Below, one piece after another: positions 1-64,000 of a stretch of DNA of 64,000 bases. Numbering within the stretch: the stretch's first letter is position 1; each line of letters starts with the position of its first letter. Origin of the DNA: an uncultured Rhodospirillaceae bacterium. Its GTDB lineage: Bacteria > Pseudomonadota > Alphaproteobacteria > UBA9219. Both the position numbers and the translations under genes were made by a program. The notes under the pieces were generated by a model, which had not been told where the DNA came from, ran no database searches, and saw only the letters and a list, made by a program, of their open reading frames with translations. The stretch is taken from the NCBI GenBank assembly GCA_964587125.1, contig CAZPKC010000001.1, positions 14,872-78,871 of the forward strand, written 5' to 3'.

Positions 1-863
1 AAAGGCGTGCTGTTGAGATAATCGAGGATGATTTTTTTCCGCGCTTCGCGCGTGTCGGGACCGTCGAGATAGACGCGGAAAGAGGCCGAGGCTATCTGGC
101 GCAATTTTTCCAAGGCGCTGCCGGTTTTTCCCTGAGGCGAGAAGCGGAATTTTTCGATCTGCGTCGCGAGCGTGCTGCCGCCGCCCGCGTTAGCGCCCGG
201 GACAAAAACATGCGCGGCTTGCCCAAAAATGGCGGAAAATAAGCGTCCCCATTCGATAACGGGATTGCGCGTGACGGGGCCGTCTTTCAGCAATTCGCGG
301 TTTTCGATGTAAAGCAGCGTCTCGACGAGCAGCGGAGGAATTTGGTCGAAGCCGGAGAAAATGTGTTGGGGGTACGACGCTGCGTAGATTTTCTCGCCGT
401 TTTTATCGAAGAGCGTCAGTCCCGCCTCCGTTTTGGGGCGGTAGATGGGATAGAGCCCGCGCCGGAGCAGCGTGTCGTAAGCATCGGACGCGTGCATCTG
501 CGCTTGAACCGTGAAAGCGTCGGCTTGCAGCGCCTTGATGTAAAAAGGCAGATAGCTGTAGCCCAACCTTTCGTTATAGGGGCCAGATTTGGGCGTGCGC
601 ATATGCGGGTTCGCGCCTTGCTGCATCGAGAAGAAAAGACGCTGGTCGTACGAGGAAAATCCTTTGGCCTGAACCTCGGACGTGCGCACTTCGTTATTCA
701 TGAGGCTCGCGACGATCACGCAAAGGCACAGAAGTATCGCCGAAGAGAAAATCCAGAGCAGTTCGCTTTTCCAGGACGGCTCTTTTTTCTTCCGCCGGGG
801 ATGTTTGGCTGGCGCAGGCGCGGCTTTTTTTGCGACCTTTTTTATGTCTTTAGAATGTCGCAC
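1..863 (-). CDS. Peptidoglycan glycosyltransferase (GT51) domain protein, PBP1-type or monofunctional; N-terminal part only, gene continues past the left edge
   Basis: Not in the ORF track because no stop lies in the window. Manual reverse-strand translation from ~863 downward gives a basic cytoplasmic tail ([20 protein letters not shown]), a hydrophobic TM helix ([20 protein letters not shown]), then GT51-like motifs ([36 protein letters not shown]). No in-frame ATG precedes the TM helix, so a GTG start at 863-861 is likely; this overlaps the hisS stop by about 20 nt. Confidence 0.5.
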
Positions 864-2197
864 AGCTTTCCAATCAGTTCGGCGCGGAGAACTTCTGTTT
901 GCGTTTTGGAGAACATGTCTTTGACAAGGACGACGCCTTTGGCTTGTTCGTCATGCCCCAAGAGTATAACCACGGGAATGCCCGATTTATCGGCGTATTT
1001 GATCTGCTTGTCGAGCTTGGCGGGTTCGAGCCACGTTTCGACGCGGAATCCTTTCGCGCGCAATTCCGTCGCAAGCGGAAGCGTATAAGCCTGCAATTGC
1101 GGATCGAGTTGGGCGATGAGGATTTGAACCGTCGGCGGCACCGATTTTATGAAATCGTTCAACAATCCGTTCGCGTTCAGTTGGTCGAAAAGGCGCGTGA
1201 GGCCGATGGAAATCCCCACGCCCGGAAGTTTCGATTTCGTATAGTGACCAGCGAGGTCGTCGTAGCGACCGCCGGAACAGACGCTGCCGAATTCTGGATG
1301 CGCGCCGATGTATGTTTCGTAAACGGTTCCCGTGTAATAATCGAGGCCGCGCGCGATAGCGAGATTGAGCCGCGTGCGATTTTCGGGAACGCCGAGAGCG
1401 CGCAAGGCATCGACCGTTTGCGTAACTTCGGCCAATCCTTGCTTGAAGACGGGATCGTCGATCGACAACGCGTTCAGCGACGCCAGAATCTCGTTTTTGT
1501 CGCCCCGATGCGCGATCAGGCGCAGCAAATTCTCGGCATTCGGGCCGGATGCCCCCAGATTTTCTATTTCTTCGCGCACTTTGGCCGCGCCGATTTTGTC
1601 GAGCTTGTCGATTTCGCGTAAAATCAGTTTTTGCTTTTCGTCGTCCTTGATGCCGTATCCGGATAAAATTCCGCGCAGGATTTTCCGGTTGCTGAAGTGG
1701 ATCGTGAAATCGCCGACTTTCAGTTCTTCGAAAATTTGCACGATGATCGCGGGAAGTTCGGCGTCAAAGGCGGGACTGAGCTTATCCTTACCGATGACGT
1801 CGATGTCGCATTGGGCAAATTCGCGGAAGCGTCCGCGCTGCGCGCGCTCCCCCCGATAGACGCGCTGCATCTGATAGCGGCGGAAAGGAAAAGCCAGTTC
1901 GCGCTCGTGCTCGGCCACGTAACGCGCGAGAGGAACCGTGAGGTCGAAACGCAAAGCGAGATCGGCGGCGTTTCCCTGCTGCATATCTCCCGTCGATTGG
2001 ACAAAATAAACCTGCTTTTCGGTTTCTCCGCCCGATTTGGTGAGCAGAACGTCTTTCAGTTCAAAAACCGGCGTCTCGATAGGAATAAATCCGAATTTTT
2101 CGAAGCCTTTGCGGATAACATCGGACATATGCTGGAAAATTCTTTGCTCACGGGGAAGAAGTTCCAGAGTTCCGGAAGGAGTGCGCGGGGTGATCAT
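842..2197 (-). CDS. hisS: Histidine--tRNA ligase
   Basis: 451 aa ORF with class II aaRS HisRS signatures (PSGTLELLP near N-term, [19 protein letters not shown]). Confidence 0.9.
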
Positions 2198-2285
2198 CGG
2201 ATCATCGATTCCAAAGTTAAAATAATCGGTGCAGGGGATTATACAGCCCCTTCGGCAAAATTCTTCCTGAAATTTAGCGCGCGAA

Positions 2286-2984
2286 TCACGGCGTCAGACG
2301 GAAGACAAAATCCACGGTGTTTACCGCGAGATTGCATGCCGTTTTGGCCGACGCGAGGTCCCAAGGGAGGGTAAGCGCCGGAACGTGGCTAACCCTTCCT
2401 GTTCCGTTGATATAAACATCGACGAGGCCGGGCAATGCGGTGGGGTTGGAATTTCTAAGCGCAGCCCCGATGCAAGCGTTTCCCGAAGGCAGCAAGGCTT
2501 CGATGGCGAACAGGGGAACGCTCGCGGTACTGGTGGCCGCAGTAAAAGCGCACCCCGTGCTGCCTGTGGCTTTCCATCCGCATACATAAAGCGAATTGTA
2601 GGGGGTGCCCGCAGCCGGAAGGCCTGTGGTGGATTGTTCGCCGAACGGCGAATCTACGACCGAAACGCCCCCGCTGACATGGACAGCATCGCCCGGAAAA
2701 ACGTTGAGAGAGGTCAAGATGGGCATCATCCCCGTCACGGCGCCTACCGTCGGGGTCAAGGTCGTATCGAAATAGGTCTTGCCGACGTAATTTCCGCGGA
2801 TATTTCCGACGATGACATTCAGCATCTCGGAAAATTTTTCTTGTTTGGCGTTGCTGTTTATGTTCGAGGCCAAGGCCCAAACGCCGGAAAGGATTATTCC
2901 GGCAACGCCCAAAACAATGGCAAACTCGGTCAGGCTGAATCCGCGTTTACGTTTGCGTTGCGTTTGGGTCTGTTTCGGATTCAT
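2286..2984 (-). CDS. Type IV (IVb-like) pilin / prepilin-type N-terminal cleavage-methylation domain protein
   Basis: N-terminus [15 protein letters not shown]|[19 protein letters not shown] has a basic leader, Gly-Phe cleavage site, Glu at +5 and a hydrophobic helix, as in type IV pilins. The mature part is Gly/Thr/Ser-rich with 4 Cys. It lies immediately downstream of mreB. Confidence 0.6.
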
Positions 2985-2998
2985 TCCGTTTACCTGAC

Positions 2999-4045
<1,047 letters not shown>

Positions 4046-4267
4046 TTATTACCTACGGCAAGGGAGATTCGTTGCGCAAAGATTGAGAGGAACTTTCTGA
4101 CACCGGAACGTGTTTTTCGCAAGAGGTATCTTGGGGGTGTTTTTTTCCGTGGAAATATTTGGAAAACGGCAGCGTCATGGAATCATCTTATAAATGCCGC
4201 GCCTGATTTTCCATTCCCACCGGAGAAAATTAATCATGAAGACGCGCCGCACTTATTGATAGATATG

Positions 4268-4320
4268 GATGAAAGTATTTTGACCTGTTGACAAAACGAC
4301 ATGAATAACCATGAATAACC
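4268..4320 (+). promoter_or_regulatory. Conserved upstream element copy 1: ATGAAAGTATT block plus TTGACA (-35-like, 4288-4293), followed by tandem direct repeat ATGAATAACC x2 (4301-4320)
   Basis: Shares the ATGAAAGTATT..TTGACA block with 5751-5776 and 6647-6670. A perfect 10-bp tandem repeat follows. It sits ~110 nt upstream of the 4378 start codon. Confidence 0.45.
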
Positions 4321-4377
4321 TTCATGAAGTAATATTTAATTCCCAATTAATAATGGGAGAGTAAGGAGACTGTCATT

Positions 4378-4743
4378 ATGTTATTTGTTGCGCCCGTTCA
4401 AGTTGCGCCCGTTCAAGAAATCCGCGCCCCTGAAATAAAATCAGAAAAGCACCTTCCTGAAAATAACGGAAAGAAAAATCTTCCCCCTGTTCCGCGCAGA
4501 TCGGATTATGCCCGTTTGCAACCTCCAAAGAAGGAACAAGCACTCGTGCAAAAAACCGACACAGGAAGGCGCGGCAAGGCAGAAGATTATTTATATCGTC
4601 CGGAACATCCGTATCACCCCCAAAAAGACAGAACGAGTCCTCTCGCGGAATTAAGCCGTCTCCCAAGAAAAGACCGTACCAACCGGAGGACTCGGGCCAA
4701 AGTCGAAAATTATCTTCGGCAGAAAAGCCTGACCCGTTCTTGA
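4378..4743 (+). CDS. Hypothetical protein (121 aa), basic and Pro/Lys/Arg-rich, low complexity
   Basis: ORF with AAGGAG RBS 8 nt upstream. No recognisable domain. Lower GC than neighbours. Preceded by the CCCAATTAATAATGGG motif. Confidence 0.5.
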   Translation: MLFVAPVQVAPVQEIRAPEIKSEKHLPENNGKKNLPPVPRRSDYARLQPPKKEQALVQKTDTGRRGKAEDYLYRPEHPYHPQKDRTSPLAELSRLPRKDRTNRRTRAKVENYLRQKSLTRS

Positions 4744-4814
4744 TTTAAAACGGGCAAAACGGCGATTTAAGAAATTCGAAAATCCCAATAAATATGGAAA
4801 TTGAGGAGTACATT

Positions 4815-5729
4815 ATGAATAAGACTATTAGCAATCAGGCTTTACACGGGGATTGTCCATCTGCAGACTCTCCCTTCTGGTATGCCCCTGAAATTCTGCC
4901 TGCAAAATACGACGAAGAAGAAGTAAAGGAAGCTTCTCCCGAAGCCCCCAAAGGCAGAAAACATATCCTTCTGGAACACGACAGCGAAGCGGCTCCTCAC
5001 GTTTCTAACTTGTCGAATATCGCCGCCCTCCGCTGGGACATACGCTCTTTCTCCGACATAGACGCGGTTGTCTGCGCGGTATACATCCCCTCCGATCCGG
5101 ACGCTTCGGATGCATCGTCCGATCTTGAGGATGATCCTCTCGATGAGAAAAATCTTCAGGATGATTCTCTCGATGAGGAAGACACGGACCCCCAGGCCCC
5201 GCCCAAAAAGGAACATTACGGTTTTTCCAGCGCAGAGATAAAACAGATTCACGCGCTCAAAAAGATTCTTGAACTGAGCGATCATGCAAACAGTCTCCTT
5301 TCAAAACCGACGGACGAACAAATTGAAATCCCCGGTAATTTCATTCCCGATCATGCAACAAGAATCCCCAACGAAATGATGGGATATGATCTTGCCGAAG
5401 CTGGATTTACCGCTGCGAGCCTTAATATGCTCAAAGACAAAAGCCCTCAGGCGTATAAGCGCCTCGCCTGTTTAATGGATTTCGGCAGGCAAAAATTGTT
5501 GGAAGAGAAGAGGGTCAGAGCCAGCAAACTCGCCGCTGAACAAGCGCGGCGTTACGGCGGCAGAAGTTATGGCCCTGTCGTTCCTGACGCACAAATGCGG
5601 TCCTACAGGGCGTTGAGAAAACTTCCCGCTCCTTCGTCGGGCGCATCAAGAGATTTGGATTCTCTCTTTCCGAAAGGTTTTTCGGCTGATTTAGAGTCGA
5701 GAAGGCCTCAAAAGATATATTCATTATGA
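4815..5729 (+). CDS. Hypothetical protein (~304 aa), strongly acidic and Asp/Glu/Ser-rich, with an internal ~30-nt tandem repeat
   Basis: ORF 4794..5729. The ATG at 4815 is preferred because GAGGAG lies 6 nt upstream, and the 4794 ATG sits inside the CCCAATAAATATGG motif. No recognisable domain. Confidence 0.5.
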   Translation: MNKTISNQALHGDCPSADSPFWYAPEILPAKYDEEEVKEASPEAPKGRKHILLEHDSEAAPHVSNLSNIAALRWDIRSFSDIDAVVCAVYIPSDPDASDASSDLEDDPLDEKNLQDDSLDEEDTDPQAPPKKEHYGFSSAEIKQIHALKKILELSDHANSLLSKPTDEQIEIPGNFIPDHATRIPNEMMGYDLAEAGFTAASLNMLKDKSPQAYKRLACLMDFGRQKLLEEKRVRASKLAAEQARRYGGRSYGPVVPDAQMRSYRALRKLPAPSSGASRDLDSLFPKGFSADLESRRPQKIYSL

Positions 5730-5783
5730 ATAATGTCTTCAATATATACGCATGAAAGTATTAGACTCGCTTGACAAAATGCC
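5716..5783 (+). promoter_or_regulatory. Conserved upstream element copy 2: 17-bp palindrome TTATTCATTATGAATAA-like (5716-5734), ATGAAAGTATT (5752-5762), TTGACA (5771-5776)
   Basis: A ~68-bp block about 94% identical to 6611-6677. The palindrome tattcat-t-atgaata is perfect. It lies ~100 nt upstream of the 5853 start codon. Confidence 0.5.
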
Positions 5784-5852
5784 GCCGATAAACAAATATT
5801 TTTTCATAAATGAACACTAGTGCCCAATAAATATGGGAAGAAGGAGCTTATT

Positions 5853-6533
5853 ATGGTTGAGTCAGTTGTTTTGGATAATGGGTCGGACGTTTCTCATTCT
5901 GATAGACTTACCTTGCTATATAAAATGAAAGATCTGCGCGCTCTGGGCGGATCCGTTGATCCCGTGAAAGATCACAACATAAAATCTAAAGACATTACCA
6001 AAGTTAAAATCGAGTCGGGGAAAGATGTGCCGGAATCTTTCGTTTCCATAACCTATATCCCGCGTAAATCGACCCTCGTTTCCCGTACATACAACGTATT
6101 GAATCATGTGGCCGACGAAACGACTGGCGATGAGCCTGTTGATGCGGTTCAAAGAATTGCCGAAAAGAATGCCGAGACTGAAAAGAGGATTCTTGAGACG
6201 GAAGAAGATATCAATACTTATCCCAAAAAAGAATCGATCGTTGGAAAAGACCCGGAAAAGTGGGTTAAGAAAGACGGGCGCTATGTCCTTCTTAATAAGA
6301 GGGAAGAAGTCCCGCACGAAAATGGGGATGAATACACGCCCGATAAGCTCCGTCGCATGAAGCTCGACCTCGCCAACAAAAGGTTCGCAAAAAATAATCC
6401 TTGCGGAACATCCGATGATTTCAATCTTGGCGCCGCAAGCGAAGAGATAAGGAGCATCCCGACGTTGGATGGATCGGAACGTCCCGTTCCCGAGTTCCTA
6501 TTTGTCGCTTCGGTCAGATCCCAGCAACTATAA
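5853..6533 (+). CDS. Hypothetical protein (~226 aa)
   Basis: ORF 5820(GTG)..6533. The ATG at 5853 is preferred because AAGGAG lies 6 nt upstream. Preceded by the CCCAATAAATATGGG motif. No recognisable domain. Confidence 0.5.
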   Translation: MVESVVLDNGSDVSHSDRLTLLYKMKDLRALGGSVDPVKDHNIKSKDITKVKIESGKDVPESFVSITYIPRKSTLVSRTYNVLNHVADETTGDEPVDAVQRIAEKNAETEKRILETEEDINTYPKKESIVGKDPEKWVKKDGRYVLLNKREEVPHENGDEYTPDKLRRMKLDLANKRFAKNNPCGTSDDFNLGAASEEIRSIPTLDGSERPVPEFLFVASVRSQQL

Positions 6534-6610
6534 AAGCCGATAAGGCGTTTACGGACAAGCTTGATTCGGACGACGCTGAAGTTACGCGTTAAGTTGGTAT
6601 ATGCGCGGGG

Positions 6611-6677
6611 TTATTCATTATGAATAATGTCTTCAATATATACCCATGAAAGCATTAGACTCGCTTGACAGAAGGCC
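6611..6677 (+). promoter_or_regulatory. Conserved upstream element copy 3: palindrome TTATTCATTATGAATAA (6611-6627), ATGAAAGCATT, TTGACA (6665-6670)
   Basis: Near-identical to 5716-5783. It lies ~100 nt upstream of the 6746 start codon. Confidence 0.5.
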
Positions 6678-6745
6678 TTTTTATTAAGAAAGTTATAGCG
6701 ATTAATTTAAATAGTCGTTGCAGATAAAATATGGGGAAAAACGTT

Positions 6746-7132
6746 ATGAAGCCATACAAGTTGGGCAAAGGATTGCCGGATGAAGTCAGGCATGCGGAAA
6801 TTGCCGCCGTTTACGATGAAATATTTTTTAGCAGGCTTGAAAATGAGGGCGTTTTTCCCGCATCGGGATATCCTCAATATTCCGCCGAGCTTCCTCCGGA
6901 AATTACAAATTTCAAACTCCCCTCCGGAAAAGATAAAAAGGCCAAGGCGATCGACACCTATGAGGAAATGCTCGATAGAAACGAGGATGTTGTTTTTCCC
7001 CACGTTAAGTCTCAAACAAGGGAGCTTCCCAAAAAAATTACTTACATTCCTTCTGTTCCTTCCGTTCCTCAAAAGGGGATGACTTTGGGAGACATGCTGA
7101 TAACGAAAGTTAGCCAGTACTTACATTTGTAA
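6746..7132 (+). CDS. Hypothetical protein (~128 aa)
   Basis: ORF 6731..7132. An alternative ATG at 6746 has GGGGA 7 nt upstream. Preceded by the AGATAAAATATGGGG motif. No recognisable domain. Confidence 0.45.
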   Translation: MKPYKLGKGLPDEVRHAEIAAVYDEIFFSRLENEGVFPASGYPQYSAELPPEITNFKLPSGKDKKAKAIDTYEEMLDRNEDVVFPHVKSQTRELPKKITYIPSVPSVPQKGMTLGDMLITKVSQYLHL

Positions 7133-7173
7133 GTAAGACGGAACACAATCGCTTTTTCCTTCGGGCTTCGGCC

Positions 7174-7890
7174 TTACGACGACAACGCCGTTTTTTGCAA
7201 AGCCGCCAGTTCGGCGATGCCTTTTTGCGCGAGACGTAAAAGCGCGTTGAATTGGGATTCGGAAAAAGGCTCCTGCTCCGCCGTGCTTTGAATCTCGACG
7301 ATGCCCCCTGCCCCCGTCAGGACAAAATTCGCGTCGACTTCGGCGTTTGAATCCTCGGCGTAATCGAGATCAAGAACGGGCTCGCCCCTGTAAAGACCGC
7401 AGGAAACAGCCGCGACCGAAGTCGTCAACGGGTTCGCCGTCAAGCGCCCCGTTTTCATCAGATAGCGGCACGCCAATCCCAAGGCAACATATCCGCCCGT
7501 GATCGATGCCGTTCGCGTGCCTCCGTCGGCTTGCAAAACGTCGCAATCGACTTTGATCTGGATTTCGCCCAGAATTTTTCTATCGACCACTGCGCGCAGG
7601 CTGCGCCCAATCAGGCGCTGGATTTCCTGCGTGCGTCCCGATTGTTTGCCTTTGGCCGCTTCGCGGTCGGTGCGTTCCGCCGTCGCGCGCGGAAGCATGC
7701 CGTATTCGGCAGTGACCCAACCCAATCCTGAATTGCGCAAAAAGGGCGGAACTTTTTCATCGACGCTCGCGGTGCACAGCACGTGCGTGTCGCCGAATTT
7801 CACAAGACACGATCCTTCGGCATATTTTGAAAATCCAGGTTCGAGAAAAACGGAACGCATTTGGTCGGAAGACCGGCGGGAGGGGCGCAT
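7174..7890 (-). CDS. rph: Ribonuclease PH
   Basis: The C-terminal 238 aa of the 289-aa ORF align by eye with RNase PH ([14 protein letters not shown]..., [24 protein letters not shown]). The upstream 51 codons are probably a non-coding extension. Confidence 0.9.
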
Positions 7891-8057
7891 GAAAAGACCT
7901 GAGGTTCGGGGTTTCAAATTTGAAGATTTGTTAGCACATTCCGCGCCTAAAGGAGCAAACAATGTTTTTTGCGCTCTAGCGGCAAAAATCCGGTTTGTGT
8001 TTTCGGCGGAAGAAAGTAGGCTCTTTTTAATTCTTTTCGTCACGCTCGGAGCCGCAC

Positions 8058-8873
8058 ATGAAGCATTTTCATCTGGCGTTGCAGGGATTTCTTACCGTCG
8101 TTCTGGTTGCGCTCGTGGCGCTGGCGTTTCCGGCGCTTATCGGAAAAACTCAGGAACTCGCGGGTTCGAAAAACGAAGAAGCGTCGCTGCCGACAGTCAG
8201 CGTTTTGTTCCTCGGCAACAGCTATACTTACGTCAACGATCTGCCGGGGATGGTCGGACAAATCGCGTCGTCCGATCCGAACTGCCGCGTGAAACTCGCC
8301 GTTCAGTCGGTGACGCGCGGCAGCGCGCGTCTCAAGGATTTATGGGACGACGGCAAGGCGTTGAAGGTTTTGCGTTCAGAGCCGTGGGATTTCGTCGTGC
8401 TTCAGGAACAAAGCCTGTGGGCCTTGAGCGGCGAACAAATCAAGATCACATTTGATGCGGCTGCCGACTGGAACAGGGAAATACTTAAAGCGTCCGGGCA
8501 TACCGTTCTTTACGGAACTTGGGCGAGGCAGGCGGGGAGTTCGTGGTACAGCGACAAGGAATATCAGGCTTGGAATTTGAAAGACGCCGACACGATGCAA
8601 CGCGCCCTCGACACTCGCACGCGCGAACTGGCGGAACGTTTGGGCGCATCCGCCATTTATGTCGGCGATGCTTGGGACAAGGCGCAGAAATTGCCGTCAC
8701 CGCCCGTTTTGTTCGCCTCGGACGGCAGTCATCCAAGCCCTGCCGGAACTTATTTGGCGGCGTTGCTTTTTTATCGCCATTTTACGGGGAGCAAACTCGA
8801 TTCCGTCCGCTTTATTCCTTCCGGCGTGACGCCGGAGCAAGCCAGAGAACTTGTCGCTCTGGCGGCGGAATAG
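8058..8873 (+). CDS. SGNH/GDSL-type hydrolase family protein with N-terminal signal/TM segment
   Basis: LFLGNSYTY (GNS block) and DGSHPS (catalytic Asp/His block) are typical of the SGNH fold. An N-terminal hydrophobic segment is present. Confidence 0.5.
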
Positions 8874-8886
8874 ATCGCCCAATTGA

Positions 8887-10194
8887 TTATGGTTCTACCG
8901 TCAAACAGCTCTTGCCGTGCTGGACGAGATACGAGCAAATGGCTTGCGCGGTTTTCTTGTCGAGAGACATCAGGCGCGCGCGGTACATGACCGTGCCGCC
9001 TCCCGCCGCGAACCTTTGCACCTGCGGATCGGGCTTGGAAGGCAAACCGGATATGCTGGAAACAAGGGAGGTAAGCGCCTGACGGCCAATCGCGGGATTG
9101 CTGTACGCGCCGATTTGCACGCCCCACGTGCCGCCTCCCGCCCGCGTCTGTTTCGGCTGACCTGCGGCAGGGGCAAGCTCCTGCAACGCTTGGGAAGAAG
9201 AAGCTTGTTCCTCGGAAGCGCCGCCGGACGGAAAAACGACAGCGACCTTTGCAGGCAAAACGACTTCTCCTTCGCTGTCGCTGTCGGCGCTGTCGCCTTC
9301 GCCCTTCGCCGAGGCGAAGTGCTGCGGATGCGTGTCGTCGTCCGCATCGGCAAAGCTTTGATCGAGAAGCTGAGCCATGTGATTATCCCGCGCGATGGCC
9401 GAACGCCCGCCAAAAACAACGGCGACGAGGCGCGTGTCGCCGCGCTTGGCCGACGCGACAAGATTAAATCCAGACGTGCGGATGTAGCCGGTCTTGATTC
9501 CGTCCATTCCGTCGTAACGGTCCATCAAATGGTTATGGTTGTGATGGTAAATTCCAGCGTAGGCAAAACTGTCGTGGGAAAAATAGGGATAGTATTCGGG
9601 ATAGTGGTTGATAAGCGCCGCTCCCAAAATCGCCATATCGTGCGCGGTCGTGACCTGATAGGGGTTCGGCAGGCCGGACGGATTGCAAAAACGCGTCCTT
9701 GTCATGCCGAGCGCCCGTGCTTGACGCGTCATCATTTCCGCAAAGGCGGATTCGCTGCCGCCTAAATTTTCCGCCAGAACCACGGCGGCGTCGTTCGCGG
9801 ATTCCGTGATGACGCCCAAAATCGCGTCCTCGACGCGGATGCGCTGCCCCGCGCGCAGGCCGAGCTTCGACGGCGATTGATAGGATGCGTTTTCGGACAC
9901 GCGCAGGTATTCGCCGAGGGTTAAACGTTCCGACTCCAACGCCTGAAAAGTCAGATAAAGCGTCATCATTTTCGTCAGCGAGGCCGGATGGCGTAAATCG
10001 TCCGAATTCGTCTCGTGGATGATTTCTCCCGATTCCGCGTCGATGACGATGTCGGCGTAACCCGCGCTTCTATCGACCGCCGCATGGACATGATGATGCC
10101 CATGATGATGGGGCCGCTTTTTGGCCAGCGCCTCCCCCGGGCTTAACGCCAGAGCCAACACGGCAAGACACATGATTATTTTGCTTATTCTCAT
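8887..10194 (-). CDS. D-alanyl-D-alanine carboxypeptidase (PBP5/6 class) with C-terminal SPOR domain
   Basis: Signal peptide, His-rich stretch (KKRPHHHGHHHVH), SxxK (ASLTKMMT), SGN and KTG motifs, a Pro/Ala-rich linker, then a SPOR-like C-terminus (WGVQIGAYSNPAIGRQAL...). Confidence 0.8.
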   Translation of the reverse strand: MRISKIIMCLAVLALALSPGEALAKKRPHHHGHHHVHAAVDRSAGYADIVIDAESGEIIHETNSDDLRHPASLTKMMTLYLTFQALESERLTLGEYLRVSENASYQSPSKLGLRAGQRIRVEDAILGVITESANDAAVVLAENLGGSESAFAEMMTRQARALGMTRTRFCNPSGLPNPYQVTTAHDMAILGAALINHYPEYYPYFSHDSFAYAGIYHHNHNHLMDRYDGMDGIKTGYIRTSGFNLVASAKRGDTRLVAVVFGGRSAIARDNHMAQLLDQSFADADDDTHPQHFASAKGEGDSADSDSEGEVVLPAKVAVVFPSGGASEEQASSSQALQELAPAAGQPKQTRAGGGTWGVQIGAYSNPAIGRQALTSLVSSISGLPSKPDPQVQRFAAGGGTVMYRARLMSLDKKTAQAICSYLVQHGKSCLTVEP

Positions 10195-10387
10195 TGGAAA
10201 CCGTCACGCATTTTCGTCGATTCGATGGGAACTTTCATAAGAATCCAAATCGCAGGGCGAATGCAAGCACCTTTTTTCCACAAGACAAAAACAGGAACGC
10301 TGGACTTCGGCGATTTTAACGCGTAATTATTAACCAAATCTAACTCGGCGGTTATCTCGTTCACTTTTAACTCGGAGGGATCGTGCC

Positions 10388-10636
10388 ATGAACTTGAATA
10401 AGAACACGTGTAAGTGCGAGCGCCTTGTTCGCATCGTTGTCGGGCTTGCGATCGCATCGCTGGCTTTCTGGGGACCGAGCAGCCCGTGGTTTCTTTTGGG
10501 ACTGATCCTCGTCGTCGTCGGCGCGGGTGGATGGTGTCCCCTTTACACGCTCTTGGGGATCGACAGGTCCAAATCCTGCAAGTGCTCATGCTGCTGTAAA
10601 GGCAAGACCGAGGACAAAGAAAAGCCCCAAGTCTAG
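10388..10636 (+). CDS. DUF2892 (YgaP-like) small inner-membrane protein
   Basis: 82 aa, two TM helices, GWCPLY motif characteristic of DUF2892. Cys-rich C-terminus. Confidence 0.55.
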   Translation: MNLNKNTCKCERLVRIVVGLAIASLAFWGPSSPWFLLGLILVVVGAGGWCPLYTLLGIDRSKSCKCSCCCKGKTEDKEKPQV

Positions 10637-10644
10637 CTAAGACT

Positions 10645-11751
10645 TTACCACGAAACGGCTGTGGCTGCTTTCTTGTCGGCTGCAAGAATTTTAGAGAGCA
10701 GCGTGATAAGTTCGAGCAATGGCTCCCACGGCATTTTACGGTTGGGATGGCGCTTGGACATGGAATCCCAGCAGTAGATGGCATGTCCCACTTTTCCAAG
10801 GCTGTTGCCCAGCGTCCAGTAAGCCTTGCTGCTGTTCTGAAGAAATTTCAGGAAGTCGGCGGACCCCGTTTTGAACTTGAACATTTTATCGTAAGAGCTT
10901 TGGTATTCGTTCAAGACGCGTTCCGCCGCATGCCATTCTTCCTGCAGGCGCGTTTTGATCATTTCCAACATCTCTTTAATTTCCGCGCGCTCCTGGCCCG
11001 ACACGGCGGCGATGGGAATTTTGACGTCTTTAAGCCACGTGGTGATATTCCCCATCGATTCAATGGTGCGCTGGTGCTCAAAGCCGTAAAAAATAATGCC
11101 TTTCCATGCGGCAAAAGTCTCAAGTTCCCTGCCCGCAGGCAAACGAAAAGCCATGACTAAGGGCTTCAAAGCTTCAAGATCGCGGCCTTCCCATATTTTT
11201 TCGACCAGCTTGCGCGCGACTTCATCGGACGATAAAGCATCGGGAAACGCCGCCTTGGCCAAGGGTTCGAAGCCTTGGAGAATAAACGCCTCGATCTGGC
11301 CCCATAATTCCTTACCGACCTCGAAATAATCGGGGTTCATATTTATTTTTTCGTTGATAAAGACATCCTTGAGCAAAAACGGATCTAGCGACGGCAATTT
11401 GTCGAGGACTTTGAGGATGCGCATATCCCCGTCCAGAAGTTCGCGGGGCAACGCGCCTTCGCCGAAATTATCGAGCAACGCCATCTCGGCGCCTTTATCG
11501 TGAACAAAGACGGTGCGTCCGCCTTCGTAGATGTCGTTCTCGTTGAAGGGCAGGTAAAGTTTGGTGCCAATGCCCGACGTGCGCGAATTCGGATCGGTAT
11601 CCTTGATCAACACCAAATTATTCAAGGGCTTGCACGAGAAAAACGTTTTGGCGTTCGGGTCTTTGGCCAGAATGCGCCGCGTCATGACGTTACAGTTCAG
11701 GACGCGCGGCGACCCGACATCGAGCATTGGTTTCAGGTATTCTTTAGTCAT
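10645..11751 (-). CDS. Hypothetical protein (368 aa)
   Basis: Long ORF with no motif I recognise. Divergent from the 12002 gene. Confidence 0.5.
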   Translation of the reverse strand: MTKEYLKPMLDVGSPRVLNCNVMTRRILAKDPNAKTFFSCKPLNNLVLIKDTDPNSRTSGIGTKLYLPFNENDIYEGGRTVFVHDKGAEMALLDNFGEGALPRELLDGDMRILKVLDKLPSLDPFLLKDVFINEKINMNPDYFEVGKELWGQIEAFILQGFEPLAKAAFPDALSSDEVARKLVEKIWEGRDLEALKPLVMAFRLPAGRELETFAAWKGIIFYGFEHQRTIESMGNITTWLKDVKIPIAAVSGQERAEIKEMLEMIKTRLQEEWHAAERVLNEYQSSYDKMFKFKTGSADFLKFLQNSSKAYWTLGNSLGKVGHAIYCWDSMSKRHPNRKMPWEPLLELITLLSKILAADKKAATAVSW

Positions 11752-12001
11752 AGGAACCAGCCAGCTAATTGAACAAAAATAAGGCGGACGAGTTTAGCTT
11801 GAATTAAGTTAAGAAAAGGTCACCAATTTCCTATTTCATGCAGAAGTATAGCGTCTTTTTCCCAATTATTGCATTTTTAGGCAAGCATGAAAGTAATATG
11901 AAACTTTACTGCTTTTGGCCCGCTTGTTATGTTGCGTCAGCCGATGGCGTGTATTTTCGGCCTTTTTGTGCAACATATTCGCGCGTTTTGGGAGATTATT
12001 T

Positions 12002-12985
12002 ATGGCATTCTTTGATGACGGGGATACTCCCTTTGACATGATGTCGGCCTTATCTTCGGCTATTAACGGGGGCCGCAACAGACAAGCTTCTATCGAAAAA
12101 AGTATCGCGGAGAGGATTGCGGAAGGACACGGGGTAAAGTTAATCAGGGACGCTTTCGATCTTTACCAAGCCGGCAACGAGCCCGAAGAGGTGTCCTACG
12201 GCGGCGGACTTTTCGCCTCCCTTATCAAAATGGGATTGGCGAAGGAAATCGCGGAAGACGATAAAATTATCCAGCAGGCGATTTCGTATTTTCGTCGCGA
12301 CAAAACGGTCGACGAAGCAACGAACGTTCTTATTCCTTTGGCGGAGAAGGGACAATCCGCCCGTATCGTCGCTTTGTATCCTGAAGTGTTTGACCGTTTG
12401 GCAGAATTATTGGCGTCGGGGGACAATTCTCTCATGACGCAAGCCTCGGCTCTTACCTCTTCCATGGCTCAAGATAAACAAGCCGACGCCATCGTCCGGC
12501 ATTCCGGATTGCTGTCCGCCATCGTTCAAGTTTATTCGGACGACACTCCTTATTCGGTCAACGAGAATGACAGGCCTTTGGAACCCACTCGTCTTGTTTT
12601 CTTCAAAATAGTGTCGGATGATCCGGACGCTAATCTGGATGCCCTTTTGGCCAATCTTTCCGAAGTCATGTCGTCTCTCCCAAACGAGCGGTTAGATGAT
12701 CCCACCGACAAAGTTACTTTGGGCGGGTATTTGCTTGCAACGCTGGTAAAGAACGAAACCGGTTCGACGGTCGTCAAGAATGAGGACGTGCTGGCAAAAA
12801 CGCGGGAATACCTTTGCGATTCAGGCGTCGGCGACAACACCCGCCGCTGCGCTATTGCCCTTGCGAATACCATCGTCGAGCATTCCGACAACGAATTTGC
12901 AGCCATGCGTTATTTTACTTTGAAGCGCTCCGGCAACGGCGTTTTAAGGGGATTTTGGGATCTTCTGCATAAGCCTCGGCGGTGA
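12002..12985 (+). CDS. Hypothetical protein (~327 aa)
   Basis: ORF 11915..12985. The ATG at 12002 is preferred because GGGAGA lies 7 nt upstream. The upstream region carries CATGAAAGTA and CCCAATTA motifs shared with the 4.2-6.7 kb elements. Confidence 0.5.
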   Translation: MAFFDDGDTPFDMMSALSSAINGGRNRQASIEKSIAERIAEGHGVKLIRDAFDLYQAGNEPEEVSYGGGLFASLIKMGLAKEIAEDDKIIQQAISYFRRDKTVDEATNVLIPLAEKGQSARIVALYPEVFDRLAELLASGDNSLMTQASALTSSMAQDKQADAIVRHSGLLSAIVQVYSDDTPYSVNENDRPLEPTRLVFFKIVSDDPDANLDALLANLSEVMSSLPNERLDDPTDKVTLGGYLLATLVKNETGSTVVKNEDVLAKTREYLCDSGVGDNTRRCAIALANTIVEHSDNEFAAMRYFTLKRSGNGVLRGFWDLLHKPRR

Positions 12986-12994
12986 TTTCGCCTT

Positions 12995-13753
12995 TTATTT
13001 TTTCGGCAGCCGCGCGGCGACGAAGTCCATCATCGGCTGCGGCAAAGCGGCCAGAAAGCGAACGATCGCATACATCTGCCACGGAAAAGCGATGCGGGCT
13101 TTATTATCGGCCAAGCCTTTGCGGATCAGGCGCGCCGCGCGTTCGGGAGACATCAAAAACGGCATCTGGAAGGGGTTCGCGTCGGTCATCGGCGTTTTGA
13201 TAAAACCCGGGCATATGACATTGACTTCGACGCCATACGGCGCCATTTCCGCGCGCAAACCTTCGCCGTAAACGCGCACCGCCGCCTTGCTGGCCGCGTA
13301 GGCGGAGCTTCCGGCAAAACCGCGAAAGCCAGCCAGAGAACTGACGATCGCTATCTGCCCGAATCCGCGCTCTTTCATCAAGGGCAACGCGGGATGGATC
13401 GTATTAAAAACGCCGGAGACGTTAACGGCGAATACCGTTTTCGATTGATCGTCGATTTCTTCGATGCGCGAGGTCTTGCCGGAAATGCCCGCGTTGGCGA
13501 TGATAAGGTCTATCGCCGCCGCTTTGTCGCGCTCCTTTATCCACGCGGCCATCGTTTCCGCGTCGGTAACGTCGCCCATGTGCGTCGCGACTTCCGCGCC
13601 GCGCCTGCGCGCTTGCGCCGCCGTACGCTCCAAACGTTCCGCCTTGCGCCCGTGCAACGATAAAATAATGCCCGGCGCAGCATACGTGAACGCCAAAGCC
13701 GCGCCGATGCCGCTCGAGGCTCCCGTTATCAAAATATGGCGAGGATCGCGCAT
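12995..13753 (-). CDS. Short-chain dehydrogenase/reductase (SDR) family oxidoreductase
   Basis: 252 aa starting MRDPRHILITGASSGIGAAL (TGxxxGIG Rossmann motif), NAG and YxxxK (YAASK) motifs. The N-terminal 227 aa of the 479-aa track ORF overlap gmk and were discarded. Confidence 0.8.
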   Translation of the reverse strand: MRDPRHILITGASSGIGAALAFTYAAPGIILSLHGRKAERLERTAAQARRRGAEVATHMGDVTDAETMAAWIKERDKAAAIDLIIANAGISGKTSRIEEIDDQSKTVFAVNVSGVFNTIHPALPLMKERGFGQIAIVSSLAGFRGFAGSSAYAASKAAVRVYGEGLRAEMAPYGVEVNVICPGFIKTPMTDANPFQMPFLMSPERAARLIRKGLADNKARIAFPWQMYAIVRFLAALPQPMMDFVAARLPKK

Positions 13754-13825
13754 GATGAAAAAAGATAACAAGAATAACGAGAATCTGCACGTATAATTTT
13801 CCAACATTGCTGTTCGGAAATAAAA

Positions 13826-14485
13826 ATGCTTAAAAGGCTTATGACATTGCCTTTCGATTTGATTCGCCGACGTGGATTGATGCTCGTTCTGTCCTCTCCT
13901 TCGGGCGCGGGAAAAACTACGTTGTCGCGCCGCCTTTTGGAAACCGATTCGGAAATTTCGTTGTCGATTTCCGTCACGACCCGCGCGCCGCGCAAGGGCG
14001 AGGTTCCGGGTCGCGACTATATATTCGTCGACGCGACCGAATTCAACCTGATGATCAACCGCAACCAGCTTCTGGAACACGCGAAGGTATTCGGCAACTA
14101 TTACGGCACGCCGCGCGCGCCCGTCGAAGAAGCTTTGGCGAAAGGGCGCGACGTTTTGTTCGACATCGACTGGCAGGGCACGCAACAGCTCGCGGAAAAA
14201 GCGCGCGACGACCTCGTGAGCCTCTTTATCTTGCCGCCGTCGTGGTACGAGCTTGAGCGACGCCTGATGAACCGCGCGCAGGATGATCCTTCGGAAATCA
14301 ATCTCCGCATGGCCAAGGCCTCGGACGAGATGAGCCATTGGGCGGAATACGATTATGTCCTCGTCAACAAAGACATCGACCAATCGGTCGAAGCGCTGCG
14401 CGCGATTTTGCTCGCGGAAAGGCTGAAACGCCACCGGCAGCTTGGGTTATCCGAATTCGTCGGCGGATTGCAGGCGGGACGTTAG
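13826..14485 (+). CDS. gmk: Guanylate kinase
   Basis: SPSGAGKTTL P-loop and GMP-kinase architecture, 219 aa. Confidence 0.9.
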   Translation: MLKRLMTLPFDLIRRRGLMLVLSSPSGAGKTTLSRRLLETDSEISLSISVTTRAPRKGEVPGRDYIFVDATEFNLMINRNQLLEHAKVFGNYYGTPRAPVEEALAKGRDVLFDIDWQGTQQLAEKARDDLVSLFILPPSWYELERRLMNRAQDDPSEINLRMAKASDEMSHWAEYDYVLVNKDIDQSVEALRAILLAERLKRHRQLGLSEFVGGLQAGR

Positions 14486-15720
14486 GGTCGGGACACCTGT
14501 CCCGCACGCGCGATTGTTCTTGCATGAACGCCTAAGACTCCAAGAAAGCCTTCGGAATCTTTGTGATCGAACGAGCCTTCGTTTTCCATCGAACTGTCGC
14601 TTGAAAACAGGTTATGCGGGATATCGGTCGCATTGATGTAGGAAACGTTGCCTTTGTAAACCGAGACCGTGATCGTTCCCGTCGCCAGCTTCGTCGCTTC
14701 GGCGATCGCTTTGCGCGACATGCGCGTGGCGACGTCGTTCCAGTAGCCCTGATAAAGCTGCTTGGAAATTTCTGCCGACAGTTTTGAGAACAACTCATGC
14801 GCGCGGCGGTCGAGGATCAACTGCAAGAGGAACGCATAAGCGGAGCCGAGCAATTCCATGCCGGGCGCTTCGTAGATGCCGCGCGATTTGACGCCGACGA
14901 AGCGATTTTCGACCATATGGAGACCGATGCCGACGCCGTGCTTGCCGCCGATTTCGTTCGCGATCAGCATCGCTTTCAAAGCATCGACGGGTTTGCCGTT
15001 GATCAAAACCGGCTTGCCTTCCTCGAAGCGCACGGAAAATTCCTCGGCCTTGTCGGGAGCTTGTTCGGGCCAGACGCCCATTTCCGGCGTGACAAAATGC
15101 GCGGGCGTTTGGAGAGATTCCAGTTTGCCCGCTTCATGCGTCAAACCTAAAAGATTGGCGTCCGTCGAATAGGGCTTGTCGCGCGAAGCCTTGATCGGAA
15201 GGCCGTGCTGCTCGCAATACTCGATCATCGGGATGCGGCCTCCGAAGCGGTTCAGAAACGCTTCGTCGCGCCACGGGGCGTAGACGCTGAAATCGGGCTC
15301 CAGCATATTCGTGATGAGTTGGAACCGCACCTGATCGTTGCCGCGTCCCGTCGCGCCGTGGCTGAAAATTTTCAGGCCGCGCTTTTTCATCTCGGGCAAA
15401 ATGCCCGCGACCGTCACTTGACGCCCGAACGGAGTCGTCGACCAATAGCGGCTTTCGTAACAGGTTTGCGCCTGAACTCCTTCGATGCCGATTTCGGCCA
15501 TTTGTTTTTGCAAAGGGATGCCGATGAAATCGACCGCGCCGCACGCGCGCATGCGCTTTTCGATCGAACCGAAATCGGTTTCGTCCGGCTGCGCCAAATC
15601 CGCCGTGCAGGCCACCACTTTGACCCCCTGCTCGGTCAGCCAATGCGTGATGGTGCAACTGTCGAGGCCGCCCGAAGCTGCGAAGGCGATAGTCTTTCCT
15701 TTAAGGTCGCTGACATTCAT
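14482..15720 (-). CDS. argG: Argininosuccinate synthase
   Basis: AFAASGGLDS PP-loop and GATGRGNDQVRF signature, 412 aa. Confidence 0.9.
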   Translation of the reverse strand: MNVSDLKGKTIAFAASGGLDSCTITHWLTEQGVKVVACTADLAQPDETDFGSIEKRMRACGAVDFIGIPLQKQMAEIGIEGVQAQTCYESRYWSTTPFGRQVTVAGILPEMKKRGLKIFSHGATGRGNDQVRFQLITNMLEPDFSVYAPWRDEAFLNRFGGRIPMIEYCEQHGLPIKASRDKPYSTDANLLGLTHEAGKLESLQTPAHFVTPEMGVWPEQAPDKAEEFSVRFEEGKPVLINGKPVDALKAMLIANEIGGKHGVGIGLHMVENRFVGVKSRGIYEAPGMELLGSAYAFLLQLILDRRAHELFSKLSAEISKQLYQGYWNDVATRMSRKAIAEATKLATGTITVSVYKGNVSYINATDIPHNLFSSDSSMENEGSFDHKDSEGFLGVLGVHARTIARAGQVSRP

Positions 15721-15988
15721 AATTTTTCTCCGTTAGTGGGGATACATTTCGCCTGCGCGTTGCAGGCAGTCGTAACTATGTGTTGGGGTCGATGAAAATG
15801 TGCGCAGTCACGCGCGTCGCGCATCGCGGCGGAAAGAAAAAACGGAATGCAAAGTCGTTTTCATGCCGCAAACATTACATTGTTTGAACATTGAAAGCAA
15901 GAGAAACAAATCGGATTCCGCATAACGCGCATTTTGCAAAACGCAAAAAGCGCGTTTTGAGGAATGACGGAAAAAAACTTGAGAATTT

Positions 15989-16981
15989 TTACGCGTTCGC
16001 AGCTTGAAGCGGCTCGGCGGACTGAATAACGACGGGCGTAGAGGCCTGTTGCGCCGTTTCTTCTCCGATGTGCGGGTCGTTCGCGGCTTCGCGTTCGTAG
16101 GGCAAGGATTCTAAAGCGCCTCGCCCTCCCGTCACGACCAGTTCGGCAAGCGTTCCCGTCGGCGTAAAGCAACCGCAAATCAAAGGCCCTCCGCGACCGC
16201 AGCCGCCGTCGAGCGTCACGGCGAGATCGTCGAGATCGGCCCCTCCATTGACGGAATCAAATCCGCGTACGATGCGGCTGTACGACGCCTGCGCGCGCGC
16301 GGTCACGCGGAACGGCGCGGCAGTCCACCACAAGGCTTCGCCCTGATCGTCGAGCGAACGCGCCGGATCGAAGCTCGCCGGAACGAACAACATCCGTTTC
16401 TGGTCAGGGCCTTGATTGGCGAATGCGGCGCGGCGCATCGTGAACATCAGTTTTTCATGCCCGGGCGCGTTGCGCTGCAACGTGCGAAGCTGGTTCGTCC
16501 AACGCGTGAGCGCAAGGCTTCCCGCGCGGGCGACCGAACGCGTGTCGGTGACGCTGACTCCGTACAGGCGCAAATAGGATTCCACGCCGGACGCAATCAA
16601 TTTCTCAAGCATCTGGTGCGGCAGGGGCGCAAATTGCAGACGCAGCAAACGCTGCCACGCTTCTTCGGCGGGGCCGCGCAGATAGACGATATCGGAAGCT
16701 TCGACTCCCGTTTTGCAAAGAAGGGCCGAACGGAAAACCAAAAGTTCTTCCATCACGGCGGCGTTGTTCCGCGACTCGACGCCCAGATAATTGCCCAGAT
16801 AAACGAGCCTGTCGCGCACGGAAAACCGCGACGCAATATGATCGTGAAGCGTGGCGAGGCGATCGACGTCTCCGTGGATGGCGGCAACCGCCCAGATACG
16901 GCGAGGCGAGCCCAATTCGGCGAATTTTTCGTTCACGGTCAAAGCTTTCGTTAAGAAGATATTAACGAGGGATTTGAACAT
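15989..16981 (-). CDS. Calcineurin-like metallophosphoesterase family protein, probably non-catalytic (GDxHG replaced by AAIHG)
   Basis: RIWAVAAIHGDVDRL and LVYLGNYLG resemble the first two metallophosphatase motifs, but the metal-binding Asp of motif I is Ala. Confidence 0.4.
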   Translation of the reverse strand: MFKSLVNIFLTKALTVNEKFAELGSPRRIWAVAAIHGDVDRLATLHDHIASRFSVRDRLVYLGNYLGVESRNNAAVMEELLVFRSALLCKTGVEASDIVYLRGPAEEAWQRLLRLQFAPLPHQMLEKLIASGVESYLRLYGVSVTDTRSVARAGSLALTRWTNQLRTLQRNAPGHEKLMFTMRRAAFANQGPDQKRMLFVPASFDPARSLDDQGEALWWTAAPFRVTARAQASYSRIVRGFDSVNGGADLDDLAVTLDGGCGRGGPLICGCFTPTGTLAELVVTGGRGALESLPYEREAANDPHIGEETAQQASTPVVIQSAEPLQAANA

Positions 16982-17035
16982 GCGAATCAGGGGGAAAGCA
17001 ATGATTCGATTCGCGCGCGCGGCTTCGGACGCTTT

Positions 17036-18244
17036 TTATTTGTGGATACTTTGAAGGCGGCGGCAGGCTTCTTCGATATTCGCGCGACTGTTGAAAGCGG
17101 AAAGGCGGAAATAGCCTTCGCCTTTTGCGCCAAAGCCCACGCCGGGCGTCACGACGACGCCCGCGTGTTCGAGAAGAAAAGCGAATGTATCCCAGCTCGT
17201 CACGCCTTCGCGAGCCTTGCCCCACAAATAAGGCGCATCGATGCCGCCTGTGACAATCCATCCGCCACTTTTCAGGGCCGTGGCGAGAAGGCGCGCGTTT
17301 TCGAGATAGAAAGAAGTCAATGCGCGGACTTGCGCTTTTCCTTCTTCGGAATAAAGAGCTTCCGCCGCGCGCTGCACCGGATAGGCGACGCCGTTGAATC
17401 TTGTTGCGTGGCGGCGCTTCCAAAGCGCGTTCAGGGCGTATGGTTCGCTGTTTTTCTTTTGCCCTTGCACGCCTTTCGGCACGACCGTAAAGCCGCAGCG
17501 AAGTCCCGTGAATCCGCCGTTTTTCGAAAAGCTGCGCATTTCGACGGCGCACGTCGAGGCTCCCGGAATTTCGTAGATCGAACGCGGAATATCCGGCGTA
17601 TGCACATAGGCTTCGTAGGCGGCATCAAAAAGGATGATCGCGCGATGCCGCTGCGCATAGGCGACCCACGCCGTCAGTTGCTTGCGCGTCGCGACAGCTC
17701 CCGTGGGGTTGTTGGGAAAGCACAAATAGATGAGATCGGCGAATGCATCGGGCGGAGACGGAACGAAGCCGTTTTCTTCCGTGCCTTCGAGAAAAGAAAC
17801 GTTCGCGTTCCCCGCCATGACGTTCGTATCGACATAGGCGGGGTAGACCGGGTCTGGCATCAGGATGCGATTGCCCGGGCCGAAAATATCCAGAATGTTT
17901 CCGCAATCGCTTTTGCAGCCGTCGGAGACGAAAATTTCGTCGTCCAAAATTTCCATGCCGCGCGAACGATAGTCGTTTTCGGCAATCGCGCGGCGCAGAA
18001 AATCATAGCCTCCGTCCGGCGCGTAGCCGCGAAAGGTTTCGCGCGCGGCCATTTCGTCCGTCGCTTTGTGCAAGGCCGAGATGCACGCGGCGGGCAACGG
18101 CTCCGTCACGTCGCCGATGCCGCAGCGCACGAGGTGCGCGGCTTTATCGGGATGCTCTTTCCGAAAAGCTTCGACGCGCCGCGCAATTTCGGCAAACAGG
18201 TAATTTTCGGAGAGCTTGAGAAAGTTCTCGTTGATGAAAGCCAT
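17036..18244 (-). CDS. dapL: LL-diaminopimelate aminotransferase
   Basis: N-terminus MAFINENFLKLSENYLFAEIARRV is the characteristic DapL start. Class I aminotransferase fold, 402 aa. Confidence 0.75.
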   Translation of the reverse strand: MAFINENFLKLSENYLFAEIARRVEAFRKEHPDKAAHLVRCGIGDVTEPLPAACISALHKATDEMAARETFRGYAPDGGYDFLRRAIAENDYRSRGMEILDDEIFVSDGCKSDCGNILDIFGPGNRILMPDPVYPAYVDTNVMAGNANVSFLEGTEENGFVPSPPDAFADLIYLCFPNNPTGAVATRKQLTAWVAYAQRHRAIILFDAAYEAYVHTPDIPRSIYEIPGASTCAVEMRSFSKNGGFTGLRCGFTVVPKGVQGQKKNSEPYALNALWKRRHATRFNGVAYPVQRAAEALYSEEGKAQVRALTSFYLENARLLATALKSGGWIVTGGIDAPYLWGKAREGVTSWDTFAFLLEHAGVVVTPGVGFGAKGEGYFRLSAFNSRANIEEACRRLQSIHK

Positions 18245-18265
18245 ATTAATCCGTTTTCGGCGGGT

Positions 18266-19309
18266 TTATTTTTCCAGCACAATCTCGGCGCGGCGGTTTT
18301 GCGCTTCGCGCACGCCGTCTGTCGTCGGAACCAGAAGGCCGTTCTTGCCGACGCCCGTTTCCTTGATGTTGGCAGTTTTGACGCCCAGTTTTTCAAGCTC
18401 GGCCTTGACCGCCAACGCGCGGCGTTCAGACAGCTTGAGATTGTAGGCTTTCGTGCCGACCGTATCGGTATGGCCCGTGACGTCGATTGCCGCATAGCCG
18501 TCTTTCTGGAACTTCTGCGCGGCCGCCGCGATGATCTTCTTGGCTTCGGGCGTAAGTACGGATTTGTCGAAGTCGAAGAACACCATAAAGCTTTGCGCGA
18601 CCGGTGCGACCGCAGCCTTGGCCGGAACATAAGGCGCGACTTTGGGCGGCTCGACCTTGGCCAGAGGAGCCGCGGGTTCTTCCGCGCCGAAGCTGTAACG
18701 CACGCCAAGAACGATGTTATGCGAGGCGTTGGTTATGCGTCCTTGGCTTCCGCCCGTATAACCGACTTTGGGATCGAAAGAAGAGACATAGCGATAATCA
18801 GCCGTGATCGCCCAGTTTTTATCCAACTGCGCTGAAGCGCCTGCAATCGCCTGATAAGCGGCGACAACCGTGTCGCCGTTAAGATAGGAACCCGGAACGC
18901 CGACATTCCGCACGCCAACGAAATCCGGGCCGATGCCCGCGCCGATATAGGGCGAAAGAACTTTTCCGGTTTTGAAATCGTAGAACGCGTTGAGGAACGC
19001 CGCGTTGTTGCTGATATGACCGCTGGCGGCGACGCCGTCGATGGTTTTGGCGTTGGTCTGGTTATGGAAATATTCGCCTTCGAAGCGAAGGCCCATGTCC
19101 AAAGCATATCCGGCGCTGCCGAGCAGATCGAGACCGGCGTCCACGTCTTTGCCGTTGTGCGTTGTCCCCGCATGAATGGCAGGGTCTTCGGGTATGGCGT
19201 CGCCGACGCCTGCGGCGGCATACCAACCGGGCGTCGTATCGGCATGGGCGGCGGAAGAGGCCAGAAGGGCAACGGTCAACGCCACGAGGGATATGGAAAT
19301 GGTTTTCAT
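18266..19309 (-). CDS. Outer-membrane protein: Omp25/porin-like beta-barrel with C-terminal OmpA domain
   Basis: Signal peptide, an aromatic/Gly-rich barrel region, an Ala/Pro linker, and an OmpA-like C-terminus (TGHTDTVGTKAYNLKLSERRA). Confidence 0.8.
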   Translation of the reverse strand: MKTISISLVALTVALLASSAAHADTTPGWYAAAGVGDAIPEDPAIHAGTTHNGKDVDAGLDLLGSAGYALDMGLRFEGEYFHNQTNAKTIDGVAASGHISNNAAFLNAFYDFKTGKVLSPYIGAGIGPDFVGVRNVGVPGSYLNGDTVVAAYQAIAGASAQLDKNWAITADYRYVSSFDPKVGYTGGSQGRITNASHNIVLGVRYSFGAEEPAAPLAKVEPPKVAPYVPAKAAVAPVAQSFMVFFDFDKSVLTPEAKKIIAAAAQKFQKDGYAAIDVTGHTDTVGTKAYNLKLSERRALAVKAELEKLGVKTANIKETGVGKNGLLVPTTDGVREAQNRRAEIVLEK

Positions 19310-19456
19310 GTTTTTCTCCTTTGGGCGAGCAAAATACCACTAAACCCTTTCCAAGGCAAAATCCTTAGGCAGAAAATGAGGTTATATTTCAAACCTTTTG
19401 TTATTATTCGAGATTGTTGTTTTTGTGCACCTCCCTTTCATGCTAAGAAATTCCCT

Positions 19457-19857
19457 GCCAGACGGTCGGATGATCGCCTACCGCTTTCTTGAGCGGTAGG
19501 AGGAAAGTCCGGGCTTCGGGGGAAAAGGGCGCCGGATAACGTCCGGTTGGGGCGACCCAAAGGAAAGTGCCACAGAAAATAAACTACCCGTTCATTTGAG
19601 CGGGAAAAGGTGAAAAGGTGCGGTAAGAGCGCACCGCGTTTTTGGTAACAGAAACGGCACGGAAAACCCCGCCCGAAGCAAAACCGAATAGGAGCCGCAT
19701 AGCGCATATCTGGTCTTCGGATCATAGATGCGCGGCGTTTTCCCCGCGCGCGGTTCGGGTTGGTTGCTTGAGGCGTTCGGCAACGAACGTCCTAGATGAA
19801 TGATCGTCCGCCGCATGAAAGTGCGGCGACAAAACCCGGCTTATAGACCGTCTGGCA
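19457..19857 (+). ncRNA. rnpB: RNase P RNA (bacterial type A)
   Basis: Universal GGAGGAAAGTCCGGGCT (P4) segment. The P1 helix is formed by GCCAGACGGTC (5') pairing with GACCGTCTGGC (3'). ACAGAAA and GGTAAGAGCGCACC elements are present. Confidence 0.85.
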
Positions 19858-19991
19858 ATTTTTTATAATGAACGGTTCCTTGTTTAGCGCGCAAGATGGA
19901 TTGAAAAACAATTCTCTTTGAAAAAGCCGGCAGAGGACATTAAACATGCGATGTCAGTCTGGCCCTCTCATAATGAAATCGGCCCCGCGTC

Positions 19992-20582
19992 ATGAAGAGT
20001 CCGCCTTTTTACTCTCAAATGGTTATCGACTGGAAACGCGATGGCTTTCCTTCGGAAGAAACGGGCGCGTCTTGGGCTCCCCGGGGTTGCGGCATTGCGT
20101 GTCTGCGCATGCTTTTGGAATTCAGCCTTCAAGCCCGCGGGCTGACTCTCCAAGATAGGTACTGGGATTTAATTAAACGAGGCGTCGATGAGGGGGCTTA
20201 CTGCGACAAGGGCTGGATCCATAAGGGCCTTTTGAAGCTGGCAAGTTCTTATGGCCTTAAGGGAGAGTGTCATCGAGGGAAGAATACGCGTTCCGTTTTT
20301 GAGGCCATTCGACGCGATAGCCTGTGCATAGTATCCGTCTCTCTGGCCTTTCGTGGCGGCGAGTGTATCAACGGCCAAATCGCAGGAAAAGGCGGCCATC
20401 TTATTCTGGTCTATGGGATAGACGCGCATGACGACGGAAGCGAGCAATTAATCTGTCACCACCCGAGCAGCTATCCCGAATTGAATTGGCCCGATCACAG
20501 GATAGACAACGAGAAGTTTATTCAGTCTTTTTCGGGCAACTTTATTGAATTTTATACGCCGACCGAACCTTCACGGGAATAA
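19992..20582 (+). CDS. Peptidase C39-like (papain-fold cysteine peptidase) domain protein, standalone
   Basis: GCGIACLRMLL (catalytic Cys motif of C39-type peptidases) and a downstream GHLILVYG His motif. 196 aa with no transporter domain attached. Confidence 0.5.
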   Translation: MKSPPFYSQMVIDWKRDGFPSEETGASWAPRGCGIACLRMLLEFSLQARGLTLQDRYWDLIKRGVDEGAYCDKGWIHKGLLKLASSYGLKGECHRGKNTRSVFEAIRRDSLCIVSVSLAFRGGECINGQIAGKGGHLILVYGIDAHDDGSEQLICHHPSSYPELNWPDHRIDNEKFIQSFSGNFIEFYTPTEPSRE

Positions 20583-20622
20583 GCATTTTCTAAGGACTTG
20601 CTGCGCAAGTTCAAGAAAATGC

Positions 20623-21423
20623 TCACTTTGCTTCTCTGATCATTTTCACGAACGGATCGTGGATTTGGGCGTTGGTAGCGATGAGCTTGCCGCTCAGCAT
20701 CGGGCTTTCGCCTTCCACGATGGGCGAAACAAATCCGCCCGCTTCGCGCACGAGCAAAATGCCAGCGGCGGAATCCCAAGGTCCCAAGCCTTCCTCCCAA
20801 AACGCGTCATAACGCCCCGCCGCAACGTATGCGAGGTCCAGCGCGGCGGCGCCGAAGCGGCGGATGCCCGCCACTTGCGGCATGACAGCTTCCGTTTGCT
20901 TCATGAAATTCGGGCGCTTGTGCATCGCGCCTTTGAAGGGCGCTCCCGATGCGATCAGGCATTCGGAAAAATCTTTCCGCGCCGACACGCGCAGGCGCTT
21001 TTTATCGCTATAGGCGCCCGTGCCTTTTTCGGCCCAAAAGCGCTCGTCCTTGATCGGATCGTAGATGAGAGCCGCGATCAGCTCCCCTGCCCTTTCGGCT
21101 GCGATCGAAATCGCCCAATGGCCGAGGCCATGCAAAAAATTCGTCGTGCCATCGAGAGGATCGACGATCCAACGCTCCGTTTTGGCGGACGTGTCGGCTT
21201 CAGCGTCTTTTTCTTCGCCCAAAAAGCCGAAATCCGGACGCGCCGCGCCCAGAATTTCGCGGATGATTTTCTGCGCGTTGAAATCGGCGTTACTCACGAA
21301 ATCGGACGGCCCTTTGCGCGAGACTTGCAGGTTTTCGACTTCGCCGAAATCTCGGACGAGGCTTTTAGCCGCTTTGTCGGCGGCTTTGAACATGACGTTC
21401 ATCAATGCAGAGCGAATGGGCAT
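20623..21423 (-). CDS. suhB: Inositol monophosphatase family protein
   Basis: FLGEE, WIVDPLDGTTNF and WDSAAG motifs, 266 aa. Confidence 0.85.
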   Translation of the reverse strand: MPIRSALMNVMFKAADKAAKSLVRDFGEVENLQVSRKGPSDFVSNADFNAQKIIREILGAARPDFGFLGEEKDAEADTSAKTERWIVDPLDGTTNFLHGLGHWAISIAAERAGELIAALIYDPIKDERFWAEKGTGAYSDKKRLRVSARKDFSECLIASGAPFKGAMHKRPNFMKQTEAVMPQVAGIRRFGAAALDLAYVAAGRYDAFWEEGLGPWDSAAGILLVREAGGFVSPIVEGESPMLSGKLIATNAQIHDPFVKMIREAK

Positions 21424-21475
21424 GAAAGCCTCCTGTCATAAAAGCGCGTTTTGCCGCCCGGCTTTAGTAAATGTC

Positions 21476-22042
21476 TTAATCGCGGGCGCGTTCGACATAC
21501 GACCCGTCGGTCGTATTCACGACGACGCGTACGCCCGCTCCGATAAAGGGCGGCACCATAATCCGCACGCCGTTCGACAGCTTCGCGGGCTTGTACGACG
21601 ACGATGCCGTTTGTCCCTTCACGACAGGATCGGCTTCGACCACCTCCAGCACGACCGTCTGCGGCAATTCGACCGACAACGCCTTGCCTTCGTAGGTCAT
21701 CACTTTGCAGATCATGCTTTCCTGAAGAAACACCACCGGATCGCCGATGATGTCTTTCGGGATCGTCAATTGCTCGAACGTCGTTTGATCCATAAAGGTG
21801 TAGTCGTCGCCCGCCGAGAACAGGAATTGCATCTCGTGTTCCTGAAGCTGGACGCGCTCGATGGTTTCCTGCGTGCGGAAACGGACGTTTGTTTTAATGC
21901 CCGTCCGGACATCGCGCATTTCGACCTGAATGACCGCGTTGCCCTTGCCGGGAATCATGATTTCGCTTTTTATAACGACCCATAATTTGTTGTTATAATC
22001 GACCACGTGGCCTTTGCGGAGAGTATTGGCATCAACTTGCAT
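21476..22042 (-). CDS. efp: Elongation factor P
   Basis: 188 aa with the PGKGNA loop and a three-domain EF-P layout. Confidence 0.9.
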   Translation of the reverse strand: MQVDANTLRKGHVVDYNNKLWVVIKSEIMIPGKGNAVIQVEMRDVRTGIKTNVRFRTQETIERVQLQEHEMQFLFSAGDDYTFMDQTTFEQLTIPKDIIGDPVVFLQESMICKVMTYEGKALSVELPQTVVLEVVEADPVVKGQTASSSYKPAKLSNGVRIMVPPFIGAGVRVVVNTTDGSYVERARD

Positions 22043-22139
22043 GTTTCACTATAGAGGGTTTGGGGTTGTTTAAGGTCTTGCCAGATAGCATCTGGCGGAG
22101 AAAACCGCAACATTTGCGCGTTTTGCAATTTGTTTAGTC

Positions 22140-22207
22140 GCCCTTCGCCTTGGCCTGACGCGAAGGGCATAAAAAAACCGCCGCGTGGGCAAACCCGCGC
22201 AGCGGCT
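22140..22207 (-). terminator. Rho-independent terminator (two GC-rich hairpins with a U7 tract on the minus-strand transcript)
   Basis: The minus-strand RNA reads GCCGCUGCGCGGG-UUUG-CCCACGCGGCGG followed by UUUUUUU, then a second perfect 9-bp hairpin (GCCCUUCGC/GCGAAGGGC). It lies directly after the 22230 stop. Confidence 0.55.
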
Positions 22208-22229
22208 TTCTTTGTCTTGCAGTACAAAC

Positions 22230-22448
22230 TTACTGAGCTACTGCGGGCGCCGTCGTGGCAGGAGCAGTCGCCTTTTTATGGGCATGCTTCTTCGCGGCGT
22301 GCTTCTTGGTGTGCATAACCTTCGCCTTTGCAGGAGCCGTTGCGGCCGGAGCGGTGCCCGTGGGAGCAGCCATATCCTGAGCCAAAACGGGGCCGGCAAC
22401 CAAAGCGGCAACCAAAGCCGTGACAGCCAAAAGTTTCATCGAACGCAT
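22230..22448 (-). CDS. Small secreted Ala/Lys/His-rich protein (~72 aa)
   Basis: Internal start MRSMKLLAVTALVAALVAGPVLA gives a signal peptide, followed by a low-complexity basic tail. A terminator follows. Confidence 0.4.
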   Translation of the reverse strand: MRSMKLLAVTALVAALVAGPVLAQDMAAPTGTAPAATAPAKAKVMHTKKHAAKKHAHKKATAPATTAPAVAQ

Positions 22449-22738
22449 AGCGGGATCCTTTCCATGGAGTTTTAGATCGGGCTCGGAAGAGCCTCTAGAT
22501 ATAGGTAGCCACAAGAGCATGACAAAATTGAGGCGTCAATCTGTTTTCTTTCCGGCTCTTGGTTCTTTTGGATTCTATCTCAAAAATGCCACAGAGTATG
22601 GCAATAGTAAGGCAGACGGGGACGCTATCGCCGTTTGTTTCTCTTCTTCCGTTTCTTGTAAAAAGTGGATTGCGATTCGATAAGCGCGGAGCTAAAAACA
22701 TCTCTTCGCTTTTTCTCTCAGGCCATCAGGAGTTTTTC

Positions 22739-23422
22739 ATGCCTCGCTTGCCCCGCTTTGTTTTGTCGGCGCTTTTCATAGTGGCCGTTCCCCTCTTCGC
22801 AATTCCATCGTCCGCCTCGGCCGAAGAGGCTCCGCAGGCGACGCGCGGGCACGATCAGGCGATCCAGACTCCCGCCGGAAAATTCATTCAGAACCTTGGC
22901 GACCGCGCGATCAAGATCATCGCGAACAAGCAAATTACCGCCAGCCAGCGCTCCGCCGAATTCAGCAAAATCCTGAGCGAGGACTTCGATTTGAGGACCA
23001 TCGGCCGTTTCGTGATCGGCCGCACGTGGAACGAAGCCACGCCCGCGCAGCAAGCCGACTACATGGATGCGTTCAAAGCTTTAGTCATCCGCAATTACGG
23101 CAACCGCATGACGCTGTACACGGGCGAAGGGTTTGTCGTCGTCGGAACACGCACGGAATCGGATATGGACACGATCGTACTGAGCCAGATTACGCATCCC
23201 GACGGATCGGAACCCACGACCATCGATTGGCGCGTGCGCCTGAAGGACGGCAAGATGGGCGTGATCGACGTCGTCGTTGAAGGCGTCAGCCTAAGCGTAA
23301 CGCAGAAGCAGGAATATGCCGCCGTCATCCAGAACAACGGCGGAAAGATCGACGGCTTGCTTAAATTGATGCACGAGCAGCTGAAGGAACCCGCTTCCTC
23401 GACCATGAGCGATTCAAAATAG
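22739..23422 (+). CDS. mlaC: MlaC/Ttg2D-family phospholipid-binding periplasmic protein
   Basis: Signal peptide. The segment IDWRVRLKDGKMGVIDVVVEGVSLSVTQKQEY matches the MlaC C-terminal signature by eye. No mlaDEF partners lie adjacent. Confidence 0.75.
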   Translation: MPRLPRFVLSALFIVAVPLFAIPSSASAEEAPQATRGHDQAIQTPAGKFIQNLGDRAIKIIANKQITASQRSAEFSKILSEDFDLRTIGRFVIGRTWNEATPAQQADYMDAFKALVIRNYGNRMTLYTGEGFVVVGTRTESDMDTIVLSQITHPDGSEPTTIDWRVRLKDGKMGVIDVVVEGVSLSVTQKQEYAAVIQNNGGKIDGLLKLMHEQLKEPASSTMSDSK

Positions 23423-23580
23423 ATCGCGTTCGTCCGATTTAATCTCCCGTTACTTTTTGCCTTCGTTTACAGGGATCAGGCATTGGAACGCCGCGTTTAT
23501 GGTTAACGTTTTTTCGAAATAAGGACTGTTTTCCTTGCGTTTTCGTGATATAGAAAAAAGCATAAGGTTATTTATTTTCA

Positions 23581-24972
23581 TTGGTGATTTTTATGTCTCG
23601 TCTTTTTTCCGGACGCCTTGTCAGCAACGACTCGCCCGATCGCGGCGATATCGATCTCCCTCAGCTTCATTCCCTTGTCGAGCGCGTCGGGGTCGTCGGC
23701 CCGTTCGCCTCCCGCGACAAAGTGGCTCAGGCCAAGAATGAACTCCAAGACGATATCATGGATCGCCTCAATACCTCGGTCGCGGCAAGAATGTCGCGCG
23801 AAGGCCTGTCGCGCGATTTAATGGAGCTTGTCGTCGAACTTCTGGCAAAAAAGAAAATTTATCTCAACACCCCCGAACGCCACGAGTTGATCAAGCAGCT
23901 TTTGGCCGACATGATGGGGCTTGGGCCTTTGGAGCCTCTTCTGGCGGATGATTCCGTTTCGGAAATCATGGTCAATGGCCCTACCCGCGTTTTTATCGAA
24001 CGGGCCGGCAAGATCGAGCTTTCCGACGCCTCCTTCCGCGACCACGCCCATATTCTGGCTATCGCGACGCGCATCGTTTCCGCCGTCGGACGCCGCGTCG
24101 ACGAAAGCTCGCCGGTTTGCGACGCGCGTTTGGCGGATGGAAGCCGCGTCAACATCATTCTCCCGCCGCTCGCGCTTGACGGGCCGACGATTACCATCCG
24201 GAAATTCGCCAAAAAGAAGATTATGCTCGATACCATGGTGGAGCTTGAAAGTTTGTCGCTTCCCATGGCCAGAATGCTGCAAATTTTCGCTAAAAGCCGC
24301 GTAAATCTTTTGATTTCCGGCGGCACAGGCTCCGGCAAGACGACTCTTTTAAATGCCTTGTCCCAGATGATCGACGACAAGGAGCGCATCGTCACGATCG
24401 AAGACGCCGCCGAATTGCAGTTGCAGCAATCGCACGTCGTTCGCCTTGAAACACGCCCGCCCAATCTGGAAGGCCGCGGCGAAGTCACAATGCGCGATCT
24501 TTTGAAAAACGCGCTGCGCATGCGCCCCGACCGCATCGTCGTCGGCGAAACGCGCGGCGGGGAAGCTATCGATATGCTTCAAGCGATGAACACGGGACAC
24601 GACGGTTCGCTTTCGACCATTCACGCCAACCGCCCGCCGGAAGCGCTGATGCGACTTGAAAATATGGTGGGGTTGGCGACGCCCAATCTGTCGCCGATTG
24701 CCATCCGCCAGCAAATCGCGTCCGCCGTCGATATCATAATTCAGGTATGCCGCATGAGGGACGGATCGCGCCGTATCACTCACATTTCTGAAATCGTCGG
24801 CATGGACGGCGCTGCGATTGGGATGCAGGATTTGTTCACGACCGACGTTCTTGGCGAGGACACAGGCGGCCGATTGAAGGTCAATTTCAGAAAAACGGGA
24901 TTTCCGCGGCGGTGTTTGCCCAAGGTCGATTATTTCGGGCTCGACAAGCAACTGCTGGAAGCGCTGGGATAA
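23581..24972 (+). CDS. cpaF: Tad/Flp pilus assembly ATPase CpaF (TadA, VirB11-like secretion ATPase)
   Basis: Walker A GGTGSGKTTLLNAL, Asp box, Walker B, His box (TGHDGSLSTIHAN), 463 aa. No other tad/cpa genes lie adjacent. Confidence 0.85.
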   Translation: MVIFMSRLFSGRLVSNDSPDRGDIDLPQLHSLVERVGVVGPFASRDKVAQAKNELQDDIMDRLNTSVAARMSREGLSRDLMELVVELLAKKKIYLNTPERHELIKQLLADMMGLGPLEPLLADDSVSEIMVNGPTRVFIERAGKIELSDASFRDHAHILAIATRIVSAVGRRVDESSPVCDARLADGSRVNIILPPLALDGPTITIRKFAKKKIMLDTMVELESLSLPMARMLQIFAKSRVNLLISGGTGSGKTTLLNALSQMIDDKERIVTIEDAAELQLQQSHVVRLETRPPNLEGRGEVTMRDLLKNALRMRPDRIVVGETRGGEAIDMLQAMNTGHDGSLSTIHANRPPEALMRLENMVGLATPNLSPIAIRQQIASAVDIIIQVCRMRDGSRRITHISEIVGMDGAAIGMQDLFTTDVLGEDTGGRLKVNFRKTGFPRRCLPKVDYFGLDKQLLEALG

Positions 24973-25005
24973 ATTCCCGCGTTCCAGCCGCCCACGCGGG
25001 CGAAT

Positions 25006-25566
25006 TTATTGCACGACGGAAAGGTACGCAAGTTGCTCCAGCACCTCGTAGTGGTTTTCCAGATTGTTTATCGGAAATTTCGATTTTTCAATTTCCGAAC
25101 ACACTCCCTGAACTATCTTCACTTCCATTTTCAGATAGTTGCACATATTTTCCATGTCGCGCAGCATGAAGTAACGTTCGACATGGACGCAGATACGCAA
25201 GCTCAGTTCGGCCATATCGAGGGGCTTCGTCAAAAAATCGTCCGCGCCGCAGGACAAGGCGCGCAAGCGGGACTGCCGATCCTCTAATGCCGTCTGAACG
25301 ATGATCGGTATTTTGGGCAAGGAAGCGTCTTTGCGGATCGTTTCGCAATAACCAAAACCGTCGAGATTCGGCATATTCAAATCGAGGATCACAAGATCTG
25401 GGCAAAGGTTATAGGTTTTTTGAACGGCTTCGGCCCCGTCATCCGCTGTGACGATCCTGCTAAATCCGACTTTTTTAAGAGCTATCGAGATAAGTCGGCG
25501 ATCGAAAAGGCTATCGTCCACGACAAGGATGCGTGCGCAGGAAAATTTGGTTACGTTACCAGCCAT
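25006..25566 (-). CDS. Response regulator receiver-domain protein with ~60-aa C-terminal extension
   Basis: ILVVDDS, phospho-acceptor DLNMP and a conserved K (TKP) of a CheY-like receiver. No DNA-binding output domain recognised. Confidence 0.7.
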   Translation of the reverse strand: MAGNVTKFSCARILVVDDSLFDRRLISIALKKVGFSRIVTADDGAEAVQKTYNLCPDLVILDLNMPNLDGFGYCETIRKDASLPKIPIIVQTALEDRQSRLRALSCGADDFLTKPLDMAELSLRICVHVERYFMLRDMENMCNYLKMEVKIVQGVCSEIEKSKFPINNLENHYEVLEQLAYLSVVQ

Positions 25567-25827
25567 GATCCAATCTCCCGTTAAAGTTGATGCTAGCGCA
25601 TATAATTATCCTAAAAGTGTTTTAAACAATAGATAAAAAATAGTTCAAAAAATCCTTCTATTACTTATACATTGTACTTGAGAATGGTAAAAATATATAT
25701 AAAATCAATGGTTTATAAATAATTAATTTATTTATATGTGGTAAATTTTTTCCACAAAGGCTAATGAGCATTATTTTTTAAATCACAACTATGGGGTGAG
25801 TAAGGTAAACGGCCCGTTTTAGGATAT

Positions 25828-26454
25828 TTATTGGCGGCTGCGTTCCCCGAGGTCGTATAACAAGCTGGAATCACGCATAGAATATGTGCAGCCGCAATAT
25901 TTTTGGCGATAAAACCCCTCGCGCTTGGCTATTTCATACATACGGGAAGAACCACCGCATTTGCGCCAATCATAATCCCAATAGTTAACATCCTTATATC
26001 TTGCTGCGGCAGAATGGCCGCTGGCGTTAACCTGATCCATGTTTTTCCATCTGGAAATGCCGAAACAGGACGTGAGAAGCGGAAACCCGTTTTCATGGGC
26101 AAAAAGAGCCGAGCGCTCCAAACGCAAGTCGAAACATTTGGAACAGCGCTTGCCGCGCTCTGGCTCTCTCTCAAGGCCGCAGACGCAGGCGAACCACGTA
26201 TCGGGATCGTAATCGGCGTCGACAAAAGGGATTCCCATCCTAAGGGCAAAACGCGCGTTTTCTTCTTTGCGCCTTTCGTATTCTTCGTAAGGGTGAATGT
26301 TGGGATTGTAGAAAAAAACCGTGAAATCGATTTTCGAAGCGTGAAGCGCTTCGATAACTTCGCCCGAACACGGCGCGCAGCAGCTGTGAAGCAGGATCCT
26401 GCCGATGCCTTCGGGGATAAGAAGTTTTGCGCGTTCCGTCATGACAGGCGTCAT
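25828..26454 (-). CDS. queH: Epoxyqueuosine reductase QueH (DUF208)
   Basis: [10 protein letters not shown] and additional conserved Cys residues, 208 aa. Confidence 0.75.
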
Positions 26455-26573
26455 TATTCAGCTTTGTGGATCGGAAAACAACAGGCCTTTTCCTTTGGCT
26501 TTTCATGGGCTATGTATAGCGCGCAAATTTCCCGACTTTCATGCCCCTCTGAAAAAAAAGGGTTTCGCAATCT

Positions 26574-27734
26574 ATGTCCCCCGATAAGAAATTTTCTTGC
26601 CGCAGTTTCCGTGGCGCAAACGGAGACGCCGAACATTATATATCGATCACCGCTCCGGAAAGCCTCCTTTTCGAGGAGCAGTTGGCCTATGTACACGCGC
26701 GCCATGTTGAAGCGTTGCAGGCGTTGGGATTGAAGCCGGAAACGGCCGTATTTAAACGCGTCTTTGTCAGCGATGCGATCAATCAGGCGGGAGCGCTATA
26801 CAAAAGTCCCTTGTTTGTCGAGTCCAAAGAAAATCCCACGGCGCTTTCCCTTGTGCAGCAGCCGCCCCTGCCCTCTTCGAAAATCGCACTTTTGGCCTAT
26901 CACATCGAAAGCAAGACGCCATTCAAGAAAAAACGCCTGTCGGGACATCATCTGCTGATCGAAAAAGGAGGCTTGCGCCATTTGTGGAGCACGCATATGT
27001 GCTGCAACTCGTATGCGGCGTCATCGACCGAGGAAGTGCAGACACGCGAGGTCTTCCGCGACCTCACCGGCACGCTGGAACGCTTCGGTTGCACGATGAA
27101 AGACCATTGCGTCCGGACGTGGCTGTTCATCAAGGATGTCGATGTTTTTTATCGCGGCATGGTCAAAAGCCGCCGCGAGCTTTTCATTCAGGAAGGCCTG
27201 ACGGAGAACACGCATTACATCGCCTCGACCGGCATCGAGGGAAGCTGCGACCATCAGTTCGATCTGGTTTTGATGGACGCCTATTCGATCCTCGATCTCG
27301 ATCCGGCGCAGGTTTTTTATCTCAACGATTTCGACCACCTGTGTCCGACAAAAGATTATCAGGTCACGTTCGAGCGCGGCACGCGCATTTCCTACGCCGA
27401 TCGCGCCCACTCTTTCATTTCGGGAACGGCCAGCATCGACCGCTTCGGAAAAACCGTCCATCTGGGCGACGTGATGAAGCAATTGGAGCTGACGTTGGTT
27501 AACATCGACGCCCTTTTGAAATCGGGGAACGCAGCGATTGATGATATGATGTGCATGATCGTTTATTTGCGCGACTCCGCCGATTACGCGCGCGTGAGTG
27601 CCCGTTTGAGCGAGAGGTTCCCCGACATTCCTATGGTTATTGTCGAAGGCGCGGTTTGCCGCCCCGAATGGCTGATCGAAATCGAAGGCATCGCCATCAA
27701 GGCGAACGACGATCCGAAGATGCCGTCCTTCTAG
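26574..27734 (+). CDS. Tandem RidA/YjgF-fold protein, chorismatase (FkbO/Hyg5/XanB2)-like
   Basis: Two RidA-like halves (RTWLFIKDVDVFY... and MIVYLRDSADY...EWLIEIEGIAI), 386 aa. Assignment to the chorismatase family rests on fold and size only. Confidence 0.4.
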   Translation: MSPDKKFSCRSFRGANGDAEHYISITAPESLLFEEQLAYVHARHVEALQALGLKPETAVFKRVFVSDAINQAGALYKSPLFVESKENPTALSLVQQPPLPSSKIALLAYHIESKTPFKKKRLSGHHLLIEKGGLRHLWSTHMCCNSYAASSTEEVQTREVFRDLTGTLERFGCTMKDHCVRTWLFIKDVDVFYRGMVKSRRELFIQEGLTENTHYIASTGIEGSCDHQFDLVLMDAYSILDLDPAQVFYLNDFDHLCPTKDYQVTFERGTRISYADRAHSFISGTASIDRFGKTVHLGDVMKQLELTLVNIDALLKSGNAAIDDMMCMIVYLRDSADYARVSARLSERFPDIPMVIVEGAVCRPEWLIEIEGIAIKANDDPKMPSF

Positions 27735-27802
27735 GGACCAAACTTGACTTCGCGCCGCTTACCGCCGAATATTCTGCCCACTTAAGGAAAAGGATCAAAA
27801 AA

Positions 27803-28543
27803 ATGCAGACTAACGAAGCCTCATTCACCTATCTCGACGAAGCCGCCATCGACGCCGCCGAGTTGAAAACGACCCCTTACGAATGGGCCTATCTTCCCAA
27901 TGCCATTCCCAACCGTTTTTTGGATCAGGTTCTGGCCGACGCACCTAAAATTCCCGACCGCGGCAGCTATGGGCTTCCCGATCTTAAATACGGCCCCGAA
28001 TTCGCGGGCGTCGTCAAGGAGCTTTTGAGCGACCGCTTCCGTCATCTGGTCGAGAGAAAATTCCATATGGATTTAAGCAAGAATCCCCCCGTCATCGTGA
28101 TGATGGGAAACACGTCGGGCAAATATAACGAAGGCTACGCCCATCCGGATTCCAGACACAAAATCGTCACGGTCATCGTCGGATTCACGCGCGAATGGCC
28201 CTATGAGCATGGACGTCTGCGCGTTTTGAACGGCCCCGACCGCAACGATTACGCCTTCGAATTCGCGCCCGAATTCGGCTGCATGTGGATGTTCAAGGTT
28301 TCGGACAAATCGTGGCATGGGTTTCTTCCGCAAAAAGGGCCGCGCATGAGTCTCCAATTGTGCTATTGCGATTCCGAGGCTTACGTAAAAAGCGAATACC
28401 GCCGCCATCGCCTGAGCGCTTTCGTCAAGTCGATCCCGTTCCTTTCCAAGCTTATCAGCCTGATGCCGCGGCAAAATCCGAGCGTGAAGGCCATGAAGAA
28501 AATGGGAGCCTGCGGCTGCCAATCTCATTCCAAAAAGGACTAA
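27803..28543 (+). CDS. 2OG-Fe(II) oxygenase-like protein, paralog A
   Basis: HxD..H iron triad candidates (YAHPDSRH ... SWHGF). The ATG at 27803 has AAGGAAAAGGA upstream. Similar in layout to the next gene. Confidence 0.45.
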   Translation: MQTNEASFTYLDEAAIDAAELKTTPYEWAYLPNAIPNRFLDQVLADAPKIPDRGSYGLPDLKYGPEFAGVVKELLSDRFRHLVERKFHMDLSKNPPVIVMMGNTSGKYNEGYAHPDSRHKIVTVIVGFTREWPYEHGRLRVLNGPDRNDYAFEFAPEFGCMWMFKVSDKSWHGFLPQKGPRMSLQLCYCDSEAYVKSEYRRHRLSAFVKSIPFLSKLISLMPRQNPSVKAMKKMGACGCQSHSKKD

Positions 28544-28547
28544 TCCG

Positions 28548-29231
28548 ATGGGCATTTTCGATCTTCCCAAGCCTGCCGAAATGGCGGCGCACTTTTGCGC
28601 TTCGCTCGCATCTTGCCGCCGCGACGAGAATCCCTATACCCACTGGACCCTCAAGAATGCGCTGCCGGAAAATATCGCCGCGAACATCATGATGTTGCCG
28701 ATCAGGCCGCCTTTGATCGACGAATGCGGGGGCGTGCGCGATTTGGGCGACAATAATAACAAGCGCATTTTCTTTACGCCGAAGCTTCAGGCCGATTTTC
28801 CGGTTTGTTCGGTTTTTTCGGAAGCCCTGCAACGTCCGGAAGTCGCGCGCCTGTGCGCCAAGACTTTTGAAATCGAAGTTGAAGGCGGCTATTTGCGCAC
28901 CGAATACATTCAGGATACGGACGGCGCGTGGCTGGAACCGCATCATGACATTCCCGAAAAATTATTTTCGATGGTCATTTACCTGACTACTGGCCCCGAA
29001 GCCAAAGGATGGGGCACGGACATTTACGATCACGACAGGAAGTGGTGCGGCCGCGCTTCGGCGGAGTTCAATTCCGCCGTCGTTTTTGTGGCAGGCGAAC
29101 ACACATGGCACGGTTTCGACAAGCGCCCGATCATCGGTGTGCGGCGGTTGATGGAAATCAACTACGTCAGACCAAGCTGGCGCGACAGGGATCAACTTTC
29201 GTTCCCGGACAGACCTATCAAGACAAAGTAG
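28548..29231 (+). CDS. 2OG-Fe(II) oxygenase-like protein, paralog B
   Basis: PHHDIPEKLFSMVIYL ... TWHGF parallels paralog A (a block LPxxIxxxxL... then HxD then WHGF). It is a tandem duplicate 4 nt after gene A. Confidence 0.45.
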   Translation: MGIFDLPKPAEMAAHFCASLASCRRDENPYTHWTLKNALPENIAANIMMLPIRPPLIDECGGVRDLGDNNNKRIFFTPKLQADFPVCSVFSEALQRPEVARLCAKTFEIEVEGGYLRTEYIQDTDGAWLEPHHDIPEKLFSMVIYLTTGPEAKGWGTDIYDHDRKWCGRASAEFNSAVVFVAGEHTWHGFDKRPIIGVRRLMEINYVRPSWRDRDQLSFPDRPIKTK

Positions 29232-29369
29232 CTTCGTTCGTAGTTAACAAAAACGGCCTTCGCCGCGGCGAATAGGGTTAACGCGTAAATTATTTTCCTT
29301 GTCCTTCTCATTGTTGTGATAAGAAGGTAGGTTATGTGTTGATCTCTTTTTCAGCGGAGGCTTTTTATT

Positions 29370-30038
29370 ATGTCGATAGCAGAACTTTCGCCCGCGTATC
29401 CCGACAATACTATGGATTGGAGCGGAATCCTCACCCTTCAAAAATCCGGACGCAATACCGCCGCTTGTCTGCAGACGATCCTTTATAGAAACTTGCTCGG
29501 TTCGTACGACCGCGGGACTTTGGATATCTTATTCGCGGAACCGAACAGGGATAGAGACAGCCATGTTTTTGCTTATCGCGCAGCGACGGCTGAATTGACA
29601 AAGCAAGCTTTCGATGACACCGTTCATGTATTGTTTTTGGAAGACCGCGCTAATGCGCTTTTCAAAAAGTACGCGCCGAATCTCACGGCCCGTTACTACC
29701 CGTTCAGTATAAAAGGTAAAGAAAGTAACATCTGGTCATGGACCAATTTTATCTCCGAGACCGTAGGGGAAAACAAAGATACCTTGGTCAGATATGACGG
29801 AGGGAAAATTCATATGACGGACAATATACTCAACCACAACGGGAAATATACCGGCCTTATTGAGCGCTATCGTTGGAACGACGACAAAGCTACGATTATT
29901 TGTCCCTCTGAGCCTCCGACGCGCACGTTCGTCACCAAGCAAGCCTTTATATCGGCTATATCGGACAAATATGAAACGGGAATTCTCGTTATCAGCAACA
30001 GTGATTTTGGCAATAGTTTTCCGCAGCCTTGTTTTTAA
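29370..30038 (+). CDS. Hypothetical protein (222 aa)
   Basis: ORF with an RBS-like GGAGG upstream. Lower GC. No recognisable domain. Confidence 0.45.
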   Translation: MSIAELSPAYPDNTMDWSGILTLQKSGRNTAACLQTILYRNLLGSYDRGTLDILFAEPNRDRDSHVFAYRAATAELTKQAFDDTVHVLFLEDRANALFKKYAPNLTARYYPFSIKGKESNIWSWTNFISETVGENKDTLVRYDGGKIHMTDNILNHNGKYTGLIERYRWNDDKATIICPSEPPTRTFVTKQAFISAISDKYETGILVISNSDFGNSFPQPCF

Positions 30039-30179
30039 CCTTATTTGTCCACCGCCCCCTCTGGTGGAAACAAAATAAGCTTTTTATGGTTAACGCGCAC
30101 TCGTTGAAAGTATTTTACCGCCTTGTTTGCCACTCTTCTGCCGTGATAAAAACGGGATTATTGAAAGAAATTATATTCT

Positions 30180-30704
30180 ATGGAGTTTTTTATTATGGTG
30201 ATGGTTACACTTCTTCCGAAATACGACGAGATCGAAAATTCCACGAACGTCGTGTACGACTGCGTCAATCTGATTCTCAAGAGAAACGGCTTAAAACCGC
30301 TCGACGAGATTTTTCCCTCTGGAGCTCCGAAGAACCTTTTCAAAGAAACCGTTTCCGTTGTGAAGCTGGCGGAAGACATCAACAAGCTGTTCAAAAAGCA
30401 TTCTATCGCTCTTACGGCAAAGGCCGATGAAAACCTCGCCATTTACGAATGCGCTTATTTCACGGATCGCATATACAGCGGGTTCGACATGTTGATCAAG
30501 TATTCGAGCCGTCAGGGAAATTTTAAATCCGAGCGTACTTATTGGAGCTTGGTTAAGGCTTACGATACTGTGGACGAGCAAATATCGGTTTTGGTTCCCG
30601 CGATGAGCAAAAAAACGCAGGAGAAGTATCTTCGCATCGGAACCAGGATCAACAACGCCACGGCAAACCCCGGCTATGGCGCGATCACTTTCTGCTTAGC
30701 TTAG
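30180..30704 (+). CDS. Hypothetical protein (174 aa)
   Basis: ORF in the low-GC stretch. No recognisable domain. Confidence 0.4.
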   Translation: MEFFIMVMVTLLPKYDEIENSTNVVYDCVNLILKRNGLKPLDEIFPSGAPKNLFKETVSVVKLAEDINKLFKKHSIALTAKADENLAIYECAYFTDRIYSGFDMLIKYSSRQGNFKSERTYWSLVKAYDTVDEQISVLVPAMSKKTQEKYLRIGTRINNATANPGYGAITFCLA

Positions 30705-30770
30705 GCCTTATTTGCCTCGTTGCCTGTCTCGTGGTAGGCAAGATGCTTGTCACAACGAGTATAAAAACCG

Positions 30771-31724
30771 ATGCAAACATTAGATTTCGAGAAATCCGTC
30801 ACCGAGCTTGAAACCAAGATCGAGGAGCTGCGGCATTTGTCCGACGGCGGCCGCGTTCATATCGGCGTTGAAATCGGCAAGCTTCAGGACAAGGTCGACA
30901 AGCAGCTTCACGCGCTTTACGGCAAATTGACTCCTTCGCAAAAAGTGCAGGTCGCTCGGCACGCCGACCGCCCCCATTGCCTCGATTATATCCGCGAATT
31001 GATCGAAGAATTCACGCCTCTGGCCGGCGACCGTCTTTTCGGAGAGGATTTGGCCATTGTCGGCGGTCTCGGGCGTTTTCGCGGACAATCTTGCGTCGTG
31101 ATCGGTCAGGAACGGGGGTTCGATACCGAAAGCCGCATCAAGCACAATTTCGGAATGGCGAAGCCCGAAGGTTACCGCAAATCGCAGCGCCTGATGAAAC
31201 TGGCCGATCATTTCGGCTTGCCGATCGTCACGCTCGTCGACACGGCAGGGGCTTTTCCGGGCGTCGACGCCGAAGCGCGCGGGCAAGCCGAAGCCATCGC
31301 GCGCTCGATGGAGATATGCCTGAGCGTCGGCGTGCCGCTCGTCGCCTGCATCATCGGCGAAGGCGGTTCGGGAGGCGCTATCGCCTTGGCCGCGGGTAAT
31401 ACCGTGCTGATGCTCGAGCATTCGATTTATTCCGTTATTTCTCCGGAAGGCTGCGCGTCGATCCTGTGGCGTAGCGCAGCGAACGCGGCCGAAGCGGCGG
31501 CCGCCTTACGCCTGACCGCACAGGATTTGCTGCAGCTTGGCATCATCGACGGCATTATTCCGGAACCCGTCGGCGGCGCGCACCGCAATCCGAAGAAGGC
31601 TATCGAGGCCGCAGGGGAGGCGATAGAAAAAGCACTGGCCGACCTTTCCGGTCTCGACAAAAAAACGCTTGTTGCGGGACGCCGCAAAAAATTTCTGGAA
31701 ATGGGGAAAAAGGGGTTGGCGTAA
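30771..31724 (+). CDS. accA: Acetyl-CoA carboxylase carboxyltransferase subunit alpha
   Basis: 317 aa. [26 protein letters not shown] motifs. Confidence 0.9.
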
Positions 31725-31751
31725 AATCGCATTGAAAAGGAAGGACGCGCC

Positions 31752-32129
31752 ATGAGCGAAGAACACGAAATCATCGAGATCGAGCGAAACGCATTGAAGC
31801 GGTGGTGCGCGGGAGATCCGTCTGGTTTTTTGGAAATCTCCGCGCATGACGTCGTTTATTTCGATCCCTTTTTGCCGGAACGGCTCGACGGATGGGATAC
31901 TCTCAACGCCTATTATAAGCACCTTCGGGGCAAAGTAAGCGTCCTGCGTTTTGAGATCATCAATCCCAAAGTTCAGCAAATCGGGAACATCGCCATTCTG
32001 ACCTACAATTTTATTTCATGGGTCACCGACAAAAAATCGATTCACTGGAATTGCACGGAAGTGTTCAGGCAAACCGACTCGGTTTGGAAAATTATTCAGA
32101 CGCATTGGTCGCTCATTCATGCCGTGTGA
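31752..32129 (+). CDS. NTF2-like (SnoaL/DUF4440-type) small protein
   Basis: 125 aa with a cone-like alpha+beta pattern (W..GD...F..H..V) and a size typical of NTF2-like domains. Confidence 0.4.
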   Translation: MSEEHEIIEIERNALKRWCAGDPSGFLEISAHDVVYFDPFLPERLDGWDTLNAYYKHLRGKVSVLRFEIINPKVQQIGNIAILTYNFISWVTDKKSIHWNCTEVFRQTDSVWKIIQTHWSLIHAV

Positions 32130-32147
32130 AAACTTTTATTTTCCTTC

Positions 32148-32744
32148 ATGACCCGCCCCATTCCTCCCCGCATTGTCATCGCCACGCATAACGCCGGAAA
32201 ATTGCGCGAGTTCTCCGGCCTTCTGCGCCCGTACGTTCCGGAAATTGTCTCATCCGGAGACTTGGGTCTTCCTTCTCCCGAAGAGACCGGCGCGACATTC
32301 GCCGAGAACGCTCTTCTGAAAGCAAGGGCAGCGGCTATGGCCAGCGGTTGCCTTGCGCTCGCCGACGACAGCGGTTTGTGCGTCACGGCTTTGGGCGGAG
32401 CGCCCGGAATTTTTTCCGCAAGATGGGCGGGGTCTAAAAATAATTTTTCTGTTGCGATGCAGCGTATACAAAAAGAATTGGGAAAGGCAAAAGATCGTTC
32501 GGCTTATTTCGTTTGCGTCCTCGCTTTGTGTTGGCCCGACGGAACTTTCGACTCCGTCGAAGGCCGCGTGGAGGGAACGCTCGCGCATGCGCCGCGCGGC
32601 GCGCATGGCCATGGCTACGATCCCATTTTCATTCCGAACGGATACGAAATGACTTTTGCCGAGATGAGCGACAAAGAAAAAAATATCCTCAGCCATCGCG
32701 GAATGGCGACAAAAATTTTAGTCGAACGCTTTTTTAAATTTTGA
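32148..32744 (+). CDS. rdgB: Non-canonical purine NTP pyrophosphatase (RdgB/HAM1)
   Basis: IVIATHNAGKLREF, FAENALLKARA, SHRG motifs, 198 aa. Confidence 0.85.
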   Translation: MTRPIPPRIVIATHNAGKLREFSGLLRPYVPEIVSSGDLGLPSPEETGATFAENALLKARAAAMASGCLALADDSGLCVTALGGAPGIFSARWAGSKNNFSVAMQRIQKELGKAKDRSAYFVCVLALCWPDGTFDSVEGRVEGTLAHAPRGAHGHGYDPIFIPNGYEMTFAEMSDKEKNILSHRGMATKILVERFFKF

Positions 32745-32889
32745 AAAAAAGTTTTTTTTGCGCTGCACTAAAAATCTCAAAAATTGCTGCGGTGCAAGCA
32801 TTATACTGCACCGCGCAAACGAATTTTCAACAAGGACTGGCGCGAATGTGATACGACGCGGCTCATGTTAACAAGCCGTTGGTGACACG

Positions 32890-34917
32890 ATGGACACGCT
32901 TCCCGTCTTCCCCGTTCTCTCGTCATCCCCGTGGATCGACGCGGAGAAATACAAAAAACTCTACGCGCAATCTATCGACGATCCGGCATCTTTCTGGGGC
33001 GAACAGGGAAAGATTCTCGATTGGATGAAGCCCTACAGCAAAGTCAAAAGCGGAGACTTCTCGGGCAACGTCGATATCAAATGGTTCGAAGACGGCGCGT
33101 TAAACGCATGCGTCAACTGTGTCGATCGCCATCTGCCTTCGCGCGCCGATCAAACGGCGATCATTTGGGAACCGGACGATCCCGACGAAAAATCCGTCAA
33201 AATCACCTACAAGGAATTGCACGAACAGGTTTGCGCGTTCGCCAATATGCTGAAATGCCGCGGCGTCAAGAAAGGCGATTGCGTCGTCATCTACCTGCCG
33301 ATGATTCCCGAAGCCGCCGTAGCCCTTTTGGCCTGCGCGCGCATCGGCGCGATACACTCCTTCGTCTTTGCCGGTTTTTCGCCCCACGGTTTGCGCGATC
33401 GCATTAAAGATAGCGGCGCGGAAATCGTTATCACGGCGGACGAAGGCATGCGCAACGGACACAAGGTTCCGCTTAAAGTCAACATGGACGAAGCCGTCGC
33501 TTCCTGCGCCAGTATCCGGCATATGATTGTCGTCCGGCGCACGGGCTCTCCCGTCGCGTGGAAGAAAGGCCGCGATCTCTGGCTGCATGAAGAACTGAAG
33601 GGCGTCTCGTCCGAATGCGCACCCGAAAAGATGAACGCCGAAGACCCCTTGTTCATTCTCTACACGTCGGGTTCCACCGGCACGCCCAAAGGCATTCTCC
33701 ACACCACCGGCGGCTATATGGTCTATGCCGCGCTGACTCATAAATGGGTGCTCGATTATCACGACGGCGAAGTTTACTGGTGCACGGCGGATATCGGATG
33801 GATCACGGGACATTCTTACGTCGTTTACGGTCCTCTTGCGAACGGCGCGACGACGCTGATGTTCGAGGGCATGCCTCATTATCCCGATCCTTCGCGCTTC
33901 TGGCAGGTAATCGACAAGCATAAGGTCAATATTTTTTACACGGCGCCCACCGCCATCCGCGCCTTGATGCGCGACGGCGATAAATGGGTCGAACGGACAA
34001 GCCGTAAGTCTCTGCGCCTCTTGGCTACGGTCGGCGAACCGATCAATCCCGAGGCGTGGCTGTGGCTCTACAAGAAAGTAGGCGGCGAGCGTTGCCCCGT
34101 TATCGATACGTGGTGGCAAACGGAAACAGGGGGCCATATGATCGCGCCGCTTGCGGGCGCGACACCTCTTAAACCCGGGTCCGCTACGCGGCCTTTTTTC
34201 GGGATCAAGCCGGTTATTGTCGGTACCGAAGGAAAAGTTCTAAAGGGTCCGGGCGAAGGCTTCCTTTGCATTGAGGGAAGCTGGCCCGGCATGATGCGCA
34301 CGCTCTGGAAAGATCATGCGCGTTTCATCCGTTCCTATTTCAGCGTCTATAAGGGACTTTACTTCACAGGCGACGGATGCCGCCGCGACGCGGATGGTTA
34401 TCATTGGATCACGGGGCGCGTCGACGATCTTATCAACGTCGCGGGGCATCGCCTTAGCACGGTGGAAATCGAAAGCGCCTGCGCGGCGCATCACGCCGTG
34501 GCCGAGGCTGCCGTCGTCGGATGTCCGTGCGACCTCAAGGGACAGGGCATTTATATCTTCGTCACGCTTAAGGAAGGCTTCGAGGGCAACGAAGAACTGC
34601 ACCGCGCACTAACGGCGCATATTCGCGCTGAAATCAGCCCCATCGCTTCGCCGGATTTTATCCAATGGACGCCTGGTCTTCCCAAAACAAGGTCGGGAAA
34701 GATCATGCGCCGCATCTTGCGCAAGATCGTCGCGGGCGAAGCCGATCAGCTTGGCGACATTTCAACGCTGGCCGATCCTTCCGTCGTGGAGGCGCTGATC
34801 AGAAACAGGGTCAACGCCGCAGAAGACGCTTTGAACGAAATCCTTCTCGACAAAGAGGACGACGACCGCGAGGAACCCATCGCTCGGGCTGTGCGTTCAA
34901 GATTGCGGGCGCAGTAA
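32890..34917 (+). CDS. acs: Acetyl-CoA synthetase (AMP-forming)
   Basis: [11 protein letters not shown] near the N-terminus, [14 protein letters not shown]-binding motif, 675 aa with a short acidic C-terminal extension. Confidence 0.9.
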
Positions 34918-35134
34918 AACCTCCTCACTCTGTATTTTCATTCCGCGAAGGGGAAATTTTCCTTTCGGGCCGATCAGCATGAAAAAACGAATACTCCTAT
35001 ATTCTTGAAAAATCCTTTTGATTCTATTCTGTTAGGATGAACTCTCGTTTTGCCTGGCCTGTTTTAGATAGTATTAACCAATACATGATAAAAAGGGTCT
35101 CCTTCCGCCTTCATCAATAGAAAGAACAGACATC

Positions 35135-36121
35135 ATGGCCGACAAATCCCCCGCCTTTGCCACCGACGAACCCCCCGAAGTTCAGGTCCGCACGCACGAT
35201 CGCTATCATGCGGTCATGAAGGCTTGCGCTGCACTGCCTCCCGTTAAAACCGCCGTCGCGCATCCTGTCGATGAGGTTTCTCTCAGATCGGTTCAGAACG
35301 CCGTCGATGAAAATCTGATCGAGCCCATTCTTGTCGGCCCCTCCTCTAAGATTAAGGATGTCGCCGCAAAAACAGGAATTGACATATCGAATTGGGAAAT
35401 TGTCGACGTTAAATACAGTCACGCCGCAGGCGACAAGGCCGCCGAGCTGGCCACCAAGGGCGCCGTTGAGGCGATCATGAAGGGGTCACTGCACACGGAC
35501 GAAGTGCTTTATCCCATCGTGATGCCCAACTCGGGGCTGCGCACGGGACGCCGTTTGTCCCATTCCTACATCATGGATACGGCGGGCTACCACAAATGGC
35601 TCATCATCACGGACGCTGTCGTGAATATCGCGCCCGATTTGGGAACGAAGGCCGATATTTGCCATAACGCCGCAGACGTTTGGCGCGCGCTGACGGACGA
35701 AAAGCGCCTGCCCAAAATCGCGGTTCTGGCCGCCGTCGAAACCGTCAATCCGAAAATGCAGGCGACGCTCGACGCCGCCGCTTTGTGTAAAATGGCCGAA
35801 CGCAGGCAAATCACCGATTGCGTCATCGACGGGCCTTTGGCTTTCGACAACGCGATCAGCAAGGACGCGGCCGCCGAAAAAGGCATCATCTCGAACGTCG
35901 CAGGCGACCCCGATATCTTGCTTGCGCCCGATATCGAAGCCGGAAACATTCTCGCGAAGCAGTTGACGTTTATCAATAAGGCCGACGCCGCAGGCATCGT
36001 TATGGGCGCGCGTGTGCCCGTCATTCTGGCCAGCCGCGCCGATAGTTTGCGCACGCGGCTTCTGTCCTGCGCCGTGACCGTCCTTGTCGCTCAAGCCCGC
36101 CGCGAGGGCCGCATCAGATGA
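35135..36121 (+). CDS. pta: Phosphate acetyltransferase (PTA_PTB family, short form)
   Basis: IEPILVG and DGPLAFDNAIS..AGDPDILLAPDIEAGNIL motifs. Translationally coupled to ackA (ATGA overlap). Confidence 0.75.
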   Translation: MADKSPAFATDEPPEVQVRTHDRYHAVMKACAALPPVKTAVAHPVDEVSLRSVQNAVDENLIEPILVGPSSKIKDVAAKTGIDISNWEIVDVKYSHAAGDKAAELATKGAVEAIMKGSLHTDEVLYPIVMPNSGLRTGRRLSHSYIMDTAGYHKWLIITDAVVNIAPDLGTKADICHNAADVWRALTDEKRLPKIAVLAAVETVNPKMQATLDAAALCKMAERRQITDCVIDGPLAFDNAISKDAAAEKGIISNVAGDPDILLAPDIEAGNILAKQLTFINKADAAGIVMGARVPVILASRADSLRTRLLSCAVTVLVAQARREGRIR

Positions 36122-37278
36122 CCGACACCATCCTGATCCTCAATGCCGGCTCTTCGAGCGTCAAGTTTCAGCTCTTCGGCCGCACCGAAAGCCTGCCCCT
36201 CCTCGCGACGGGCAGCGTGACGAACATCGGCACGGCTCCCGTTCTGAAGGCCGAACGCAGCGGAACGTCATCGAAAATCAAGATCGATCTGCCCCCCAAT
36301 GAAACGCAGAAACAAGCGGTGAAAGAGATCCTTCAATGGGTCGATGGCCTGAACGCCGGATGGAAAATTACCGTCGTCGCCCACCGCTTTGTCGCCGGCG
36401 GTTCGGAATTTTTCGAACCCACGATCATCACGGCGAATGTTTTCCATAAGCTGAAAGATCTCGTGCCTTTGGCGCTTTTGCATCAGCCGCACCATCTTTC
36501 CGCCGTGGGCGTTATCACGCGCAATCTGGCATTTGTGCCGCAGATCGCCTGTTTCGATACGGCCTTCCACGCCGGACGCGAGAAAAAGTTCACGAACTAC
36601 GCCATCCCTCAGGCGATCACAGATAAAGGCGTGAAGCGTTATGGCGCTCATGGCCTGTCTTACGCGTGGTCGGCGCAGGTTTTGAAAAAGGAACATCCCG
36701 ATCTGGCTGCGGGCCGCGTCGTCGTCGCGCATCTGGGCAACGGGTCGAGCCTTTGCGCGATTCAGAACGGAAAATGCGTTTTCACGACGATGGGTATGAC
36801 GGTTCTGGACGGCTTGCCAATGGGCACGCGGTGCGGCTCCATCGATCCGGGCGTTATTTTCTTCATGATCCGCGAGCTTGGCATGACATCAGCGCAAGTC
36901 GAAAGCATGTTTTACAAGGAATCCGGGCTCAAGGGCATGTCGGGCATCAGCAACGACGTTAAAACCCTTTTGGAAAGCAACGATCCGCGCGCCAAATACG
37001 CGCTCGACTACTTCGAAACCCACATTTCGATGCACATCGCGTCGGCTGCCGCCACGATGGGGGGCATTGACGGGCTTGTTTTCACGGGTGGCATCGGGGA
37101 AAACGCTGGGCCCGTGCGCGATGCGATTTTAAACCGCCTCGCGTTCCTCAAAATCCCCAAGATGATCATCATTCCCGCTAACGAAGAGCGCTATATGGCG
37201 GAACAAGCGATGGTGTGCCTGTCTTCTTCCGCCGAGCTCAGAAGATTGGTCGCCGAAAGCCCGGGAAAGATGCTGTAG
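36118..37278 (+). CDS. ackA: Acetate kinase
   Basis: ILILNAGSSSVKFQLF N-terminal motif, 386 aa. Confidence 0.85.
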   Translation: MTDTILILNAGSSSVKFQLFGRTESLPLLATGSVTNIGTAPVLKAERSGTSSKIKIDLPPNETQKQAVKEILQWVDGLNAGWKITVVAHRFVAGGSEFFEPTIITANVFHKLKDLVPLALLHQPHHLSAVGVITRNLAFVPQIACFDTAFHAGREKKFTNYAIPQAITDKGVKRYGAHGLSYAWSAQVLKKEHPDLAAGRVVVAHLGNGSSLCAIQNGKCVFTTMGMTVLDGLPMGTRCGSIDPGVIFFMIRELGMTSAQVESMFYKESGLKGMSGISNDVKTLLESNDPRAKYALDYFETHISMHIASAAATMGGIDGLVFTGGIGENAGPVRDAILNRLAFLKIPKMIIIPANEERYMAEQAMVCLSSSAELRRLVAESPGKML

Positions 37279-37299
37279 ATTCCCGGCAAGCGGAAGAAA

Positions 37300-37674
37300 T
37301 TATACCAATATATGATTTGGGGAAGCGGTTCTTTGATCTCGATCCGCTCTTCCGATCACGTCGCCGCGCGTGAAGCTTAAGCGGGCCCTATCGAACGTGA
37401 AAACCTCTACAAAATCGAAAATTTTCGACAATGAATCCATTTTCTTCGGAGGGATCAAATTAAAACTCAGCATGATGCCGCAAACAAACCTCTTTTGCGG
37501 AGTAAAGCCTGCTAACTTTTTAATCAGATTGTTCGTCTTTACGTTTGCAAGCGCGTCTTCCGAAATGACCGCCAGATACCCCTTATAATCAAAGTCCGAA
37601 GAACCGAATTTTTCGAGTTCGGCATTCACTCGCTCTGCGCTCATAACGACAAGCTTTGGTTTAAAACCAACCAT
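37300..37674 (-). CDS. Hypothetical small protein (124 aa), downstream partner of the AAA-like gene
   Basis: ORF on the same strand 150 nt downstream of the AAA gene in a low-GC pocket. No recognisable domain. Confidence 0.35.
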   Translation of the reverse strand: MVGFKPKLVVMSAERVNAELEKFGSSDFDYKGYLAVISEDALANVKTNNLIKKLAGFTPQKRFVCGIMLSFNLIPPKKMDSLSKIFDFVEVFTFDRARLSFTRGDVIGRADRDQRTASPNHILV

Positions 37675-37827
37675 AAGCGTTCCTTATTATCAGGGACCGA
37701 TTCTTTCAGCAGATTTCTGGGGTATACAGCTTTATCGTCGGCTATCAAGCCAGTTTTTTCGTTTATCGATTCGCAATAACGTTCGATGCCTGAATTGTAG
37801 AATAAAAATACATTATGGTTAATGGTT

Positions 37828-38736
37828 TTAGTTCCCTATCACCACGCGGCGCATCGCAAGCTCGAGCATATCCGGCGTGATGAGTCGTTCCGTCCCTTTG
37901 CCGCTGGTGCGCTGGCGGTAAATCGCGGCGGTTTGGCACATTACGACGATGTCTTCGATTTGCGCCGGATTCGTGACGTTAAGCAAAACTCTAGCTATGA
38001 ATCCATCGCGCGAAATGCCGGTCAGCTGATAGCCTGCCTTCAACGTGCGATCGAGATAAAATTCCGTCACGCTCGCCAGCATGCGGTGAACGTCGCCTTG
38101 CAAGGGTTGCGACGGCAACGGCACGACCGGCGCGCCGGGCAAGGTCAGGGTCACGCCGAACAGATAATCGACTTCGGTGCCCGCGATTAGTTTGTTCGTT
38201 GTTCCGACGACCAGCGTGTGGCTGAGTTCCGACGTCGTTTCGATGACCGCGTCGAGCTCGCTGAGCAATTCCTCGTCCACGCGTTCGTCGATCAGATCGA
38301 GGCGCGGGAGCAGAAGCATGATCTTTTTGTGGCGCGCGCGCATAGCCAGGTGCTTGGCGCGTGCAAGGGCATCGACGTTGCGCGGATTGTGGACGATGAT
38401 GACGCGGTCGAACGAGGCCTCGATGGCGATGCGCTTGGCGAGCGCCTTTTTGCCCGACAGGGGCGGCCCCGCGATGAGGATTTCGTTGCCGAGCCGGAGT
38501 TCCGCATAGGCTTCGGGATGGCGCGCGCGGTCGATAAGGTCGCGGATGTCGGCTAGAAGATCGTCGACCCCCGCCAGTTGCACGTTGAGCCCCGCCACTT
38601 CGATGATTTCGAGGCTGAGATCGACCGCGTGCTTGCGCTTGCGGCGCTCGATGAGGAACTCGAGCAATATGGGAAGCAGGACAATGGCTTCAAGAACGGC
38701 TGCGACTGTCAGAATTTGATCGCCAAGGGAAAGCAT
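37828..38736 (-). CDS. Membrane-anchored AAA+ (FtsH-like AAA module) protein with degenerate Walker A/B motifs, probably a non-hydrolysing pseudo-ATPase
   Basis: N-terminal TM helix. EIIEVAGLNVQ..ILIAGPPLSGKKALAKRIAIEA matches the classic AAA block, but GKT is GKK. Walker B is LDLIDE instead of DEID. The sensor region VVGTTNK resembles ATNRP. No protease domain, 302 aa. Confidence 0.55.
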   Translation of the reverse strand: MLSLGDQILTVAAVLEAIVLLPILLEFLIERRKRKHAVDLSLEIIEVAGLNVQLAGVDDLLADIRDLIDRARHPEAYAELRLGNEILIAGPPLSGKKALAKRIAIEASFDRVIIVHNPRNVDALARAKHLAMRARHKKIMLLLPRLDLIDERVDEELLSELDAVIETTSELSHTLVVGTTNKLIAGTEVDYLFGVTLTLPGAPVVPLPSQPLQGDVHRMLASVTEFYLDRTLKAGYQLTGISRDGFIARVLLNVTNPAQIEDIVVMCQTAAIYRQRTSGKGTERLITPDMLELAMRRVVIGN

Positions 38737-38851
38737 GGGGAAAAGGGGGTTGGTGAAGGGATCGGGGGTGGGTATACAACAAAAACAGGATAAACTGAAT
38801 TTGTTTTCAGTTTATCGTTTGCGCTACGCGGGAATTGCTGTGCGCAGATAT

Positions 38852-39277
38852 ATTAAGTATTGTGTCGTCGGAATACGCCCGGAATTCGAAGTATTGTGTC
38901 CCCGAAATTCGTAGTAAGCTGTCCGGCAGGAATCGCACAGAAACGGCCATAGGAGATAGGCGATGATGTCTTACACGCAGAATGAACTTAGTTCCATCTG
39001 GCAAAAAGCCAAGGACGGAAACGGAATCGACGCCGAGACTTGTGCTTATACTTGTGCTTATATCAGTATCGACGGAGAATTAGAACAAACGCTGGCGTTT
39101 CCCACAGTTGAACCCTACAGCGACTTCAATAACGGCGGCTCACCTGTCTATTACACCCGCCACAAACATTCGAAAGAGGCACCGTGGGGGAAGTGGGTGA
39201 GGAAGAACTAGGTTAAAGGGGAATGCTGATTTTCTCTCCTGCTGCGAAATTCTGGGGACACAATACTACTTAATTAA
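38852..39277. mobile_element. MITE-like small element with ~28-bp terminal inverted repeats; left terminus tandemly duplicated
   Basis: Left 38853-38912 carries two copies of AAGTATTGTGTC..GGAAT/GAAATTCG. Right 39246-39276, reverse-complemented, is TAATTAAGTAGTATTGTGTCCCCAGAATTTC, about 26/28 identical to the left terminus. AT-rich. Possible TTAA target duplication. Confidence 0.4.
38963..39211 (+). CDS. Hypothetical 82-aa ORF carried inside the MITE-like element
   Basis: AGGAGA RBS 6 nt upstream of ATG. No recognisable domain. May be incidental. Confidence 0.3.
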   Translation: MMSYTQNELSSIWQKAKDGNGIDAETCAYTCAYISIDGELEQTLAFPTVEPYSDFNNGGSPVYYTRHKHSKEAPWGKWVRKN

Positions 39278-39365
39278 TCGTCCTTATATGCGCCGCAGAC
39301 GCGGCGCAGCTGGATTCCCGCTTTCGCGGGAATGACGATAGAAGGGTCGCGGGGATGACGGAGGG

Positions 39366-41315
39366 TTATTTTCTGAAATACTCCCAAATCTTTTGCGCTG
39401 TCGTGCGGGAGATGCCGTCGGCGCGCATGAGGTCTTCCACATCGGCTTCTTCGACCGCTTTGGCCGAGCCCAGATGATTCAAAAGCGCTTTTTTGCGCTT
39501 GGCGCCTATGCCCGGAATGTCGTCGAGGCTCGAGAGGCCAATGGCTTTCGCGCGGCGTGCGCGGTGCGCGCCTATCGCAAAACGATGCGCTTCATCGCGC
39601 AGGCGTTGGAGATAATAAAGGGCGGGGTCTTCCGGCGCGAGGGAGACGGGCGCGAGATGAGGAAGGAAAAAACGCTCGCGGCCGGCGTTGCGATCCGGGC
39701 CTTTCGCGATGCCGACGACGGCGATGCCTTCGATGCCGAACGAACTTAAAACTGCTGCCACTTTATTCACCTGCCCCGCGCCGCCGTCGATCAAAAGCAG
39801 ATCGGGCCAGAGGCCGGACGTTTTTTCGGGATCTTCCGTCATCAAACGATGAAACCGGCGCGTCAGAACCTCGCGCATCATGGCAAAATCGTCGGCGGTT
39901 TCCGCTTCGCGGATATTGAATTTGCGATAGGTCTTTTTTAAAAATCCTTCTTCGCCCGCGGCGATCATCGCGCCAACGGCATAGGAACCGGAAATATGCG
40001 AGTTGTCGTATACTTCGATGCGTTTGGGCGGCTCTAGCAGGCCGAAAATTTCTCCGACGCGTTTCAAAAGGCGCGTTTGCTCGGCGCCTTCGGCCAATGC
40101 GCGCGCAAGGGATTCTTCGGCGTTTTTCCGCGCGCTTTCGACGAGGCGTTTTTTATCGCCCGTTTGCGGCGCAACGATGTGGATTTTATGCTGCGCCTGT
40201 CCCGACAAAGCTTCGGCAAGCAACGCGCTTCCTTCAGGCAGCGCATCAACCAACAACAAGGGCGGCACTGGCTTGTCGGCATAAAACTGCGCGATAAAGG
40301 CGGAAAGGATTTCAGCGGGCGTCTGGTCTTTGTGGTGTTTCGGATAAAACAGGCGCGCGCCGTAATTACGTCCCTGACGGAAGAAGAAAACCTGTATCGC
40401 CGTTTTGCCGCCTGCTTGATGCAGAGCTATGACATCGGCGTCGCCGATGTTCGCAATATGAATGCTTTGACGCGATTGGATGCTTGTCAGAACTTTAATG
40501 CGGTCGCGGATTTTGGCGGCGCGTTCGTAATCCAAAGAGTCGCTGGCGGTTTCCATCTGCTCGGCCAGTTTTTTTTGGATGTTCCTGTTTTTGCCTTTCA
40601 GAAAATCGACCGCATCTTGCACTTGTTCGGCGTAATCTTCTTTAGTCACAAGACCGACGCAAGGCGCCGTGCAGCGCTTGATGTGATATTGAAGGCAGGG
40701 ACGCGAACGGTTGGCGAAAAAACCGTCGCTGCAATTTCTTATCATAAATCCGCGTTGCAAAAGCGTCAGCGTTTCCGTGACAGCCGCGCCCGAGGCGAAG
40801 GGGCCGAAATACCAGCCCTTGCGGGCCTTGGCTCCGCGATGCTTCAGGATTTGCGGAAAATCCGTGTCGCGCGTGATGAGAATATACGGATAGCTTTTAT
40901 CGTCGCGCAGAAGGATGTTGAATGGCGGAAGAAAACGCTGGATGTAACTGGCTTCGAGAAGCAAAGCCTCGGCTTCCGTCCTTGTGACGGTGACTTCGAG
41001 GCTTTGCGCGAGAGACACCATGCGTTGCAGCCGTATTGGCAATCGCGCGCGTTGCGTGTATGCCGCTACGCGTTTTTTGAGGTTTTTCGCCTTGCCGACG
41101 TAAAGGGGCGCGCCTTTCGCGCCGATCATGCGGTAAACACCCGGCTGGTTGGGTAAAGTCTTTATTTGCGCACACAGCATCGCGGCACCTGCGTCGAATT
41201 TCGTCGCAGGGCGTGGGAGCTGTTTGGCGTCTAATGTACGGGTTGAATGCTGCATATTCTTATATGTCTCTTGCTCTTTTTTGTTATCCCCCAAAATTGT
41301 GGATAAGTCTGTCAC
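39366..41315 (-). CDS. uvrC: Excinuclease ABC subunit C
   Basis: GIY-YIG (QPGVYRMIGAKGAPLYVGKAKNLKKRV), UvrBC-interaction and C-terminal HhH regions. The N-terminal ~45 aa of the ORF may be an over-extension. Confidence 0.9.
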   Translation of the reverse strand: MTDLSTILGDNKKEQETYKNMQHSTRTLDAKQLPRPATKFDAGAAMLCAQIKTLPNQPGVYRMIGAKGAPLYVGKAKNLKKRVAAYTQRARLPIRLQRMVSLAQSLEVTVTRTEAEALLLEASYIQRFLPPFNILLRDDKSYPYILITRDTDFPQILKHRGAKARKGWYFGPFASGAAVTETLTLLQRGFMIRNCSDGFFANRSRPCLQYHIKRCTAPCVGLVTKEDYAEQVQDAVDFLKGKNRNIQKKLAEQMETASDSLDYERAAKIRDRIKVLTSIQSRQSIHIANIGDADVIALHQAGGKTAIQVFFFRQGRNYGARLFYPKHHKDQTPAEILSAFIAQFYADKPVPPLLLVDALPEGSALLAEALSGQAQHKIHIVAPQTGDKKRLVESARKNAEESLARALAEGAEQTRLLKRVGEIFGLLEPPKRIEVYDNSHISGSYAVGAMIAAGEEGFLKKTYRKFNIREAETADDFAMMREVLTRRFHRLMTEDPEKTSGLWPDLLLIDGGAGQVNKVAAVLSSFGIEGIAVVGIAKGPDRNAGRERFFLPHLAPVSLAPEDPALYYLQRLRDEAHRFAIGAHRARRAKAIGLSSLDDIPGIGAKRKKALLNHLGSAKAVEEADVEDLMRADGISRTTAQKIWEYFRK

Positions 41316-41751
41316 TAATTTCCTTGTGCGCCGCCGTTTCGCTTATAAATACGCATTTTCCTTCTCTCTGCCTAAAAAACAGGCATACAATGTTAACTTG
41401 TTGTTTTTTATAGCATTATTTATGTCAAAAAAATGAGGGTTAAAATTTTTCGCTCCGTTATGGTAAAAAAACGACGCAAAATAGGCGGGTGTGAACAAGA
41501 TGCCGCCTCTGCGCTTTTTGAAAACCGAAGTCAAGACGCAATTTTGGCTTTAAAAGCACCTTGTTATAGGAGCGGGCCCATAAAATCCGACGAACCGTCT
41601 GACTTCACTCGCTCTGCACCTCGCCAGTCGCTTGCCAAGCTAACCGTATTTTATTTCCTCTGGTCGGAACCGCATTGGGCTTTTCACGCACGATCCGATT
41701 GTAGGGCTCCGCGCATTTGTGCTAACAAGAATTTCTTGCAAGTGAAATCCC

Positions 41752-42306
41752 ATGTTTAAATCTTTCGCCAATAAACTGACTGTATCCCGGATTGTCGTTA
41801 TCCCGGCCATTCTGCTGCTTTTGGCTATCCCGCATGGATGGGCGGCATGGCTTGCGCTTGTCTTGTTCACGTCGGCGGGAATAACGGATTGGCTCGACGG
41901 CTATATGGCGCGGCGCGACAACGAAGTGACGCGGGTCGGCCAATTCCTCGATCCCATCGCTGATAAGCTGCTCGTTTCGGCCGTCATTCTGGTTCTGGTT
42001 TCCACACGGCAAATCAGCGGTTTGAGCGTGTGGCCTGCGGTCATCATTCTCATGCGCGAAGTCGCCGTTTCGGGCTTGCGCGAATTTCTGGCTGGCATTC
42101 GAGTCAGCGTCCCCGTCAGCCGCCTCGCCAAATGGAAGACGACCATCCAGATGATCGCTTTGGGCTTTTTGATGATCGGCGACCGCTATGCGCCGGATAT
42201 CGTCCCCGCGACGCTTATCGGAGATTTAGGCATCTGGATCGCGGGGGGATTCACGCTCGTCACGGCGTGGGATTATTGGCACGCCAGCCTCAAGCATTTC
42301 GATTAG
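41752..42306 (+). CDS. pgsA: CDP-diacylglycerol--glycerol-3-phosphate 3-phosphatidyltransferase
   Basis: CDP-alcohol phosphatidyltransferase motif (DGYMARRDNEVTRVGQFLDPIADK), 184 aa. Confidence 0.85.
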   Translation: MFKSFANKLTVSRIVVIPAILLLLAIPHGWAAWLALVLFTSAGITDWLDGYMARRDNEVTRVGQFLDPIADKLLVSAVILVLVSTRQISGLSVWPAVIILMREVAVSGLREFLAGIRVSVPVSRLAKWKTTIQMIALGFLMIGDRYAPDIVPATLIGDLGIWIAGGFTLVTAWDYWHASLKHFD

Positions 42307-42314
42307 GCAAAAAA

Positions 42315-42785
42315 TCACGAACGAAGCGTGGCAAGCAGGCGCTTCGGATTGCGGAAAAGATCGAGTGCGTCAAGAATATCGGTTGATACGATATCGGCAT
42401 TCGCCATAGCTTCGGCGGCTGCGCATTCTTTTTGCACGAGAGCGATGCCAAGCGCGGCAGCTTTCAGCATCTTGCAATCGTTGCGCCCATTTCCGATAGC
42501 GGCAACGGATTCTGGCCCGAGTCTTGAAATATAATCGAGTTTCGCGTCGTCCTGCTTTTCGACGGGAAGGATCGTCAACTTGACCGGCAATCCCTTAAGC
42601 TGGTTTGCCGCAAGGCCGAAAGTATCCGCTGTGATGACGTGGATTTGGATATCTTGCGCGAGCGTTTTAAAAATCCTATCCACGCCGGACAAAAGATTCC
42701 CGTCCACAGCCAGCGTTCCATTGTAGTCCAAAACGAGATGGCTCAATCGAAGGCGGCAAAATCCGGGAATGTCGATATCGATCAT
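42315..42785 (-). CDS. HAD-superfamily hydrolase, soluble P-type-ATPase-like (COG4087-type)
   Basis: 156 aa starting MIDIDIPGF. DYNGT (HAD motif I) and GNGRND (motif IV). The N-terminal part of the 308-aa track ORF overlaps galU and was discarded. Confidence 0.55.
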   Translation of the reverse strand: MIDIDIPGFCRLRLSHLVLDYNGTLAVDGNLLSGVDRIFKTLAQDIQIHVITADTFGLAANQLKGLPVKLTILPVEKQDDAKLDYISRLGPESVAAIGNGRNDCKMLKAAALGIALVQKECAAAEAMANADIVSTDILDALDLFRNPKRLLATLRS

Positions 42786-42790
42786 TTTCG

Positions 42791-43666
42791 TCAGGCGCCT
42801 ATGATTTCCTTCAGGGCTTCGCGGATCGCGTCGCCCATTTCCTCGTGCGCGAGAGCGAAGGCGACGTTCGCCGCGATAAATCCGACCTTGTCGCCGCAAT
42901 CGTAGCGTTTGCCCTGATAGCGCAAGCCGTGAAAAGGTTGCTTCCCGATGAGGCGCGCCATGGCGTCGGTCAGTTGAATTTCGCCGCCCGCCCCGATTTG
43001 CTTGGCTTCCAGCTCGCGGAAAATTTCCGGCTGCAAAATATAACGGCCAATAATGGAAAGTGTCGAGGGGGCTTTTTCCGGCGTTGGTTTTTCGACCAAT
43101 CCCTTGATTTTGGCAAGGCGTCCATCGTCGGAGTCGATATCCAGAATGCCGTAACGGTTCGTCTGGTCGCGCGGCACATCGACGACGGCGACCATATTGC
43201 CGCCGACTTCTTCGTAAGCCTCGATCATTTGCTTCAAACAAGGTTTTTTCGCCAAAACGACATCGTCGGCGAGCAAAATGGCGAACGGCTCGTTATCGAC
43301 CAGATGCCTCGCGCACCAAATGGCGTGGCCCAGGCCCAGCGGCTCGCGCTGGCGCGTGAACAATAATTGGCCTGAGTCGATTTCCGTCGTTCTGAGCAAT
43401 TCAAGCGCTTCCGTTTTTTTGCGCGCCTCGAGCGTCCTTTTCAGGTCGCCGTTACTGTCGAAATGGTCTTCCAAAGCCCCCTTGCCGCGGCTTGTGACGA
43501 AGATGAACTGTTCGATACCCGCCGCGCGCGCCTCATCGACCGCGTGTTGGATCAACGGGCGATCGACGAGCGTCAGCATCTCTTTCGGCATCGCCTTGGT
43601 CGCGGGCAAGAAGCGCGTGCCGAGGCCGGCGACGGGGAATACAGCTTTGCGGACTCGTTGTTTCAT
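42791..43666 (-). CDS. galU: UTP--glucose-1-phosphate uridylyltransferase
   Basis: AVFPVAGLGTRFLPATKAMPKEML motif, 291 aa. Confidence 0.9.
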   Translation of the reverse strand: MKQRVRKAVFPVAGLGTRFLPATKAMPKEMLTLVDRPLIQHAVDEARAAGIEQFIFVTSRGKGALEDHFDSNGDLKRTLEARKKTEALELLRTTEIDSGQLLFTRQREPLGLGHAIWCARHLVDNEPFAILLADDVVLAKKPCLKQMIEAYEEVGGNMVAVVDVPRDQTNRYGILDIDSDDGRLAKIKGLVEKPTPEKAPSTLSIIGRYILQPEIFRELEAKQIGAGGEIQLTDAMARLIGKQPFHGLRYQGKRYDCGDKVGFIAANVAFALAHEEMGDAIREALKEIIGA

Positions 43667-43680
43667 TTTCTTTTTCTCAT

Positions 43681-44088
43681 CTAAGGAGGTGTCGGCGGCG
43701 CCGATAAAGCGTTCTTAACCGCCTCGCAGATTTCTTCAAGCGAAAAAGGCTTGGCGATGACCTGATGCACCAAGGCGTTCAGATTATGCGCCCGCAGGCG
43801 CTCCTGAACATACCCGGAAATCATGACGATGCGCATATCGGGAAAAAGGCGCACCGCCTTCATCGCCAAGGCGATGCCATCGACGTTGGGCATGACGATA
43901 TCGGTGACAAGAACGTTGAATTCTTCGCGCGCGAGCATATCAAGGGCTTGCTGTCCGTCGATGGCCCCCGAAACCGCGTACCCGGCGGAAGTCAGCGAAC
44001 GGACGATGAATTCCCGCACAGCGGGGTTGTCCTCGGCGACCAGAACTTTCGCGGCATCTGCGTTTGGAAGGCGGTTACGGGTTGGCAT
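43681..44088 (-). CDS. Single-domain response regulator (CpdR-like receiver)
   Basis: 135 aa from MPTRNRLP. VLVAEDN, TDIVMP phospho-acceptor region, KPF. Lies next to the DUF3426 zinc-ribbon gene as in many alphaproteobacteria. Confidence 0.7.
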   Translation of the reverse strand: MPTRNRLPNADAAKVLVAEDNPAVREFIVRSLTSAGYAVSGAIDGQQALDMLAREEFNVLVTDIVMPNVDGIALAMKAVRLFPDMRIVMISGYVQERLRAHNLNALVHQVIAKPFSLEEICEAVKNALSAPPTPP

Positions 44089-44815
44089 TCCCTTCTTCTT
44101 TCCGGGAGATGAATTCAAGATAGACGTCTTCAATCGTGCGTTCCATAGGCGTCGCGATTTCCGTGTGGAAAGGTATTTTTCCGCCCGGTTCGATAGACGG
44201 GACCGGCGCATCGACCCGCCAGCTTAGAATAGCGCTTTTATCGGGCCCCAGCGCGCGGGCGTCAATGTCGGGAATGGCTTTCGCTTCGATCGTCGTATTG
44301 CAGATCGTTCCGTCGACAAAAAGCTTCATCGTGCCGCCGTCGTATCTTAATTCCGATTTGACCCCCTCGAAAACAAGCCCCTCCCAGCCCGGAGAAACGT
44401 TTAATCCTAGGACATGGTAAAAACCCGTTAATTCAGGGAAAGCTTTAGCAACAGAATACCTCTCGACAATCAATACTGAAGCGAGGATCGCAAACAAGAC
44501 CGTAGCGACAAGAAAAAATAACAGATTATTTGGAAAAAAGCTTTTCTCGATGACGGCGGGCAAATTAGCCGTCGGTTTAGCCGGGGTTTCCGGTTTGTTC
44601 GGCGCGGGCGGACGCGACGACAAAGGCGAAGAAGGCGGCGAGGGTTCCGGGATCGGCGCAAAACCCGGAGGCGGCGCGACGACATCGACCGCCGTCGGCA
44701 ACTTCACGTGCCATTCATGCTTGCACAGCGCGCAACGCACCTGCCGCCCTCCTTCAGCGAAAAGGCCGATCTGCACCAGATAGCGGGTGCTGCATGAGGG
44801 ACATTCAATAATCAT
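44075..44815 (-). CDS. MJ0042-type zinc-ribbon / DUF3426 membrane protein
   Basis: MIIECPSCSTRYLV...VRCALCKHEW zinc ribbon, a Pro-rich linker, a TM helix and a C-terminal DUF3426-like domain. Confidence 0.65.
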   Translation of the reverse strand: MIIECPSCSTRYLVQIGLFAEGGRQVRCALCKHEWHVKLPTAVDVVAPPPGFAPIPEPSPPSSPLSSRPPAPNKPETPAKPTANLPAVIEKSFFPNNLLFFLVATVLFAILASVLIVERYSVAKAFPELTGFYHVLGLNVSPGWEGLVFEGVKSELRYDGGTMKLFVDGTICNTTIEAKAIPDIDARALGPDKSAILSWRVDAPVPSIEPGGKIPFHTEIATPMERTIEDVYLEFISRKEEGNANP

Positions 44816-44956
44816 CGCATCGATAAGCCGGAATAAGACCTTGGGAACGTATCATTTTATGACCTAAACGGCTAATTTTAAAAGGGGCATCCTTGGGGTT
44901 TGGAATCGTCCCTTTTTATGCTAACCGTTCTGTCTCACTCTAAATTTCAGGGCCAG

Positions 44957-45622
44957 ATGCTTCTTTCTTTTCAAAATGTCAGCCTAAGTTATGAGCCAAA
45001 ACTCAACATTTTGGACAATATAACCTTTTCCATTGCTGAGAACGGTTTTTACTTCCTGACCGGTACTTCCGGCGCGGGAAAATCGTCTTTGCTGCGGTTA
45101 ATCTATCAATCGGAAAGGCCTTCGAGCGGCCAAATCATCTTGTTCGGCGAATCGTTAACCAACGATGGGCATAAAAAACAGGCCGAAATGCGCCGCAAAA
45201 TAGGCATCGTTTTTCAGGATTTCCGCCTCATCCCGCATCTGACGGCTTGGGAAAACGCCGCCTTGCCGCTGCGCCTGACCGATGCCAAAGAAGATTATAT
45301 CAAACGCCACACGCAAGAACTTCTGGAATGGGTCGGCATAGGGCATCGCATGTATGCCACGCCTCAGGAACTTTCGGGCGGCGAGCAGCAGCGCGTCGCT
45401 ATCGCCCGCGCCGTGGTGACAAAACCCAGATTGCTTCTGGCCGACGAGCCGACCGGCAATGTTGATGAAGATACCGCTTTGAAATTGCTTCACCTTTTCG
45501 ATGAATTGAACAAACTCGGCACCGCCGTTATTCTTGCAACCCACCAAAGCCATTTGGTCGATAAATTTCACAAGCCTGCCCTGCGGTTGGTAAAAGGCAG
45601 ATTGCAGAAATCTGGAAATTAA
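44957..45622 (+). CDS. ftsE: Cell division ATP-binding protein FtsE
   Basis: ABC ATPase ([36 protein letters not shown]). Internal ATG 44957 chosen by comparison with the FtsE N-terminus; the track ORF begins at 44900. Confidence 0.8.
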
Positions 45623-45629
45623 TCCTAAA

Positions 45630-46553
45630 GTGCTCTCTGTTTCTAATCTTTGGACTGTCATGTCATTGCCGCGCCATCTTTTCACTCCCGCGTTCCGTGT
45701 CCAGCATTTGGGCCGGTCTTTTGCTGCGATCGTCGGCATCATGGTTTTTATCGCCAGCTTCGCCACCGCCGCCGAAACCGTTTTGCTGACCGCCAGTTAT
45801 TTGTGGGGGCAAACGATGGAAACCCGCCTGACGGTCGAGATTCCGGCCGTCGGCGACGAGGCCTCGATGCCGCAAGCCGAGCGCGTCAGGCAAGCCGTTT
45901 CCGTTTTGCGCGCATTGCCGGATGTGGGAATGGTGTCGCCCTTGTCCGACAGCGAAGTCGAGCGTTTATTGGGCCCGTGGTTCAACAAGCCCGAACTTCT
46001 GCGCGCGCTGCCCTTGCCAACCTTGATCGACGTCGACCGCAAACCGGGCGCGGAGTTGAGCGCGCAGAAAATCCAGGCCGCTTTGAAAAACGTCGTCAGC
46101 GACGCGAAAGTCAACGATCACGGCGCGTGGACTCGGGATGTGTGGCGTCTGGTGCGCGGATTGACGCTTTTAGGAGGCCTGACGATCGCCCTGACCGCCC
46201 TGACCCTTGTCATCGCCGTCAGCTTGATTTGCCGCGCCGTCATCGCCGCCGAGCATGAGACGATCTCGCTGCTCCATCTCATAGGCGCGGAAAACAAGGA
46301 TATCGCCCGCCATTTCCAGTCGCAGGCCTCGCGGATCGCCGCGCGCGCGGCGGCCATAGGCTTTCTTTTCGCTCTTTTCCTCACCCTCGGTCTGTTTTTC
46401 TCCACGCGCGACATTATGAATCTTTCCTCGCTGGAATGGATACATTGGGTGAGCGTCGGCATTGTGTCTCTTCTGGTTCCTTTTTGCGCGACGGCTATTG
46501 CCACGGTGACGGCGCGCATTTCCGTCATGCGTCTGATAGAAACGTTCCCATGA
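45630..46553 (+). CDS. ftsX: Cell division permease FtsX-like
   Basis: Four TM helices with a periplasmic domain, located directly after ftsE. Confidence 0.7.
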   Translation: MLSVSNLWTVMSLPRHLFTPAFRVQHLGRSFAAIVGIMVFIASFATAAETVLLTASYLWGQTMETRLTVEIPAVGDEASMPQAERVRQAVSVLRALPDVGMVSPLSDSEVERLLGPWFNKPELLRALPLPTLIDVDRKPGAELSAQKIQAALKNVVSDAKVNDHGAWTRDVWRLVRGLTLLGGLTIALTALTLVIAVSLICRAVIAAEHETISLLHLIGAENKDIARHFQSQASRIAARAAAIGFLFALFLTLGLFFSTRDIMNLSSLEWIHWVSVGIVSLLVPFCATAIATVTARISVMRLIETFP

Positions 46554-47158
46554 AGAAGCCTTCCCTCCTTCTTTTGCTCGTCGGCGCGGTTTTGGCGGGT
46601 TCGTGGCTTTACGGATTTCTGAATTTCGCCGAGGGCGTCGCGGATTTGCGCGAGCCGGACGTTCATGCCGATCTTGAAGCCACACAGGCCATCGTCGTTT
46701 TGACAGGGGGGAGCGAGCGCGTGGCGACGGGCATTGGGCTTCTAGAATCAGGCAAAGGTAAAAAACTTTTCATTTCGGGCGTGCATAAAAACCTGTCTTT
46801 GGAAAGCGTTTTAAGGGCCCTGCCAGTTCCCACGGATATGCGCGCGTGCTGCATCGTCCTTGGCTATCAGGCGGGCAGCACGGCGGGAAACGCCGAAGAA
46901 ACGCGCGCGTGGATGGCCATTGAAGGATTCACCTCCCTGCGCCTTGTGACGGCCAATTATCATATGCCACGCAGCCTTCTTCTGTTCCGCACCGAGATGC
47001 CTGACGCGACGATTATCCCCCATCCCGTTGCGCCCGATAACGTCAAATTCGACGAATGGTGGAAGCATCCGGGAACGATCAGCCTTCTGGCGACGGAATA
47101 CGGCAAATATCTCATCGCAACTTTCGAACTCTGGCTGAACGGCAGAAACGCATCATGA
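46550..47158 (+). CDS. DUF218 (YdcF/SanA/ElyC-like) protein
   Basis: Start MKKPSLLL overlaps the ftsX stop. IVVLTGG..GKKLFISG core. Confidence 0.55.
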   Translation: MKKPSLLLLLVGAVLAGSWLYGFLNFAEGVADLREPDVHADLEATQAIVVLTGGSERVATGIGLLESGKGKKLFISGVHKNLSLESVLRALPVPTDMRACCIVLGYQAGSTAGNAEETRAWMAIEGFTSLRLVTANYHMPRSLLLFRTEMPDATIIPHPVAPDNVKFDEWWKHPGTISLLATEYGKYLIATFELWLNGRNAS

Positions 47159-47862
47159 ATTTTCTTCGCTCTCTTTGGTTCAACCTCACTTTTTACGCCG
47201 CCAATCTGGTCATGAGCGTGGGGCTTTGCGGCGTTTTGTTCCTGCCGCGCGAGAAAATCGTGAAAGCGGTGCATATCTGGCTCTCCGCCGTCGCGTGGAT
47301 CGAAAACCACGTCGGCGGCATCAAATACAAAATCGTCGGGCGCGAGAACATCCCAAAAGGTGCGTGCCTTATCGCCTCCAAGCACCAATCGGAATGGGAA
47401 ACGTTCAAGATGCACCTGATTTTGAACGATCCCGCTATTGTCTTGAAGCGCGAGCTTTTGAAAATTCCTTTGATCGGCTGGTATATGAGCCGCTCCGGCT
47501 CGATCCCCATTGACCGAGGCTCGCCCACAAAATCCATGCTCGCGATGCTTCCCGCCGCGCGAAAAGCTGCGGCGGATGGCCGTCCCATCGTGATTTTCCC
47601 CGAAGGCACGCGCGTGGCCGTCGGCGAATCCCGCCCCTATAAGAGCGGCGTGATGGCTCTGTATCAGTATTTGAATATTCCGGTCGTGCCCTTGGCGCTC
47701 AATTCAGGGTTGTTGTGGCCGAAGAACAGCTTTTTCAAAAAATCCGGCACGATTACCGTCGAATTTCTGCCGCCTATTCCATCAGGCCTTCCGCGCGAGG
47801 AAATGATGCGAAGACTGCGCGACGAATTAGAAACGGCGGCGGCGAGATTGGCAAAGATTTAG
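47155..47862 (+). CDS. plsC: 1-acyl-sn-glycerol-3-phosphate acyltransferase
   Basis: HQSEWET (HX4D-type acyltransferase motif) and FPEGTR. Start overlaps the previous stop. Confidence 0.75.
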   Translation: MNFLRSLWFNLTFYAANLVMSVGLCGVLFLPREKIVKAVHIWLSAVAWIENHVGGIKYKIVGRENIPKGACLIASKHQSEWETFKMHLILNDPAIVLKRELLKIPLIGWYMSRSGSIPIDRGSPTKSMLAMLPAARKAAADGRPIVIFPEGTRVAVGESRPYKSGVMALYQYLNIPVVPLALNSGLLWPKNSFFKKSGTITVEFLPPIPSGLPREEMMRRLRDELETAAARLAKI

Positions 47863-48794
47863 CGCGCCGACAAAATGGCGTCCCACGCGTCCCTGACGCC
47901 TTTTTGGAACGTTTCGGGCGTGTAAAGCAACAATGTTTTCCGACACGCGGCGCGATATGTTTCGATCTCCACGCCCGATGTTTGGCTTAAATCCACCGCT
48001 TGCGCCAGCGCTTCGATACATGCGGGAAAATCATCCTCTCCGGCCCAGAATCCGTTTTCGGGCGACGCGTATTCGCGGCCTCCGATGCCCGTGAATCCCG
48101 CCACGACGCAACCCGAAGCCATTGCTTCAAGCGGTGTAAGACCAAAGCCCTCGAGGCGGCTGAGCGAAAGAAAAACTTTCGCTTTGCCCATGCGCCGCGC
48201 AACTTCGGCTTCGTTGGCATTGGCGATTTCGATCCATTCCCAATCGCGGAATTTTGGATAGGAAAAACAAAACATATCGCGGATATAGGCGGCCTCGATC
48301 GCGCGTTTGCGCGGCATGAAGGCGATTGCGTTACGCTTTTCCGGCGCAGGACGGAATGACGTGGGATCGACAGCGCACGGCACGATGTATGCGCGGAGCG
48401 TCGGATGACGCTTGCGGCAATGATCGAAGATCGTCTTGCTGCTGCATAGAATGTCGGTCACGCCGTAATCGGCATAGCTTCCCCCGTCCCCGATCCCGAG
48501 CGCGCCGTAAAAATGGTTTTGGCTGTAGATTGCCTTGCGTTGGGGAAGGCGCGAAAAATCGGCCAGAATGTGGGGCTGGTCTTCGGGAAGGACGTAAAAA
48601 TGTTCGGCCTTGGGCAAAAAAATGCCCTGCCCCACGATGGGTGCTTTCGATTCAAACCACGAGGGACGCGCGCCGTTCTGCTCGAAAACGGCGGCGTCGC
48701 GGCCTTGCGCTATCAGCGCCTCGGCCATGCGGAAAATATGCTTGATGCCGCCATTGATGACGGAAACCGGAGGGCAGAAGAAAACGATTTTCAT
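47859..48794 (-). CDS. Glycosyltransferase family 4 (GT-B, group 1)
   Basis: 311 aa. The C-terminal EGFGLTPLEAMASGCVV block is typical of GT4. Confidence 0.7.
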   Translation of the reverse strand: MKIVFFCPPVSVINGGIKHIFRMAEALIAQGRDAAVFEQNGARPSWFESKAPIVGQGIFLPKAEHFYVLPEDQPHILADFSRLPQRKAIYSQNHFYGALGIGDGGSYADYGVTDILCSSKTIFDHCRKRHPTLRAYIVPCAVDPTSFRPAPEKRNAIAFMPRKRAIEAAYIRDMFCFSYPKFRDWEWIEIANANEAEVARRMGKAKVFLSLSRLEGFGLTPLEAMASGCVVAGFTGIGGREYASPENGFWAGEDDFPACIEALAQAVDLSQTSGVEIETYRAACRKTLLLYTPETFQKGVRDAWDAILSAR

Positions 48795-48871
48795 TACCGC
48801 GCCCCCTTTTGTTTAAACGGCAAGAGAAGGGTTTAAAGCATTTTGGCCTTCGCCCGGGCCCCACGCGAAGG

Positions 48872-49177
48872 CTACGGCGCCTCGTCTTCGACGACTTCGA
48901 CGACTTCCTCGACGGCTTCGTCTGCCAGTTCCTCGGCGTCTTCGATCACAGCGTCTTCGGCGGCCGCGGTCACGGGAAGACCGTCGATCACCTCTTCGGC
49001 CGTATCCTTGGCAACGGCTTTCTTCTCAGTGCTGCGCCCACGGCGCGCGCGCAAAAGATTTTCAGGATCGAAAGATGTTTTGCACGCCGGGCAAACCGGC
49101 GGATTTTTTTTCATATCGTAATAGCGCTTTCCGCAAGCAGGGCAGATGCGCTTTAGTCCCCATTCCGCTTTCGACAC
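48872..49177 (-). CDS. TIGR02300 / FYDLN-acid zinc-ribbon protein
   Basis: CPACGKRYYDM...CPAC with FDPENL and an acidic C-terminal tail, 101 aa. Confidence 0.6.
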   Translation of the reverse strand: MSKAEWGLKRICPACGKRYYDMKKNPPVCPACKTSFDPENLLRARRGRSTEKKAVAKDTAEEVIDGLPVTAAAEDAVIEDAEELADEAVEEVVEVVEDEAP

Positions 49178-49320
49178 GTTCCCTTCTCCCTAACACTAAG
49201 ACATTCAAGGGCTTTGCCCTAAGTCCGAGACCTCTTACACGAAAAAACACACGTGTCAACGCGTATGAGCTTCAAAAAAAGAATCGGAAAAAAGGATTCG
49301 ATCATAAAGGGAAAAAGTTG

Positions 49321-49345
49321 GAGGCGACGAGGATCGAACAAGCAA
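49321..49345 (-). repeat. Truncated copy of the 3' end of tRNA-Gly(GCC) (att-like remnant), inverted relative to the intact tRNA-Gly at 61499
   Basis: The reverse complement reads GTTCGATCCTCGTCGCC-TCCA. The intact tRNA-Gly reads GTTCGATCCTCGTCGCCCGCTCCA, giving a 17/17 core match. Confidence 0.45.
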
Positions 49346-49404
49346 ATATCAATCTGATAAATTGGCCATTATTGAAATTTGGAAATTCAGAGTTACCCCC
49401 AAAG

Positions 49405-50790
49405 TTACCCCCAGCCCCTGATGCTTAGAAAAAAGTTTCGAACTCGTGTCGCTACCGCCAAAATTTTTTGACGAACCAATACTACAGAAGCGAACTTGTC
49501 TGTCAAGGGAAGCAAGACACTAATGGTCTCATTCAAAGCCTTTGCCGCATGGTCGCGGGCATCCTTGCCGCCATAGGCGCGTCCGGCGACCGACATTGAA
49601 AACTCTTCGGTTTTGTTGGCGTTGCGGGTTTCTACGTCTTTTTTGACCTTGATGAGATTTTCGTTGCCGGACTTAATCATAGTCTGCGTCGGGCCGAACC
49701 TTCCTCGCATTTCAAACTGCCGCCGTAAATGCGAAGTGCGGAGAGAGTCCAGCTTGCGGACTTCGGTATCGACTTTGACCTTTTCCATCACGGCGGGGTT
49801 TCCCGATGCAATGGCTTTGATCTCGGCATAGGTCAAAGCGCCGCCGTTGATGTCCTCGGCGGTGCGAACGGAGGTGTCGCCGTTCATAACCTGTTGGATA
49901 AACTTCGCCTTGGTTTCCAAAGTCTGCCACATATAGGCATCAAACGAGCCTTCGGTGACGTAACGGCATATCCGCACCGCGCTGTTTTCATTGCCCTGCC
50001 GTAAAATGCGCCCGTCGCGCTGTTCGATGTCGCGGGGACGCCACGGTGCGTCGATGTTGTGGGAAGCATAGAGCTTACGCTGCACGTTGGTTCCGGCTCC
50101 CATTTTCTCGGTCGAGCCGAGCAAAACGCGCACCTGTCCGCTGTTGACCTTATCGAACAACGCCTGTTTTGCTGCGTCGGTATCGGCTTCGTGAATGAAG
50201 ACGATCTCATGCGGAGGAACGCCGCGCTCGATAAGTCCGAGGCGAATAGCTCCATAAACGTGAAAACGATCGGGGCAGGGCGTCGATATGTCGCAAAAAG
50301 CCAATTGCGTGGCGCGTAGGGCTTCCGTTTCCTTCCAGATAGCAAATATCTCTTGGGTTGCTAGGCTGACCTTCGATTGCGGGTGGGGCAATGCCAGCGG
50401 GTTGATAAGGCGCATGTCGAGCGCGGCTTTGCGCCCGTCGCCGGTGATCTTCAGCATATTGTCGTTTTTCGGATCGACGCTGCCGTTTTTGATCTTTTCG
50501 GAACGTTCCATCAGTCCGTTCACGAACGCTTTCAGTTCTGGCGTTGCGGGAGCGATGATAATGCGGTTCTTGCCTCCTTCGAGCGCGGGACGCGGCAGGT
50601 CGAGCATTTCCGACGTTTGCACGTCGGCAAAGTCCCGAAACATGGTCAGAAGTTCCGGCAAATTGACAAACTTGGCGAAGCGCGTGTGCATCCTGTAGCC
50701 CGCGCCGGAGGGAGCAAGCTCTAATGCTGTGACCGCCTCCCCAAAGTTGGCCGCCCAAGCGTCAAACTGCGCCATGCCTGCCTTCGCCAA
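49405..50790 (-). pseudogene. 5'-truncated helicase gene: helicase C-terminal-domain fragment resembling the C-terminal half of large phage/plasmid methyltransferase-helicase proteins
   Basis: The ORF begins at an internal Met with no N-terminal ATPase motifs I-III. It contains VLLGSTEKMGAGTNVQ and QRDGRILRQGN (helicase motifs V/VI). It is flanked by the tRNA-Gly fragment. Confidence 0.5.
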
Positions 50791-51076
50791 GGCTTCACGC
50801 GAGCCGTGGAAGCCCTTCGCTTAAGAATGGCGCATGTGAACCGCAAGATTTATTGCCGCTTGGCTTTACAAAACAAGAAATGGCAGACTTCTGGCACATG
50901 GCAAATGCAATGGCGAACGTCGAGTTGAAGATTGTGGAGCACTTGTCTTTTCCAAAGTTCAAGAGGGTAATACCACCTACAGTCCTTTTTGGGTTATCAA
51001 AACATAGTACGATAACATCCTCTGCGTTGCCGCCTCCTTGCCGCCCGATTCAGAAAAAATTCCAAAGGAACGTCCA

Positions 51077-51955
51077 ATGACCAAACTGGACATGCAAAAA
51101 GTCGTTAGGCTGATCGAGGAAGTTGCCAAGCAGGAAATTCTCCCGCGCTTTGGCAAACTTAGCGAAAGCGATATCGCTTATAAGCAACCCGATGATCCCG
51201 TCACCGTCGCCGACGAGGGGGCTGAAAGAATTCTGACCGAACGGCTGGTCGATATGATGCCCGGTGCGCTTGTTGTCGGAGAGGAAGCCTGTTCCCGCGA
51301 TCCCTCCATTCTTAACCGTTTTGCCGAGGACAGGCCGGTATTCGTGATCGACCCCATAGATGGTACGCGCCACTTTGCGGCAGGGCGGCCAACTTTCTTT
51401 ACGATGGTTGCTCTGGTTGAGAAAAACGAAATTATTGCCGGTTTCGTCCATCATCCTTTATCCGGCGAAACTATGACGGCGGAAAAAGGTGGCGGTGCTT
51501 GGTTGAACGGCAAGAGGCTTCGCGCTCTTGCGCCTGTACCGTTGCGCGAGGCCAGAGGAACCATAGGACAAAGGGTTTGGCATAAGCTGCCGGAAGAACG
51601 CGCCAAGCTGCAAGCCGCCATGCCTTCAATTGAGTGCAACCCTCTATCCGGCTATGCCGCGCCACGCCTTTTAATGTCGGGCACTTATTTCGGCCTCACG
51701 GAGGCCGTGCCGCAAACGCATTTTAGATGCTGCCCGTATTGGAGCACGCCTTGGGACGATGCGGCGGCTCTTCTTGCCCATGCCGAGGGCGGCGGAGTGT
51801 TCAGTCATTGGGATGGTCAACCGTATCAGCTCACTCAATTGCGCAGGGGAATCATCATGGCTCCTAATCGCGCCATGATCGACGAAATTGTCGAATTTTT
51901 TAAGCCATACGATTTGCGGAATCAAATTTTGAAACAACAGCAATTGAAACTCTAA
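51077..51955 (+). CDS. Inositol monophosphatase-family protein (second, divergent paralog)
   Basis: VGEE and VIDPIDGTRHF motifs, 292 aa from MTKLDMQ. Confidence 0.65.
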   Translation: MTKLDMQKVVRLIEEVAKQEILPRFGKLSESDIAYKQPDDPVTVADEGAERILTERLVDMMPGALVVGEEACSRDPSILNRFAEDRPVFVIDPIDGTRHFAAGRPTFFTMVALVEKNEIIAGFVHHPLSGETMTAEKGGGAWLNGKRLRALAPVPLREARGTIGQRVWHKLPEERAKLQAAMPSIECNPLSGYAAPRLLMSGTYFGLTEAVPQTHFRCCPYWSTPWDDAAALLAHAEGGGVFSHWDGQPYQLTQLRRGIIMAPNRAMIDEIVEFFKPYDLRNQILKQQQLKL

Positions 51956-52342
51956 AAATATTTAAGGAGCCGTATTATGAGCTTTGCCATAAACAAGCCG
52001 ACCACCCTTGATACAAGCAAGGTTGAGAGAGATTCCAAAAATACGGAATACGAAATCAAATTGGAATGTCTTGACACCGGCAAGGGGCTTTTCGACTTCC
52101 TCGACGATATTGAAATCGCGCTGGATTCCAACACCCATTGGTGCATGTCGAATATGAGGTAAGCTCTTTCGGATCGTTCGGCGTTGCTTCGTCATATCGG
52201 CTGGCAAAACTGGAATCCTATCGCCATAATGGCACAACAGGTCGTCAGGCGTTGCAAGCCCCTTTGGGAAACAGTAAAATCCTATAGGAGTTGGGGGGTG
52301 AAAAATGCCCGCTCAACAGCTTTGCGCCGGAGCGGGCATTCG

Positions 52343-52430
52343 CATAGGGAGCGGGATTCGAACCCGCGATACCGTCGCCGGTATATCCTGTTTTCAGTAG
52401 GACGCCTTAAACCACTCGCGCCATCCCTCC
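52343..52430 (-). tRNA. Aberrant class-II tRNA (Ser-type body: long variable arm, G73) with anticodon loop CUGAAAA (GAA) and no encoded CCA; probable pseudogene
   Basis: Minus strand: GGAGGGA-TG-GCGC..GGCGT-(T)CCTA-CUGAAAA-CAGGA-variable arm TATACCGGCGACGGTATC-GCGGG-TTCGAAT-CCCGC-TCCCTAT-G. Acceptor has a G2.A71 mismatch. The anticodon stem is 4 bp plus A31.C39, or alternatively a 9-nt loop. Confidence 0.5.
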
Positions 52431-52983
52431 AAAGGTGAACCAAAAGGGCATCCCGTTTCCGGGATGCCCTTCAGTTCTCAGAACAGCCTACCGATGGTCA
52501 GGCAGCTGAAGCCATTTTGGATAGAACTTCCACCCAAAGCCCAGACCGAACCTAAAACCGGTCGACTGGCTGGCTTCGAGACAAAAAAATGCACACAACA
52601 TGTACATCTCCGTTGCTCGTGTGCGGGGTCCCTTACGGTAGCCGACTCGCACATAAGGCCAGCAGTGGGGTCAGTTGATTTTAGCCTGATTGGTCGACCC
52701 CGACACGCCTCGGCTATTTCGTTGTGATGTGAGATAGGGAGTGTGGGGTCGCGTTTCAAGACCTTACGCCACCAAAAAATGCAGGGCACAAAACCAAAAT
52801 GCAAGATCGGCGATGATTCTCAACGAATGAGCCAATAATTATGGAAAATGTGAGAAAAACAGCCCTTTCCGTATCTTTCGGGAAGGGCCGTTTTCTTGCG
52901 GCATTTTGCCTTTGCCGTGATTCCCCGGTGATTCCCGGAGCACTTTCCAGAAAAGCAAGACTTCTGGAAAGTGCAGTAAATAT

Positions 52984-53060
52984 TGGCGGACCCGGCGAGA
53001 TTCGAACTCGCAACCTTTGCCTTCGGAGGGCAGCGCTCTATCCAGTTGAACTACGGGTCC
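52984..53060 (-). tRNA. tRNA-Arg (anticodon CCG), CCA encoded
   Basis: Perfect cloverleaf: acceptor GGACCCG/CGGGTCC, D-loop AACTGGATA, anticodon loop CUCCGAA, T-loop TTCGAAT, G73, CCA. Confidence 0.9.
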
Positions 53061-53132
53061 TGCAGGGCAGGGTGAACACGGCTTTGCCACAAATAGTTTA
53101 AAATTTCTACCTTTATGCGCCAAAGGCCGGAT

Positions 53133-54812
53133 TTAGCGCGTCGTCGTGCGTTCGCGGTATTTATTGGTAATGGGGTAGCGCCGGTCGCGGCTTAGATTGC
53201 GGCGCGTGATTTTGACGCCCGGGGGCCCCTGACGCCTTTTGTATTCCGATTTATCCATGAGCGTCCACACGCGCGCGACTGTCGCGGGAGCAAAACCGAG
53301 ATCCACGATCTCGCGCATCCCTAAATCCTGTTCGATAAGGCATTCCAGAATGCCGTCGAGAACGTCGTAAGGCGGCAGGCTGTCCTGATCTTTTTGGTTG
53401 GGGCGCAACTCGGCCGTCGGCGCTTTGGTCAGCACGCGCTCGGAAATAATCGCGCCTTGCGGCCCCAGAGCCGAAGAGGGCTTATGCGCGTTGCGCCAGC
53501 GCGCGGCGTTATAGACCTCGGTTTTATATACATCCTTGAGCACGGCGAATCCGCCGCACATGTCTCCGTACAGCGTCGCATAGCCGACCGACATTTCCGA
53601 TTTATTGCCGGTCGAAAGAACCATATATCCGGTGGCGTTCGACAAAGCCATAAGGATCAATCCCCGGCAACGCGCCTGAATGTTTTCCTGAGGCACTCCC
53701 TGCAATTTGTCGCTAAGGACGGGCGATAAAGCGGAATCGAAAACTTTCATCGCTTCGGTGATCGGGATGACGTCGAGCCTGCAGCCGAGCGTTTTCGCCA
53801 AGGCTTCCGCGTCCTCGGTGCTTTCTTCCGACGTATAGGGTGAGGGCAGCATGATGCCCCACACGCGGTTCGCGCCTAACGCATCGACGGCGATCGCCGC
53901 GGCCAAAGAGCTGTCCACGCCGCCCGAAAGCCCCAGGACGACGCCCGCGAAATTGTTTTTGTTCACGTAATCGCGCAAGCCCGTCATCAGCGCGTGATAG
54001 ATATTGCATGCGCGGTTTGGCGACGGCTCTACCGCTTTCTTGTCGCTCGAGAGCTTTTTTTTATCCAAGCGAATGACTGTAACGTTTTCTTCCCAGGAAG
54101 GCATCGCCGCGACGATGTCGCTTTTGGCATCGAGAGCGAAAGAAGATCCGTCGAACACCAGTTCGTCCTGTCCGCAGACCTGATTGAGATAGACCAAGGG
54201 CAAGCCCGTTTCCTTGACACGCTCGGTTGCGTGTTTAAGGCGTATATCCGTTTTATTGGATTCGGTCCTGCCGATTTCAAAGGGACTGCCGTTCGGGACG
54301 ATCAGGATTTTCGCGCCGCGCGTTTTCAGATGAACGGCGCAGGCCGGAGTCCACATATCCTCGCAAATCATCACGCCTAATTTAATGCCCCGGAACAAAA
54401 GAGGGGTGGGCAGGGGGGCTGCGGAGAAAACGCGTTTTTCGTCGAACGGGCCGTAGTTGGGCAAATCGTATTTGAAACTTTTGCCCATGATTTTCCCGCC
54501 GTCGAGCAGCAAAACGGCGTTGTATAATCTTCCTGTCTCGCGCCACGGCGTGCCGATCAAAATCGCCGGCCCTCCATCCGACGTTTCCGCCGCGATTCTT
54601 TCGACCGCCGACTGCAAGCTGTTCTGAAAGCTCGGTTTCAGAACCAAATCCTCCGTCGGATAGCCCGAAAGATAAAGCTCCGTCGTCACCAGCAAATCCG
54701 CGCCCAAATCCGCCGCGCGTGCGCGCGCCGTCCTCAGTTTGGCGATGTTTCCGGAAATATCCCCGACTGTGGGATTAAGTTGCGCCAAAGCTATGGAAAT
54801 CTTGCCCGACAT
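53133..54812 (-). CDS. nadE: Glutamine-dependent NAD+ synthetase (N-terminal nitrilase domain plus NadE domain)
   Basis: 559 aa. N-terminal CN-hydrolase region and a C-terminal SGGVDSS PP-loop. Confidence 0.9.
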   Translation of the reverse strand: MSGKISIALAQLNPTVGDISGNIAKLRTARARAADLGADLLVTTELYLSGYPTEDLVLKPSFQNSLQSAVERIAAETSDGGPAILIGTPWRETGRLYNAVLLLDGGKIMGKSFKYDLPNYGPFDEKRVFSAAPLPTPLLFRGIKLGVMICEDMWTPACAVHLKTRGAKILIVPNGSPFEIGRTESNKTDIRLKHATERVKETGLPLVYLNQVCGQDELVFDGSSFALDAKSDIVAAMPSWEENVTVIRLDKKKLSSDKKAVEPSPNRACNIYHALMTGLRDYVNKNNFAGVVLGLSGGVDSSLAAAIAVDALGANRVWGIMLPSPYTSEESTEDAEALAKTLGCRLDVIPITEAMKVFDSALSPVLSDKLQGVPQENIQARCRGLILMALSNATGYMVLSTGNKSEMSVGYATLYGDMCGGFAVLKDVYKTEVYNAARWRNAHKPSSALGPQGAIISERVLTKAPTAELRPNQKDQDSLPPYDVLDGILECLIEQDLGMREIVDLGFAPATVARVWTLMDKSEYKRRQGPPGVKITRRNLSRDRRYPITNKYRERTTTR

Positions 54813-54821
54813 GAGGTTCCT

Positions 54822-55187
54822 TTATTTGGGGACGCGCGACGACGGGGCCAGTTTTTCGACTTCGGCGCGCATGGCGGCGATTTCCGCTTCCGCGCCCGAC
54901 GCTATGGCCTTTCCGATGGAATCCTGATCGTTTTCCGCCTCGCCGCTGATGCAATCCATGTAGTCCTGCGCCGCGTCGGCATAGGCATTGTACTGGGAAA
55001 TAAGCGCATTCATATCGTTGCCCGCCGTTTCGGGATGCGCGGCCAAAACCGACTTGGATGGAACCGGCTTTACGCATGTTGATGAATGCCATGCCGGTTG
55101 GCCGTTATCGAAGGTCAGATTTCCGGCCAAAGCCGGCATCGCGGCCAAGACTCCTACTGCCAACAAAAATCCGAAGGATTTGCGCAT
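54822..55187 (-). CDS. Small periplasmic hypothetical protein (~121 aa)
   Basis: Internal start MRKSFGFLLAVGVLAAMPALAG gives a signal peptide. No recognisable domain. Confidence 0.4.
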   Translation of the reverse strand: MRKSFGFLLAVGVLAAMPALAGNLTFDNGQPAWHSSTCVKPVPSKSVLAAHPETAGNDMNALISQYNAYADAAQDYMDCISGEAENDQDSIGKAIASGAEAEIAAMRAEVEKLAPSSRVPK

Positions 55188-55318
55188 GATTTCCTCCCCT
55201 GTTTTCCCGTTAAACATACAATAATCTAGGCTTACATTGCGAATGATGCTAGTAGATATGGAGAAAGGAAATTCCTTTTTCCGATGCGCGCAGGACGCGC
55301 TTAACCATAAGGATTGAC

Positions 55319-56635
55319 ATGATTCCTCGCTATACCCGCCCCGAAATGGCCGCGATCTGGACGGCGGAAAACCGCCTCCGTATTTGGTTCGACATTGAAG
55401 CCTTTGCCTGCGACGCCTTGGCGGAATTGGGGGTTATCCCCGCCGAAGCCGCCAAAAATATCCGGAAAAAAGGCAAATGGGAAATCGCGCGCATCGACGA
55501 AATCGAAAAAACCACGCGCCACGACGTGTTGGCTTTCTTAACAAACCTTACCGAGCATATAGGGCCGGACGCGCGCTTTGTGCATCAGGGCATGACCTCG
55601 AGCGACGTTCTCGACACCGCTTTTGCCGTTCAACTGACGCAGGCGGCTGACTTACTTATCAAGGGGTTAGATGGTGTCCTTAAGGCGCTTCGTAAACGCG
55701 TTGAGGAAAATATCGATGTTGTCGCGATAGGCCGAAGCCACGGCATTCATGCCGAGCCGACCAGTTTCGGTCTGAAGCTGGCTTCGCATTACGCAGCCTT
55801 TGCCCGCGCTAAAAAAAGGCTTGAAATCGCGCGGGCCGACATTGCGACCTGCGCCATTTCAGGCCCCGTCGGAACTTTCGCCACGGTCGATCCGAAGGTC
55901 GAAAAATATGTCGCCCAAAAGCTCGGCCTGTCGGTCGAGCCGATTTCGACGCAGATTATTCCGCGCGACCGTCATGCGATGTTTTTTGCGACGCTTGGCG
56001 TTATTGCGTCTTCCGTCGAGAATTTTGCGCTCGAAATGCGCCATCTTCAACGCAGCGAAGTGCGTGAGGCCGAGGAACCGTTCGCCAAAGGGCAAAAAGG
56101 GTCGAGCGCGATGCCGCACAAGCGCAATCCCGTTCTCGCCGAAAATCTGACGGGTCTCGCACGAATCGTCCGCGCGGCCGTGACGCCCGCTTTGGAAAAC
56201 GTCGCATTGTGGCACGAACGCGACATTTCGCATTCGTCGGTCGAGCGCGTGTTTGCTCCCGATTCCACGATTGCCCTCGATTTCTCTCTGACGCGCATGA
56301 AGGAACTGATCGACGGCATGACGGTTTACCACGAACGCATTGCGGAAAATTTGAATGCGCTCGGCGGGCTGCATTTCTCGCAGCGCGTTTTGCTGGCCTT
56401 GACGCAGGCGGGAGTTGCGCGCGAAGACGCCTATCGCCTCGTGCAAAAAAACGCGATGGAAGTCTGGAACGAGCTGCAATCAGGCAAAAAAGTTAGTTTT
56501 AAAGACAAGCTTTTGTCGGACAAAATTATCGGTAAGCATCTGACCCCAAAAGCTTTGACCGCCTGCTTCGACGAAAAGTTCTATATCCGGCACGCGAAGA
56601 AGATTTGGAAACGCGTGCTGGAGGCGTCAAGATAA
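55319..56635 (+). CDS. purB: Adenylosuccinate lyase
   Basis: 438 aa. Fumarate-lyase signature (GSSAMPHKRNP). Confidence 0.9.
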   Translation: MIPRYTRPEMAAIWTAENRLRIWFDIEAFACDALAELGVIPAEAAKNIRKKGKWEIARIDEIEKTTRHDVLAFLTNLTEHIGPDARFVHQGMTSSDVLDTAFAVQLTQAADLLIKGLDGVLKALRKRVEENIDVVAIGRSHGIHAEPTSFGLKLASHYAAFARAKKRLEIARADIATCAISGPVGTFATVDPKVEKYVAQKLGLSVEPISTQIIPRDRHAMFFATLGVIASSVENFALEMRHLQRSEVREAEEPFAKGQKGSSAMPHKRNPVLAENLTGLARIVRAAVTPALENVALWHERDISHSSVERVFAPDSTIALDFSLTRMKELIDGMTVYHERIAENLNALGGLHFSQRVLLALTQAGVAREDAYRLVQKNAMEVWNELQSGKKVSFKDKLLSDKIIGKHLTPKALTACFDEKFYIRHAKKIWKRVLEASR

Positions 56636-56717
56636 AATCTTTCTTAAAAAAGTATTAAAACGCCTTTTATTTGACATGAAATTATGCAAGAAGGACTCAT
56701 CGAAAAGGAAGGTTTCC

Positions 56718-57401
56718 ATGCGTCCGGTCAAGACCCGTTTATTTCTCGCGCTCACCGCGTTTCTCGCGCTGGCAAGTTGCCGCAGTTCCAGCGACATAGG
56801 TAACGAACCTGAACAATTGGTCGATCGCGCGCGCGCCAGTTTTCAAAGCATGATGGGCGATACCCAATTTCCGGGTCTCGTCGATCTCGCTACCCGCGCC
56901 AAAGCCATTATCATCGTTCCGAATCTCGTTCGCGCCGCGTTCTTCTTCGGCGGGCGTGGAGGCAATGGCGTCATGCTGGTTCATGGCGACGACGGCAAAT
57001 GGAGCCCGCCCGCTTTCTACACGATCGGGGGACTGAGCTGGGGATTGCAATTTGGCGGACAGTCGTCGGAGCTTATCATCGTCGTGATGACCCAAAAAGG
57101 CGTCGAGTCGATCATGAGCCGCGAAGTAACCTTGGGCGGAGACGCCGGATTGGCCGTCGGCGAATTGGGCGAGGGCGTCAACGCTTCGACTGCCATGGGC
57201 ATGAAGTCCGATATGTACGCATTTGCCCGTTCCGAAGGGCTGTTCGCGGGCATTTCGCTCGAAGGCTCGGTCATCGCGCCGCGCGGAACGCTCAACCAGC
57301 AGCTTTACGGACAAGACGCGACGCCGAAAAGCATTCTCGTCGACCGCACATCGACATCGAGTTCTAATGCTGTCAACGCTTTAATTGCAGCAATGCCGTA
57401 A
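56718..57401 (+). CDS. SYLF (Ysc84-like) domain lipoprotein
   Basis: Lipobox LALASC after MRPVKT. GGRGGNGVMLVHGDDGKWSPPAFYTIGGLSWGLQFGG matches the SYLF/DUF500 core. Confidence 0.6.
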   Translation: MRPVKTRLFLALTAFLALASCRSSSDIGNEPEQLVDRARASFQSMMGDTQFPGLVDLATRAKAIIIVPNLVRAAFFFGGRGGNGVMLVHGDDGKWSPPAFYTIGGLSWGLQFGGQSSELIIVVMTQKGVESIMSREVTLGGDAGLAVGELGEGVNASTAMGMKSDMYAFARSEGLFAGISLEGSVIAPRGTLNQQLYGQDATPKSILVDRTSTSSSNAVNALIAAMP

Positions 57402-59151
57402 GCGCCGTTTTCACCTCTTCAATGACGCTTTGCCAATCTTCGGGCTTCGGCTGGCGGAACAGGCGCGCGGTCGGATACCATGGACTGTCACGGCGTCCTG
57501 TCAGCCAGCGCCAATCGGGCGCGAACGGCAACATCACCCAGACCTTTTTTCCCGATCCTCCCGCCAGATGCGCCGTTGCCGTATCGCAGGTAATGACCAA
57601 ATCCATCTGCCCGATAAGCCGTGCCGAGGCTGCAAAATCTGTCAAAAGAGGCGCGAGGTTCTTGACAGGATACCTCGGCAGCAATTCCTCGTCGCCCGCT
57701 TTCATGTCGCGGTTGAAGGAATAAAACGCGACGCCCTCGACCGAGAAAAGATCGGCAAAAAGCGCCAAGGGAATCGAGCGTTTTTTGTCGCTCAGATGCA
57801 AGGGACTTCCGCCCCAAGCAACGCCGATTTTAAAACCTTTTTCCGGCAATATTGTCGCTTCGTCGGGCGCAAAAATCGGCAGATAGGGAACGTCGCGCGG
57901 CAGGGTTTCAAGCGTCACGCCGCAGCGATGCGGCAGATCGAACGACGAACAATAAAAATTGCACGCCGGAAGTTTTTCCTTGTGGGCGACGACGGCATTG
58001 GCGCCGCTCCATCCGAGAAACAGAGGCTTTAACGCCTTATGCACCGAAAAAACGATATGCGCGCCTTGCTCTTTTAAAACGGGCAAAAACCGCGCAAGCA
58101 TCAGCGTATCGCCGAAGCCTTGCTCGTCGCATACCAGAAGGCTTTTACCGCGCAAATCCTCGCCTTTCCACAAAGGAAACGGCATTTTCTTGCGCGCAAG
58201 TTCGGGAATCGCGCGTCCCCGCGCGCGGTAGCGCGCAAAGCCTTGTTTGTAATCGCCGCGCAGAAGCTGGATCAACGCCAGATGCCAATGGCGGTCGCCG
58301 TACTCGTTTTCATCGATCTCCCGCGTTTCGTCGCCTTCGATGGCTTGTTCCGCGACATCGACCGTTTTGCGGAAAGCCGCTTCGGCTTCTTCGAGCCTGT
58401 TGAGCGCCTGATACGTCTGCGCCAGATTGTCCCAAATATCCGCGCGCGCCGGATTCAGGGCCAAAGCGCGTTTATATGCTTCAACGGCTTCTTCGTCGCG
58501 GTTCAGGCGGTTGAGCGCGACGCCGTATCCGAACCACGCGTAATGGCTTTCCGGGATAAGGCCGATTGCGCGTTTTCCGGCGGAGAGCGCCGCCGCGTAG
58601 TCTTTGAGCTTTTCAGCGACGTTGCACAGGCTCAGCCAACCGTCGCCATAGGCAGGATTGATTGCCACCGATTTCTCCGCCAAGGCGCGAGCTTCGTCGT
58701 ATTGCTTTTCATGCACGAGCGAGAGGGAAAGATTATTGAGGGCGCTGAGAAATTTCGGGTCCAGCCGCAAAGCCTCGCGGTAGTGAGCGATCGCGCCTTT
58801 CCAATCGTCGCTTGCGCGCAGGGCGTTGGCGAAGTTGAAATGGATTTGCGGAATGTCCGGCTGTAAATTCACGGCGCGTTTGAACGCCTCTATCGCCTCG
58901 GGCAATACCTGCGCCGCCATCAGGACGGTGCCGCGGTGAAAATGTAAAAGCCCCGAGGAAGGATCGATCGCCACGGCTTTATCGACCCACGCCTTGGCTT
59001 CCTTGAAATCGCCGCGCGCGCCGACAACCACGCCCAACAAAGCGCAAGCGTCGGCGTTTTCCGGCTCGGCGTCGAGTGCGAAGCGGTATTTCCGCTCGGC
59101 CTCGGCCAGATTTCCGGCCTGATGCGCGGCCATTGCTTCGGAAAGAGTCAT
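57373..59151 (-). CDS. TPR-repeat protein fused to a glycosyltransferase family 9 (heptosyltransferase-like) domain
   Basis: Multiple 34-aa TPR units in the N-terminal half. The C-terminal half has a GT9-like pattern (GFGDTLMLARFLP..., DTATAHLAGGSGKKVWVML). Confidence 0.7.
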   Translation of the reverse strand: MTLSEAMAAHQAGNLAEAERKYRFALDAEPENADACALLGVVVGARGDFKEAKAWVDKAVAIDPSSGLLHFHRGTVLMAAQVLPEAIEAFKRAVNLQPDIPQIHFNFANALRASDDWKGAIAHYREALRLDPKFLSALNNLSLSLVHEKQYDEARALAEKSVAINPAYGDGWLSLCNVAEKLKDYAAALSAGKRAIGLIPESHYAWFGYGVALNRLNRDEEAVEAYKRALALNPARADIWDNLAQTYQALNRLEEAEAAFRKTVDVAEQAIEGDETREIDENEYGDRHWHLALIQLLRGDYKQGFARYRARGRAIPELARKKMPFPLWKGEDLRGKSLLVCDEQGFGDTLMLARFLPVLKEQGAHIVFSVHKALKPLFLGWSGANAVVAHKEKLPACNFYCSSFDLPHRCGVTLETLPRDVPYLPIFAPDEATILPEKGFKIGVAWGGSPLHLSDKKRSIPLALFADLFSVEGVAFYSFNRDMKAGDEELLPRYPVKNLAPLLTDFAASARLIGQMDLVITCDTATAHLAGGSGKKVWVMLPFAPDWRWLTGRRDSPWYPTARLFRQPKPEDWQSVIEEVKTALTALLQLKR

Positions 59152-59166
59152 CCCCGCAGCCCTCGT

Positions 59167-60234
59167 TTAAAACTTCCGTTTCTTGAGTTTATAGACATAC
59201 GAAATGATCTCCGCCACCGCCCGATAATGCTGGGTAGGGATTTGCTGGTCAACTTCGACCGTTCCGTACAGCGCACGCGCCAAAGGAGGATTGCTGACAA
59301 GCGGAATTTTGTTTTCTTCCGCAATTTCGCGGATGCGCTGGGCGATGAGGTTGATGCCTTTGGCGATGACCGTCGGCGCGGACATTTTGCCCGCGTCGTA
59401 CTGTAAAGCCACGGCATAGTGAGTCGGGTTCGTGATGACGACGTCGGCTTTGGGAACTTGAGCCATCATGCGTTTGCGGGCTTTTTCGACGCGCAACTGG
59501 CGTATGCGGCCCTTGATCATCGGGTCGCCTTCCTGCTGCCTGTATTCGTCCTTGACCTCGGCCTTCGTCATGCGCAGGCCGCGGATATACTGAAACCGCG
59601 TATAGAACAAGTCCAATATGGCGATCACGAAAAAAACAAGTAGCAGCATCTCGATCAGATGAATGACTTTTTTATGCAAAAAGGCCAGAAAAACACTGAT
59701 CGGAAATCCCGTAAAATCGGGCGATTGCACCGCGATTGGGGCCAAGACAAGAAAGGCCGTTCCTCCCAGAAAAACAAGCTTGCCGAGACTTTTTCCCAAT
59801 TCGACGAGAGAGGAAAGCGAAAAAAGACGTTGCAGCCCGCGCGAGGGTGTCAGGCGCTCGAAATCGGGAACAAGCAGATCGAGCGAAAAAAAGAAGCCCG
59901 TTTGCATCATAAAGCCCAGAATGATGGCGCTCATAAGAAGCAGAAACGCGATGCCCGCGATCAAAGCGCATTGCGAAAAGACCTGAAAGAACAAGGTCTG
60001 CAAGCTCCCTTCATCAAGCGCGATCTCGTGCGGCGATTCGAAAAAAACGCGCAGGAATTCGGCAAACTGCCGCGTCATTCCCGGAACGACCAGCCACAAC
60101 ACCAAGAGCGTGCCCAGCAAAGCCACCCACATGGCGACTTCGCGGCTGACGGGAAGCTGCCCGTGTTCGCGGGCTTCGTCCAATCGCTTGCCGGAAGGGG
60201 CTTCGGTTTTTGACTCTTGATCCTGATCGGCCAT
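59167..60234 (-). CDS. flhB: Flagellar biosynthesis protein FlhB
   Basis: 355 aa, four TM helices, NPTH autocleavage motif. Confidence 0.9.
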   Translation of the reverse strand: MADQDQESKTEAPSGKRLDEAREHGQLPVSREVAMWVALLGTLLVLWLVVPGMTRQFAEFLRVFFESPHEIALDEGSLQTLFFQVFSQCALIAGIAFLLLMSAIILGFMMQTGFFFSLDLLVPDFERLTPSRGLQRLFSLSSLVELGKSLGKLVFLGGTAFLVLAPIAVQSPDFTGFPISVFLAFLHKKVIHLIEMLLLVFFVIAILDLFYTRFQYIRGLRMTKAEVKDEYRQQEGDPMIKGRIRQLRVEKARKRMMAQVPKADVVITNPTHYAVALQYDAGKMSAPTVIAKGINLIAQRIREIAEENKIPLVSNPPLARALYGTVEVDQQIPTQHYRAVAEIISYVYKLKKRKF

Positions 60235-60243
60235 CTTGAAACT

Positions 60244-61017
60244 CTACATTTGAAAAAAAGAGCCGACGGATTGATCGAGATAATGCAGCCACAGCGTCAA
60301 AATTCCGGCGAAGGTCAACGACAGCATCATCAAACCGCCCCAAATTTCCACGGGCAGCACGATAAGGAAAAGCTGCACGGAAGGCATCAACCTCTGCAAG
60401 ACGCCGAGCGCCGTGTAAAGAAGAAGCCCCATGATCAAAAACGGCGCGGCGAGCTCGATACCGATCACAAAGCTTTGATTGGCGACGTGGATGACGGTTT
60501 GAGCCATGTCGCCCAGAAGGGGAGAACCTCCGGGCGGGAAAGCGTCGTAAAGGGAAAATGTGGTGCGGATAAGAAAATGATCCATGCCGGTAATGAAAAT
60601 AAGCACCAATCCGGCGATGCTGAAAAACGCGCTGGGCAAGGGGCTTTGCGTCGCCAAGGCGGGGTTCATCATCGTGGCGCTCGACAGGCCGGTCTGAATG
60701 CCGACGATCATGCCCGCGGCTTCCAAGGCGCTTATCGTCAGCCGTACGAGGGAGCCGAAAAAAATGCCGACAATGACTTCATAGGCGATTAACCGCGCCA
60801 ATTCCGCCGAAGAAGCCGGAAGAGGCGGAAAACGCGAAAGCATCGGTTCGAGCAGAAGAAAGCAAATCAAACAGGCAAAAACCATGCGCGTGCGGGGAGG
60901 CACATAACTTTCGCCAATGCCTGGAAAGAGCATCATGACCGCTCCGATGCGCGATAAAAGCATCAGGAAAACGAAAACGTGGCCCGATAAGAACGCGTCG
61001 ATGTGATAGATATGCAT
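60244..61017 (-). CDS. fliR: Flagellar biosynthesis protein FliR
   Basis: 257 aa polytopic membrane protein located between fliQ and flhB. Confidence 0.85.
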   Translation of the reverse strand: MHIYHIDAFLSGHVFVFLMLLSRIGAVMMLFPGIGESYVPPRTRMVFACLICFLLLEPMLSRFPPLPASSAELARLIAYEVIVGIFFGSLVRLTISALEAAGMIVGIQTGLSSATMMNPALATQSPLPSAFFSIAGLVLIFITGMDHFLIRTTFSLYDAFPPGGSPLLGDMAQTVIHVANQSFVIGIELAAPFLIMGLLLYTALGVLQRLMPSVQLFLIVLPVEIWGGLMMLSLTFAGILTLWLHYLDQSVGSFFQM

Positions 61018-61019
61018 CG

Positions 61020-61295
61020 TCAGTCGCTCTGGCCGACTTGCACGATGCGATCGGTCAGAGAATGGGTGAATCCATCCAGCGTCGCCAGCATAAATGGCAG
61101 GAGCCAGATGGTAATCCCGAAAACGACAACCATTTTGGGAATGAACGTCAGCGCCTGCTCTTGAATCTGCGTCACGGTTTGGATCATCGAGACGATGACG
61201 CCGACCAAAAGCCCCGCCAGCATGATAGGGCCGACAAGCTTAAGCATGACGATGATCGCTTCGCGGCAGACTTCGATGGCTTCGGCTTCATTCAT
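61020..61295 (-). CDS. fliQ: Flagellar biosynthesis protein FliQ
   Basis: ~91 aa from MNEAEAIEV. Two TM helices, FliQ-like. Confidence 0.85.
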   Translation of the reverse strand: MNEAEAIEVCREAIIVMLKLVGPIMLAGLLVGVIVSMIQTVTQIQEQALTFIPKMVVVFGITIWLLPFMLATLDGFTHSLTDRIVQVGQSD

Positions 61296-61498
61296 GGCGG
61301 AGGAGGGGAAAGAGGACGGGAGAATCGAGAGAATCAAACATTCTCCATTCGCGCTTCAGGGTCAAGCCGGAATGAAAGGCCCAATCTTAACAAAAGCCAA
61401 CAGATTGATTTCAAGGCCGATTTAGCCCTTGCATTCGCGCGGGCTCTTTGTATTATCGCCGCCTGTTTGCGGGGTTGTTTCAACCGCCGCTCAGGGAT

Positions 61499-61573
<75 letters not shown>

Positions 61574-61640
61574 ACTTTTTCAAGCACTTAGCGTATAGCT
61601 AATTTGCGCCAAATCGCCTTTGTGCGTGTCTCCGTGCGTG

Positions 61641-62828
61641 TTAAAAAGTTAATTTGCCGATATTTGGTTTGGCAATCATCCTTTTTGCCGGTGCTTTTGG
61701 CGCAACCTCAATATCTCTCTCGCTCCTTCCTTCAAGAGCGTGCTTTGCTTCCATCAAGAATGTCGGGTTGTGGTGCGCGTATATGCGCTCCGTTGTCCGG
61801 GTACTGGTATGGCCGAGATATTTTGAGATAACCCACATCGGCACGTTTGCTTGCGCCATCCACGTTGCCGCTGTGTGGCGTAGCGTATGCGGCGTTACGT
61901 CACTAAGGCCAGCATCCCGCGCAACGCGGCGGAAGCTCTGGTCTATGCGTAAGATCGGCTTTCCAAAATATTCAATCACGTATTTATCGGCGCAATTTTC
62001 CGGAGCACGGCTTTTGGCAATCCGCAAGAAGGTCATGAGTCTGCTCGGTATCGGAACAATGGCACGGCGTTTGTTGGTTATCTTGCTTCCCGCTTTGTTA
62101 AGATCAATAACGCCTCTTTCGAGATCGACTTGTGACCACGTGAGGGTAAGAAGAGCCTCCTTTCGCGCGGCGGTATAAAGAGCCAACAGGATAAAAAATG
62201 ACAGGTGCCAACGAGCGTATGAATGAAAGCGCACCTGTCCTGTCTTGGGGTCAATACGACGCTTGGAACGGGTTGCTTTTAATAGGCGCACAACCTCGTC
62301 ACGAGTCAGCCAACGGTCTTTAGGGGCCGTTGGTGCTGGTTTCCAGATCGGCACCGCTGAGGCCAGCCGCCCTTGCTTGTAATCATGGCGAATGGCCGCG
62401 CCTAACACGCCCAATTCACGCGCAATCAACCCATCGGAAGCGTTTTTCCCTGCTTTAGCGGCTGTTTCACGCCTATATTGAGCATATTGGCGGCACAGTA
62501 CCGGCCTTACGTCAGAAACCGGCCTATGACCCCAAAAAGGGATAAGAGATTTAATATTGTTGCCTGAAGCTTCTTGGCTGACTGTATGGATCAAGTGCTC
62601 TTCTGCATAAGCCGCCAGAACGTCAGCTATGATTCGTTTGGTGGAGCTGACAATATCGACCGGTTGGTCTTTTTCGACGTTATGCTTGCTGAGTTCTTGG
62701 TCAGCCTCGATGCGATTTCGAGTGCCCGTTGATTTCTTACGTTCGCGTCCGCCTTCGTACCAATATATGTACCAACAGTCACGTGCTTCGAGCCACTTGA
62801 GGTAGGCTCCTTTATTGCATTTTGACAT
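61641..62828 (-). CDS. Tyrosine-type site-specific integrase (phage integrase family)
   Basis: C-terminal catalytic block HTLRHTAATWM...LGHTSTRTTERIYAH with R..H..R..Y residues. N-terminal arm-binding-like region. Confidence 0.85.
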   Translation of the reverse strand: MSKCNKGAYLKWLEARDCWYIYWYEGGRERKKSTGTRNRIEADQELSKHNVEKDQPVDIVSSTKRIIADVLAAYAEEHLIHTVSQEASGNNIKSLIPFWGHRPVSDVRPVLCRQYAQYRRETAAKAGKNASDGLIARELGVLGAAIRHDYKQGRLASAVPIWKPAPTAPKDRWLTRDEVVRLLKATRSKRRIDPKTGQVRFHSYARWHLSFFILLALYTAARKEALLTLTWSQVDLERGVIDLNKAGSKITNKRRAIVPIPSRLMTFLRIAKSRAPENCADKYVIEYFGKPILRIDQSFRRVARDAGLSDVTPHTLRHTAATWMAQANVPMWVISKYLGHTSTRTTERIYAHHNPTFLMEAKHALEGRSERDIEVAPKAPAKRMIAKPNIGKLTF

Positions 62829-63076
62829 GGTTGAATTCTCCCTTGAATATAATTTTCGACGCTATGGGGGGTAATCAAAAAACGGCCTGCGATATTCACG
62901 AACGCCATTCGGCCTGCGTGGCATTCGTTTAAAATGTGTCGCTTGGAGCATTTGAGAAATTTTGCGACTTCGACTGCTGTAGCTAAACTCGGAAGTTCGC
63001 GTAGTTCAGGAATATCAACTCGATTTTCTTGACTGCCATTTATGTCTTGATAGGAGTCATTTTCTGTCACGGTCAT
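62627..63076 (-). CDS. Excisionase/AlpA-like helix-turn-helix DNA-binding protein; 3' end overlaps the integrase start by ~200 nt in another frame
   Basis: LATAVEVAKFLKCSKRHILNECHAGRMAFVNIAGRFLI matches the excisionase-family HTH pattern. Confidence 0.45.
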   Translation of the reverse strand: MTVTENDSYQDINGSQENRVDIPELRELPSLATAVEVAKFLKCSKRHILNECHAGRMAFVNIAGRFLITPHSVENYIQGRIQPCQNAIKEPTSSGSKHVTVGTYIGTKADANVRNQRALEIASRLTKNSASITSKKTNRSILSAPPNES

Positions 63077-63227
63077 GCCTCCTTGTTTGGGGTTGAAATG
63101 TAAGAACCGAAATGAAAAACGCCCCTTCGGATTGAAGGGGCGTTAGGCATTTTTGGCAGTGACCCGCTGTAATGAAGGTCTTATAAATTAAGAGCGCCGG
63201 TCACTTTATGTGCTGCGTGATATATAT

Positions 63228-63734
63228 CTAACCGAAGCGTTCTTTAAGATAATTATGGGCTTCACTGAGAGGCAGTTCTTGAGAAGAGTTTCCACTACGA
63301 ACATATATATGCTCAACGAGTTGGCCACTTTTATCTGCAACTTTTAAAATAAGGGGTTGAGAGGCGGCAGCTATTTCGATCTGACAAATTTCATGCCCAT
63401 CAAGCGAAGGAAATTTCACAGTTAGCCGGTTAGTCATAAATGAAACACCAAAGGCTTGCTTAAAAAGATTGCGGAGATGGAGCTCAAACTTATCCTGATC
63501 CCCTCCATCTAAAGAAGAGTAGTCGTGTTCAAGTCCTAAAATTTTTCCGGAATCATCGACGCCAATTAATAGCGTTCCGCCTTGGCTGTTTGCAAAGGCG
63601 GATACAGATTTCAAAATAACTTCTTCAAGTTTTTTGTTTATGGCTTGTTGGCGAAAATCCCAACGTAGCGAAGACTTGAACTCCAACTCATCACTTTCTC
63701 CCTCTTCAATCATTTCCTCAAGAGAGACCGGCAA
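63228..63734 (-). CDS. AlbA_2 (Schlafen-like, putative DNA-binding) domain protein, standalone
   Basis: ESDELEFKSSLRWDFRQQAINKKLEEVILKSVSAFANSQGGTLLIGVDDSGKILGL is a close match to the AlbA_2 core, 168 aa. Confidence 0.6.
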   Translation of the reverse strand: MPVSLEEMIEEGESDELEFKSSLRWDFRQQAINKKLEEVILKSVSAFANSQGGTLLIGVDDSGKILGLEHDYSSLDGGDQDKFELHLRNLFKQAFGVSFMTNRLTVKFPSLDGHEICQIEIAAASQPLILKVADKSGQLVEHIYVRSGNSSQELPLSEAHNYLKERFG

Positions 63735-63784
63735 CGTTTCTTGTTCTGTAACGGTAATGCTTTCAAGGAACTTGTTTAGGCGCT

Positions 63785-64000
63785 CTGACCTGCTCCCCGT
63801 TTCCGGGTCACTCGGAAGTAGAGTCTTTCCCCTTTATAACGTAGCGGCCTAAGAGCGGCAAGTGCTGGGCGGAGCGACCGTGAGAGTCTGGCGCAGCCCA
63901 GCACTTGCTTGTGCCGGAGTCTGGTAGTTTAGGCTGCTGTGAGGCCGGACGTTGTTGTAATCGTGTCGCCACGCTTCCATCAGATGCCGCACCTCGGCCA
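63785..64000 (-). mobile_element. IS3-family (IS407-group-like) insertion sequence, right end only; continues beyond the window
   Basis: The terminus TGACCTGCTCCCCGTTTCCGGGTCAC is an IS407-like inverted repeat starting TGA. It lies 64 nt from the stop of a transposase orfB C-terminus. The IS end is ~50 nt upstream of the AlbA_2 start. Confidence 0.6.
63849..64000 (-). CDS. IS3-family transposase OrfB, C-terminal fragment
   Basis: The reverse translation ends EVRHLMEAWRHDYNNVRPHSSLNYQTPAQASAGL...TCRS*. The NVRPHSSLNY.TP motif is typical of the IS3 DDE transposase C-terminus. Confidence 0.6.
   Translation of the reverse strand, partial: AEVRHLMEAWRHDYNNVRPHSSLNYQTPAQASAGLRQTLTVAPPSTCRS

What the first reader, a model, noticed from the sequence alone, without database searches (positions are those of the whole stretch)
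4240..7140. Four consecutive low-GC orphan genes between mreB and rph, each behind a shared composite upstream element (candidate co-regulated cassette, possibly secreted or effector-like proteins)
Genes at 4378, 4815, 5853 and 6746 encode proteins with no recognisable domain. One is basic and Pro-rich, one is strongly acidic with an internal repeat, two are plain orphans. Their GC looks about 10 points below the flanking core genes. Each is preceded by the same architecture. Motif M1 (ATGAAAGTATT then TTGACA ~9 nt later) is at 4269-4293, 5752-5776 and 6647-6670, always ~100-110 nt before the start codon. Motif M2 (CCCAAT[A/T]AATATGG[G]) is 15-35 nt before the start at 4344-4358, 4784-4797, 5824-5837 and 6723-6737. 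A 17-bp perfect palindrome TTATTCATTATGAATAA sits 5' of M1 in two copies (5716-5734, 6611-6627). In the third copy the same half-site appears as a 10-bp tandem direct repeat ATGAATAACC x2 (4301-4320) 3' of the TTGACA. Blocks 5716-5783 and 6611-6677 are ~94% identical over 68 bp. Palindrome versus direct-repeat arrangements of one half-site suggest a dimeric or response-regulator-type DNA-binding protein. A dedicated regulon of accessory proteins in a flagellated alphaproteobacterium is the kind of arrangement seen for host-interaction effectors.
Basis: seen in the sequence. Interest (0 to 1): 0.8.

Follow-up and report, generated by a model that had tools for sequence, protein, structure and literature searches.

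The report
Duplicated promoter modules driving orphan genes
Four fast-evolving genes with no database homologues sit next to the cell-shape gene mreB in an uncultured alphaproteobacterium, each behind a copy of one promoter-and-leader module that related species keep at the same spot, so the shared motifs are real and probably co-regulate the genes, but nothing points to a wider regulon or to secreted effectors.

Summary
M1 (ATGAAAGYATT-N8-TTGACA) occurs three times with no mismatch and nowhere else in the 64 kb. M2 (CCCAATAAATATGG) precedes all four start codons, in a degenerate form at g4. A 66-nt block is 94% identical upstream of g3 and g4. The four ORFs have GC3 of 0.42-0.49 against 0.63-0.72 in neighbouring genes and match only themselves in the protein databases.

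Seven related MAG species keep rph-[variable]-mreB-pilin-hisS synteny, with an interval of 89 to 3131 bp. Most carry M1, a TTGAC -35 and an M2 homologue about 48 nt further on, in front of different small ORFs beside mreB. Neither motif appears elsewhere in about 330 kb of DNA from this clade.

So this is one ancestral, mreB-divergent promoter-plus-leader module. Here it has multiplied in tandem with fast-diverging ORFs: g3 and g4 are remote homologues of an ORF in a relative. The g3/g4 promoter pair fits the published "putative mobile promoter" doublet definition.

The ATGAATAA palindrome and direct repeat are not conserved in relatives. A dispersed regulon, a specific regulator type and secretion are all unsupported. 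Local co-regulation is plausible. The function of the proteins is unknown.

The parts
2999..4042 (-). mreB, the conserved left flank, transcribed away from the cassette
   Evidence: Pfam MreB_Mbl on the called gene. It is 94-99% identical in amino acids in relatives.
4043..4140 (-). Conserved mreB promoter/leader block; not part of the modules but it bounds them
   Evidence: It aligns across 8 loci while the flanks do not. No consensus RNA structure was found.
4269..4293 (+). Module 1 promoter: M1 (4269-4279), 8 nt, then the -35-like TTGACA (4288-4293)
   Evidence: Exact pattern match. Orthologous copies lie beside mreB in L004, L007, L011 and L012.
4301..4320 (+). Tandem 10-bp repeat ATGAATAACC x2 between the -35 and M2 of module 1
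   Evidence: Seen. It is not present at the aligned position in the closest relative, L004.
4342..4357 (+). M2 of module 1 (CCCAATTAATAATGGG). It starts 48 nt after the -35 and is followed by the SD AAGGAG at 4363-4368.
   Evidence: A short hairpin is predicted, dG -6.4 and z -4.5 against shuffles.
4378..4743 (+). g1: a 121-aa basic (pI 10.5), Pro-rich ORFan
   Evidence: Only a self hit among 1.84e9 representative proteins. No family match. Composition.
4784..4797 (+). M2 of module 2, in the 71-nt g1-g2 spacer. No intact M1 or -35 lies upstream, only TTGATT at 4740-4745.
   Evidence: Exact match. Alignment. There is no M1 HMM hit here.
4815..5729 (+). g2: a 304-aa acidic ORFan (311 aa if started at the M2 ATG at 4794) with an internal repeat at 5122-5180
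   Evidence: Only a self hit among 5.8e9 proteins. AF2 mean pLDDT 44.5. Repeat.
5718..5783 (+). 66-nt repeat copy A. It holds the palindrome (5717-5733, overlapping the g2 stop codon), M1 (5752-5762) and the -35 TTGACA (5771-5776). The candidate -10 AATATT lies at 5795-5800.
   Evidence: It is the only module that passes the sigma-70 consensus scan.
5823..5837 (+). M2 of module 3 (CCCAATAAATATGGG), starting 46 nt after the -35 and followed by the SD AAGGAG
   Evidence: Hairpin dG -4.3, z -3.2.
5853..6533 (+). g3: a 226-aa ORFan
   Evidence: Only a self hit. AF2 mean pLDDT 35.8. Remote homologue of ORF L011b, Smith-Waterman z=7.1.
6612..6677 (+). 66-nt repeat copy B, 94% identical to copy A. 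It holds the palindrome (6611-6627), M1 (6646-6656) and the -35 TTGACA (6665-6670).
   Evidence: An independent Logan assembly breaks at this repeat.
6720..6736 (+). Degenerate M2 of module 4 (GCAGATAAAATATGGGG), starting 49 nt after the -35. Its G-run is the only SD-like sequence before g4.
   Evidence: No hairpin is predicted.
6746..7132 (+). g4: a 128-aa ORFan (133 aa if started at 6731), convergent with rph
   Evidence: Only a self hit. Weak homology to L011b, which is also the rph-proximal ORF in its genome (z=4.3).
7174..7860 (-). rph, the conserved right flank
   Evidence: Pfam RNase_PH. It is 70-90% identical in relatives.

Best explanation
The cassette is a tandem array of four copies of one ancestral expression module. 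That module sits divergently upstream of mreB in this uncultured alphaproteobacterial clade.

Each intact module (P1, P3, P4) has three parts:
- a sigma-70-type promoter whose near-consensus -35 is TTGACA;
- a conserved element, M1, exactly 8 bp upstream of the -35. Inferred role: an activator or alpha-CTD contact site that compensates for weak -10 hexamers;
- M2, 46-50 nt downstream of the -35, just 5' of the ribosome-binding site. Inferred role: a small C-rich/G-rich stem-loop in the mRNA leader, at or next to the Shine-Dalgarno sequence.

g1 and g2 are probably co-transcribed from P1. g3 and g4 have their own promoters.

The downstream ORFs are real, hydrophilic proteins that give no confident structure prediction, are lineage-specific and diverge extremely fast. 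g3 and g4 look like diverged duplicates of an ancestor that also survives as an ORF in a relative. The 94%-identical 66-nt block of P3 and P4 reflects recent duplication or a short gene-conversion tract. It is a 'propagated promoter' doublet, not a mobile element.

Shown: the motifs, their fixed spacing, their conservation at the orthologous site, their absence elsewhere in the sampled DNA, and the ORFan status.
Inferred: promoter activity, the RNA-level role of M2, the operon structure and the duplication history. What the proteins do is unknown.
For: Motif statistics and exclusivity. The M1 HMM scores the known sites at 17-23 bits and everything else in about 330 kb at 10 bits or less.

Synteny: rph-[89 to 3131 bp]-mreB-pilin-hisS is kept in L007, L011, L012, L014, L017 and L066; L004 keeps mreB-pilin-hisS but its contig ends before rph.

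Anchored alignment: M1-N8-TTGAC is invariant in spacing. A C-run/M2 homologue starts 46-50 nt after the -35 in P1, P3, P4, L004, L007, L011a, L012 and L066. The spacer sequence itself is only about 40% identical even to the closest relative. For comparison, mreB 4-fold degenerate sites are 46-68% identical among the six close relatives.

M2 without a promoter: M2 is retained, and is identical to that of g3, in the g1-g2 spacer, which lacks M1 and a -35. This argues for an RNA-level role.

Hairpin: a short hairpin more stable than shuffles is predicted in 5 of 9 modules, and more weakly in L066. In L007, L012 and L066 its 3' arm is the SD.

Coding evidence: the ORFs are 121-304 codons long in 45% GC DNA with SDs 7-9 nt upstream. 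GC1>GC2 matches the pattern of the core genes. In-frame CAI exceeds the off-frame values for g2-g4.

Homology among the ORFs: g3-L011b z=7.1, g4-L011b z=4.3, L007a-L012a z=10.6.

Fit to a known kind: the P3/P4 block meets the published PMP criteria of 50-100 nt at >=80% identity within 150 nt of the start of non-homologous CDSs. The reported doublets average 92% identity and 66 nt (PMC3488235).
Against: - Only P3 has a -10 that passes a simple sigma-70 scan, and no transcription start is known.
- Only about 64 kb of this genome could be searched, so copies elsewhere cannot be excluded.
- The M2 hairpin is only 4-5 bp. It is absent in P2, P4 and L011a, and M2 could instead be a DNA operator.
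- g1 has a higher CAI in an off frame.
- g3 and g4 show no direct significant similarity to each other (z=1.1), so the duplication history rests on a third sequence.
- The ATGAATAA half-site is locally enriched, with 6 of the 7 window copies in the cassette, and this model does not explain it.
Confidence: 0.6

Rival explanations
1. The four genes belong to a dedicated regulon of secreted or effector-like proteins. A dimeric or response-regulator-type transcription factor controls them by binding ATGAATAA half-sites, as a palindrome in P3 and P4 and as a direct repeat in P1.
For: - ATGAATAA occurs 7 times in 64 kb and 6 of those are in the 2.9-kb cassette, against 2.0 expected for the whole window.
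- The palindrome has a 15-17 bp perfect core in two copies.
- The direct repeat has a 10-bp period.
- fliQ/fliR/flhB-type export genes are in the window.
- The proteins have no recognisable domain and give no confident structure prediction.
Against: - Neither the palindrome nor the direct repeat is present in the orthologous promoters of relatives. The P1 repeat aligns to non-repeated sequence in the closest relative.
- The two arrangements lie on opposite sides of the -35.
- The two palindromes are copies of one duplication, and one ATGAATAA is simply the g2 start codon context.
- No M1 or M2 site lies upstream of any other gene in about 330 kb.
- There is no signal peptide and no secretion evidence.
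Confidence: 0.15
2. The interval is a hotspot where foreign DNA has repeatedly inserted. On this view g1-g4 are horizontally acquired genes that happen to sit between rph and mreB.
For: - GC3 is about 20 points below that of the core genes.
- Interval length varies from 89 to 3131 bp among relatives.
- None of the four genes has a homologue in the protein databases.
Against: - The promoter/leader module in front of the ORFs is itself conserved at the orthologous position, so insertions would have to land precisely behind it each time.
- There is no integrase, transposase, tRNA or flanking repeat in 4043-7173.
- No phage family or viral contig matches.
- g3 and g4 have a remote homologue in the same interval of L011, which suggests vertical descent.
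Confidence: 0.12
3. M1 and TTGAC primarily serve mreB, for example as an upstream regulator site of the divergent mreB promoter. On this view the ORFs are incidental or non-coding.
For: - M1 lies 170-260 nt upstream of the mreB start codon in every relative that has it.
- The ORFs are ORFans with low CAI.
- g1 scores better in an off frame.
- AF2 gives no confident fold.
Against: - Two further exact M1-TTGACA copies lie 1.7 and 2.6 kb from mreB. Each is about 100 nt upstream of an ORF start and in the ORF's orientation.
- The ORFs are up to 304 codons long, with well-placed SDs and a GC1>GC2 coding signature.
- There is protein-level similarity between species.
Confidence: 0.08
4. The 66-nt block is a copy of a dispersed non-autonomous mobile repeat (MITE- or REP-like) and has nothing to do with transcription.
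For: The block is a sharply bounded 66-nt repeat at 94% identity with a palindrome at one end.
Against: - There are only two copies, both in this locus and both at the same distance from a start codon.
- No other copy exists in the window or in relatives.
- The block has no terminal inverted repeats and no target-site duplication.
- Its core, M1-N8-TTGACA, is an ancestral element of the locus that relatives share.
Confidence: 0.03

Closest known systems
Putative mobile promoters / promoter propagation (Matus-Garcia et al., Nucleic Acids Res 2012, PMC3488235)
   Same: A 66-nt stretch at 94% identity lies within 150 nt upstream of two non-homologous CDSs of one genome. It is not an IS or an Rfam element. 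Its size and identity match the reported typical doublet, which averages 66 nt and 92%.
   Different: The copies are adjacent in one tandem array rather than spread over the genome. A diverged version is conserved at the orthologous site in other species. A second conserved element, M2, lies in the leader.
Regulons of orphan effector genes with a shared upstream repeat, such as the PmrA- or CpxR-controlled Dot/Icm effectors of Legionella and Coxiella (recalled from general knowledge, not tested here)
   Same: Several domain-less, low-GC, lineage-specific genes share a cis element near the -35. One promoter carries a 10-bp-period direct repeat.
   Different: No dispersed set of target genes was found. 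The repeat is not conserved. No dedicated secretion system or regulator was identified, and nothing shows secretion.
Tandemly duplicated, fast-evolving lineage-specific gene families
   Same: The locus expands from 89 bp to 3.1 kb among relatives. Each unit repeats the same promoter, leader and 'TTATG' start context. Only remote protein similarity remains (g3 and g4 to L011b).
   Different: The regulatory part is far better conserved than the coding part, which is the reverse of the usual pattern for paralogues.
Shine-Dalgarno-sequestering leader hairpins (translational control elements such as RNA thermometers)
   Same: In L007, L012 and L066 a C/U-rich tract can pair with the GGAGG SD across an A/U-rich loop. 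The tract sits at a fixed distance from the promoter.
   Different: The stem is only 4-5 bp. In the window's P1 and P3 it pairs with a GGGA just upstream of the real SD. No Rfam family matches and compensatory evidence is thin.

Membership tests
Putative mobile promoter (PMP) doublet | A stretch of 50-100 nt at >=80% identity shared by two upstream regions | tested here: met
   5718-5783 against 6612-6677 is 66 nt at 94% identity. Criteria taken from PMC3488235.
Putative mobile promoter (PMP) doublet | [quoted passage not shown] | tested here: met
   The blocks span -135..-70 relative to the g3 ATG (5853) and -134..-69 relative to the g4 ATG (6746).
Putative mobile promoter (PMP) doublet | Downstream CDSs are not homologous by ordinary sequence search | tested here: met
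   g3 against g4: the best BLASTP hit is 12 aa at E=0.055, and Smith-Waterman z=1.1. A common remote relative, L011b, hints at very old homology.
Putative mobile promoter (PMP) doublet | Not a known IS element or riboswitch | tested here: met
   No Rfam match at E<=1. No transposase or other family in the interval. ISfinder itself was not available.
Sigma-70-type promoter | -35 hexamer close to TTGACA | tested here: met
   TTGACA is exact in P1, P3 and P4. Relatives have TTGAC[A/G/T].
Sigma-70-type promoter | -10 hexamer (A at position 2, T at position 6, at least 4 of 6 matches) 16-18 nt downstream | tested here: inconclusive
   Only P3 passes, with TTGACA-18-AATATT at 10 of 12 matches. P1 and P4 do not. 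No transcription-start data exist.
Transcription-factor regulon (effector-type) | The same motif upstream of several unlinked genes | tested here: not met
   M1 and M2 are found only in the mreB-rph interval, across the 64-kb window, 7 kb of flank and about 250 kb from relatives. The rest of the genome could not be searched.
Transcription-factor regulon (effector-type) | Proposed operator (ATGAATAA palindrome or direct repeat) conserved in orthologous promoters | tested here: not met
   It is absent from the L004, L007, L011, L012, L014 and L066 modules.
Transcription-factor regulon (effector-type) | Products carry secretion signals or are shown to be secreted | not testable with these tools
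   By eye there is no N-terminal hydrophobic signal sequence. No predictor for T3SS or T4SS signals was available.
MITE / dispersed repeat | Multiple dispersed copies with terminal inverted repeats and target-site duplication | tested here: not met
   There are two copies only, both in this locus. The block has a palindrome at one end only and no terminal inverted repeats or target-site duplication.
Integron gene-cassette array | Adjacent integron integrase and an attC site after each ORF | tested here: not met
   No integrase lies in or next to 4043-7173. The nearest tyrosine recombinase is at 61641-62828. Each unit carries a promoter rather than an attC-like 3' element.
Known cis-regulatory RNA family (Rfam) | A covariance-model match | tested here: not met
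   0 matches at E<=1 in 3900-7400.
SD-sequestering leader hairpin | A stem that pairs the SD, conserved through compensatory changes | tested here: inconclusive
   Hairpins of -4.3 to -6.4 kcal/mol form in 6 of 9 modules and exceed shuffles (z -2.0 to -4.5) in 5. The SD is the 3' arm only in L007, L012 and L066. Arm sequences differ between lineages (CCCA/UGGG against CUCC/GGAG), but the alignment is ambiguous.

The most novel reading that the evidence does not exclude
The conserved mreB-divergent promoter-plus-leader module acts as a standing 'expression platform'. New protein-coding genes would be born behind it, or would diversify there at an extreme rate. On this reading the locus is a gene nursery that has grown from 89 bp to 3.1 kb within one clade, with regulatory DNA outliving the genes it drives. 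The products would be under arms-race selection, for example in prey or host interaction in this flagellated, pilin-bearing uncultured lineage.
Probability: 0.2. Interest if true: 0.7.

Novelty: new member of a known kind. Interest (0 to 1): 0.35.

Why it matters
The locus is a clean natural example of regulatory sequence being conserved while the proteins it drives turn over. The same promoter, at the same spacing to a leader element, fronts unrelated or barely related small ORFs in seven species, and it has multiplied in one of them. That makes it a convenient case for two questions: how ORFan genes arise and acquire expression signals in bacteria, and what the unknown factor that reads M1 is in an uncultured alphaproteobacterial clade. 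It does not at present reveal a new mechanism or a new class of effector.

Tried and rejected
- Metagenome scan with MreB, to gather more relatives. It was useless for footprinting.
- AlphaFold2 without an alignment for g2 and g3. Mean pLDDT was 44.5 and 35.8, so fold searches would have been meaningless and were not run.
- Pfam, PHROGs and NCBIfam on g1-g4 and on the relatives' ORFs: nothing.
- Rfam on the region: nothing.
- Full-module pattern in viral contigs: 0 hits.
- Six-frame search for a CsrA-like protein in the available DNA, to test whether M2's GGA motifs could be CsrA sites: none found. The idea stays untestable here.
- By-eye comparisons, recalled from memory and not database tests, gave no convincing fit. 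M1/TTGAC was compared with sigma-28 (TAAAGTTT-N11-GCCGATAA), sigma-54 (GG-N10-GC) and ECF-type promoters. A CtrA box (TTAA-N7-TTAA) occurs only in P1's M2. The palindrome was compared with Fur and ARG boxes.
- A 'decayed fourth M1' inside the 3' end of g1 (about 4714-4745) is suggested by one MAFFT alignment. The M1 HMM does not score it, so it is treated only as a hint.
- M2 as an independent -10 or as a conserved upstream ORF. No -35 lies at the right distance. The ATG inside M2 is in frame with the gene in g2, g4 and L066, out of frame in g3 and L012, and opens a 3-codon ORF in g1. No consistent peptide results.

Full report
ORIGIN AND SETTING. The window is the reverse complement of part of a 271,816-bp JGI metagenome contig (3300041809, Ga0455670_0000193). 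An independent Logan assembly (SRR6946416) carries the same DNA. On the called genes, mreB (2999-4042, -) and rph (7174-7860, -) carry the MreB_Mbl and RNase_PH families. fliQ/fliR/flhB-type export genes lie further along the window. The closest genomes are uncultured MAGs labelled Alphaproteobacteria, Rhodospirillaceae or (probably wrongly) Bdellovibrionales. Their HisRS is 63-81% identical and their MreB 86-99% identical to the window's.

- M1, ATGAAAGYATT-N8-TTGACA, occurs at 4269, 5752 and 6646 with no mismatch. No other site exists in 64 kb even at three mismatches, where 0.24 are expected. The spacer is 8 nt, not 9.
- M2 is exact at 4784 and 5823. It has one substitution and one extra base at 4342, and is degenerate at 6720.
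- The palindrome is perfect at 6611-6627 and has one outer mismatch at 5717-5733.
- The 10-bp tandem repeat at 4301-4320 is real.
- The repeat 5718-5783 / 6612-6677 is 66 nt at 94% identity.
- The four ORFs have GC 0.44-0.49 and GC3 0.42-0.49. Ten neighbouring genes have 0.53-0.59 and 0.63-0.72.
- g1 is basic and Pro-rich. g2 is acidic with an internal repeat.

THE ORFs ARE ORFans BUT LOOK LIKE GENES. g2, g3 and g4 hit only themselves among 5.8 billion proteins. g1 hits only itself in a full HMMER pass over 1.84 billion representatives. Pfam, PHROGs and NCBIfam give nothing. Single-sequence AlphaFold2 models are uninformative, with pLDDT 44.5 and 35.8.

Several features still support coding. 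The ORFs run 121-304 codons in 45% GC DNA. Shine-Dalgarno sequences lie 7-9 nt upstream of g1-g3. GC1>GC2 matches the core genes. In-frame CAI is better than off-frame CAI for g2-g4. g1 is the weakest case, because an off frame scores higher.

COMPARATIVE EVIDENCE CHANGES THE PICTURE. Six related species keep the order rph-[interval]-mreB-pilin-like-hisS. The interval is 89 bp in the most distant one (L017). It is 590, 633, 692, 1345 and 1928 bp in the others and 3131 bp here. A seventh relative, L004, keeps mreB-pilin-hisS, but its contig ends 501 bp upstream of mreB. tblastn finds no trace of g1-g4 in these intervals.

The upstream architecture, however, is there. GAAAGYATT-N8-TTGAC, at one mismatch or fewer, occurs in 2.1 Mb of fetched DNA only in these intervals: three times in the window and once each in L004, L007, L011 and L012. 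The single exception is a likely chance hit in a Chlamydiae locus. An HMM of the element scores the known sites at 17-23 bits and nothing else in about 330 kb of clade DNA above 10 bits. M2, at two edits or fewer, is likewise confined to the window's three good copies plus L004 and L066, with one chance-like site at 52831.

I anchored all modules on TTGAC. M1 keeps its 8-bp distance. A C-run that begins the M2 homologue starts 46-50 nt after the hexamer, and exactly 48 nt after it in P1, L004, L007, L012 and L066. The sequence in between is essentially random, at about 40% identity to the closest relative. For comparison, mreB four-fold degenerate sites are 46-68% identical among the six close relatives. 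M1, the -35 and M2 are therefore under purifying selection, and so is their spacing.

WHAT THE ELEMENTS MOST LIKELY ARE. TTGACA is a consensus sigma-70 -35. Only P3 has an acceptable -10 (TTGACA-18-AATATT). A conserved, G-containing element centred near -50 is therefore best read as a site for an activator or for the RNA polymerase alpha subunit. This is inference, because no transcription start is known.

M2 would lie at roughly +18 to +33 of the transcript, directly 5' of the SD. Two observations favour an RNA-level role:
- The M2 in front of g2 sits in a 71-nt intercistronic spacer with no M1 or -35, yet is identical to that of g3.
- The C-rich and G-rich arms can form a 4-5 bp stem over an A/U loop in six of nine modules. 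In five of them the stem is more stable than shuffles (z -2.0 to -4.5). In L007, L012 and L066 the 3' arm is the SD itself.

The stem is weak, it is missing in P2, P4 and L011a, and no Rfam family matches. A DNA operator remains possible.

HOW THE ARRAY AROSE. All four genes share the M2-SD-'TTATG' start context, which suggests four descendants of one unit. Permutation tests show that L011b, the rph-proximal ORF of L011, is a remote homologue of g3 (z=7.1) and weakly of g4 (z=4.3). The first ORFs of L007 and L012 are homologous to each other (z=10.6).

So the ORFs are not independent insertions. They are very fast-evolving relatives, and g3 and g4 are plausibly diverged duplicates. The 66-nt P3/P4 identity ends abruptly four bases after the -35, which fits a short gene-conversion or re-duplication tract. 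By the published criteria it is a typical 'putative mobile promoter' doublet: 50-100 nt, >=80% identity, within 150 nt of non-homologous CDSs, with reported doublets averaging 92% and 66 nt (PMC3488235).

ATGAATAA is indeed concentrated here, with 6 of the 7 window copies in the cassette. But two copies are the duplicated palindrome, two are a local tandem repeat, and one is the g2 start codon. None of these arrangements is present in the orthologous promoters of relatives. The P1 repeat aligns to non-repeated sequence in L004. They may be lineage-specific operators, but they do not define the conserved module.

No regulon is visible in the DNA that could be searched. No secretion signal, domain or structure supports 'effector'.

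LIMITS. Only about 64 kb of this genome and about 20 kb per relative could be examined. The one metagenome scan was wasted on saturated MreB hits. Promoter activity, the operon structure and the role of M2 are all inferred. The biochemical function of g1-g4 is unknown.

VERDICT. This is a real, selected cis-regulatory module that has been locally multiplied with fast-evolving ORFan genes. It is a new instance of promoter propagation and lineage-specific gene turnover, not a new kind of system. It is of moderate interest, mainly as a tractable case of regulatory DNA outliving the genes it drives.

Noticed in passing
window 4043-4140 (minus strand, upstream of mreB): A block of about 95 nt directly upstream of the mreB start codon is conserved in eight related loci, while the flanking DNA is unalignable. 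Its core is CTCTTGCGAAAAAGACGTTACGGTGYCAGAAAGTT. RNAalifold finds no structure, so it is probably the mreB promoter and leader.
   Followed up: partly
window 2286-2984 (-): mreB is followed not by mreC/mreD but by a 232-aa protein with a prepilin N-terminal methylation motif. The protein is conserved at 34-56% identity in the same position in relatives.
   Followed up: no
window 842-2197 (-), hisS: The HisRS of this clade is 55-61% identical to those of Luteimonas, Thermomonas and Ornithinimicrobium. That is closer than to several other alphaproteobacterial MAGs in the hit list (42-54%), which hints at an exchanged hisS type.
   Followed up: no
That is at the 66-nt repeat, so the repeat apparently breaks short-read assemblies.
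   Followed up: partly
window 61499-62828 and beyond: A tRNA gene (61499-61570, +) sits next to a phage-type integrase (61641-62828, -), followed by a SLFN/AlbA_2-domain gene. This may be an integrated island at the right edge of the window.
   Followed up: no
L011 interval, ORF L011b (132 aa, next to rph); L007 and L012 first ORFs: The species-specific small ORFs are not all unrelated. L011b is a remote homologue of g3 and g4. The first ORFs of L007 and L012 are homologous to each other at 30% identity, while MreB is about 97% identical. This implies very fast protein divergence at this locus.
   Followed up: partly
L007 interval (locus 6328-8255), opposite strand to the small ORF: In this relative the interval also holds a 399-aa ORF with an N-terminal hydrophobic segment and no family match. 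It is oriented like mreB and rph, so the hotspot accepts other gene content too.
   Followed up: no
window 52440-52985: A stretch of about 550 nt between two minus-strand tRNA genes (52343-52430 and 52987-53060) has no called gene and no Rfam match. The only M2-like site outside the cassette (52831) lies here and is probably chance.
   Followed up: no
window 19458-19859 (+): A bacterial class A RNase P RNA, a full-length Rfam match at 335 bits.
   Followed up: no

Follow-up and report, generated by a model that had tools for sequence, protein, structure and literature searches.

What might a RidA-like protein of 386 amino acids do when the genes for two putative Fe(II)/2-oxoglutarate (2OG) oxygenases follow it closely on the same strand? 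The original prediction for the interval 26574-30704 of the window (the whole 64-kb stretch of DNA that was analysed) was a small-molecule tailoring cluster consisting of these three genes and two orphan ORFs. All of the ORFs described in this interval were confirmed to be present and real.

A conserved three-gene unit

The queH gene (25828-26454, minus strand; PF02677, E 3.5e-64) is divergent from the gene for the 386-aa protein, named ridA3 in this analysis (26574..27734, plus strand), as had been proposed, and the unit is presumably transcribed from a promoter in the 119-nt spacer between them (26455..26573). Oxygenase 1 (246 aa) is encoded at 27803..28543 on the plus strand. Its mechanical ORF opens at 27551, but the ATG at 27803, which has AAGGAAAAGGA just before it and agrees with the public gene call for the identical contig, is almost certainly the real start. 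The gene for oxygenase 2 (227 aa; 28548..29231, plus strand) begins 4 nt after the end of that for oxygenase 1, exactly as predicted. The two orphan ORFs (29370-30038 and 30180-30704) precede accA, which begins at 30771, and their GC content is indeed lower (0.43-0.46 vs 0.53-0.55). However, their proposed membership in the cluster had to be abandoned, as they were found in this genome only and were absent from every other locus examined.

Relatives of the 386-aa protein are encoded in at least 579 matched stretches of a species-representative genome collection. Among the 78 loci flanked by 2.6 kb or more on each side, both oxygenase genes were present in 62, one in 11 and none in 5, so the predicted co-location recurs in most related genomes. 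Oxygenase 2 adjoins in about 80% of the loci free of contig-end limits, and oxygenase 1 adjoins ridA3 in most; the gene order is ridA3-oxy1-oxy2 in 70 loci and oxy1-oxy2-ridA3 in 25. When every neighbouring ORF was clustered de novo, no further family conserved across the loci emerged. Almost all named carriers are alpha-, beta- or gammaproteobacteria, which are the ubiquinone-making classes, and the unit proteins are 55-89% identical between these three classes. The region 26574-29231 is one copy of a widespread, unnamed and strongly conserved three-gene unit.

The 386-aa family also has more remote members (34-49% identity), all with no oxygenase neighbours, in Parabacteroides, in an Elusimicrobia MAG and in a deltaproteobacterium. 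None of these lineages is known as a ubiquinone maker, and the basic function of the 386-aa fold is therefore not ubiquinone-specific.

Predicted folds and active sites

The 386-aa protein matched PF01042 with 62.3 bits, the C-terminal lobe being its sole recognisable domain of this family. It had been described as two RidA/YjgF-like halves, and this holds only in part: two RidA-like stretches are seen with Pfam, but the AF2 model (pLDDT 79, pTM 0.84) has three RidA-like lobes in a single chain, as in chorismatases, with no detectable sequence-level similarity among the three lobes. The top PDB matches of the model in Foldseek were full-length Hyg5 (5ag3, 5a3k) and FkbO (4bps), with E 1e-16 and TM 0.57-0.70. 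When the protein was aligned with Hyg5, E369 corresponded to E334, C362 to C327, G284 to G240 and G220 to G173, and these four residues are invariant even among relatives at 34-54% identity. The motifs R-T-W, Y..R...F, S-T-G-I, S-G-T-A-S, VYLRD and VCR....E.EG also aligned. In Hyg5, E334 is essential, and the Gly/Gly/Cys set is the mark of the 3-HBA-forming subfamily (PMC7170507).

The predicted fold and the catalytic signature thus agree with the notion of a chorismatase-like protein, and the chorismatase residues are retained on alignment, although the score against TIGR04444 (the FkbO/Hyg5 chorismatase model of NCBIfam) was, at 52.4 bits, far below the cut-off of 325. On the basis of the model and the alignment we tentatively regard the protein as a predicted divergent chorismatase, as one part of the overall reading given below, bearing in mind that its conserved Glu and Arg are general RidA features too and that workers in the field consider the reaction of such enzymes not predictable from alignment alone (PMC3949708). 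It resembles Hyg5 (CH-II) and FkbO (CH-I) in overall fold along the whole chain and shares with them, besides the Hyg5-type Gly/Gly/Cys, the aligned catalytic Glu and the motifs R-x-W, T-G-I, S-G-T-A-S and V-C-R. However, it is just 16-19% identical to them and about 45 residues longer, and whereas they belong to actinomycete polyketide clusters, the 386-aa family is found in Proteobacteria, with two adjoining oxygenases and FNR-type boxes. In public annotation the family is merely called "Rid family hydrolase".

Oxygenase 1 is Fe(II)/2OG oxygenase-like and falls in the P4H-like superfamily; it scored 26.8 bits against PF13640 (cut-off 27), and oxygenase 2 scored 24.6 bits, also under the cut-off. 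The predicted HxD...H motifs, YAHPDSRH...SWHGF in oxygenase 1 and PHHDIPE...TWHGF in oxygenase 2, are present and lie in invariant columns of the family alignments, giving the candidate iron triads H114/D116/H172 and H132/D134/H188, respectively. For oxygenase 1, the alignment shows no exception at H114, H172, K178 or S183 and hardly any at D116, and Arg occupies position 181 in 16 of the 18 sequences; for oxygenase 2, H132, D134, H188, R199 and R200 are invariant. The iron triad is accordingly conserved in both families. The two proteins are paralogues, as had been suggested, though distant ones (hhalign E 6e-6, 23% identity over 164 columns).

The best PDB matches to the AF2 model of oxygenase 1 (pLDDT 74.5) were PasI (9ei6/9ei7, E 1.4e-10) and PolD (9blq, E 6e-9); Tpa1, PHD2 and Pseudomonas P4H came next. 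The same two enzymes of peptidyl-nucleoside antibiotic biosynthesis were the best matches in profile searches (PolD E 1e-6, PasI E 4e-6), and their HxD...H and Arg-x-Ser positions align with those of oxygenase 1; the match of the oxygenase 2 profile to PasI was weak (E 0.004). PolD and PasI carry out oxidative C-C bond cleavage. Their substrates are small molecules, and the titles of the PasI structure entries name a bound phosphorylated octosyl-acid-type compound. However, they are only 16-19% identical to oxygenase 1, and their phosphorylated octosyl-acid nucleoside substrates have no counterpart here.

FNR-type boxes and ubiquinone genes

Among 134 loci, 45 have a perfect FNR-type box (TTGAT-N4-ATCAA) no more than 260 nt upstream of the unit's first gene, as compared to 0 in shuffled sequences. 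Allowing one mismatch in the same upstream windows added 31 loci (shuffles, 0.5), bringing the total to 76 of 134. Of the 78 perfect boxes in 2.06 Mb overall, 45 lie inside these upstream windows. FNR activates ubiUV of E. coli through such sites (PMC10470549). In relatives, the unit is probably expressed from an FNR/FixK/Anr-type promoter and belongs to a low-oxygen regulon, judging from these boxes. In the window itself, no FNR-type box with up to two mismatches was present anywhere in 25400-27000, and the spacer 26455..26573 contained no motif conserved with the closest relatives and no Rfam match.

Genes for UbiT, UbiU and UbiV, identified by scores above the cut-offs of the NCBIfam equivalog models, were present within the 10-kb flanks of 9 of 80 genome loci (about 10%), usually adjoining the unit either co-directionally or divergently, and beside the unit in six more loci, which are metagenomic. 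One locus has the row ubiT-U-V-ridA3-oxy1-oxy2 with an FNR box upstream of ubiT. On the Acidiphilium cryptum plasmid pACRY03, an FNR box is followed by ubiT, ubiU, ubiV, a ridA3 homologue, pdxST and nrdDG, flanked by transposases and without the oxygenases; the role of the 386-aa protein is therefore presumably independent of them. In addition, hemN adjoins in 15 loci and nrdDG in 6. UbiT-UbiU-UbiV and the unit thus share an upstream box type and a neighbourhood, as well as named carriers drawn almost wholly from the same three classes. However, the proteins of the two sets are not related, UbiTUV being U32 Fe-S proteins and an SCP2 protein, and UbiUV work without O2, whereas 2OG oxygenases require it.

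With E. coli proteins as queries, no ubi gene was detectable in the 64-kb window, and no UbiC homologue in the window or the loci. Many ubiquinone-making proteobacteria are devoid of ubiC (PMC5479927; PMC5714133), and Hyphomicrobium denitrificans has neither UbiC nor XanB2 (PMC12423496). A precedent for a chorismatase feeding ubiquinone synthesis is provided by XanB2 (PMC5069965).

A proposed role and its alternatives

With a probability of about 0.4, we favor a hypoxia-induced, chorismate-using unit tied to ubiquinone ring supply or modification and not to antibiotic-type tailoring. We infer that the 386-aa protein would bind chorismate in a pseudo-trimeric RidA-type pocket, where Glu369 would protonate the enolpyruvyl methylene and pyruvate would leave, so that the product of this O2-independent step may be either of the hydroxybenzoates 3-HBA and 4-HBA, or else a dihydroxy-cyclohexadiene carboxylate. 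We likewise infer that this product could serve as a ring precursor for ubiquinone independently of UbiC and XanB2, and that the two PolD/PasI-like oxygenases may modify the soluble ring, most simply by hydroxylation, when some O2 is present. In most relatives, the unit would be made under O2 limitation along with UbiTUV, HemN and NrdDG, from an FNR/FixK/Anr-type promoter. UbiA accepts precursors whose ring bears substituents at C5 and C6, and 3,4-diHB and 2,4-diHB bypass hydroxylation steps (PMC5479927). The twice-hydroxylated, chorismate-derived hydroxybenzoate proposed earlier is a live possibility as ubiquinone-ring chemistry, not as natural-product tailoring. Several observations speak against the ubiquinone reading: ubiTUV adjoins in no more than about 10% of loci, the window has neither the upstream FNR box nor a ubi gene that E. 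coli queries detect, the remote family members lie in lineages without known ubiquinone synthesis, and it is counter-intuitive that O2-requiring oxygenases should lie within what is probably a low-oxygen regulon.

The closest functional precedents for this proposed role, likened by description, are XanB2 (CH-III, Xanthomonas) and ArcB (Azoarcus); XanB2, however, belongs with xanthomonadin/aryl-polyene pigment clusters (PMC3949708), while the 386-aa family lies beside oxygenases and low-oxygen genes. The proposed net role, in which chorismate yields pyruvate and a precursor of the ubiquinone ring, is that of UbiC, but UbiC has been reported to have no relation to the chorismatase XanB2 (PMC5069965), whereas the 386-aa protein has a predicted chorismatase fold.

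Alternatively, the 386-aa enzyme might act under anoxia by making or regenerating an organic oxygen donor from chorismate, either prephenate or a cyclohexadienol related to it, for prephenate-dependent U32-type hydroxylases such as UbiU-UbiV and their relatives, with accessory oxygenases and no ring supply, which we consider unlikely. The RidA fold is the fold class of the Bacillus AroH chorismate mutase, several lineages and the oxygenase-free Acidiphilium anaerobic island have the gene immediately behind ubiV, and strict anaerobes such as Parabacteroides also possess members of the wider family, all consistent with donor supply. Prephenate is the oxygen donor of UbiUV (PMC10990095). However, chorismate mutase similarity was absent from all searches, the conserved residues (the Glu334 equivalent and Gly/Gly/Cys) are those of pyruvate-releasing chorismatases, and the tightly linked oxygenases would be left without a role.

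Equally improbable is the pathway first proposed, leading to an aromatic metabolite, diffusible or specialised, that is unrelated to ubiquinone (one example would be a hydroxylated benzoate acting as signal, antioxidant or chelator). A chorismatase fold next to two small-molecule-type oxygenases would suit it, XanB2-type enzymes yield 3-HBA, which serves as a pigment precursor and diffusible factor (PMC3949708), and most loci have no ubi gene nearby. On the other hand, no ligase, PKS/NRPS, carrier protein, methyltransferase, transporter/exporter or other biosynthetic gene is conserved near the unit in the examined loci, the sequences are highly conserved between three proteobacterial classes, and the FNR boxes and recurring ubiTUV, hemN and nrdDG point to core low-oxygen physiology; the term "tailoring cluster", in its secondary-metabolism sense, was therefore dropped.

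It is less probable still that the oxygenases hydroxylate a protein or RNA as O2-dependent regulators or modifiers, with the 386-aa protein as a RidA-type imine/enamine hydrolase. PF13640 is a prolyl-hydroxylase-like family, Tpa1, PHD2 and Pseudomonas P4H were significant structural matches, PF01042 is genuinely present as the C-terminal lobe, where the RidA arginine position (R363) is kept, and an O2-sensing role would fit low-oxygen regulation. However, PolD and PasI outrank the protein hydroxylases in both sequence and structure, and because these nearest solved relatives act on small molecules, a macromolecular substrate is less likely; moreover, the full-length fold and signature residues are those of a chorismatase and not of a RidA trimer, and no candidate protein substrate is conserved nearby.

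Finally, 4-hydroxybenzoate might be made from tyrosine or 4-hydroxyphenylpyruvate by analogy with oxygenase routes proposed for eukaryotes, the oxygenases performing C-C cleavage, as their nearest solved relatives do, or decarboxylation, and the RidA domain hydrolysing an imine; this seems very improbable in view of the conserved chorismatase signature and an Acidiphilium island with the 386-aa gene and ubiTUV but no oxygenases, even though animals obtain 4-HB from tyrosine by a putative route (PMC5479927).

Extent and conservation of the three-gene unit

Every open reading frame (ORF) of the original prediction was found in the window. The gene for the 386-aa protein (26574-27734, plus strand) is divergent from queH (25828-26454, minus strand; PF02677), with 119 nt between them, and is followed on the plus strand by the genes for oxygenase 1 (27803-28543; 246 aa) and oxygenase 2 (28548-29231), the latter beginning 4 nt past the end of the former. 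The start codon of oxygenase 1 is most likely the ATG at 27803, which is preceded by AAGGAAAAGGA and is consistent with the 246-aa call on an identical public contig. Two orphan ORFs, at 29370-30038 (222 aa) and 30180-30704 (174 aa), come next with a GC content of about 0.43-0.46 versus 0.53-0.55, and after them accA starts at 30771. The flanking genes encode a stand-alone response-regulator receiver protein (25006-25566, minus strand), a SnoaL/DUF4440-like protein (31752-32129, plus strand) and a Ham1/RdgB-type NTP pyrophosphatase (32148-32744, plus strand); the positions of the receiver gene and of accA/ham1 are kept only in the closest relatives (loci L006, L007, L008 and L012). An Rfam search of the region of the 386-aa gene in the window gave no match to a riboswitch or other RNA, and promoter and terminator scans gave signals no higher than expected from shuffled sequence.

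For each of the three proteins, homologues of 55-89% identity number in the hundreds to thousands in alpha-, beta- and gammaproteobacteria, and they carry only generic annotations ("Rid family hydrolase", "2OG-Fe(II) oxygenase", "SM-20-related"). A scan of species-representative genomes yielded at least 579 stretches with a relative of the 386-aa protein, of which 80 loci were fetched, and an independent metagenome scan provided 80 further loci. Neighbours were counted only where the 386-aa gene has 2.6 kb or more of sequence on either side (n = 78 loci): both oxygenase genes were present in 62, one in 11 and neither in 5. The gene order of the unit takes two arrangements among the loci, and this argues for selection for co-location of the three genes, not merely inherited synteny. 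Because the invariant family residues are all intact in the window's three proteins, its three genes look functional.

The unit consists of three genes, not five. De novo clustering of all neighbouring ORFs found no fourth family common across the loci, and the two orphans, originally counted as cluster members, were ruled out: among about 165 loci searched by tblastn they matched only on the identical contig (L001), and accA adjoins oxygenase 2 directly or past a short gap in L006 and L012. No match to them was found in Pfam, NCBIfam, PADLOC, PHROG or the PDB, and no relative on viral contigs. Comparison with L006 and L012 suggests that some 1.5 kb containing them was inserted between oxygenase 2 and accA specifically in this lineage. 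Two other loci carry additional oxygenase genes: L103 has three extra divergent oxygenase 1/2 paralogues (12847-15027, minus strand; 26-38% identity) just downstream of a normal three-gene unit and on the opposite strand, and L098 has one additional oxygenase-1-like gene (35%).

Predicted folds and active sites

The 386-aa protein had been described as two RidA halves. The best structural matches of its AF2 model (pLDDT 79, pTM 0.84) were the full-length chorismatases Hyg5 and FkbO (E 1e-16, TM 0.57-0.70), over about 355 aligned columns and with the TM of up to 0.70 normalised to target length, and single-domain RidA proteins covered just one third of the model. These matches point to three RidA-like lobes instead of two halves, that is, a predicted pseudo-trimeric RidA-like fold within a single chain, whereas the Rid family forms homotrimers of ~125-aa subunits. 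The model is the sole basis of the three-lobe statement, as pairwise hhalign comparison of the lobes yielded no significant match. In Pfam, a RidA domain is recognized in the C-terminal third alone (PF01042, residues 281-375; 62.3 bits versus a gathering score of 27.3 bits), and R363 occupies the position of the RidA arginine.

The NCBIfam model of the FkbO/Hyg5 family, TIGR04444, matched residues 148-373 only, with 52.4 bits (E 4.7e-14) against a curated whole-protein cut-off of 325 bits, and the 386-aa protein therefore fails membership of this curated chorismatase family on score. In the HMMER alignment, E369 is paired with E334 of Hyg5 (VCRSDLLVEIEG / VCRPEWLIEIEG), the essential catalytic residue of that enzyme (PMC7170507). 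All 19 close and all 11 distant homologues keep E369, and single-domain RidA proteins likewise carry a Glu there. The signature of the CH-II (Hyg5-type, 3-HBA-forming) enzymes is G164, G231 and C318 of Nat-Hyg5 (PMC7170507); G220, G284 and C362 of the 386-aa protein, invariant in homologues, align with Hyg5 G173, G240 and C327, a Hyg5 numbering obtained by counting along the printed alignment with the offset taken from PMC7170507. These four residues, together with the motifs R-T-W, S-T-G-I, F-E-R, D-R, G-T-A-S and C-R....E, are invariant down to 34% identity. Judged from the model and the alignments, both the fold and the catalytic signature are predicted to be of the chorismatase type. The original description as chorismatase-like thus holds for the fold, the Glu and the Gly/Gly/Cys signature, but not for the TIGR04444 score, which is under the cut-off. 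The product type of a chorismatase is not readable from an alignment (PMC3949708).

A metal or Fe-S site, prompted by the invariance of C143, C179, C225 and C362 in close homologues, was dropped, as the wider family keeps C362 alone invariant. This family comprises 363 clusters at 50% identity with E < 1e-30. Members with less than about 50% identity and no oxygenase neighbours occur in Parabacteroides, an Elusimicrobia MAG and a deltaproteobacterium; a 235-aa gene upstream of the Parabacteroides homologue proved to be no oxygenase relative. The wider family is present in lineages that are not known to make ubiquinone. A name search for the distant members gave nothing informative. Genes for hemerythrin-domain proteins and of the nitronate-monooxygenase family are found repeatedly, though in too few cases for a judgement, close to family members in the unrelated bacteria Parabacteroides, Sulfuriferula and Azospirillum (L174, Parabacteroides distasonis, 6225-12827; L005, 16437-17138; L004, 10950-12053).

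Both oxygenases scored just under the 27-bit gathering score of PF13640 (26.8 bits for oxygenase 1 and 24.6 bits for oxygenase 2), a family for which many of their homologues have a precomputed match. The HxD...H triad noted earlier in both is kept in the family alignments: H132, D134 and H188 are invariant in oxygenase 2; and in oxygenase 1, the two His (H114 and H172) never vary, while at least 90% of the sequences have D116. When the position binding the 2OG C5-carboxylate was sought, oxygenase 2 was found to have invariant R199 and R200 after the distal His; in oxygenase 1, R181 aligns with the Arg of PasI (His in 2 of 18 sequences), and K178 and S183 are invariant. The model of oxygenase 1 (pLDDT 74.5) gave structural matches with E values of 1e-10 to 1e-6, the closest being PasI and PolD, followed by Tpa1, PHD2 and a bacterial prolyl hydroxylase, and profile searches of PDB sequences agree with the PasI/PolD matches. 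A double-stranded beta-helix fold is thus predicted for oxygenase 1, and oxygenase 2 is linked to the same putative fold through hhalign, by which the two are distant homologues. PasI and PolD are Fe/2OG enzymes from peptidyl-nucleoside pathways, and the solved structure of PasI has its small-molecule substrate bound. With these two as the nearest relatives, the substrate of the oxygenases is, by analogy, more likely to be a small molecule than a macromolecule. Past its oxygenase core, oxygenase 1 has a conserved C-terminal extension (residues 192-236; SEY.RH..SA.AKSIP.L.K..G..PR), for which the model predicts helices at low to moderate confidence and which could be a partner- or membrane-binding element.

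Low-oxygen neighbours and a proposed link to the ubiquinone ring

Clustering of the neighbours identified UbiT, UbiU and UbiV, all scoring above the cut-offs of the NCBIfam equivalogs. Genes for UbiU and/or UbiV, mostly with ubiT, lie in the 10-kb flanks of 9 of the 80 genome loci, usually directly adjoining the unit, and in six more loci from metagenomes; some, e.g., L042 and L071, have the row ubiT-ubiU-ubiV-ridA3-oxy1-oxy2, where ridA3 is the 386-aa gene and oxy1 and oxy2 are the oxygenase genes. The association spans alpha and beta lineages and one plasmid. By a rough estimate (random placement of a three-gene system in a genome of 3-4 Mb), chance would give such neighbours in fewer than 1 of 80 loci; for the family, the window not included, the association with ubi genes is beyond chance, and the adjacency is limited to about a tenth of the loci. 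In addition, hemN adjoins in 15 loci, often right after the 386-aa gene, and nrdD/nrdG in 6. With E. coli UbiA, B, C, D, E, G, H, I, J and X as tblastn queries, no match was found in the window or the loci.

The 260 nt upstream of the unit's first gene were scanned for the FNR-type box TTGAT-N4-ATCAA in 134 loci. A perfect box was present in 45 and a one-mismatch box in 31 (shuffled sequences gave 0 and 0.5, respectively), with varied spacers and at 70-210 nt before the start codon; the 2.06 Mb examined contain 78 perfect boxes in all, 45 of them inside these upstream stretches. In E. coli, activation of ubiUV by FNR goes through sites of this type (PMC10470549). In eight loci of one alphaproteobacterial clade (L016, L019, L025, L029, L038, L040, L044 and L050), the unit is preceded, at a distance of about 2 kb, by a gene for a CRP/FNR-family regulator; the box in this clade is mostly TTGAC-N4-ATCAA, with one mismatch.

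On the conjugative plasmid pACRY03 of Acidiphilium cryptum JF-5 (NC_009469.1; L173), an island between transposases (2868-14444) carries a perfect FNR box and, after it, ubiT-ubiU-ubiV, a ridA3 homologue (54% identical and without oxygenases), pdxS-pdxT and nrdD-nrdG, and its gene content suggests horizontal transfer of an oxygen-independent biosynthesis package. An Acidithiobacillus ferrooxidans plasmid record showed the same identity, E-value and score to the 386-aa protein as pACRY03. Given the ubiTUV genes, the FNR boxes, hemN, nrdDG and the plasmid island, the unit in most carriers belongs among the genes that sustain cofactor and nucleotide synthesis when oxygen is scarce, with oxygen-independent ubiquinone synthesis as its most specific partner.

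We propose that: the 386-aa enzyme, as its predicted fold and residues suggest, would remove the enolpyruvyl group of chorismate without O2, yielding pyruvate and either a hydroxybenzoate or a dihydroxy-cyclohexadiene carboxylate; both oxygenases, to judge from their linkage and nearest relatives, would oxidise the soluble ring given O2; and the product, as the gene context suggests, would enter ubiquinone synthesis. Inducing O2-dependent enzymes in hypoxia is in itself no contradiction, as cells often raise oxygenase levels to hold flux when the O2 substrate is scarce. The proposed mechanism is plausible because: ubiC is absent from many ubiquinone-making proteobacteria (PMC5714133, PMC5479927), and both UbiC and XanB2 are reported to be missing from Hyphomicrobium denitrificans (PMC12423496); XanB2 is a chorismatase supplying 4-HBA for ubiquinone (PMC5069965, PMC3949708); and UbiA tolerates substituents of 4-HB at C5 and C6, 3,4-dihydroxybenzoate and 2,4-dihydroxybenzoate circumvent hydroxylation at C5 and C6, and 2,3,4-trihydroxybenzoate is prenylated in vitro (PMC5479927).

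In its full form, to which we would give only about one chance in seven, the unit would be a third, micro-oxic route for placing oxygens on the ubiquinone ring, and the 386-aa enzyme would by itself be the UbiC-independent ring source that has long been sought in many alphaproteobacteria. The chorismatase-like enzyme would make a soluble benzoate, which the Fe/2OG oxygenases would hydroxylate before prenylation to products such as 3,4-di- or 2,3,4-trihydroxybenzoate. UbiA/Coq2 enzymes accept these compounds, which in yeast and mammals circumvent the C5 and C6 hydroxylases; C1 alone would then be left to the lipid-stage hydroxylases.

Alternatively, the 386-aa enzyme might provide prephenate, the organic oxygen donor of UbiUV (PMC10990095). 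The Acidiphilium island, where the 386-aa gene accompanies ubiTUV in the absence of the oxygenases, fits this explanation and ring supply equally well. A self-contained specialised metabolite, as in the tailoring cluster of the original prediction, is less well supported, as are a macromolecular substrate of the oxygenases and a tyrosine-derived route.

The origin of the aromatic ring in many proteobacteria without UbiC/XanB2 (PMC12423496, PMC5714133, PMC5479927) and the upkeep of the ubiquinone pathway across the full oxygen range (PMC10470549) are both open questions. The unit is a concrete, testable candidate answer to both: it occurs in at least several hundred species, has a predicted chorismatase-type site and, in relatives, shows FNR-type control and ubiTUV/hemN/nrdDG neighbours. 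It would delineate a large, as yet unannotated group of enzymes with the chorismatase fold and supply the first physiological context for an unstudied pair of Fe/2OG oxygenases; should the link to ubiquinone prove wrong, it would still be a well-delimited, uncharacterised member of a low-oxygen regulon. The protein superfamilies were already known; in the open-access literature searched, neither the three-gene unit nor its control by FNR boxes nor its ubiTUV/hemN/nrdDG association was found to be described. The finding offers a candidate, open to testing, for a recognised gap in how bacteria make ubiquinone.

The window compared with its family

The window departs from the pattern of its family. 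No FNR-type box with up to two mismatches was found in 25400-27000, nor upstream of the unit in L006, L008 and L012, and an alignment of the upstream regions of these three loci and the window gave no conserved operator. Neither ubiU, ubiV nor any other ubi gene was found with E. coli queries in the window's 64 kb. In L007, the next relative (72% identity), ubiT-ubiU-...-ubiV lie directly upstream of the 386-aa gene. The sole perfect box of the window (TTGATGGAAATCAA) is at 29148-29161, inside the 3' end of the oxygenase 2 gene, where it encodes a conserved LMEIN motif, and is probably incidental to the coding sequence; located about 220 nt upstream of the orphan ORF at 29370, it could also drive the orphan genes.

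Follow-up and report, generated by a model that had tools for sequence, protein, structure and literature searches.

A tRNA-Ser-like gene with a Phe-type anticodon loop as a putative diverged member of a candidate tRNA-like family carried by mobile elements

Introduction

A gene that folds like a serine tRNA but presents the anticodon of a phenylalanine tRNA could be a decaying gene copy, a tRNA that mistranslates, debris left by an integrating element, or an RNA that takes no part in decoding. An 88-nt gene on the minus strand of the window, by which we mean the whole 64-kb stretch of DNA from an uncultured alphaproteobacterium that was analysed, raises this question. The first-pass annotation of this DNA had proposed either the local decay of a tRNA-Ser(GGA) through G-to-A changes or, were the gene expressed, a tRNA-Ser(GAA) that inserts Ser at UUC/UUU.

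Results

The gene combines a Ser-type body with a Phe-type anticodon loop

The RNA of the gene (5' end at 52430, 3' end at 52343; Table 1) reads GGAGGGA UG GC[G]C GAGUGGUUUAAG GCG UCCUA CUGAAAA CAGGA UAUACCGGCGACGGUAUC GCGGG UUCGAAU CCCGC UCCCUAU G. It contains a Ser-type D loop, GAGUGGUUUAAGG, an 18-nt variable arm with a 6-bp stem, a 5-bp T stem (GCGGG/CCCGC) with the T loop GGUUCGAAUCC, and a G at position 73, in agreement with the class II Ser-type cloverleaf that had been proposed from its long variable arm, D arm and G73. The anticodon arm is as anomalous as the first-pass annotation had claimed: the minus-strand sequence places GAA in a 7-nt loop, C-U-GAA-A-A, which retains U33 and A37 and is closed by an A31.C39 mismatch. 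At the top of the acceptor stem, the previously described G2.A71 mismatch is accompanied by G1.U72, so that neither of these pairs is Watson-Crick. The gene does not encode CCA, and CGAAUG comes after G73, unlike the neighbouring tRNA-Arg(CCG) and tRNA-Gly(GCC), which end in GCCA and UCCA, respectively. We also found that the 5' strand of the D stem carries an additional G (GGC[G]CGAG), a feature absent from the earlier description. No defect is seen in the T arm, the variable arm or acceptor pairs 3-7.

ARAGORN, which had been suggested as a check, called the gene as an 89-nt tRNA-Phe(gaa). On the Rfam tRNA model, whose gathering score is 29, the gene scored 31.6 bits and the flanking tRNA-Arg(CCG) and tRNA-Gly(GCC) scored 62.3 and 65 bits; no Rfam family other than tRNA matched the gene. 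A JGI metagenome contig (3300041809, Ga0455670_0000193) and an independent Logan assembly of SRR6946416 agree on the CUGAAAA loop and on all 88 nt, and we therefore rejected an assembly error or a misreading of a standard CUGGAAA loop.

Table 1. Features of the window around the tRNA-like gene, in order of position.
Feature	Position	Strand	Evidence or remark
Truncated SNF2-type helicase, C-terminal part only	49405..50790	-	Pfam, Helicase_C only
Inositol monophosphatase family gene	51038-51955	+	Between helicase remnant and tRNA-like gene
61-aa ORF	51977-52162	+	Between helicase remnant and tRNA-like gene
Terminator-type hairpin GCCCGCUCCGG...UUGAGCGGGC, then AUUUUU	52300..52337	-	Fold, alignment; begins 6 nt past position 73
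Ser-type (class II) tRNA-like gene, loop CUGAAAA (GAA)	52343..52430	-	Sequence, ARAGORN, Rfam tRNA model, alignment with 40 family members
Upstream terminator-type hairpin GGGCAUCCCG-GAAA-CGGGAUGCCC, then UUUU	52442..52469	-	Sequence; ends 11 nt before the tRNA-like 5' end
Spacer of ~510 nt with two more terminator-like hairpins (~52940-52974, ~52856-52889)	52470..52983	-	
tRNA-Arg(CCG), CCA encoded	52984..53060	-	ARAGORN, Rfam model, synteny break at 3' end

The closest match among ordinary tRNAs is the bacterial elongator tRNA-Ser(GGA), which has the same class II cloverleaf, D loop, 18-nt variable arm, T loop and G73, and whose CUGGAAA loop differs from that of the gene by a single base. 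Besides this change to GAA, the gene departs from tRNA-Ser(GGA) in its non-Watson-Crick 1-72 and 2-71 pairs, its lack of CCA, its extra D-stem base and its 31.39 mismatch. A canonical tRNA-Ser was therefore rejected on the anticodon (NGA or GCU would be expected), the acceptor pairs, the encoded CCA and the D stem. A tRNA-Phe was rejected as well: such a tRNA would have a class I body and A73, and the gene, with its class II body and G73, matches it in the anticodon loop only.

We also compared the gene with the allo-tRNAs, which are Ser-like metagenomic tRNAs with non-serine anticodons and an 8/4 or 9/3 split between acceptor and T stem (PMC5389517). The gene resembles them in its metagenomic origin and in having a Ser-like body with an anticodon that does not match serine. 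The allo-tRNAs have intact acceptor stems, whereas the acceptor top of the gene is open. Its T stem has 5 bp and its acceptor 7 positions, and an 8-bp acceptor register produces mismatches at both ends; the gene was thus not assigned to the allo-tRNAs.

Strain-specific DNA just downstream of tRNA-Arg(CCG) holds the gene

The best NadE matches come from Rhodospirillales-like metagenome-assembled genomes at 64-80% identity. These relatives retain purB-orf131-NadE, and the four whose contigs reach far enough (L003-L006) also retain tRNA-Arg(CCG). Similarity to the closest relatives ends at the 3' end of tRNA-Arg (~52980), and no Ser-like tRNA is present at their syntenic site. On the far side of this break, the truncated helicase has weak PADLOC matches to the middle of the DrmD/BrxH/HmaA helicases of 900-1100 aa, and we take it to be the remnant of a mobile or defence element. 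Neither the inositol monophosphatase gene nor the 61-aa ORF is found beside NadE/tRNA-Arg in the relatives, and the spacer next to tRNA-Arg holds neither a convincing ORF nor an Rfam match.

Since the relatives share nothing past tRNA-Arg and a helicase remnant lies nearby, the strain-specific DNA that holds the tRNA-like gene probably derives from a mobile element, for which tRNA-Arg(CCG) could have served as the integration site. The gene thus adjoins a mobile-element remnant within strain-specific DNA, which bears out the earlier placement at the edge of an island. No island-border direct repeat, either of the tRNA-like 3' half or of the tRNA-Arg 3' end, was detected within the 64-kb window, and there is no integrase within 9 kb of the gene.

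A recurrent family shares the Ser-type body, the GAA loop and an open acceptor top

Viral and metagenomic contigs were searched with a pattern composed of a Ser-type D arm, the CUGAAAA loop, class II spacing and a T loop. This census, which is biased in that the pattern fixed the GAA loop together with the D and T loops, returned 5 viral and 52 metagenomic contigs with about 50 distinct sequences. BLAST added one member on plasmid pMNOD01 (NC_011892.1, ~158.6 kb) of Methylobacterium nodulans ORS 2060, which shares with the window the GGAGGGA/UCCCUAU acceptor strands, the T arm and the downstream hairpin. Plasmid records otherwise yielded only ordinary tRNA-Ser(GCU) genes by BLAST, and a BLAST search for annotated homologues in phage records gave nothing useful. 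The carriers span several phyla, with Firmicutes-, Alphaproteobacteria-, Acidobacteria- and Bacteroidetes-like contexts, and include phages, a plasmid and defence islands.

When 41 distinct members were aligned on the cloverleaf, the first pairs of the acceptor stem stood apart from every other helix. Pair 1-72 is unpaired in 25 of the 41, and 10 of the 16 members that do pair there use G.U; pair 2-71 is unpaired in 33 and pair 3-70 in 15. Acceptor pairs 4-7, by comparison, are unpaired in 0-3 of the 41 members, and pairing in the D, anticodon, variable and T helices reaches 95-99%. The covariation score of this alignment was 0.628 versus 0.189 after shuffling, a value reached in none of 500 shuffles.

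The acceptor top is opened by two routes. Some members retain the 5' GG(A) and have an altered 3' strand (UCCCUAU, UCCCUAA, CCCGAUA, UCCUUGG and others), and ends of the UCCCUAU/UCCCUAA type are spread over more than 10 lineages. Others retain the 3' UCC-G, and it is their 5' strand that is altered (CCUGAGG, CCAGAGG and others). Of 48 members, only 6 have CCA. The Rfam tRNA model gives the members 32-49 bits and two canonical Ser(GGA) genes 56-60. The family is heterogeneous: fraying affects the 5' side in some members and the 3' side in others, and there are a few whose acceptors are perfect. Two of these few, L212 and L214, also have CCA and fit better as tRNA-Ser(UGA) genes that have lost 1 nt; they are probably errors or unrelated genes.

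With its Ser-type body, its CUGAAAA loop, its non-Watson-Crick 1-72 and 2-71 pairs and its missing CCA, the window gene fits the family. Its additional irregularities recur too: the extra base in the D stem is found at the same position in L232, L242, L221, L208 and L223, and the 31.39 mismatch in the CCUGAGG group. Taken together, the sequences indicate that a recurrent Ser-type/GAA family of tRNA-like genes exists, to which the window gene appears to belong as a diverged copy; it is at most 79% identical to any other member, and it and L232 (31.9 bits) have the lowest scores of the family.

In viral contigs, open acceptor tops go with GAA loops

As the census pattern fixed the GAA loop, finding GAA by itself proves nothing, and we therefore scanned the viral collection with the same pattern carrying other loops. 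Numbers in this collection are small, with 5 GAA loci from 3-4 lineages. The GGA control returned 96 viral loci with 74 distinct sequences, of which 73 have a 7/7 acceptor, 65 have CCA and 72 have G73. Viral genes of the Tyr, Trp, Cys and CUA classes likewise have mostly 7/7 acceptors. The other GGB anticodons (GGC, GGG and GGU), which are single-step neighbours of GGA, gave no loci in the viral collection, and neither did UAA and CAA (YAA), the G35A products of other Ser isoacceptors.

Since the GGA controls are intact and GGB and YAA have no loci against five for GAA, the pairing of a GAA loop with an open acceptor top appears to be specific, within the small numbers of the viral collection. 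Random decay of truncated Ser(GGA) copies should leave far more open GGA than open GAA sequences; the reverse was seen in viral contigs (1 versus 4 distinct sequences). A mutational hot spot, such as deamination in the anticodon loop, is disfavoured, as the viral scan gave no equivalent G35A products from Ser(UGA) or Ser(CGA). These results do not fit the idea of a one-off local decay of a tRNA-Ser(GGA) by G-to-A changes, as the same set of features recurs in some 50 distinct sequences and is absent from the GGA controls. When the 3' motif UCCCUAW was used by itself on viral contigs, all the matches were normal class I tRNAs whose 5' strands match the motif.

Compensatory changes maintain the cloverleaf in prophages and in an alphaproteobacterial subgroup

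Two family members, L160 and L164, lie in Firmicutes prophages of the Bacillus/Streptococcus siphovirus type. In these and in a third prophage, L203, the tRNA-like gene sits between the terminase and portal genes, far from any integrase. In L160 and L164 it is on the strand opposite to the terminase large subunit and portal genes and has its own TTGACT/TATTAT-like promoter and its own terminator. While the flanking coding DNA of these two prophages is 50-65% identical, the tRNA-like gene together with its frayed end, trailer and terminator is ~94% identical. Compensatory double changes are among the differences: U-A has become C-G in the anticodon stem and A-U has become G-C in the variable arm, and the terminator has such changes as well.

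A further compensatory change was found in the alphaproteobacterial subgroup, where pair 4-69 is C-G in one of L204 and L217 and U-A in the other. In both of these members, pairs 1-3 are badly matched, with mismatches or G.U only. Together with the pair counts, these changes show that the cloverleaf apart from the acceptor top is maintained across the family.

The window copy has a family terminator and lacks a recognisable promoter

The downstream hairpin of the window gene has a stem whose sequence is conserved in alignments beside other family members. Its motif, CCCGCTC..GAGCGGG, occurs in 12 of 484 loci. Six of these are other family members in which it adjoins the tRNA-like gene (L178, L204, L206, L217, L232 and L352), two (L001 and L002) are the window's own locus, and in L229 it lies ~5 kb away from the tRNA-like gene. 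A terminator hairpin within ~10 nt of position 73 is a feature of the family, with the sequence GCCCGCUCCGG...GAGCGGGC in the alphaproteobacterial subgroup, and the window copy fits this pattern. Searched by itself in viral contigs, the hairpin motif gave 3 matches, 2 of them without a tRNA-like gene. Leader/trailer pairing that would extend the acceptor stem was not consistent among family members when folded.

Upstream of the gene the picture is different. Many other members have a TATAAT-like -10 box ~8 nt upstream, whereas the window copy is without one, and the promoter scan found no minus-strand promoter-like site for it. Because the upstream hairpin ends so close to the gene, there is no space for a recognisable sigma-70 promoter. 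Given the absent promoter, the upstream terminator, the two extra irregularities and the lowest score in the family, the window copy may be a silent or eroding family member.

These same features would also be expected of a lone pseudogene, that is, a duplicated or foreign tRNA-Ser(GGA) that decayed at this site through G31A, G35A, C71A, C72U, a D-stem insertion and the loss of CCA. Such a gene would account for the five or six lesions, the low score, the position in a degraded island and the lack of any close homologue. However, every type of lesion recurs in independent family members and the downstream hairpin sequence is common to six others, which contradicts this explanation as the origin of the gene; moreover, the T arm, the variable arm and acceptor pairs 3-7 have remained intact. 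We consider a lone pseudogene unlikely overall, although decay is possible as the final state of the window copy.

Neighbouring genes point to mobile elements and defence islands

All-against-all clustering of the neighbouring ORFs revealed no constant partner gene, and Pfam and PADLOC annotated only assorted defence and mobile-element genes among them. Tyrosine or serine recombinases lie within 120 nt of the gene in L210, L207, L237 and L202. In L206 the gene adjoins a 3-kb mini-island, integrase-KwaA-KwaB (Kiwa), that is bounded by the integrase; L232 has HEPN_AbiU2, a HigBA-like toxin-antitoxin pair and a serine recombinase nearby; and the viral contig L178 carries a type II restriction enzyme and a C5 methyltransferase. 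On pMNOD01, an NYN RNase, a recombinase and IS elements are found near the tRNA-like gene. From these contexts, the family is carried by mobile elements and defence islands. The frequent nearby recombinases are also compatible with a role at the DNA level.

This raises the mundane explanation that the family consists of recombination-junction debris or attachment sites of integrative elements, in which near-complete tRNA-Ser copies have received their end nucleotides from the element or the junction and whose function, if any, lies in the DNA. Partial and pseudo tRNA genes reportedly arise from mobile-element integration, as Williams is said to have described in 2002. Partial tRNA genes derived from integration are common, and gene finders often mistake them for tRNAs (PMC9897764). 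The window gene resembles them in its place at the border of accessory DNA, in the recombinases near several related loci, in its low tRNA-model score and in being mis-called. The cargo beside the gene varies between loci, as debris would predict, the L206 island ends in an integrase, and the window gene itself lies in strain-specific DNA by tRNA-Arg(CCG). In the CCUGAGG group, the first 5 nt of the gene double as the outer arm of an inverted repeat that lies upstream, an arrangement that would fit end nucleotides acquired from the element.

Other observations are harder to reconcile with such an origin. Integration fragments are usually 3' pieces of ~40-50 bp that are repeated at the far end of the element, whereas the window gene is a nearly whole cloverleaf with specifically a GAA anticodon and no repeat partner was found for it. 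Neither a second 3' half nor any other partial or complete copy of the tRNA-like sequence was detected in the 64-kb window or in any family contig, within the span of those contigs. The copies in L160, L164 and L203 lie between terminase and portal genes with no integrase near and with their own promoter and terminator. The compensatory changes preserve helices of the RNA, including the variable arm and the terminator, and the choice of GAA instead of GGA, GGB or YAA is left unexplained. We therefore regard junction debris as a plausible explanation of the family, though one that is probably not correct.

Discussion

The features collected here favour a tRNA look-alike RNA over a lone tRNA that decays or mistranslates, and the window gene is best filed as a variant of the tRNA-like/pseudo-tRNA genes that defines a candidate family. 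The reading that we prefer, with a probability of about one half, is that the family encodes a tRNA-like RNA that is carried by mobile elements, is unchargeable as encoded and serves as a mimic or decoy with a Phe-type loop, and that the window gene is a diverged copy of it. We found no description of a natural bacterial or phage Ser-type tRNA with GAA and an open acceptor in the open-access full-text literature.

SerRS relies on the long variable arm, on G73 and on the first acceptor pairs, especially G2-C71; EF-Tu requires a paired 1-72 and RNase P a paired acceptor end; and aminoacylation requires CCA. An RNA in which a CUGAAAA loop on a class II Ser body is coupled to an open acceptor top, with no CCA and a terminator downstream, would thus be a poor substrate, as encoded, for RNase P, CCA addition, SerRS and EF-Tu. 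As the open acceptor and the lack of CCA would mean poor maturation, charging and delivery to the ribosome, we infer that the RNA takes no part in decoding. Instead, an L-shaped mimic might show its Phe-type anticodon loop to some tRNA-binding factor, and might be used in conflicts between mobile elements and their hosts. Pairing of the loop with a U tail, binding to a T-box, activation of RelA and sequestration of PheRS or SerRS were considered as possible roles.

The first-pass annotation had reasoned that the acceptor defects and the missing CCA speak against a normal translating tRNA, and the structure upholds this. By the same argument, its proposal that an expressed tRNA-Ser(GAA) would insert Ser at UUC/UUU is unlikely for the gene as encoded. 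Such an active mistranslator would have to be processed, supplied with CCA and serylated, which the anticodon would not prevent because SerRS ignores it. The canonical 7-nt loop with U33 and A37, the long variable arm and G73 are all compatible with this, and there is precedent for a Phe-anticodon tRNA-Ser in both yeast and human cells. Engineered yeast tS*-F(GAA) inserts Ser for Phe (PMC6125640), as does a human tRNA-Ser-AGA G35A allele with the anticodon AAA (PMC12993449); like the window gene, these have a Ser body with a Phe anticodon that arises by the same G35A change. They are chargeable, however, whereas the window gene has neither a paired acceptor top nor CCA. G2.A71 and G1.U72 abolish the acceptor pairs that SerRS and EF-Tu would use under the identity rules given above, and the extra D-stem base, the A31.C39 mismatch and the failure to find a promoter add to the case against activity.

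The yeast work also suggests why natural GAA copies might look as they do. There, the GAA variant was among the most toxic anticodons and was tolerated only with a destabilised acceptor stem, which restrains the toxic tRNA (PMC6125640). This fits with natural GAA copies surviving only when their acceptor is disabled. Nearly all GAA members have an open acceptor top, as purifying selection against charging would yield. We therefore consider an active mistranslating tRNA highly improbable.

A related idea is that the family is a conditionally active tRNA, in which a Ser body with the toxic GAA anticodon is kept inert by the open acceptor and the lack of CCA, so that the gene would form an RNA-only conflict device. 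Only a block of RNA surveillance or reconstruction of the 3' end, as might occur while a phage infects the cell, would then activate it. For 3'-frayed members that keep the 5' GG, trimming back to U70 with subsequent CCA addition would yield the pairs G2-C71 and G1-C72 together with A73, and the outcome might be either lethal Phe-to-Ser mistranslation, as in abortive infection, or a cryptic Phe-type tRNA. We hold this idea to be a long shot. The route by trimming to U70 fails for members with a 3-70 mismatch and for the 5'-frayed group.

Returning to the uncharged mimic that we favour, its closest functional parallels come from RNAs that imitate tRNAs and from tRNAs that take part in phage defence. 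The tRNA-like domain of tmRNA and the bacterial Y RNA YrlA mimic the L-shape of tRNA without an ordinary adaptor role. They have no normal anticodon arm and belong to Rfam families of their own, unlike the window gene, which has an anticodon arm and matches only the Rfam tRNA model. Phage tRNAs that counter tRNA-cleaving defence systems are similar to the family in being tRNA-type genes on phages or mobile elements in a setting of defence and counter-defence (PMC11555353). Those tRNAs are functional and replace the cleaved host tRNAs, whereas the Ser-type/GAA family appears to be unchargeable and has a body that does not match its anticodon.

If functional, the family would represent a tRNA-derived class of RNA, with a Ser body, a Phe anticodon and an open acceptor, that is spread by phages, plasmids and defence islands. 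It would then be a new player in the tRNA-centred conflicts between hosts and mobile elements, with M. nodulans ORS 2060 as a cultured carrier. If the genes are junction debris, the finding is ordinary, yet provides a useful warning for annotation. ARAGORN labels members of the family 'tRNA-Phe', which can skew tRNA gene sets and the inference of genetic codes in metagenome-assembled genomes.

An upstream hairpin competes with the acceptor stem in the CCUGAGG subgroup

In the 5'-frayed CCUGAGG subgroup (loci L216 and L222), we found that an upstream UCAGG pairs with nucleotides 1–5 of the tRNA-like gene. The two paired segments make up the outer portion of a hairpin (UCAGG-G-AAGGN...NCCUU-G-CCUGA) that is conserved and shows compensatory changes in its inner stem. 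The hairpin and the acceptor stem of the tRNA-like gene are competing structures.

Sequences flanking the tRNA-like genes

Immediately 3' of the frayed end in two other family members, L205 and L229, lies GGGGAUAUGGCGGAAUUGGCAGACGC, which resembles the 5' portion of a tRNA-Leu gene and appears to overlap the last acceptor positions of the tRNA-like gene; ARAGORN called no second tRNA after the frayed 3' end at either locus. On the Acidobacteria-like contig L241, a family member is located ~800 nt from an Acido-Lenti-1 RNA.

In the window, the spacer that separates the tRNA-like gene from tRNA-Arg(CCG) contained neither a convincing ORF nor an Rfam match and may thus represent a small RNA missed by annotation or a decayed gene. 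It carries two terminator-like hairpins, and a third lies next to it. Elsewhere in the window, a phage-type integrase gene and a gene encoding an SLFN/AlbA_2 domain come directly after tRNA-Gly(GCC). Here a second island has inserted at a tRNA gene, and it is the more typical of the two.

Coordinates of the features described and of the window RNase P RNA
Feature	Location	Strand
tRNA-like gene with conserved upstream hairpin, CCUGAGG subgroup	L216 1020-1165	-
tRNA-like gene with conserved upstream hairpin, CCUGAGG subgroup	L222 6812-6958	-
tRNA-like gene followed by tRNA-Leu-like sequence	L205 2561-2647	-
tRNA-like gene followed by tRNA-Leu-like sequence	L229 43-120	+
Acido-Lenti-1 RNA (RF01687, 47.8 bits)	L241 5650-5695	
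Spacer, ~510 nt	window 52470-52983	-
Terminator-like hairpin in spacer	window ~52940-52974	-
Terminator-like hairpin in spacer	window ~52856-52889	-
Third terminator-like hairpin, next to spacer	window 52442-52469	-
tRNA-Gly(GCC), integrase, SLFN/AlbA_2 gene	window 61499-62800	
Bacterial RNase P RNA, class A (335 bits)	window 19458-19859	+
Phage tRNA-Ser(UGA), loop CCUGAAA (example)	L086 11-101	
Phage tRNA-Ser(UGA), loop CCUGAAA (example)	L088 8549-8635	
Phage tRNA-Ser(UGA), loop CCUGAAA (example)	L099 5114-5201	

Unusual anticodon loops on viral Ser-type tRNAs

Many phage tRNA-Ser(UGA) genes (viral loci L084-L201) have the anticodon loop CCUGAAA, which places C at position 33 instead of the almost universal U33; their stems are otherwise normal. 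Ser-type bodies with perfect acceptor stems were also observed with a CUA (amber suppressor) anticodon on viral contigs L421 and L449, and with a CAC (Val) anticodon on viral contig L462 (acceptor GGAGGGA/UCCCUCC-G).
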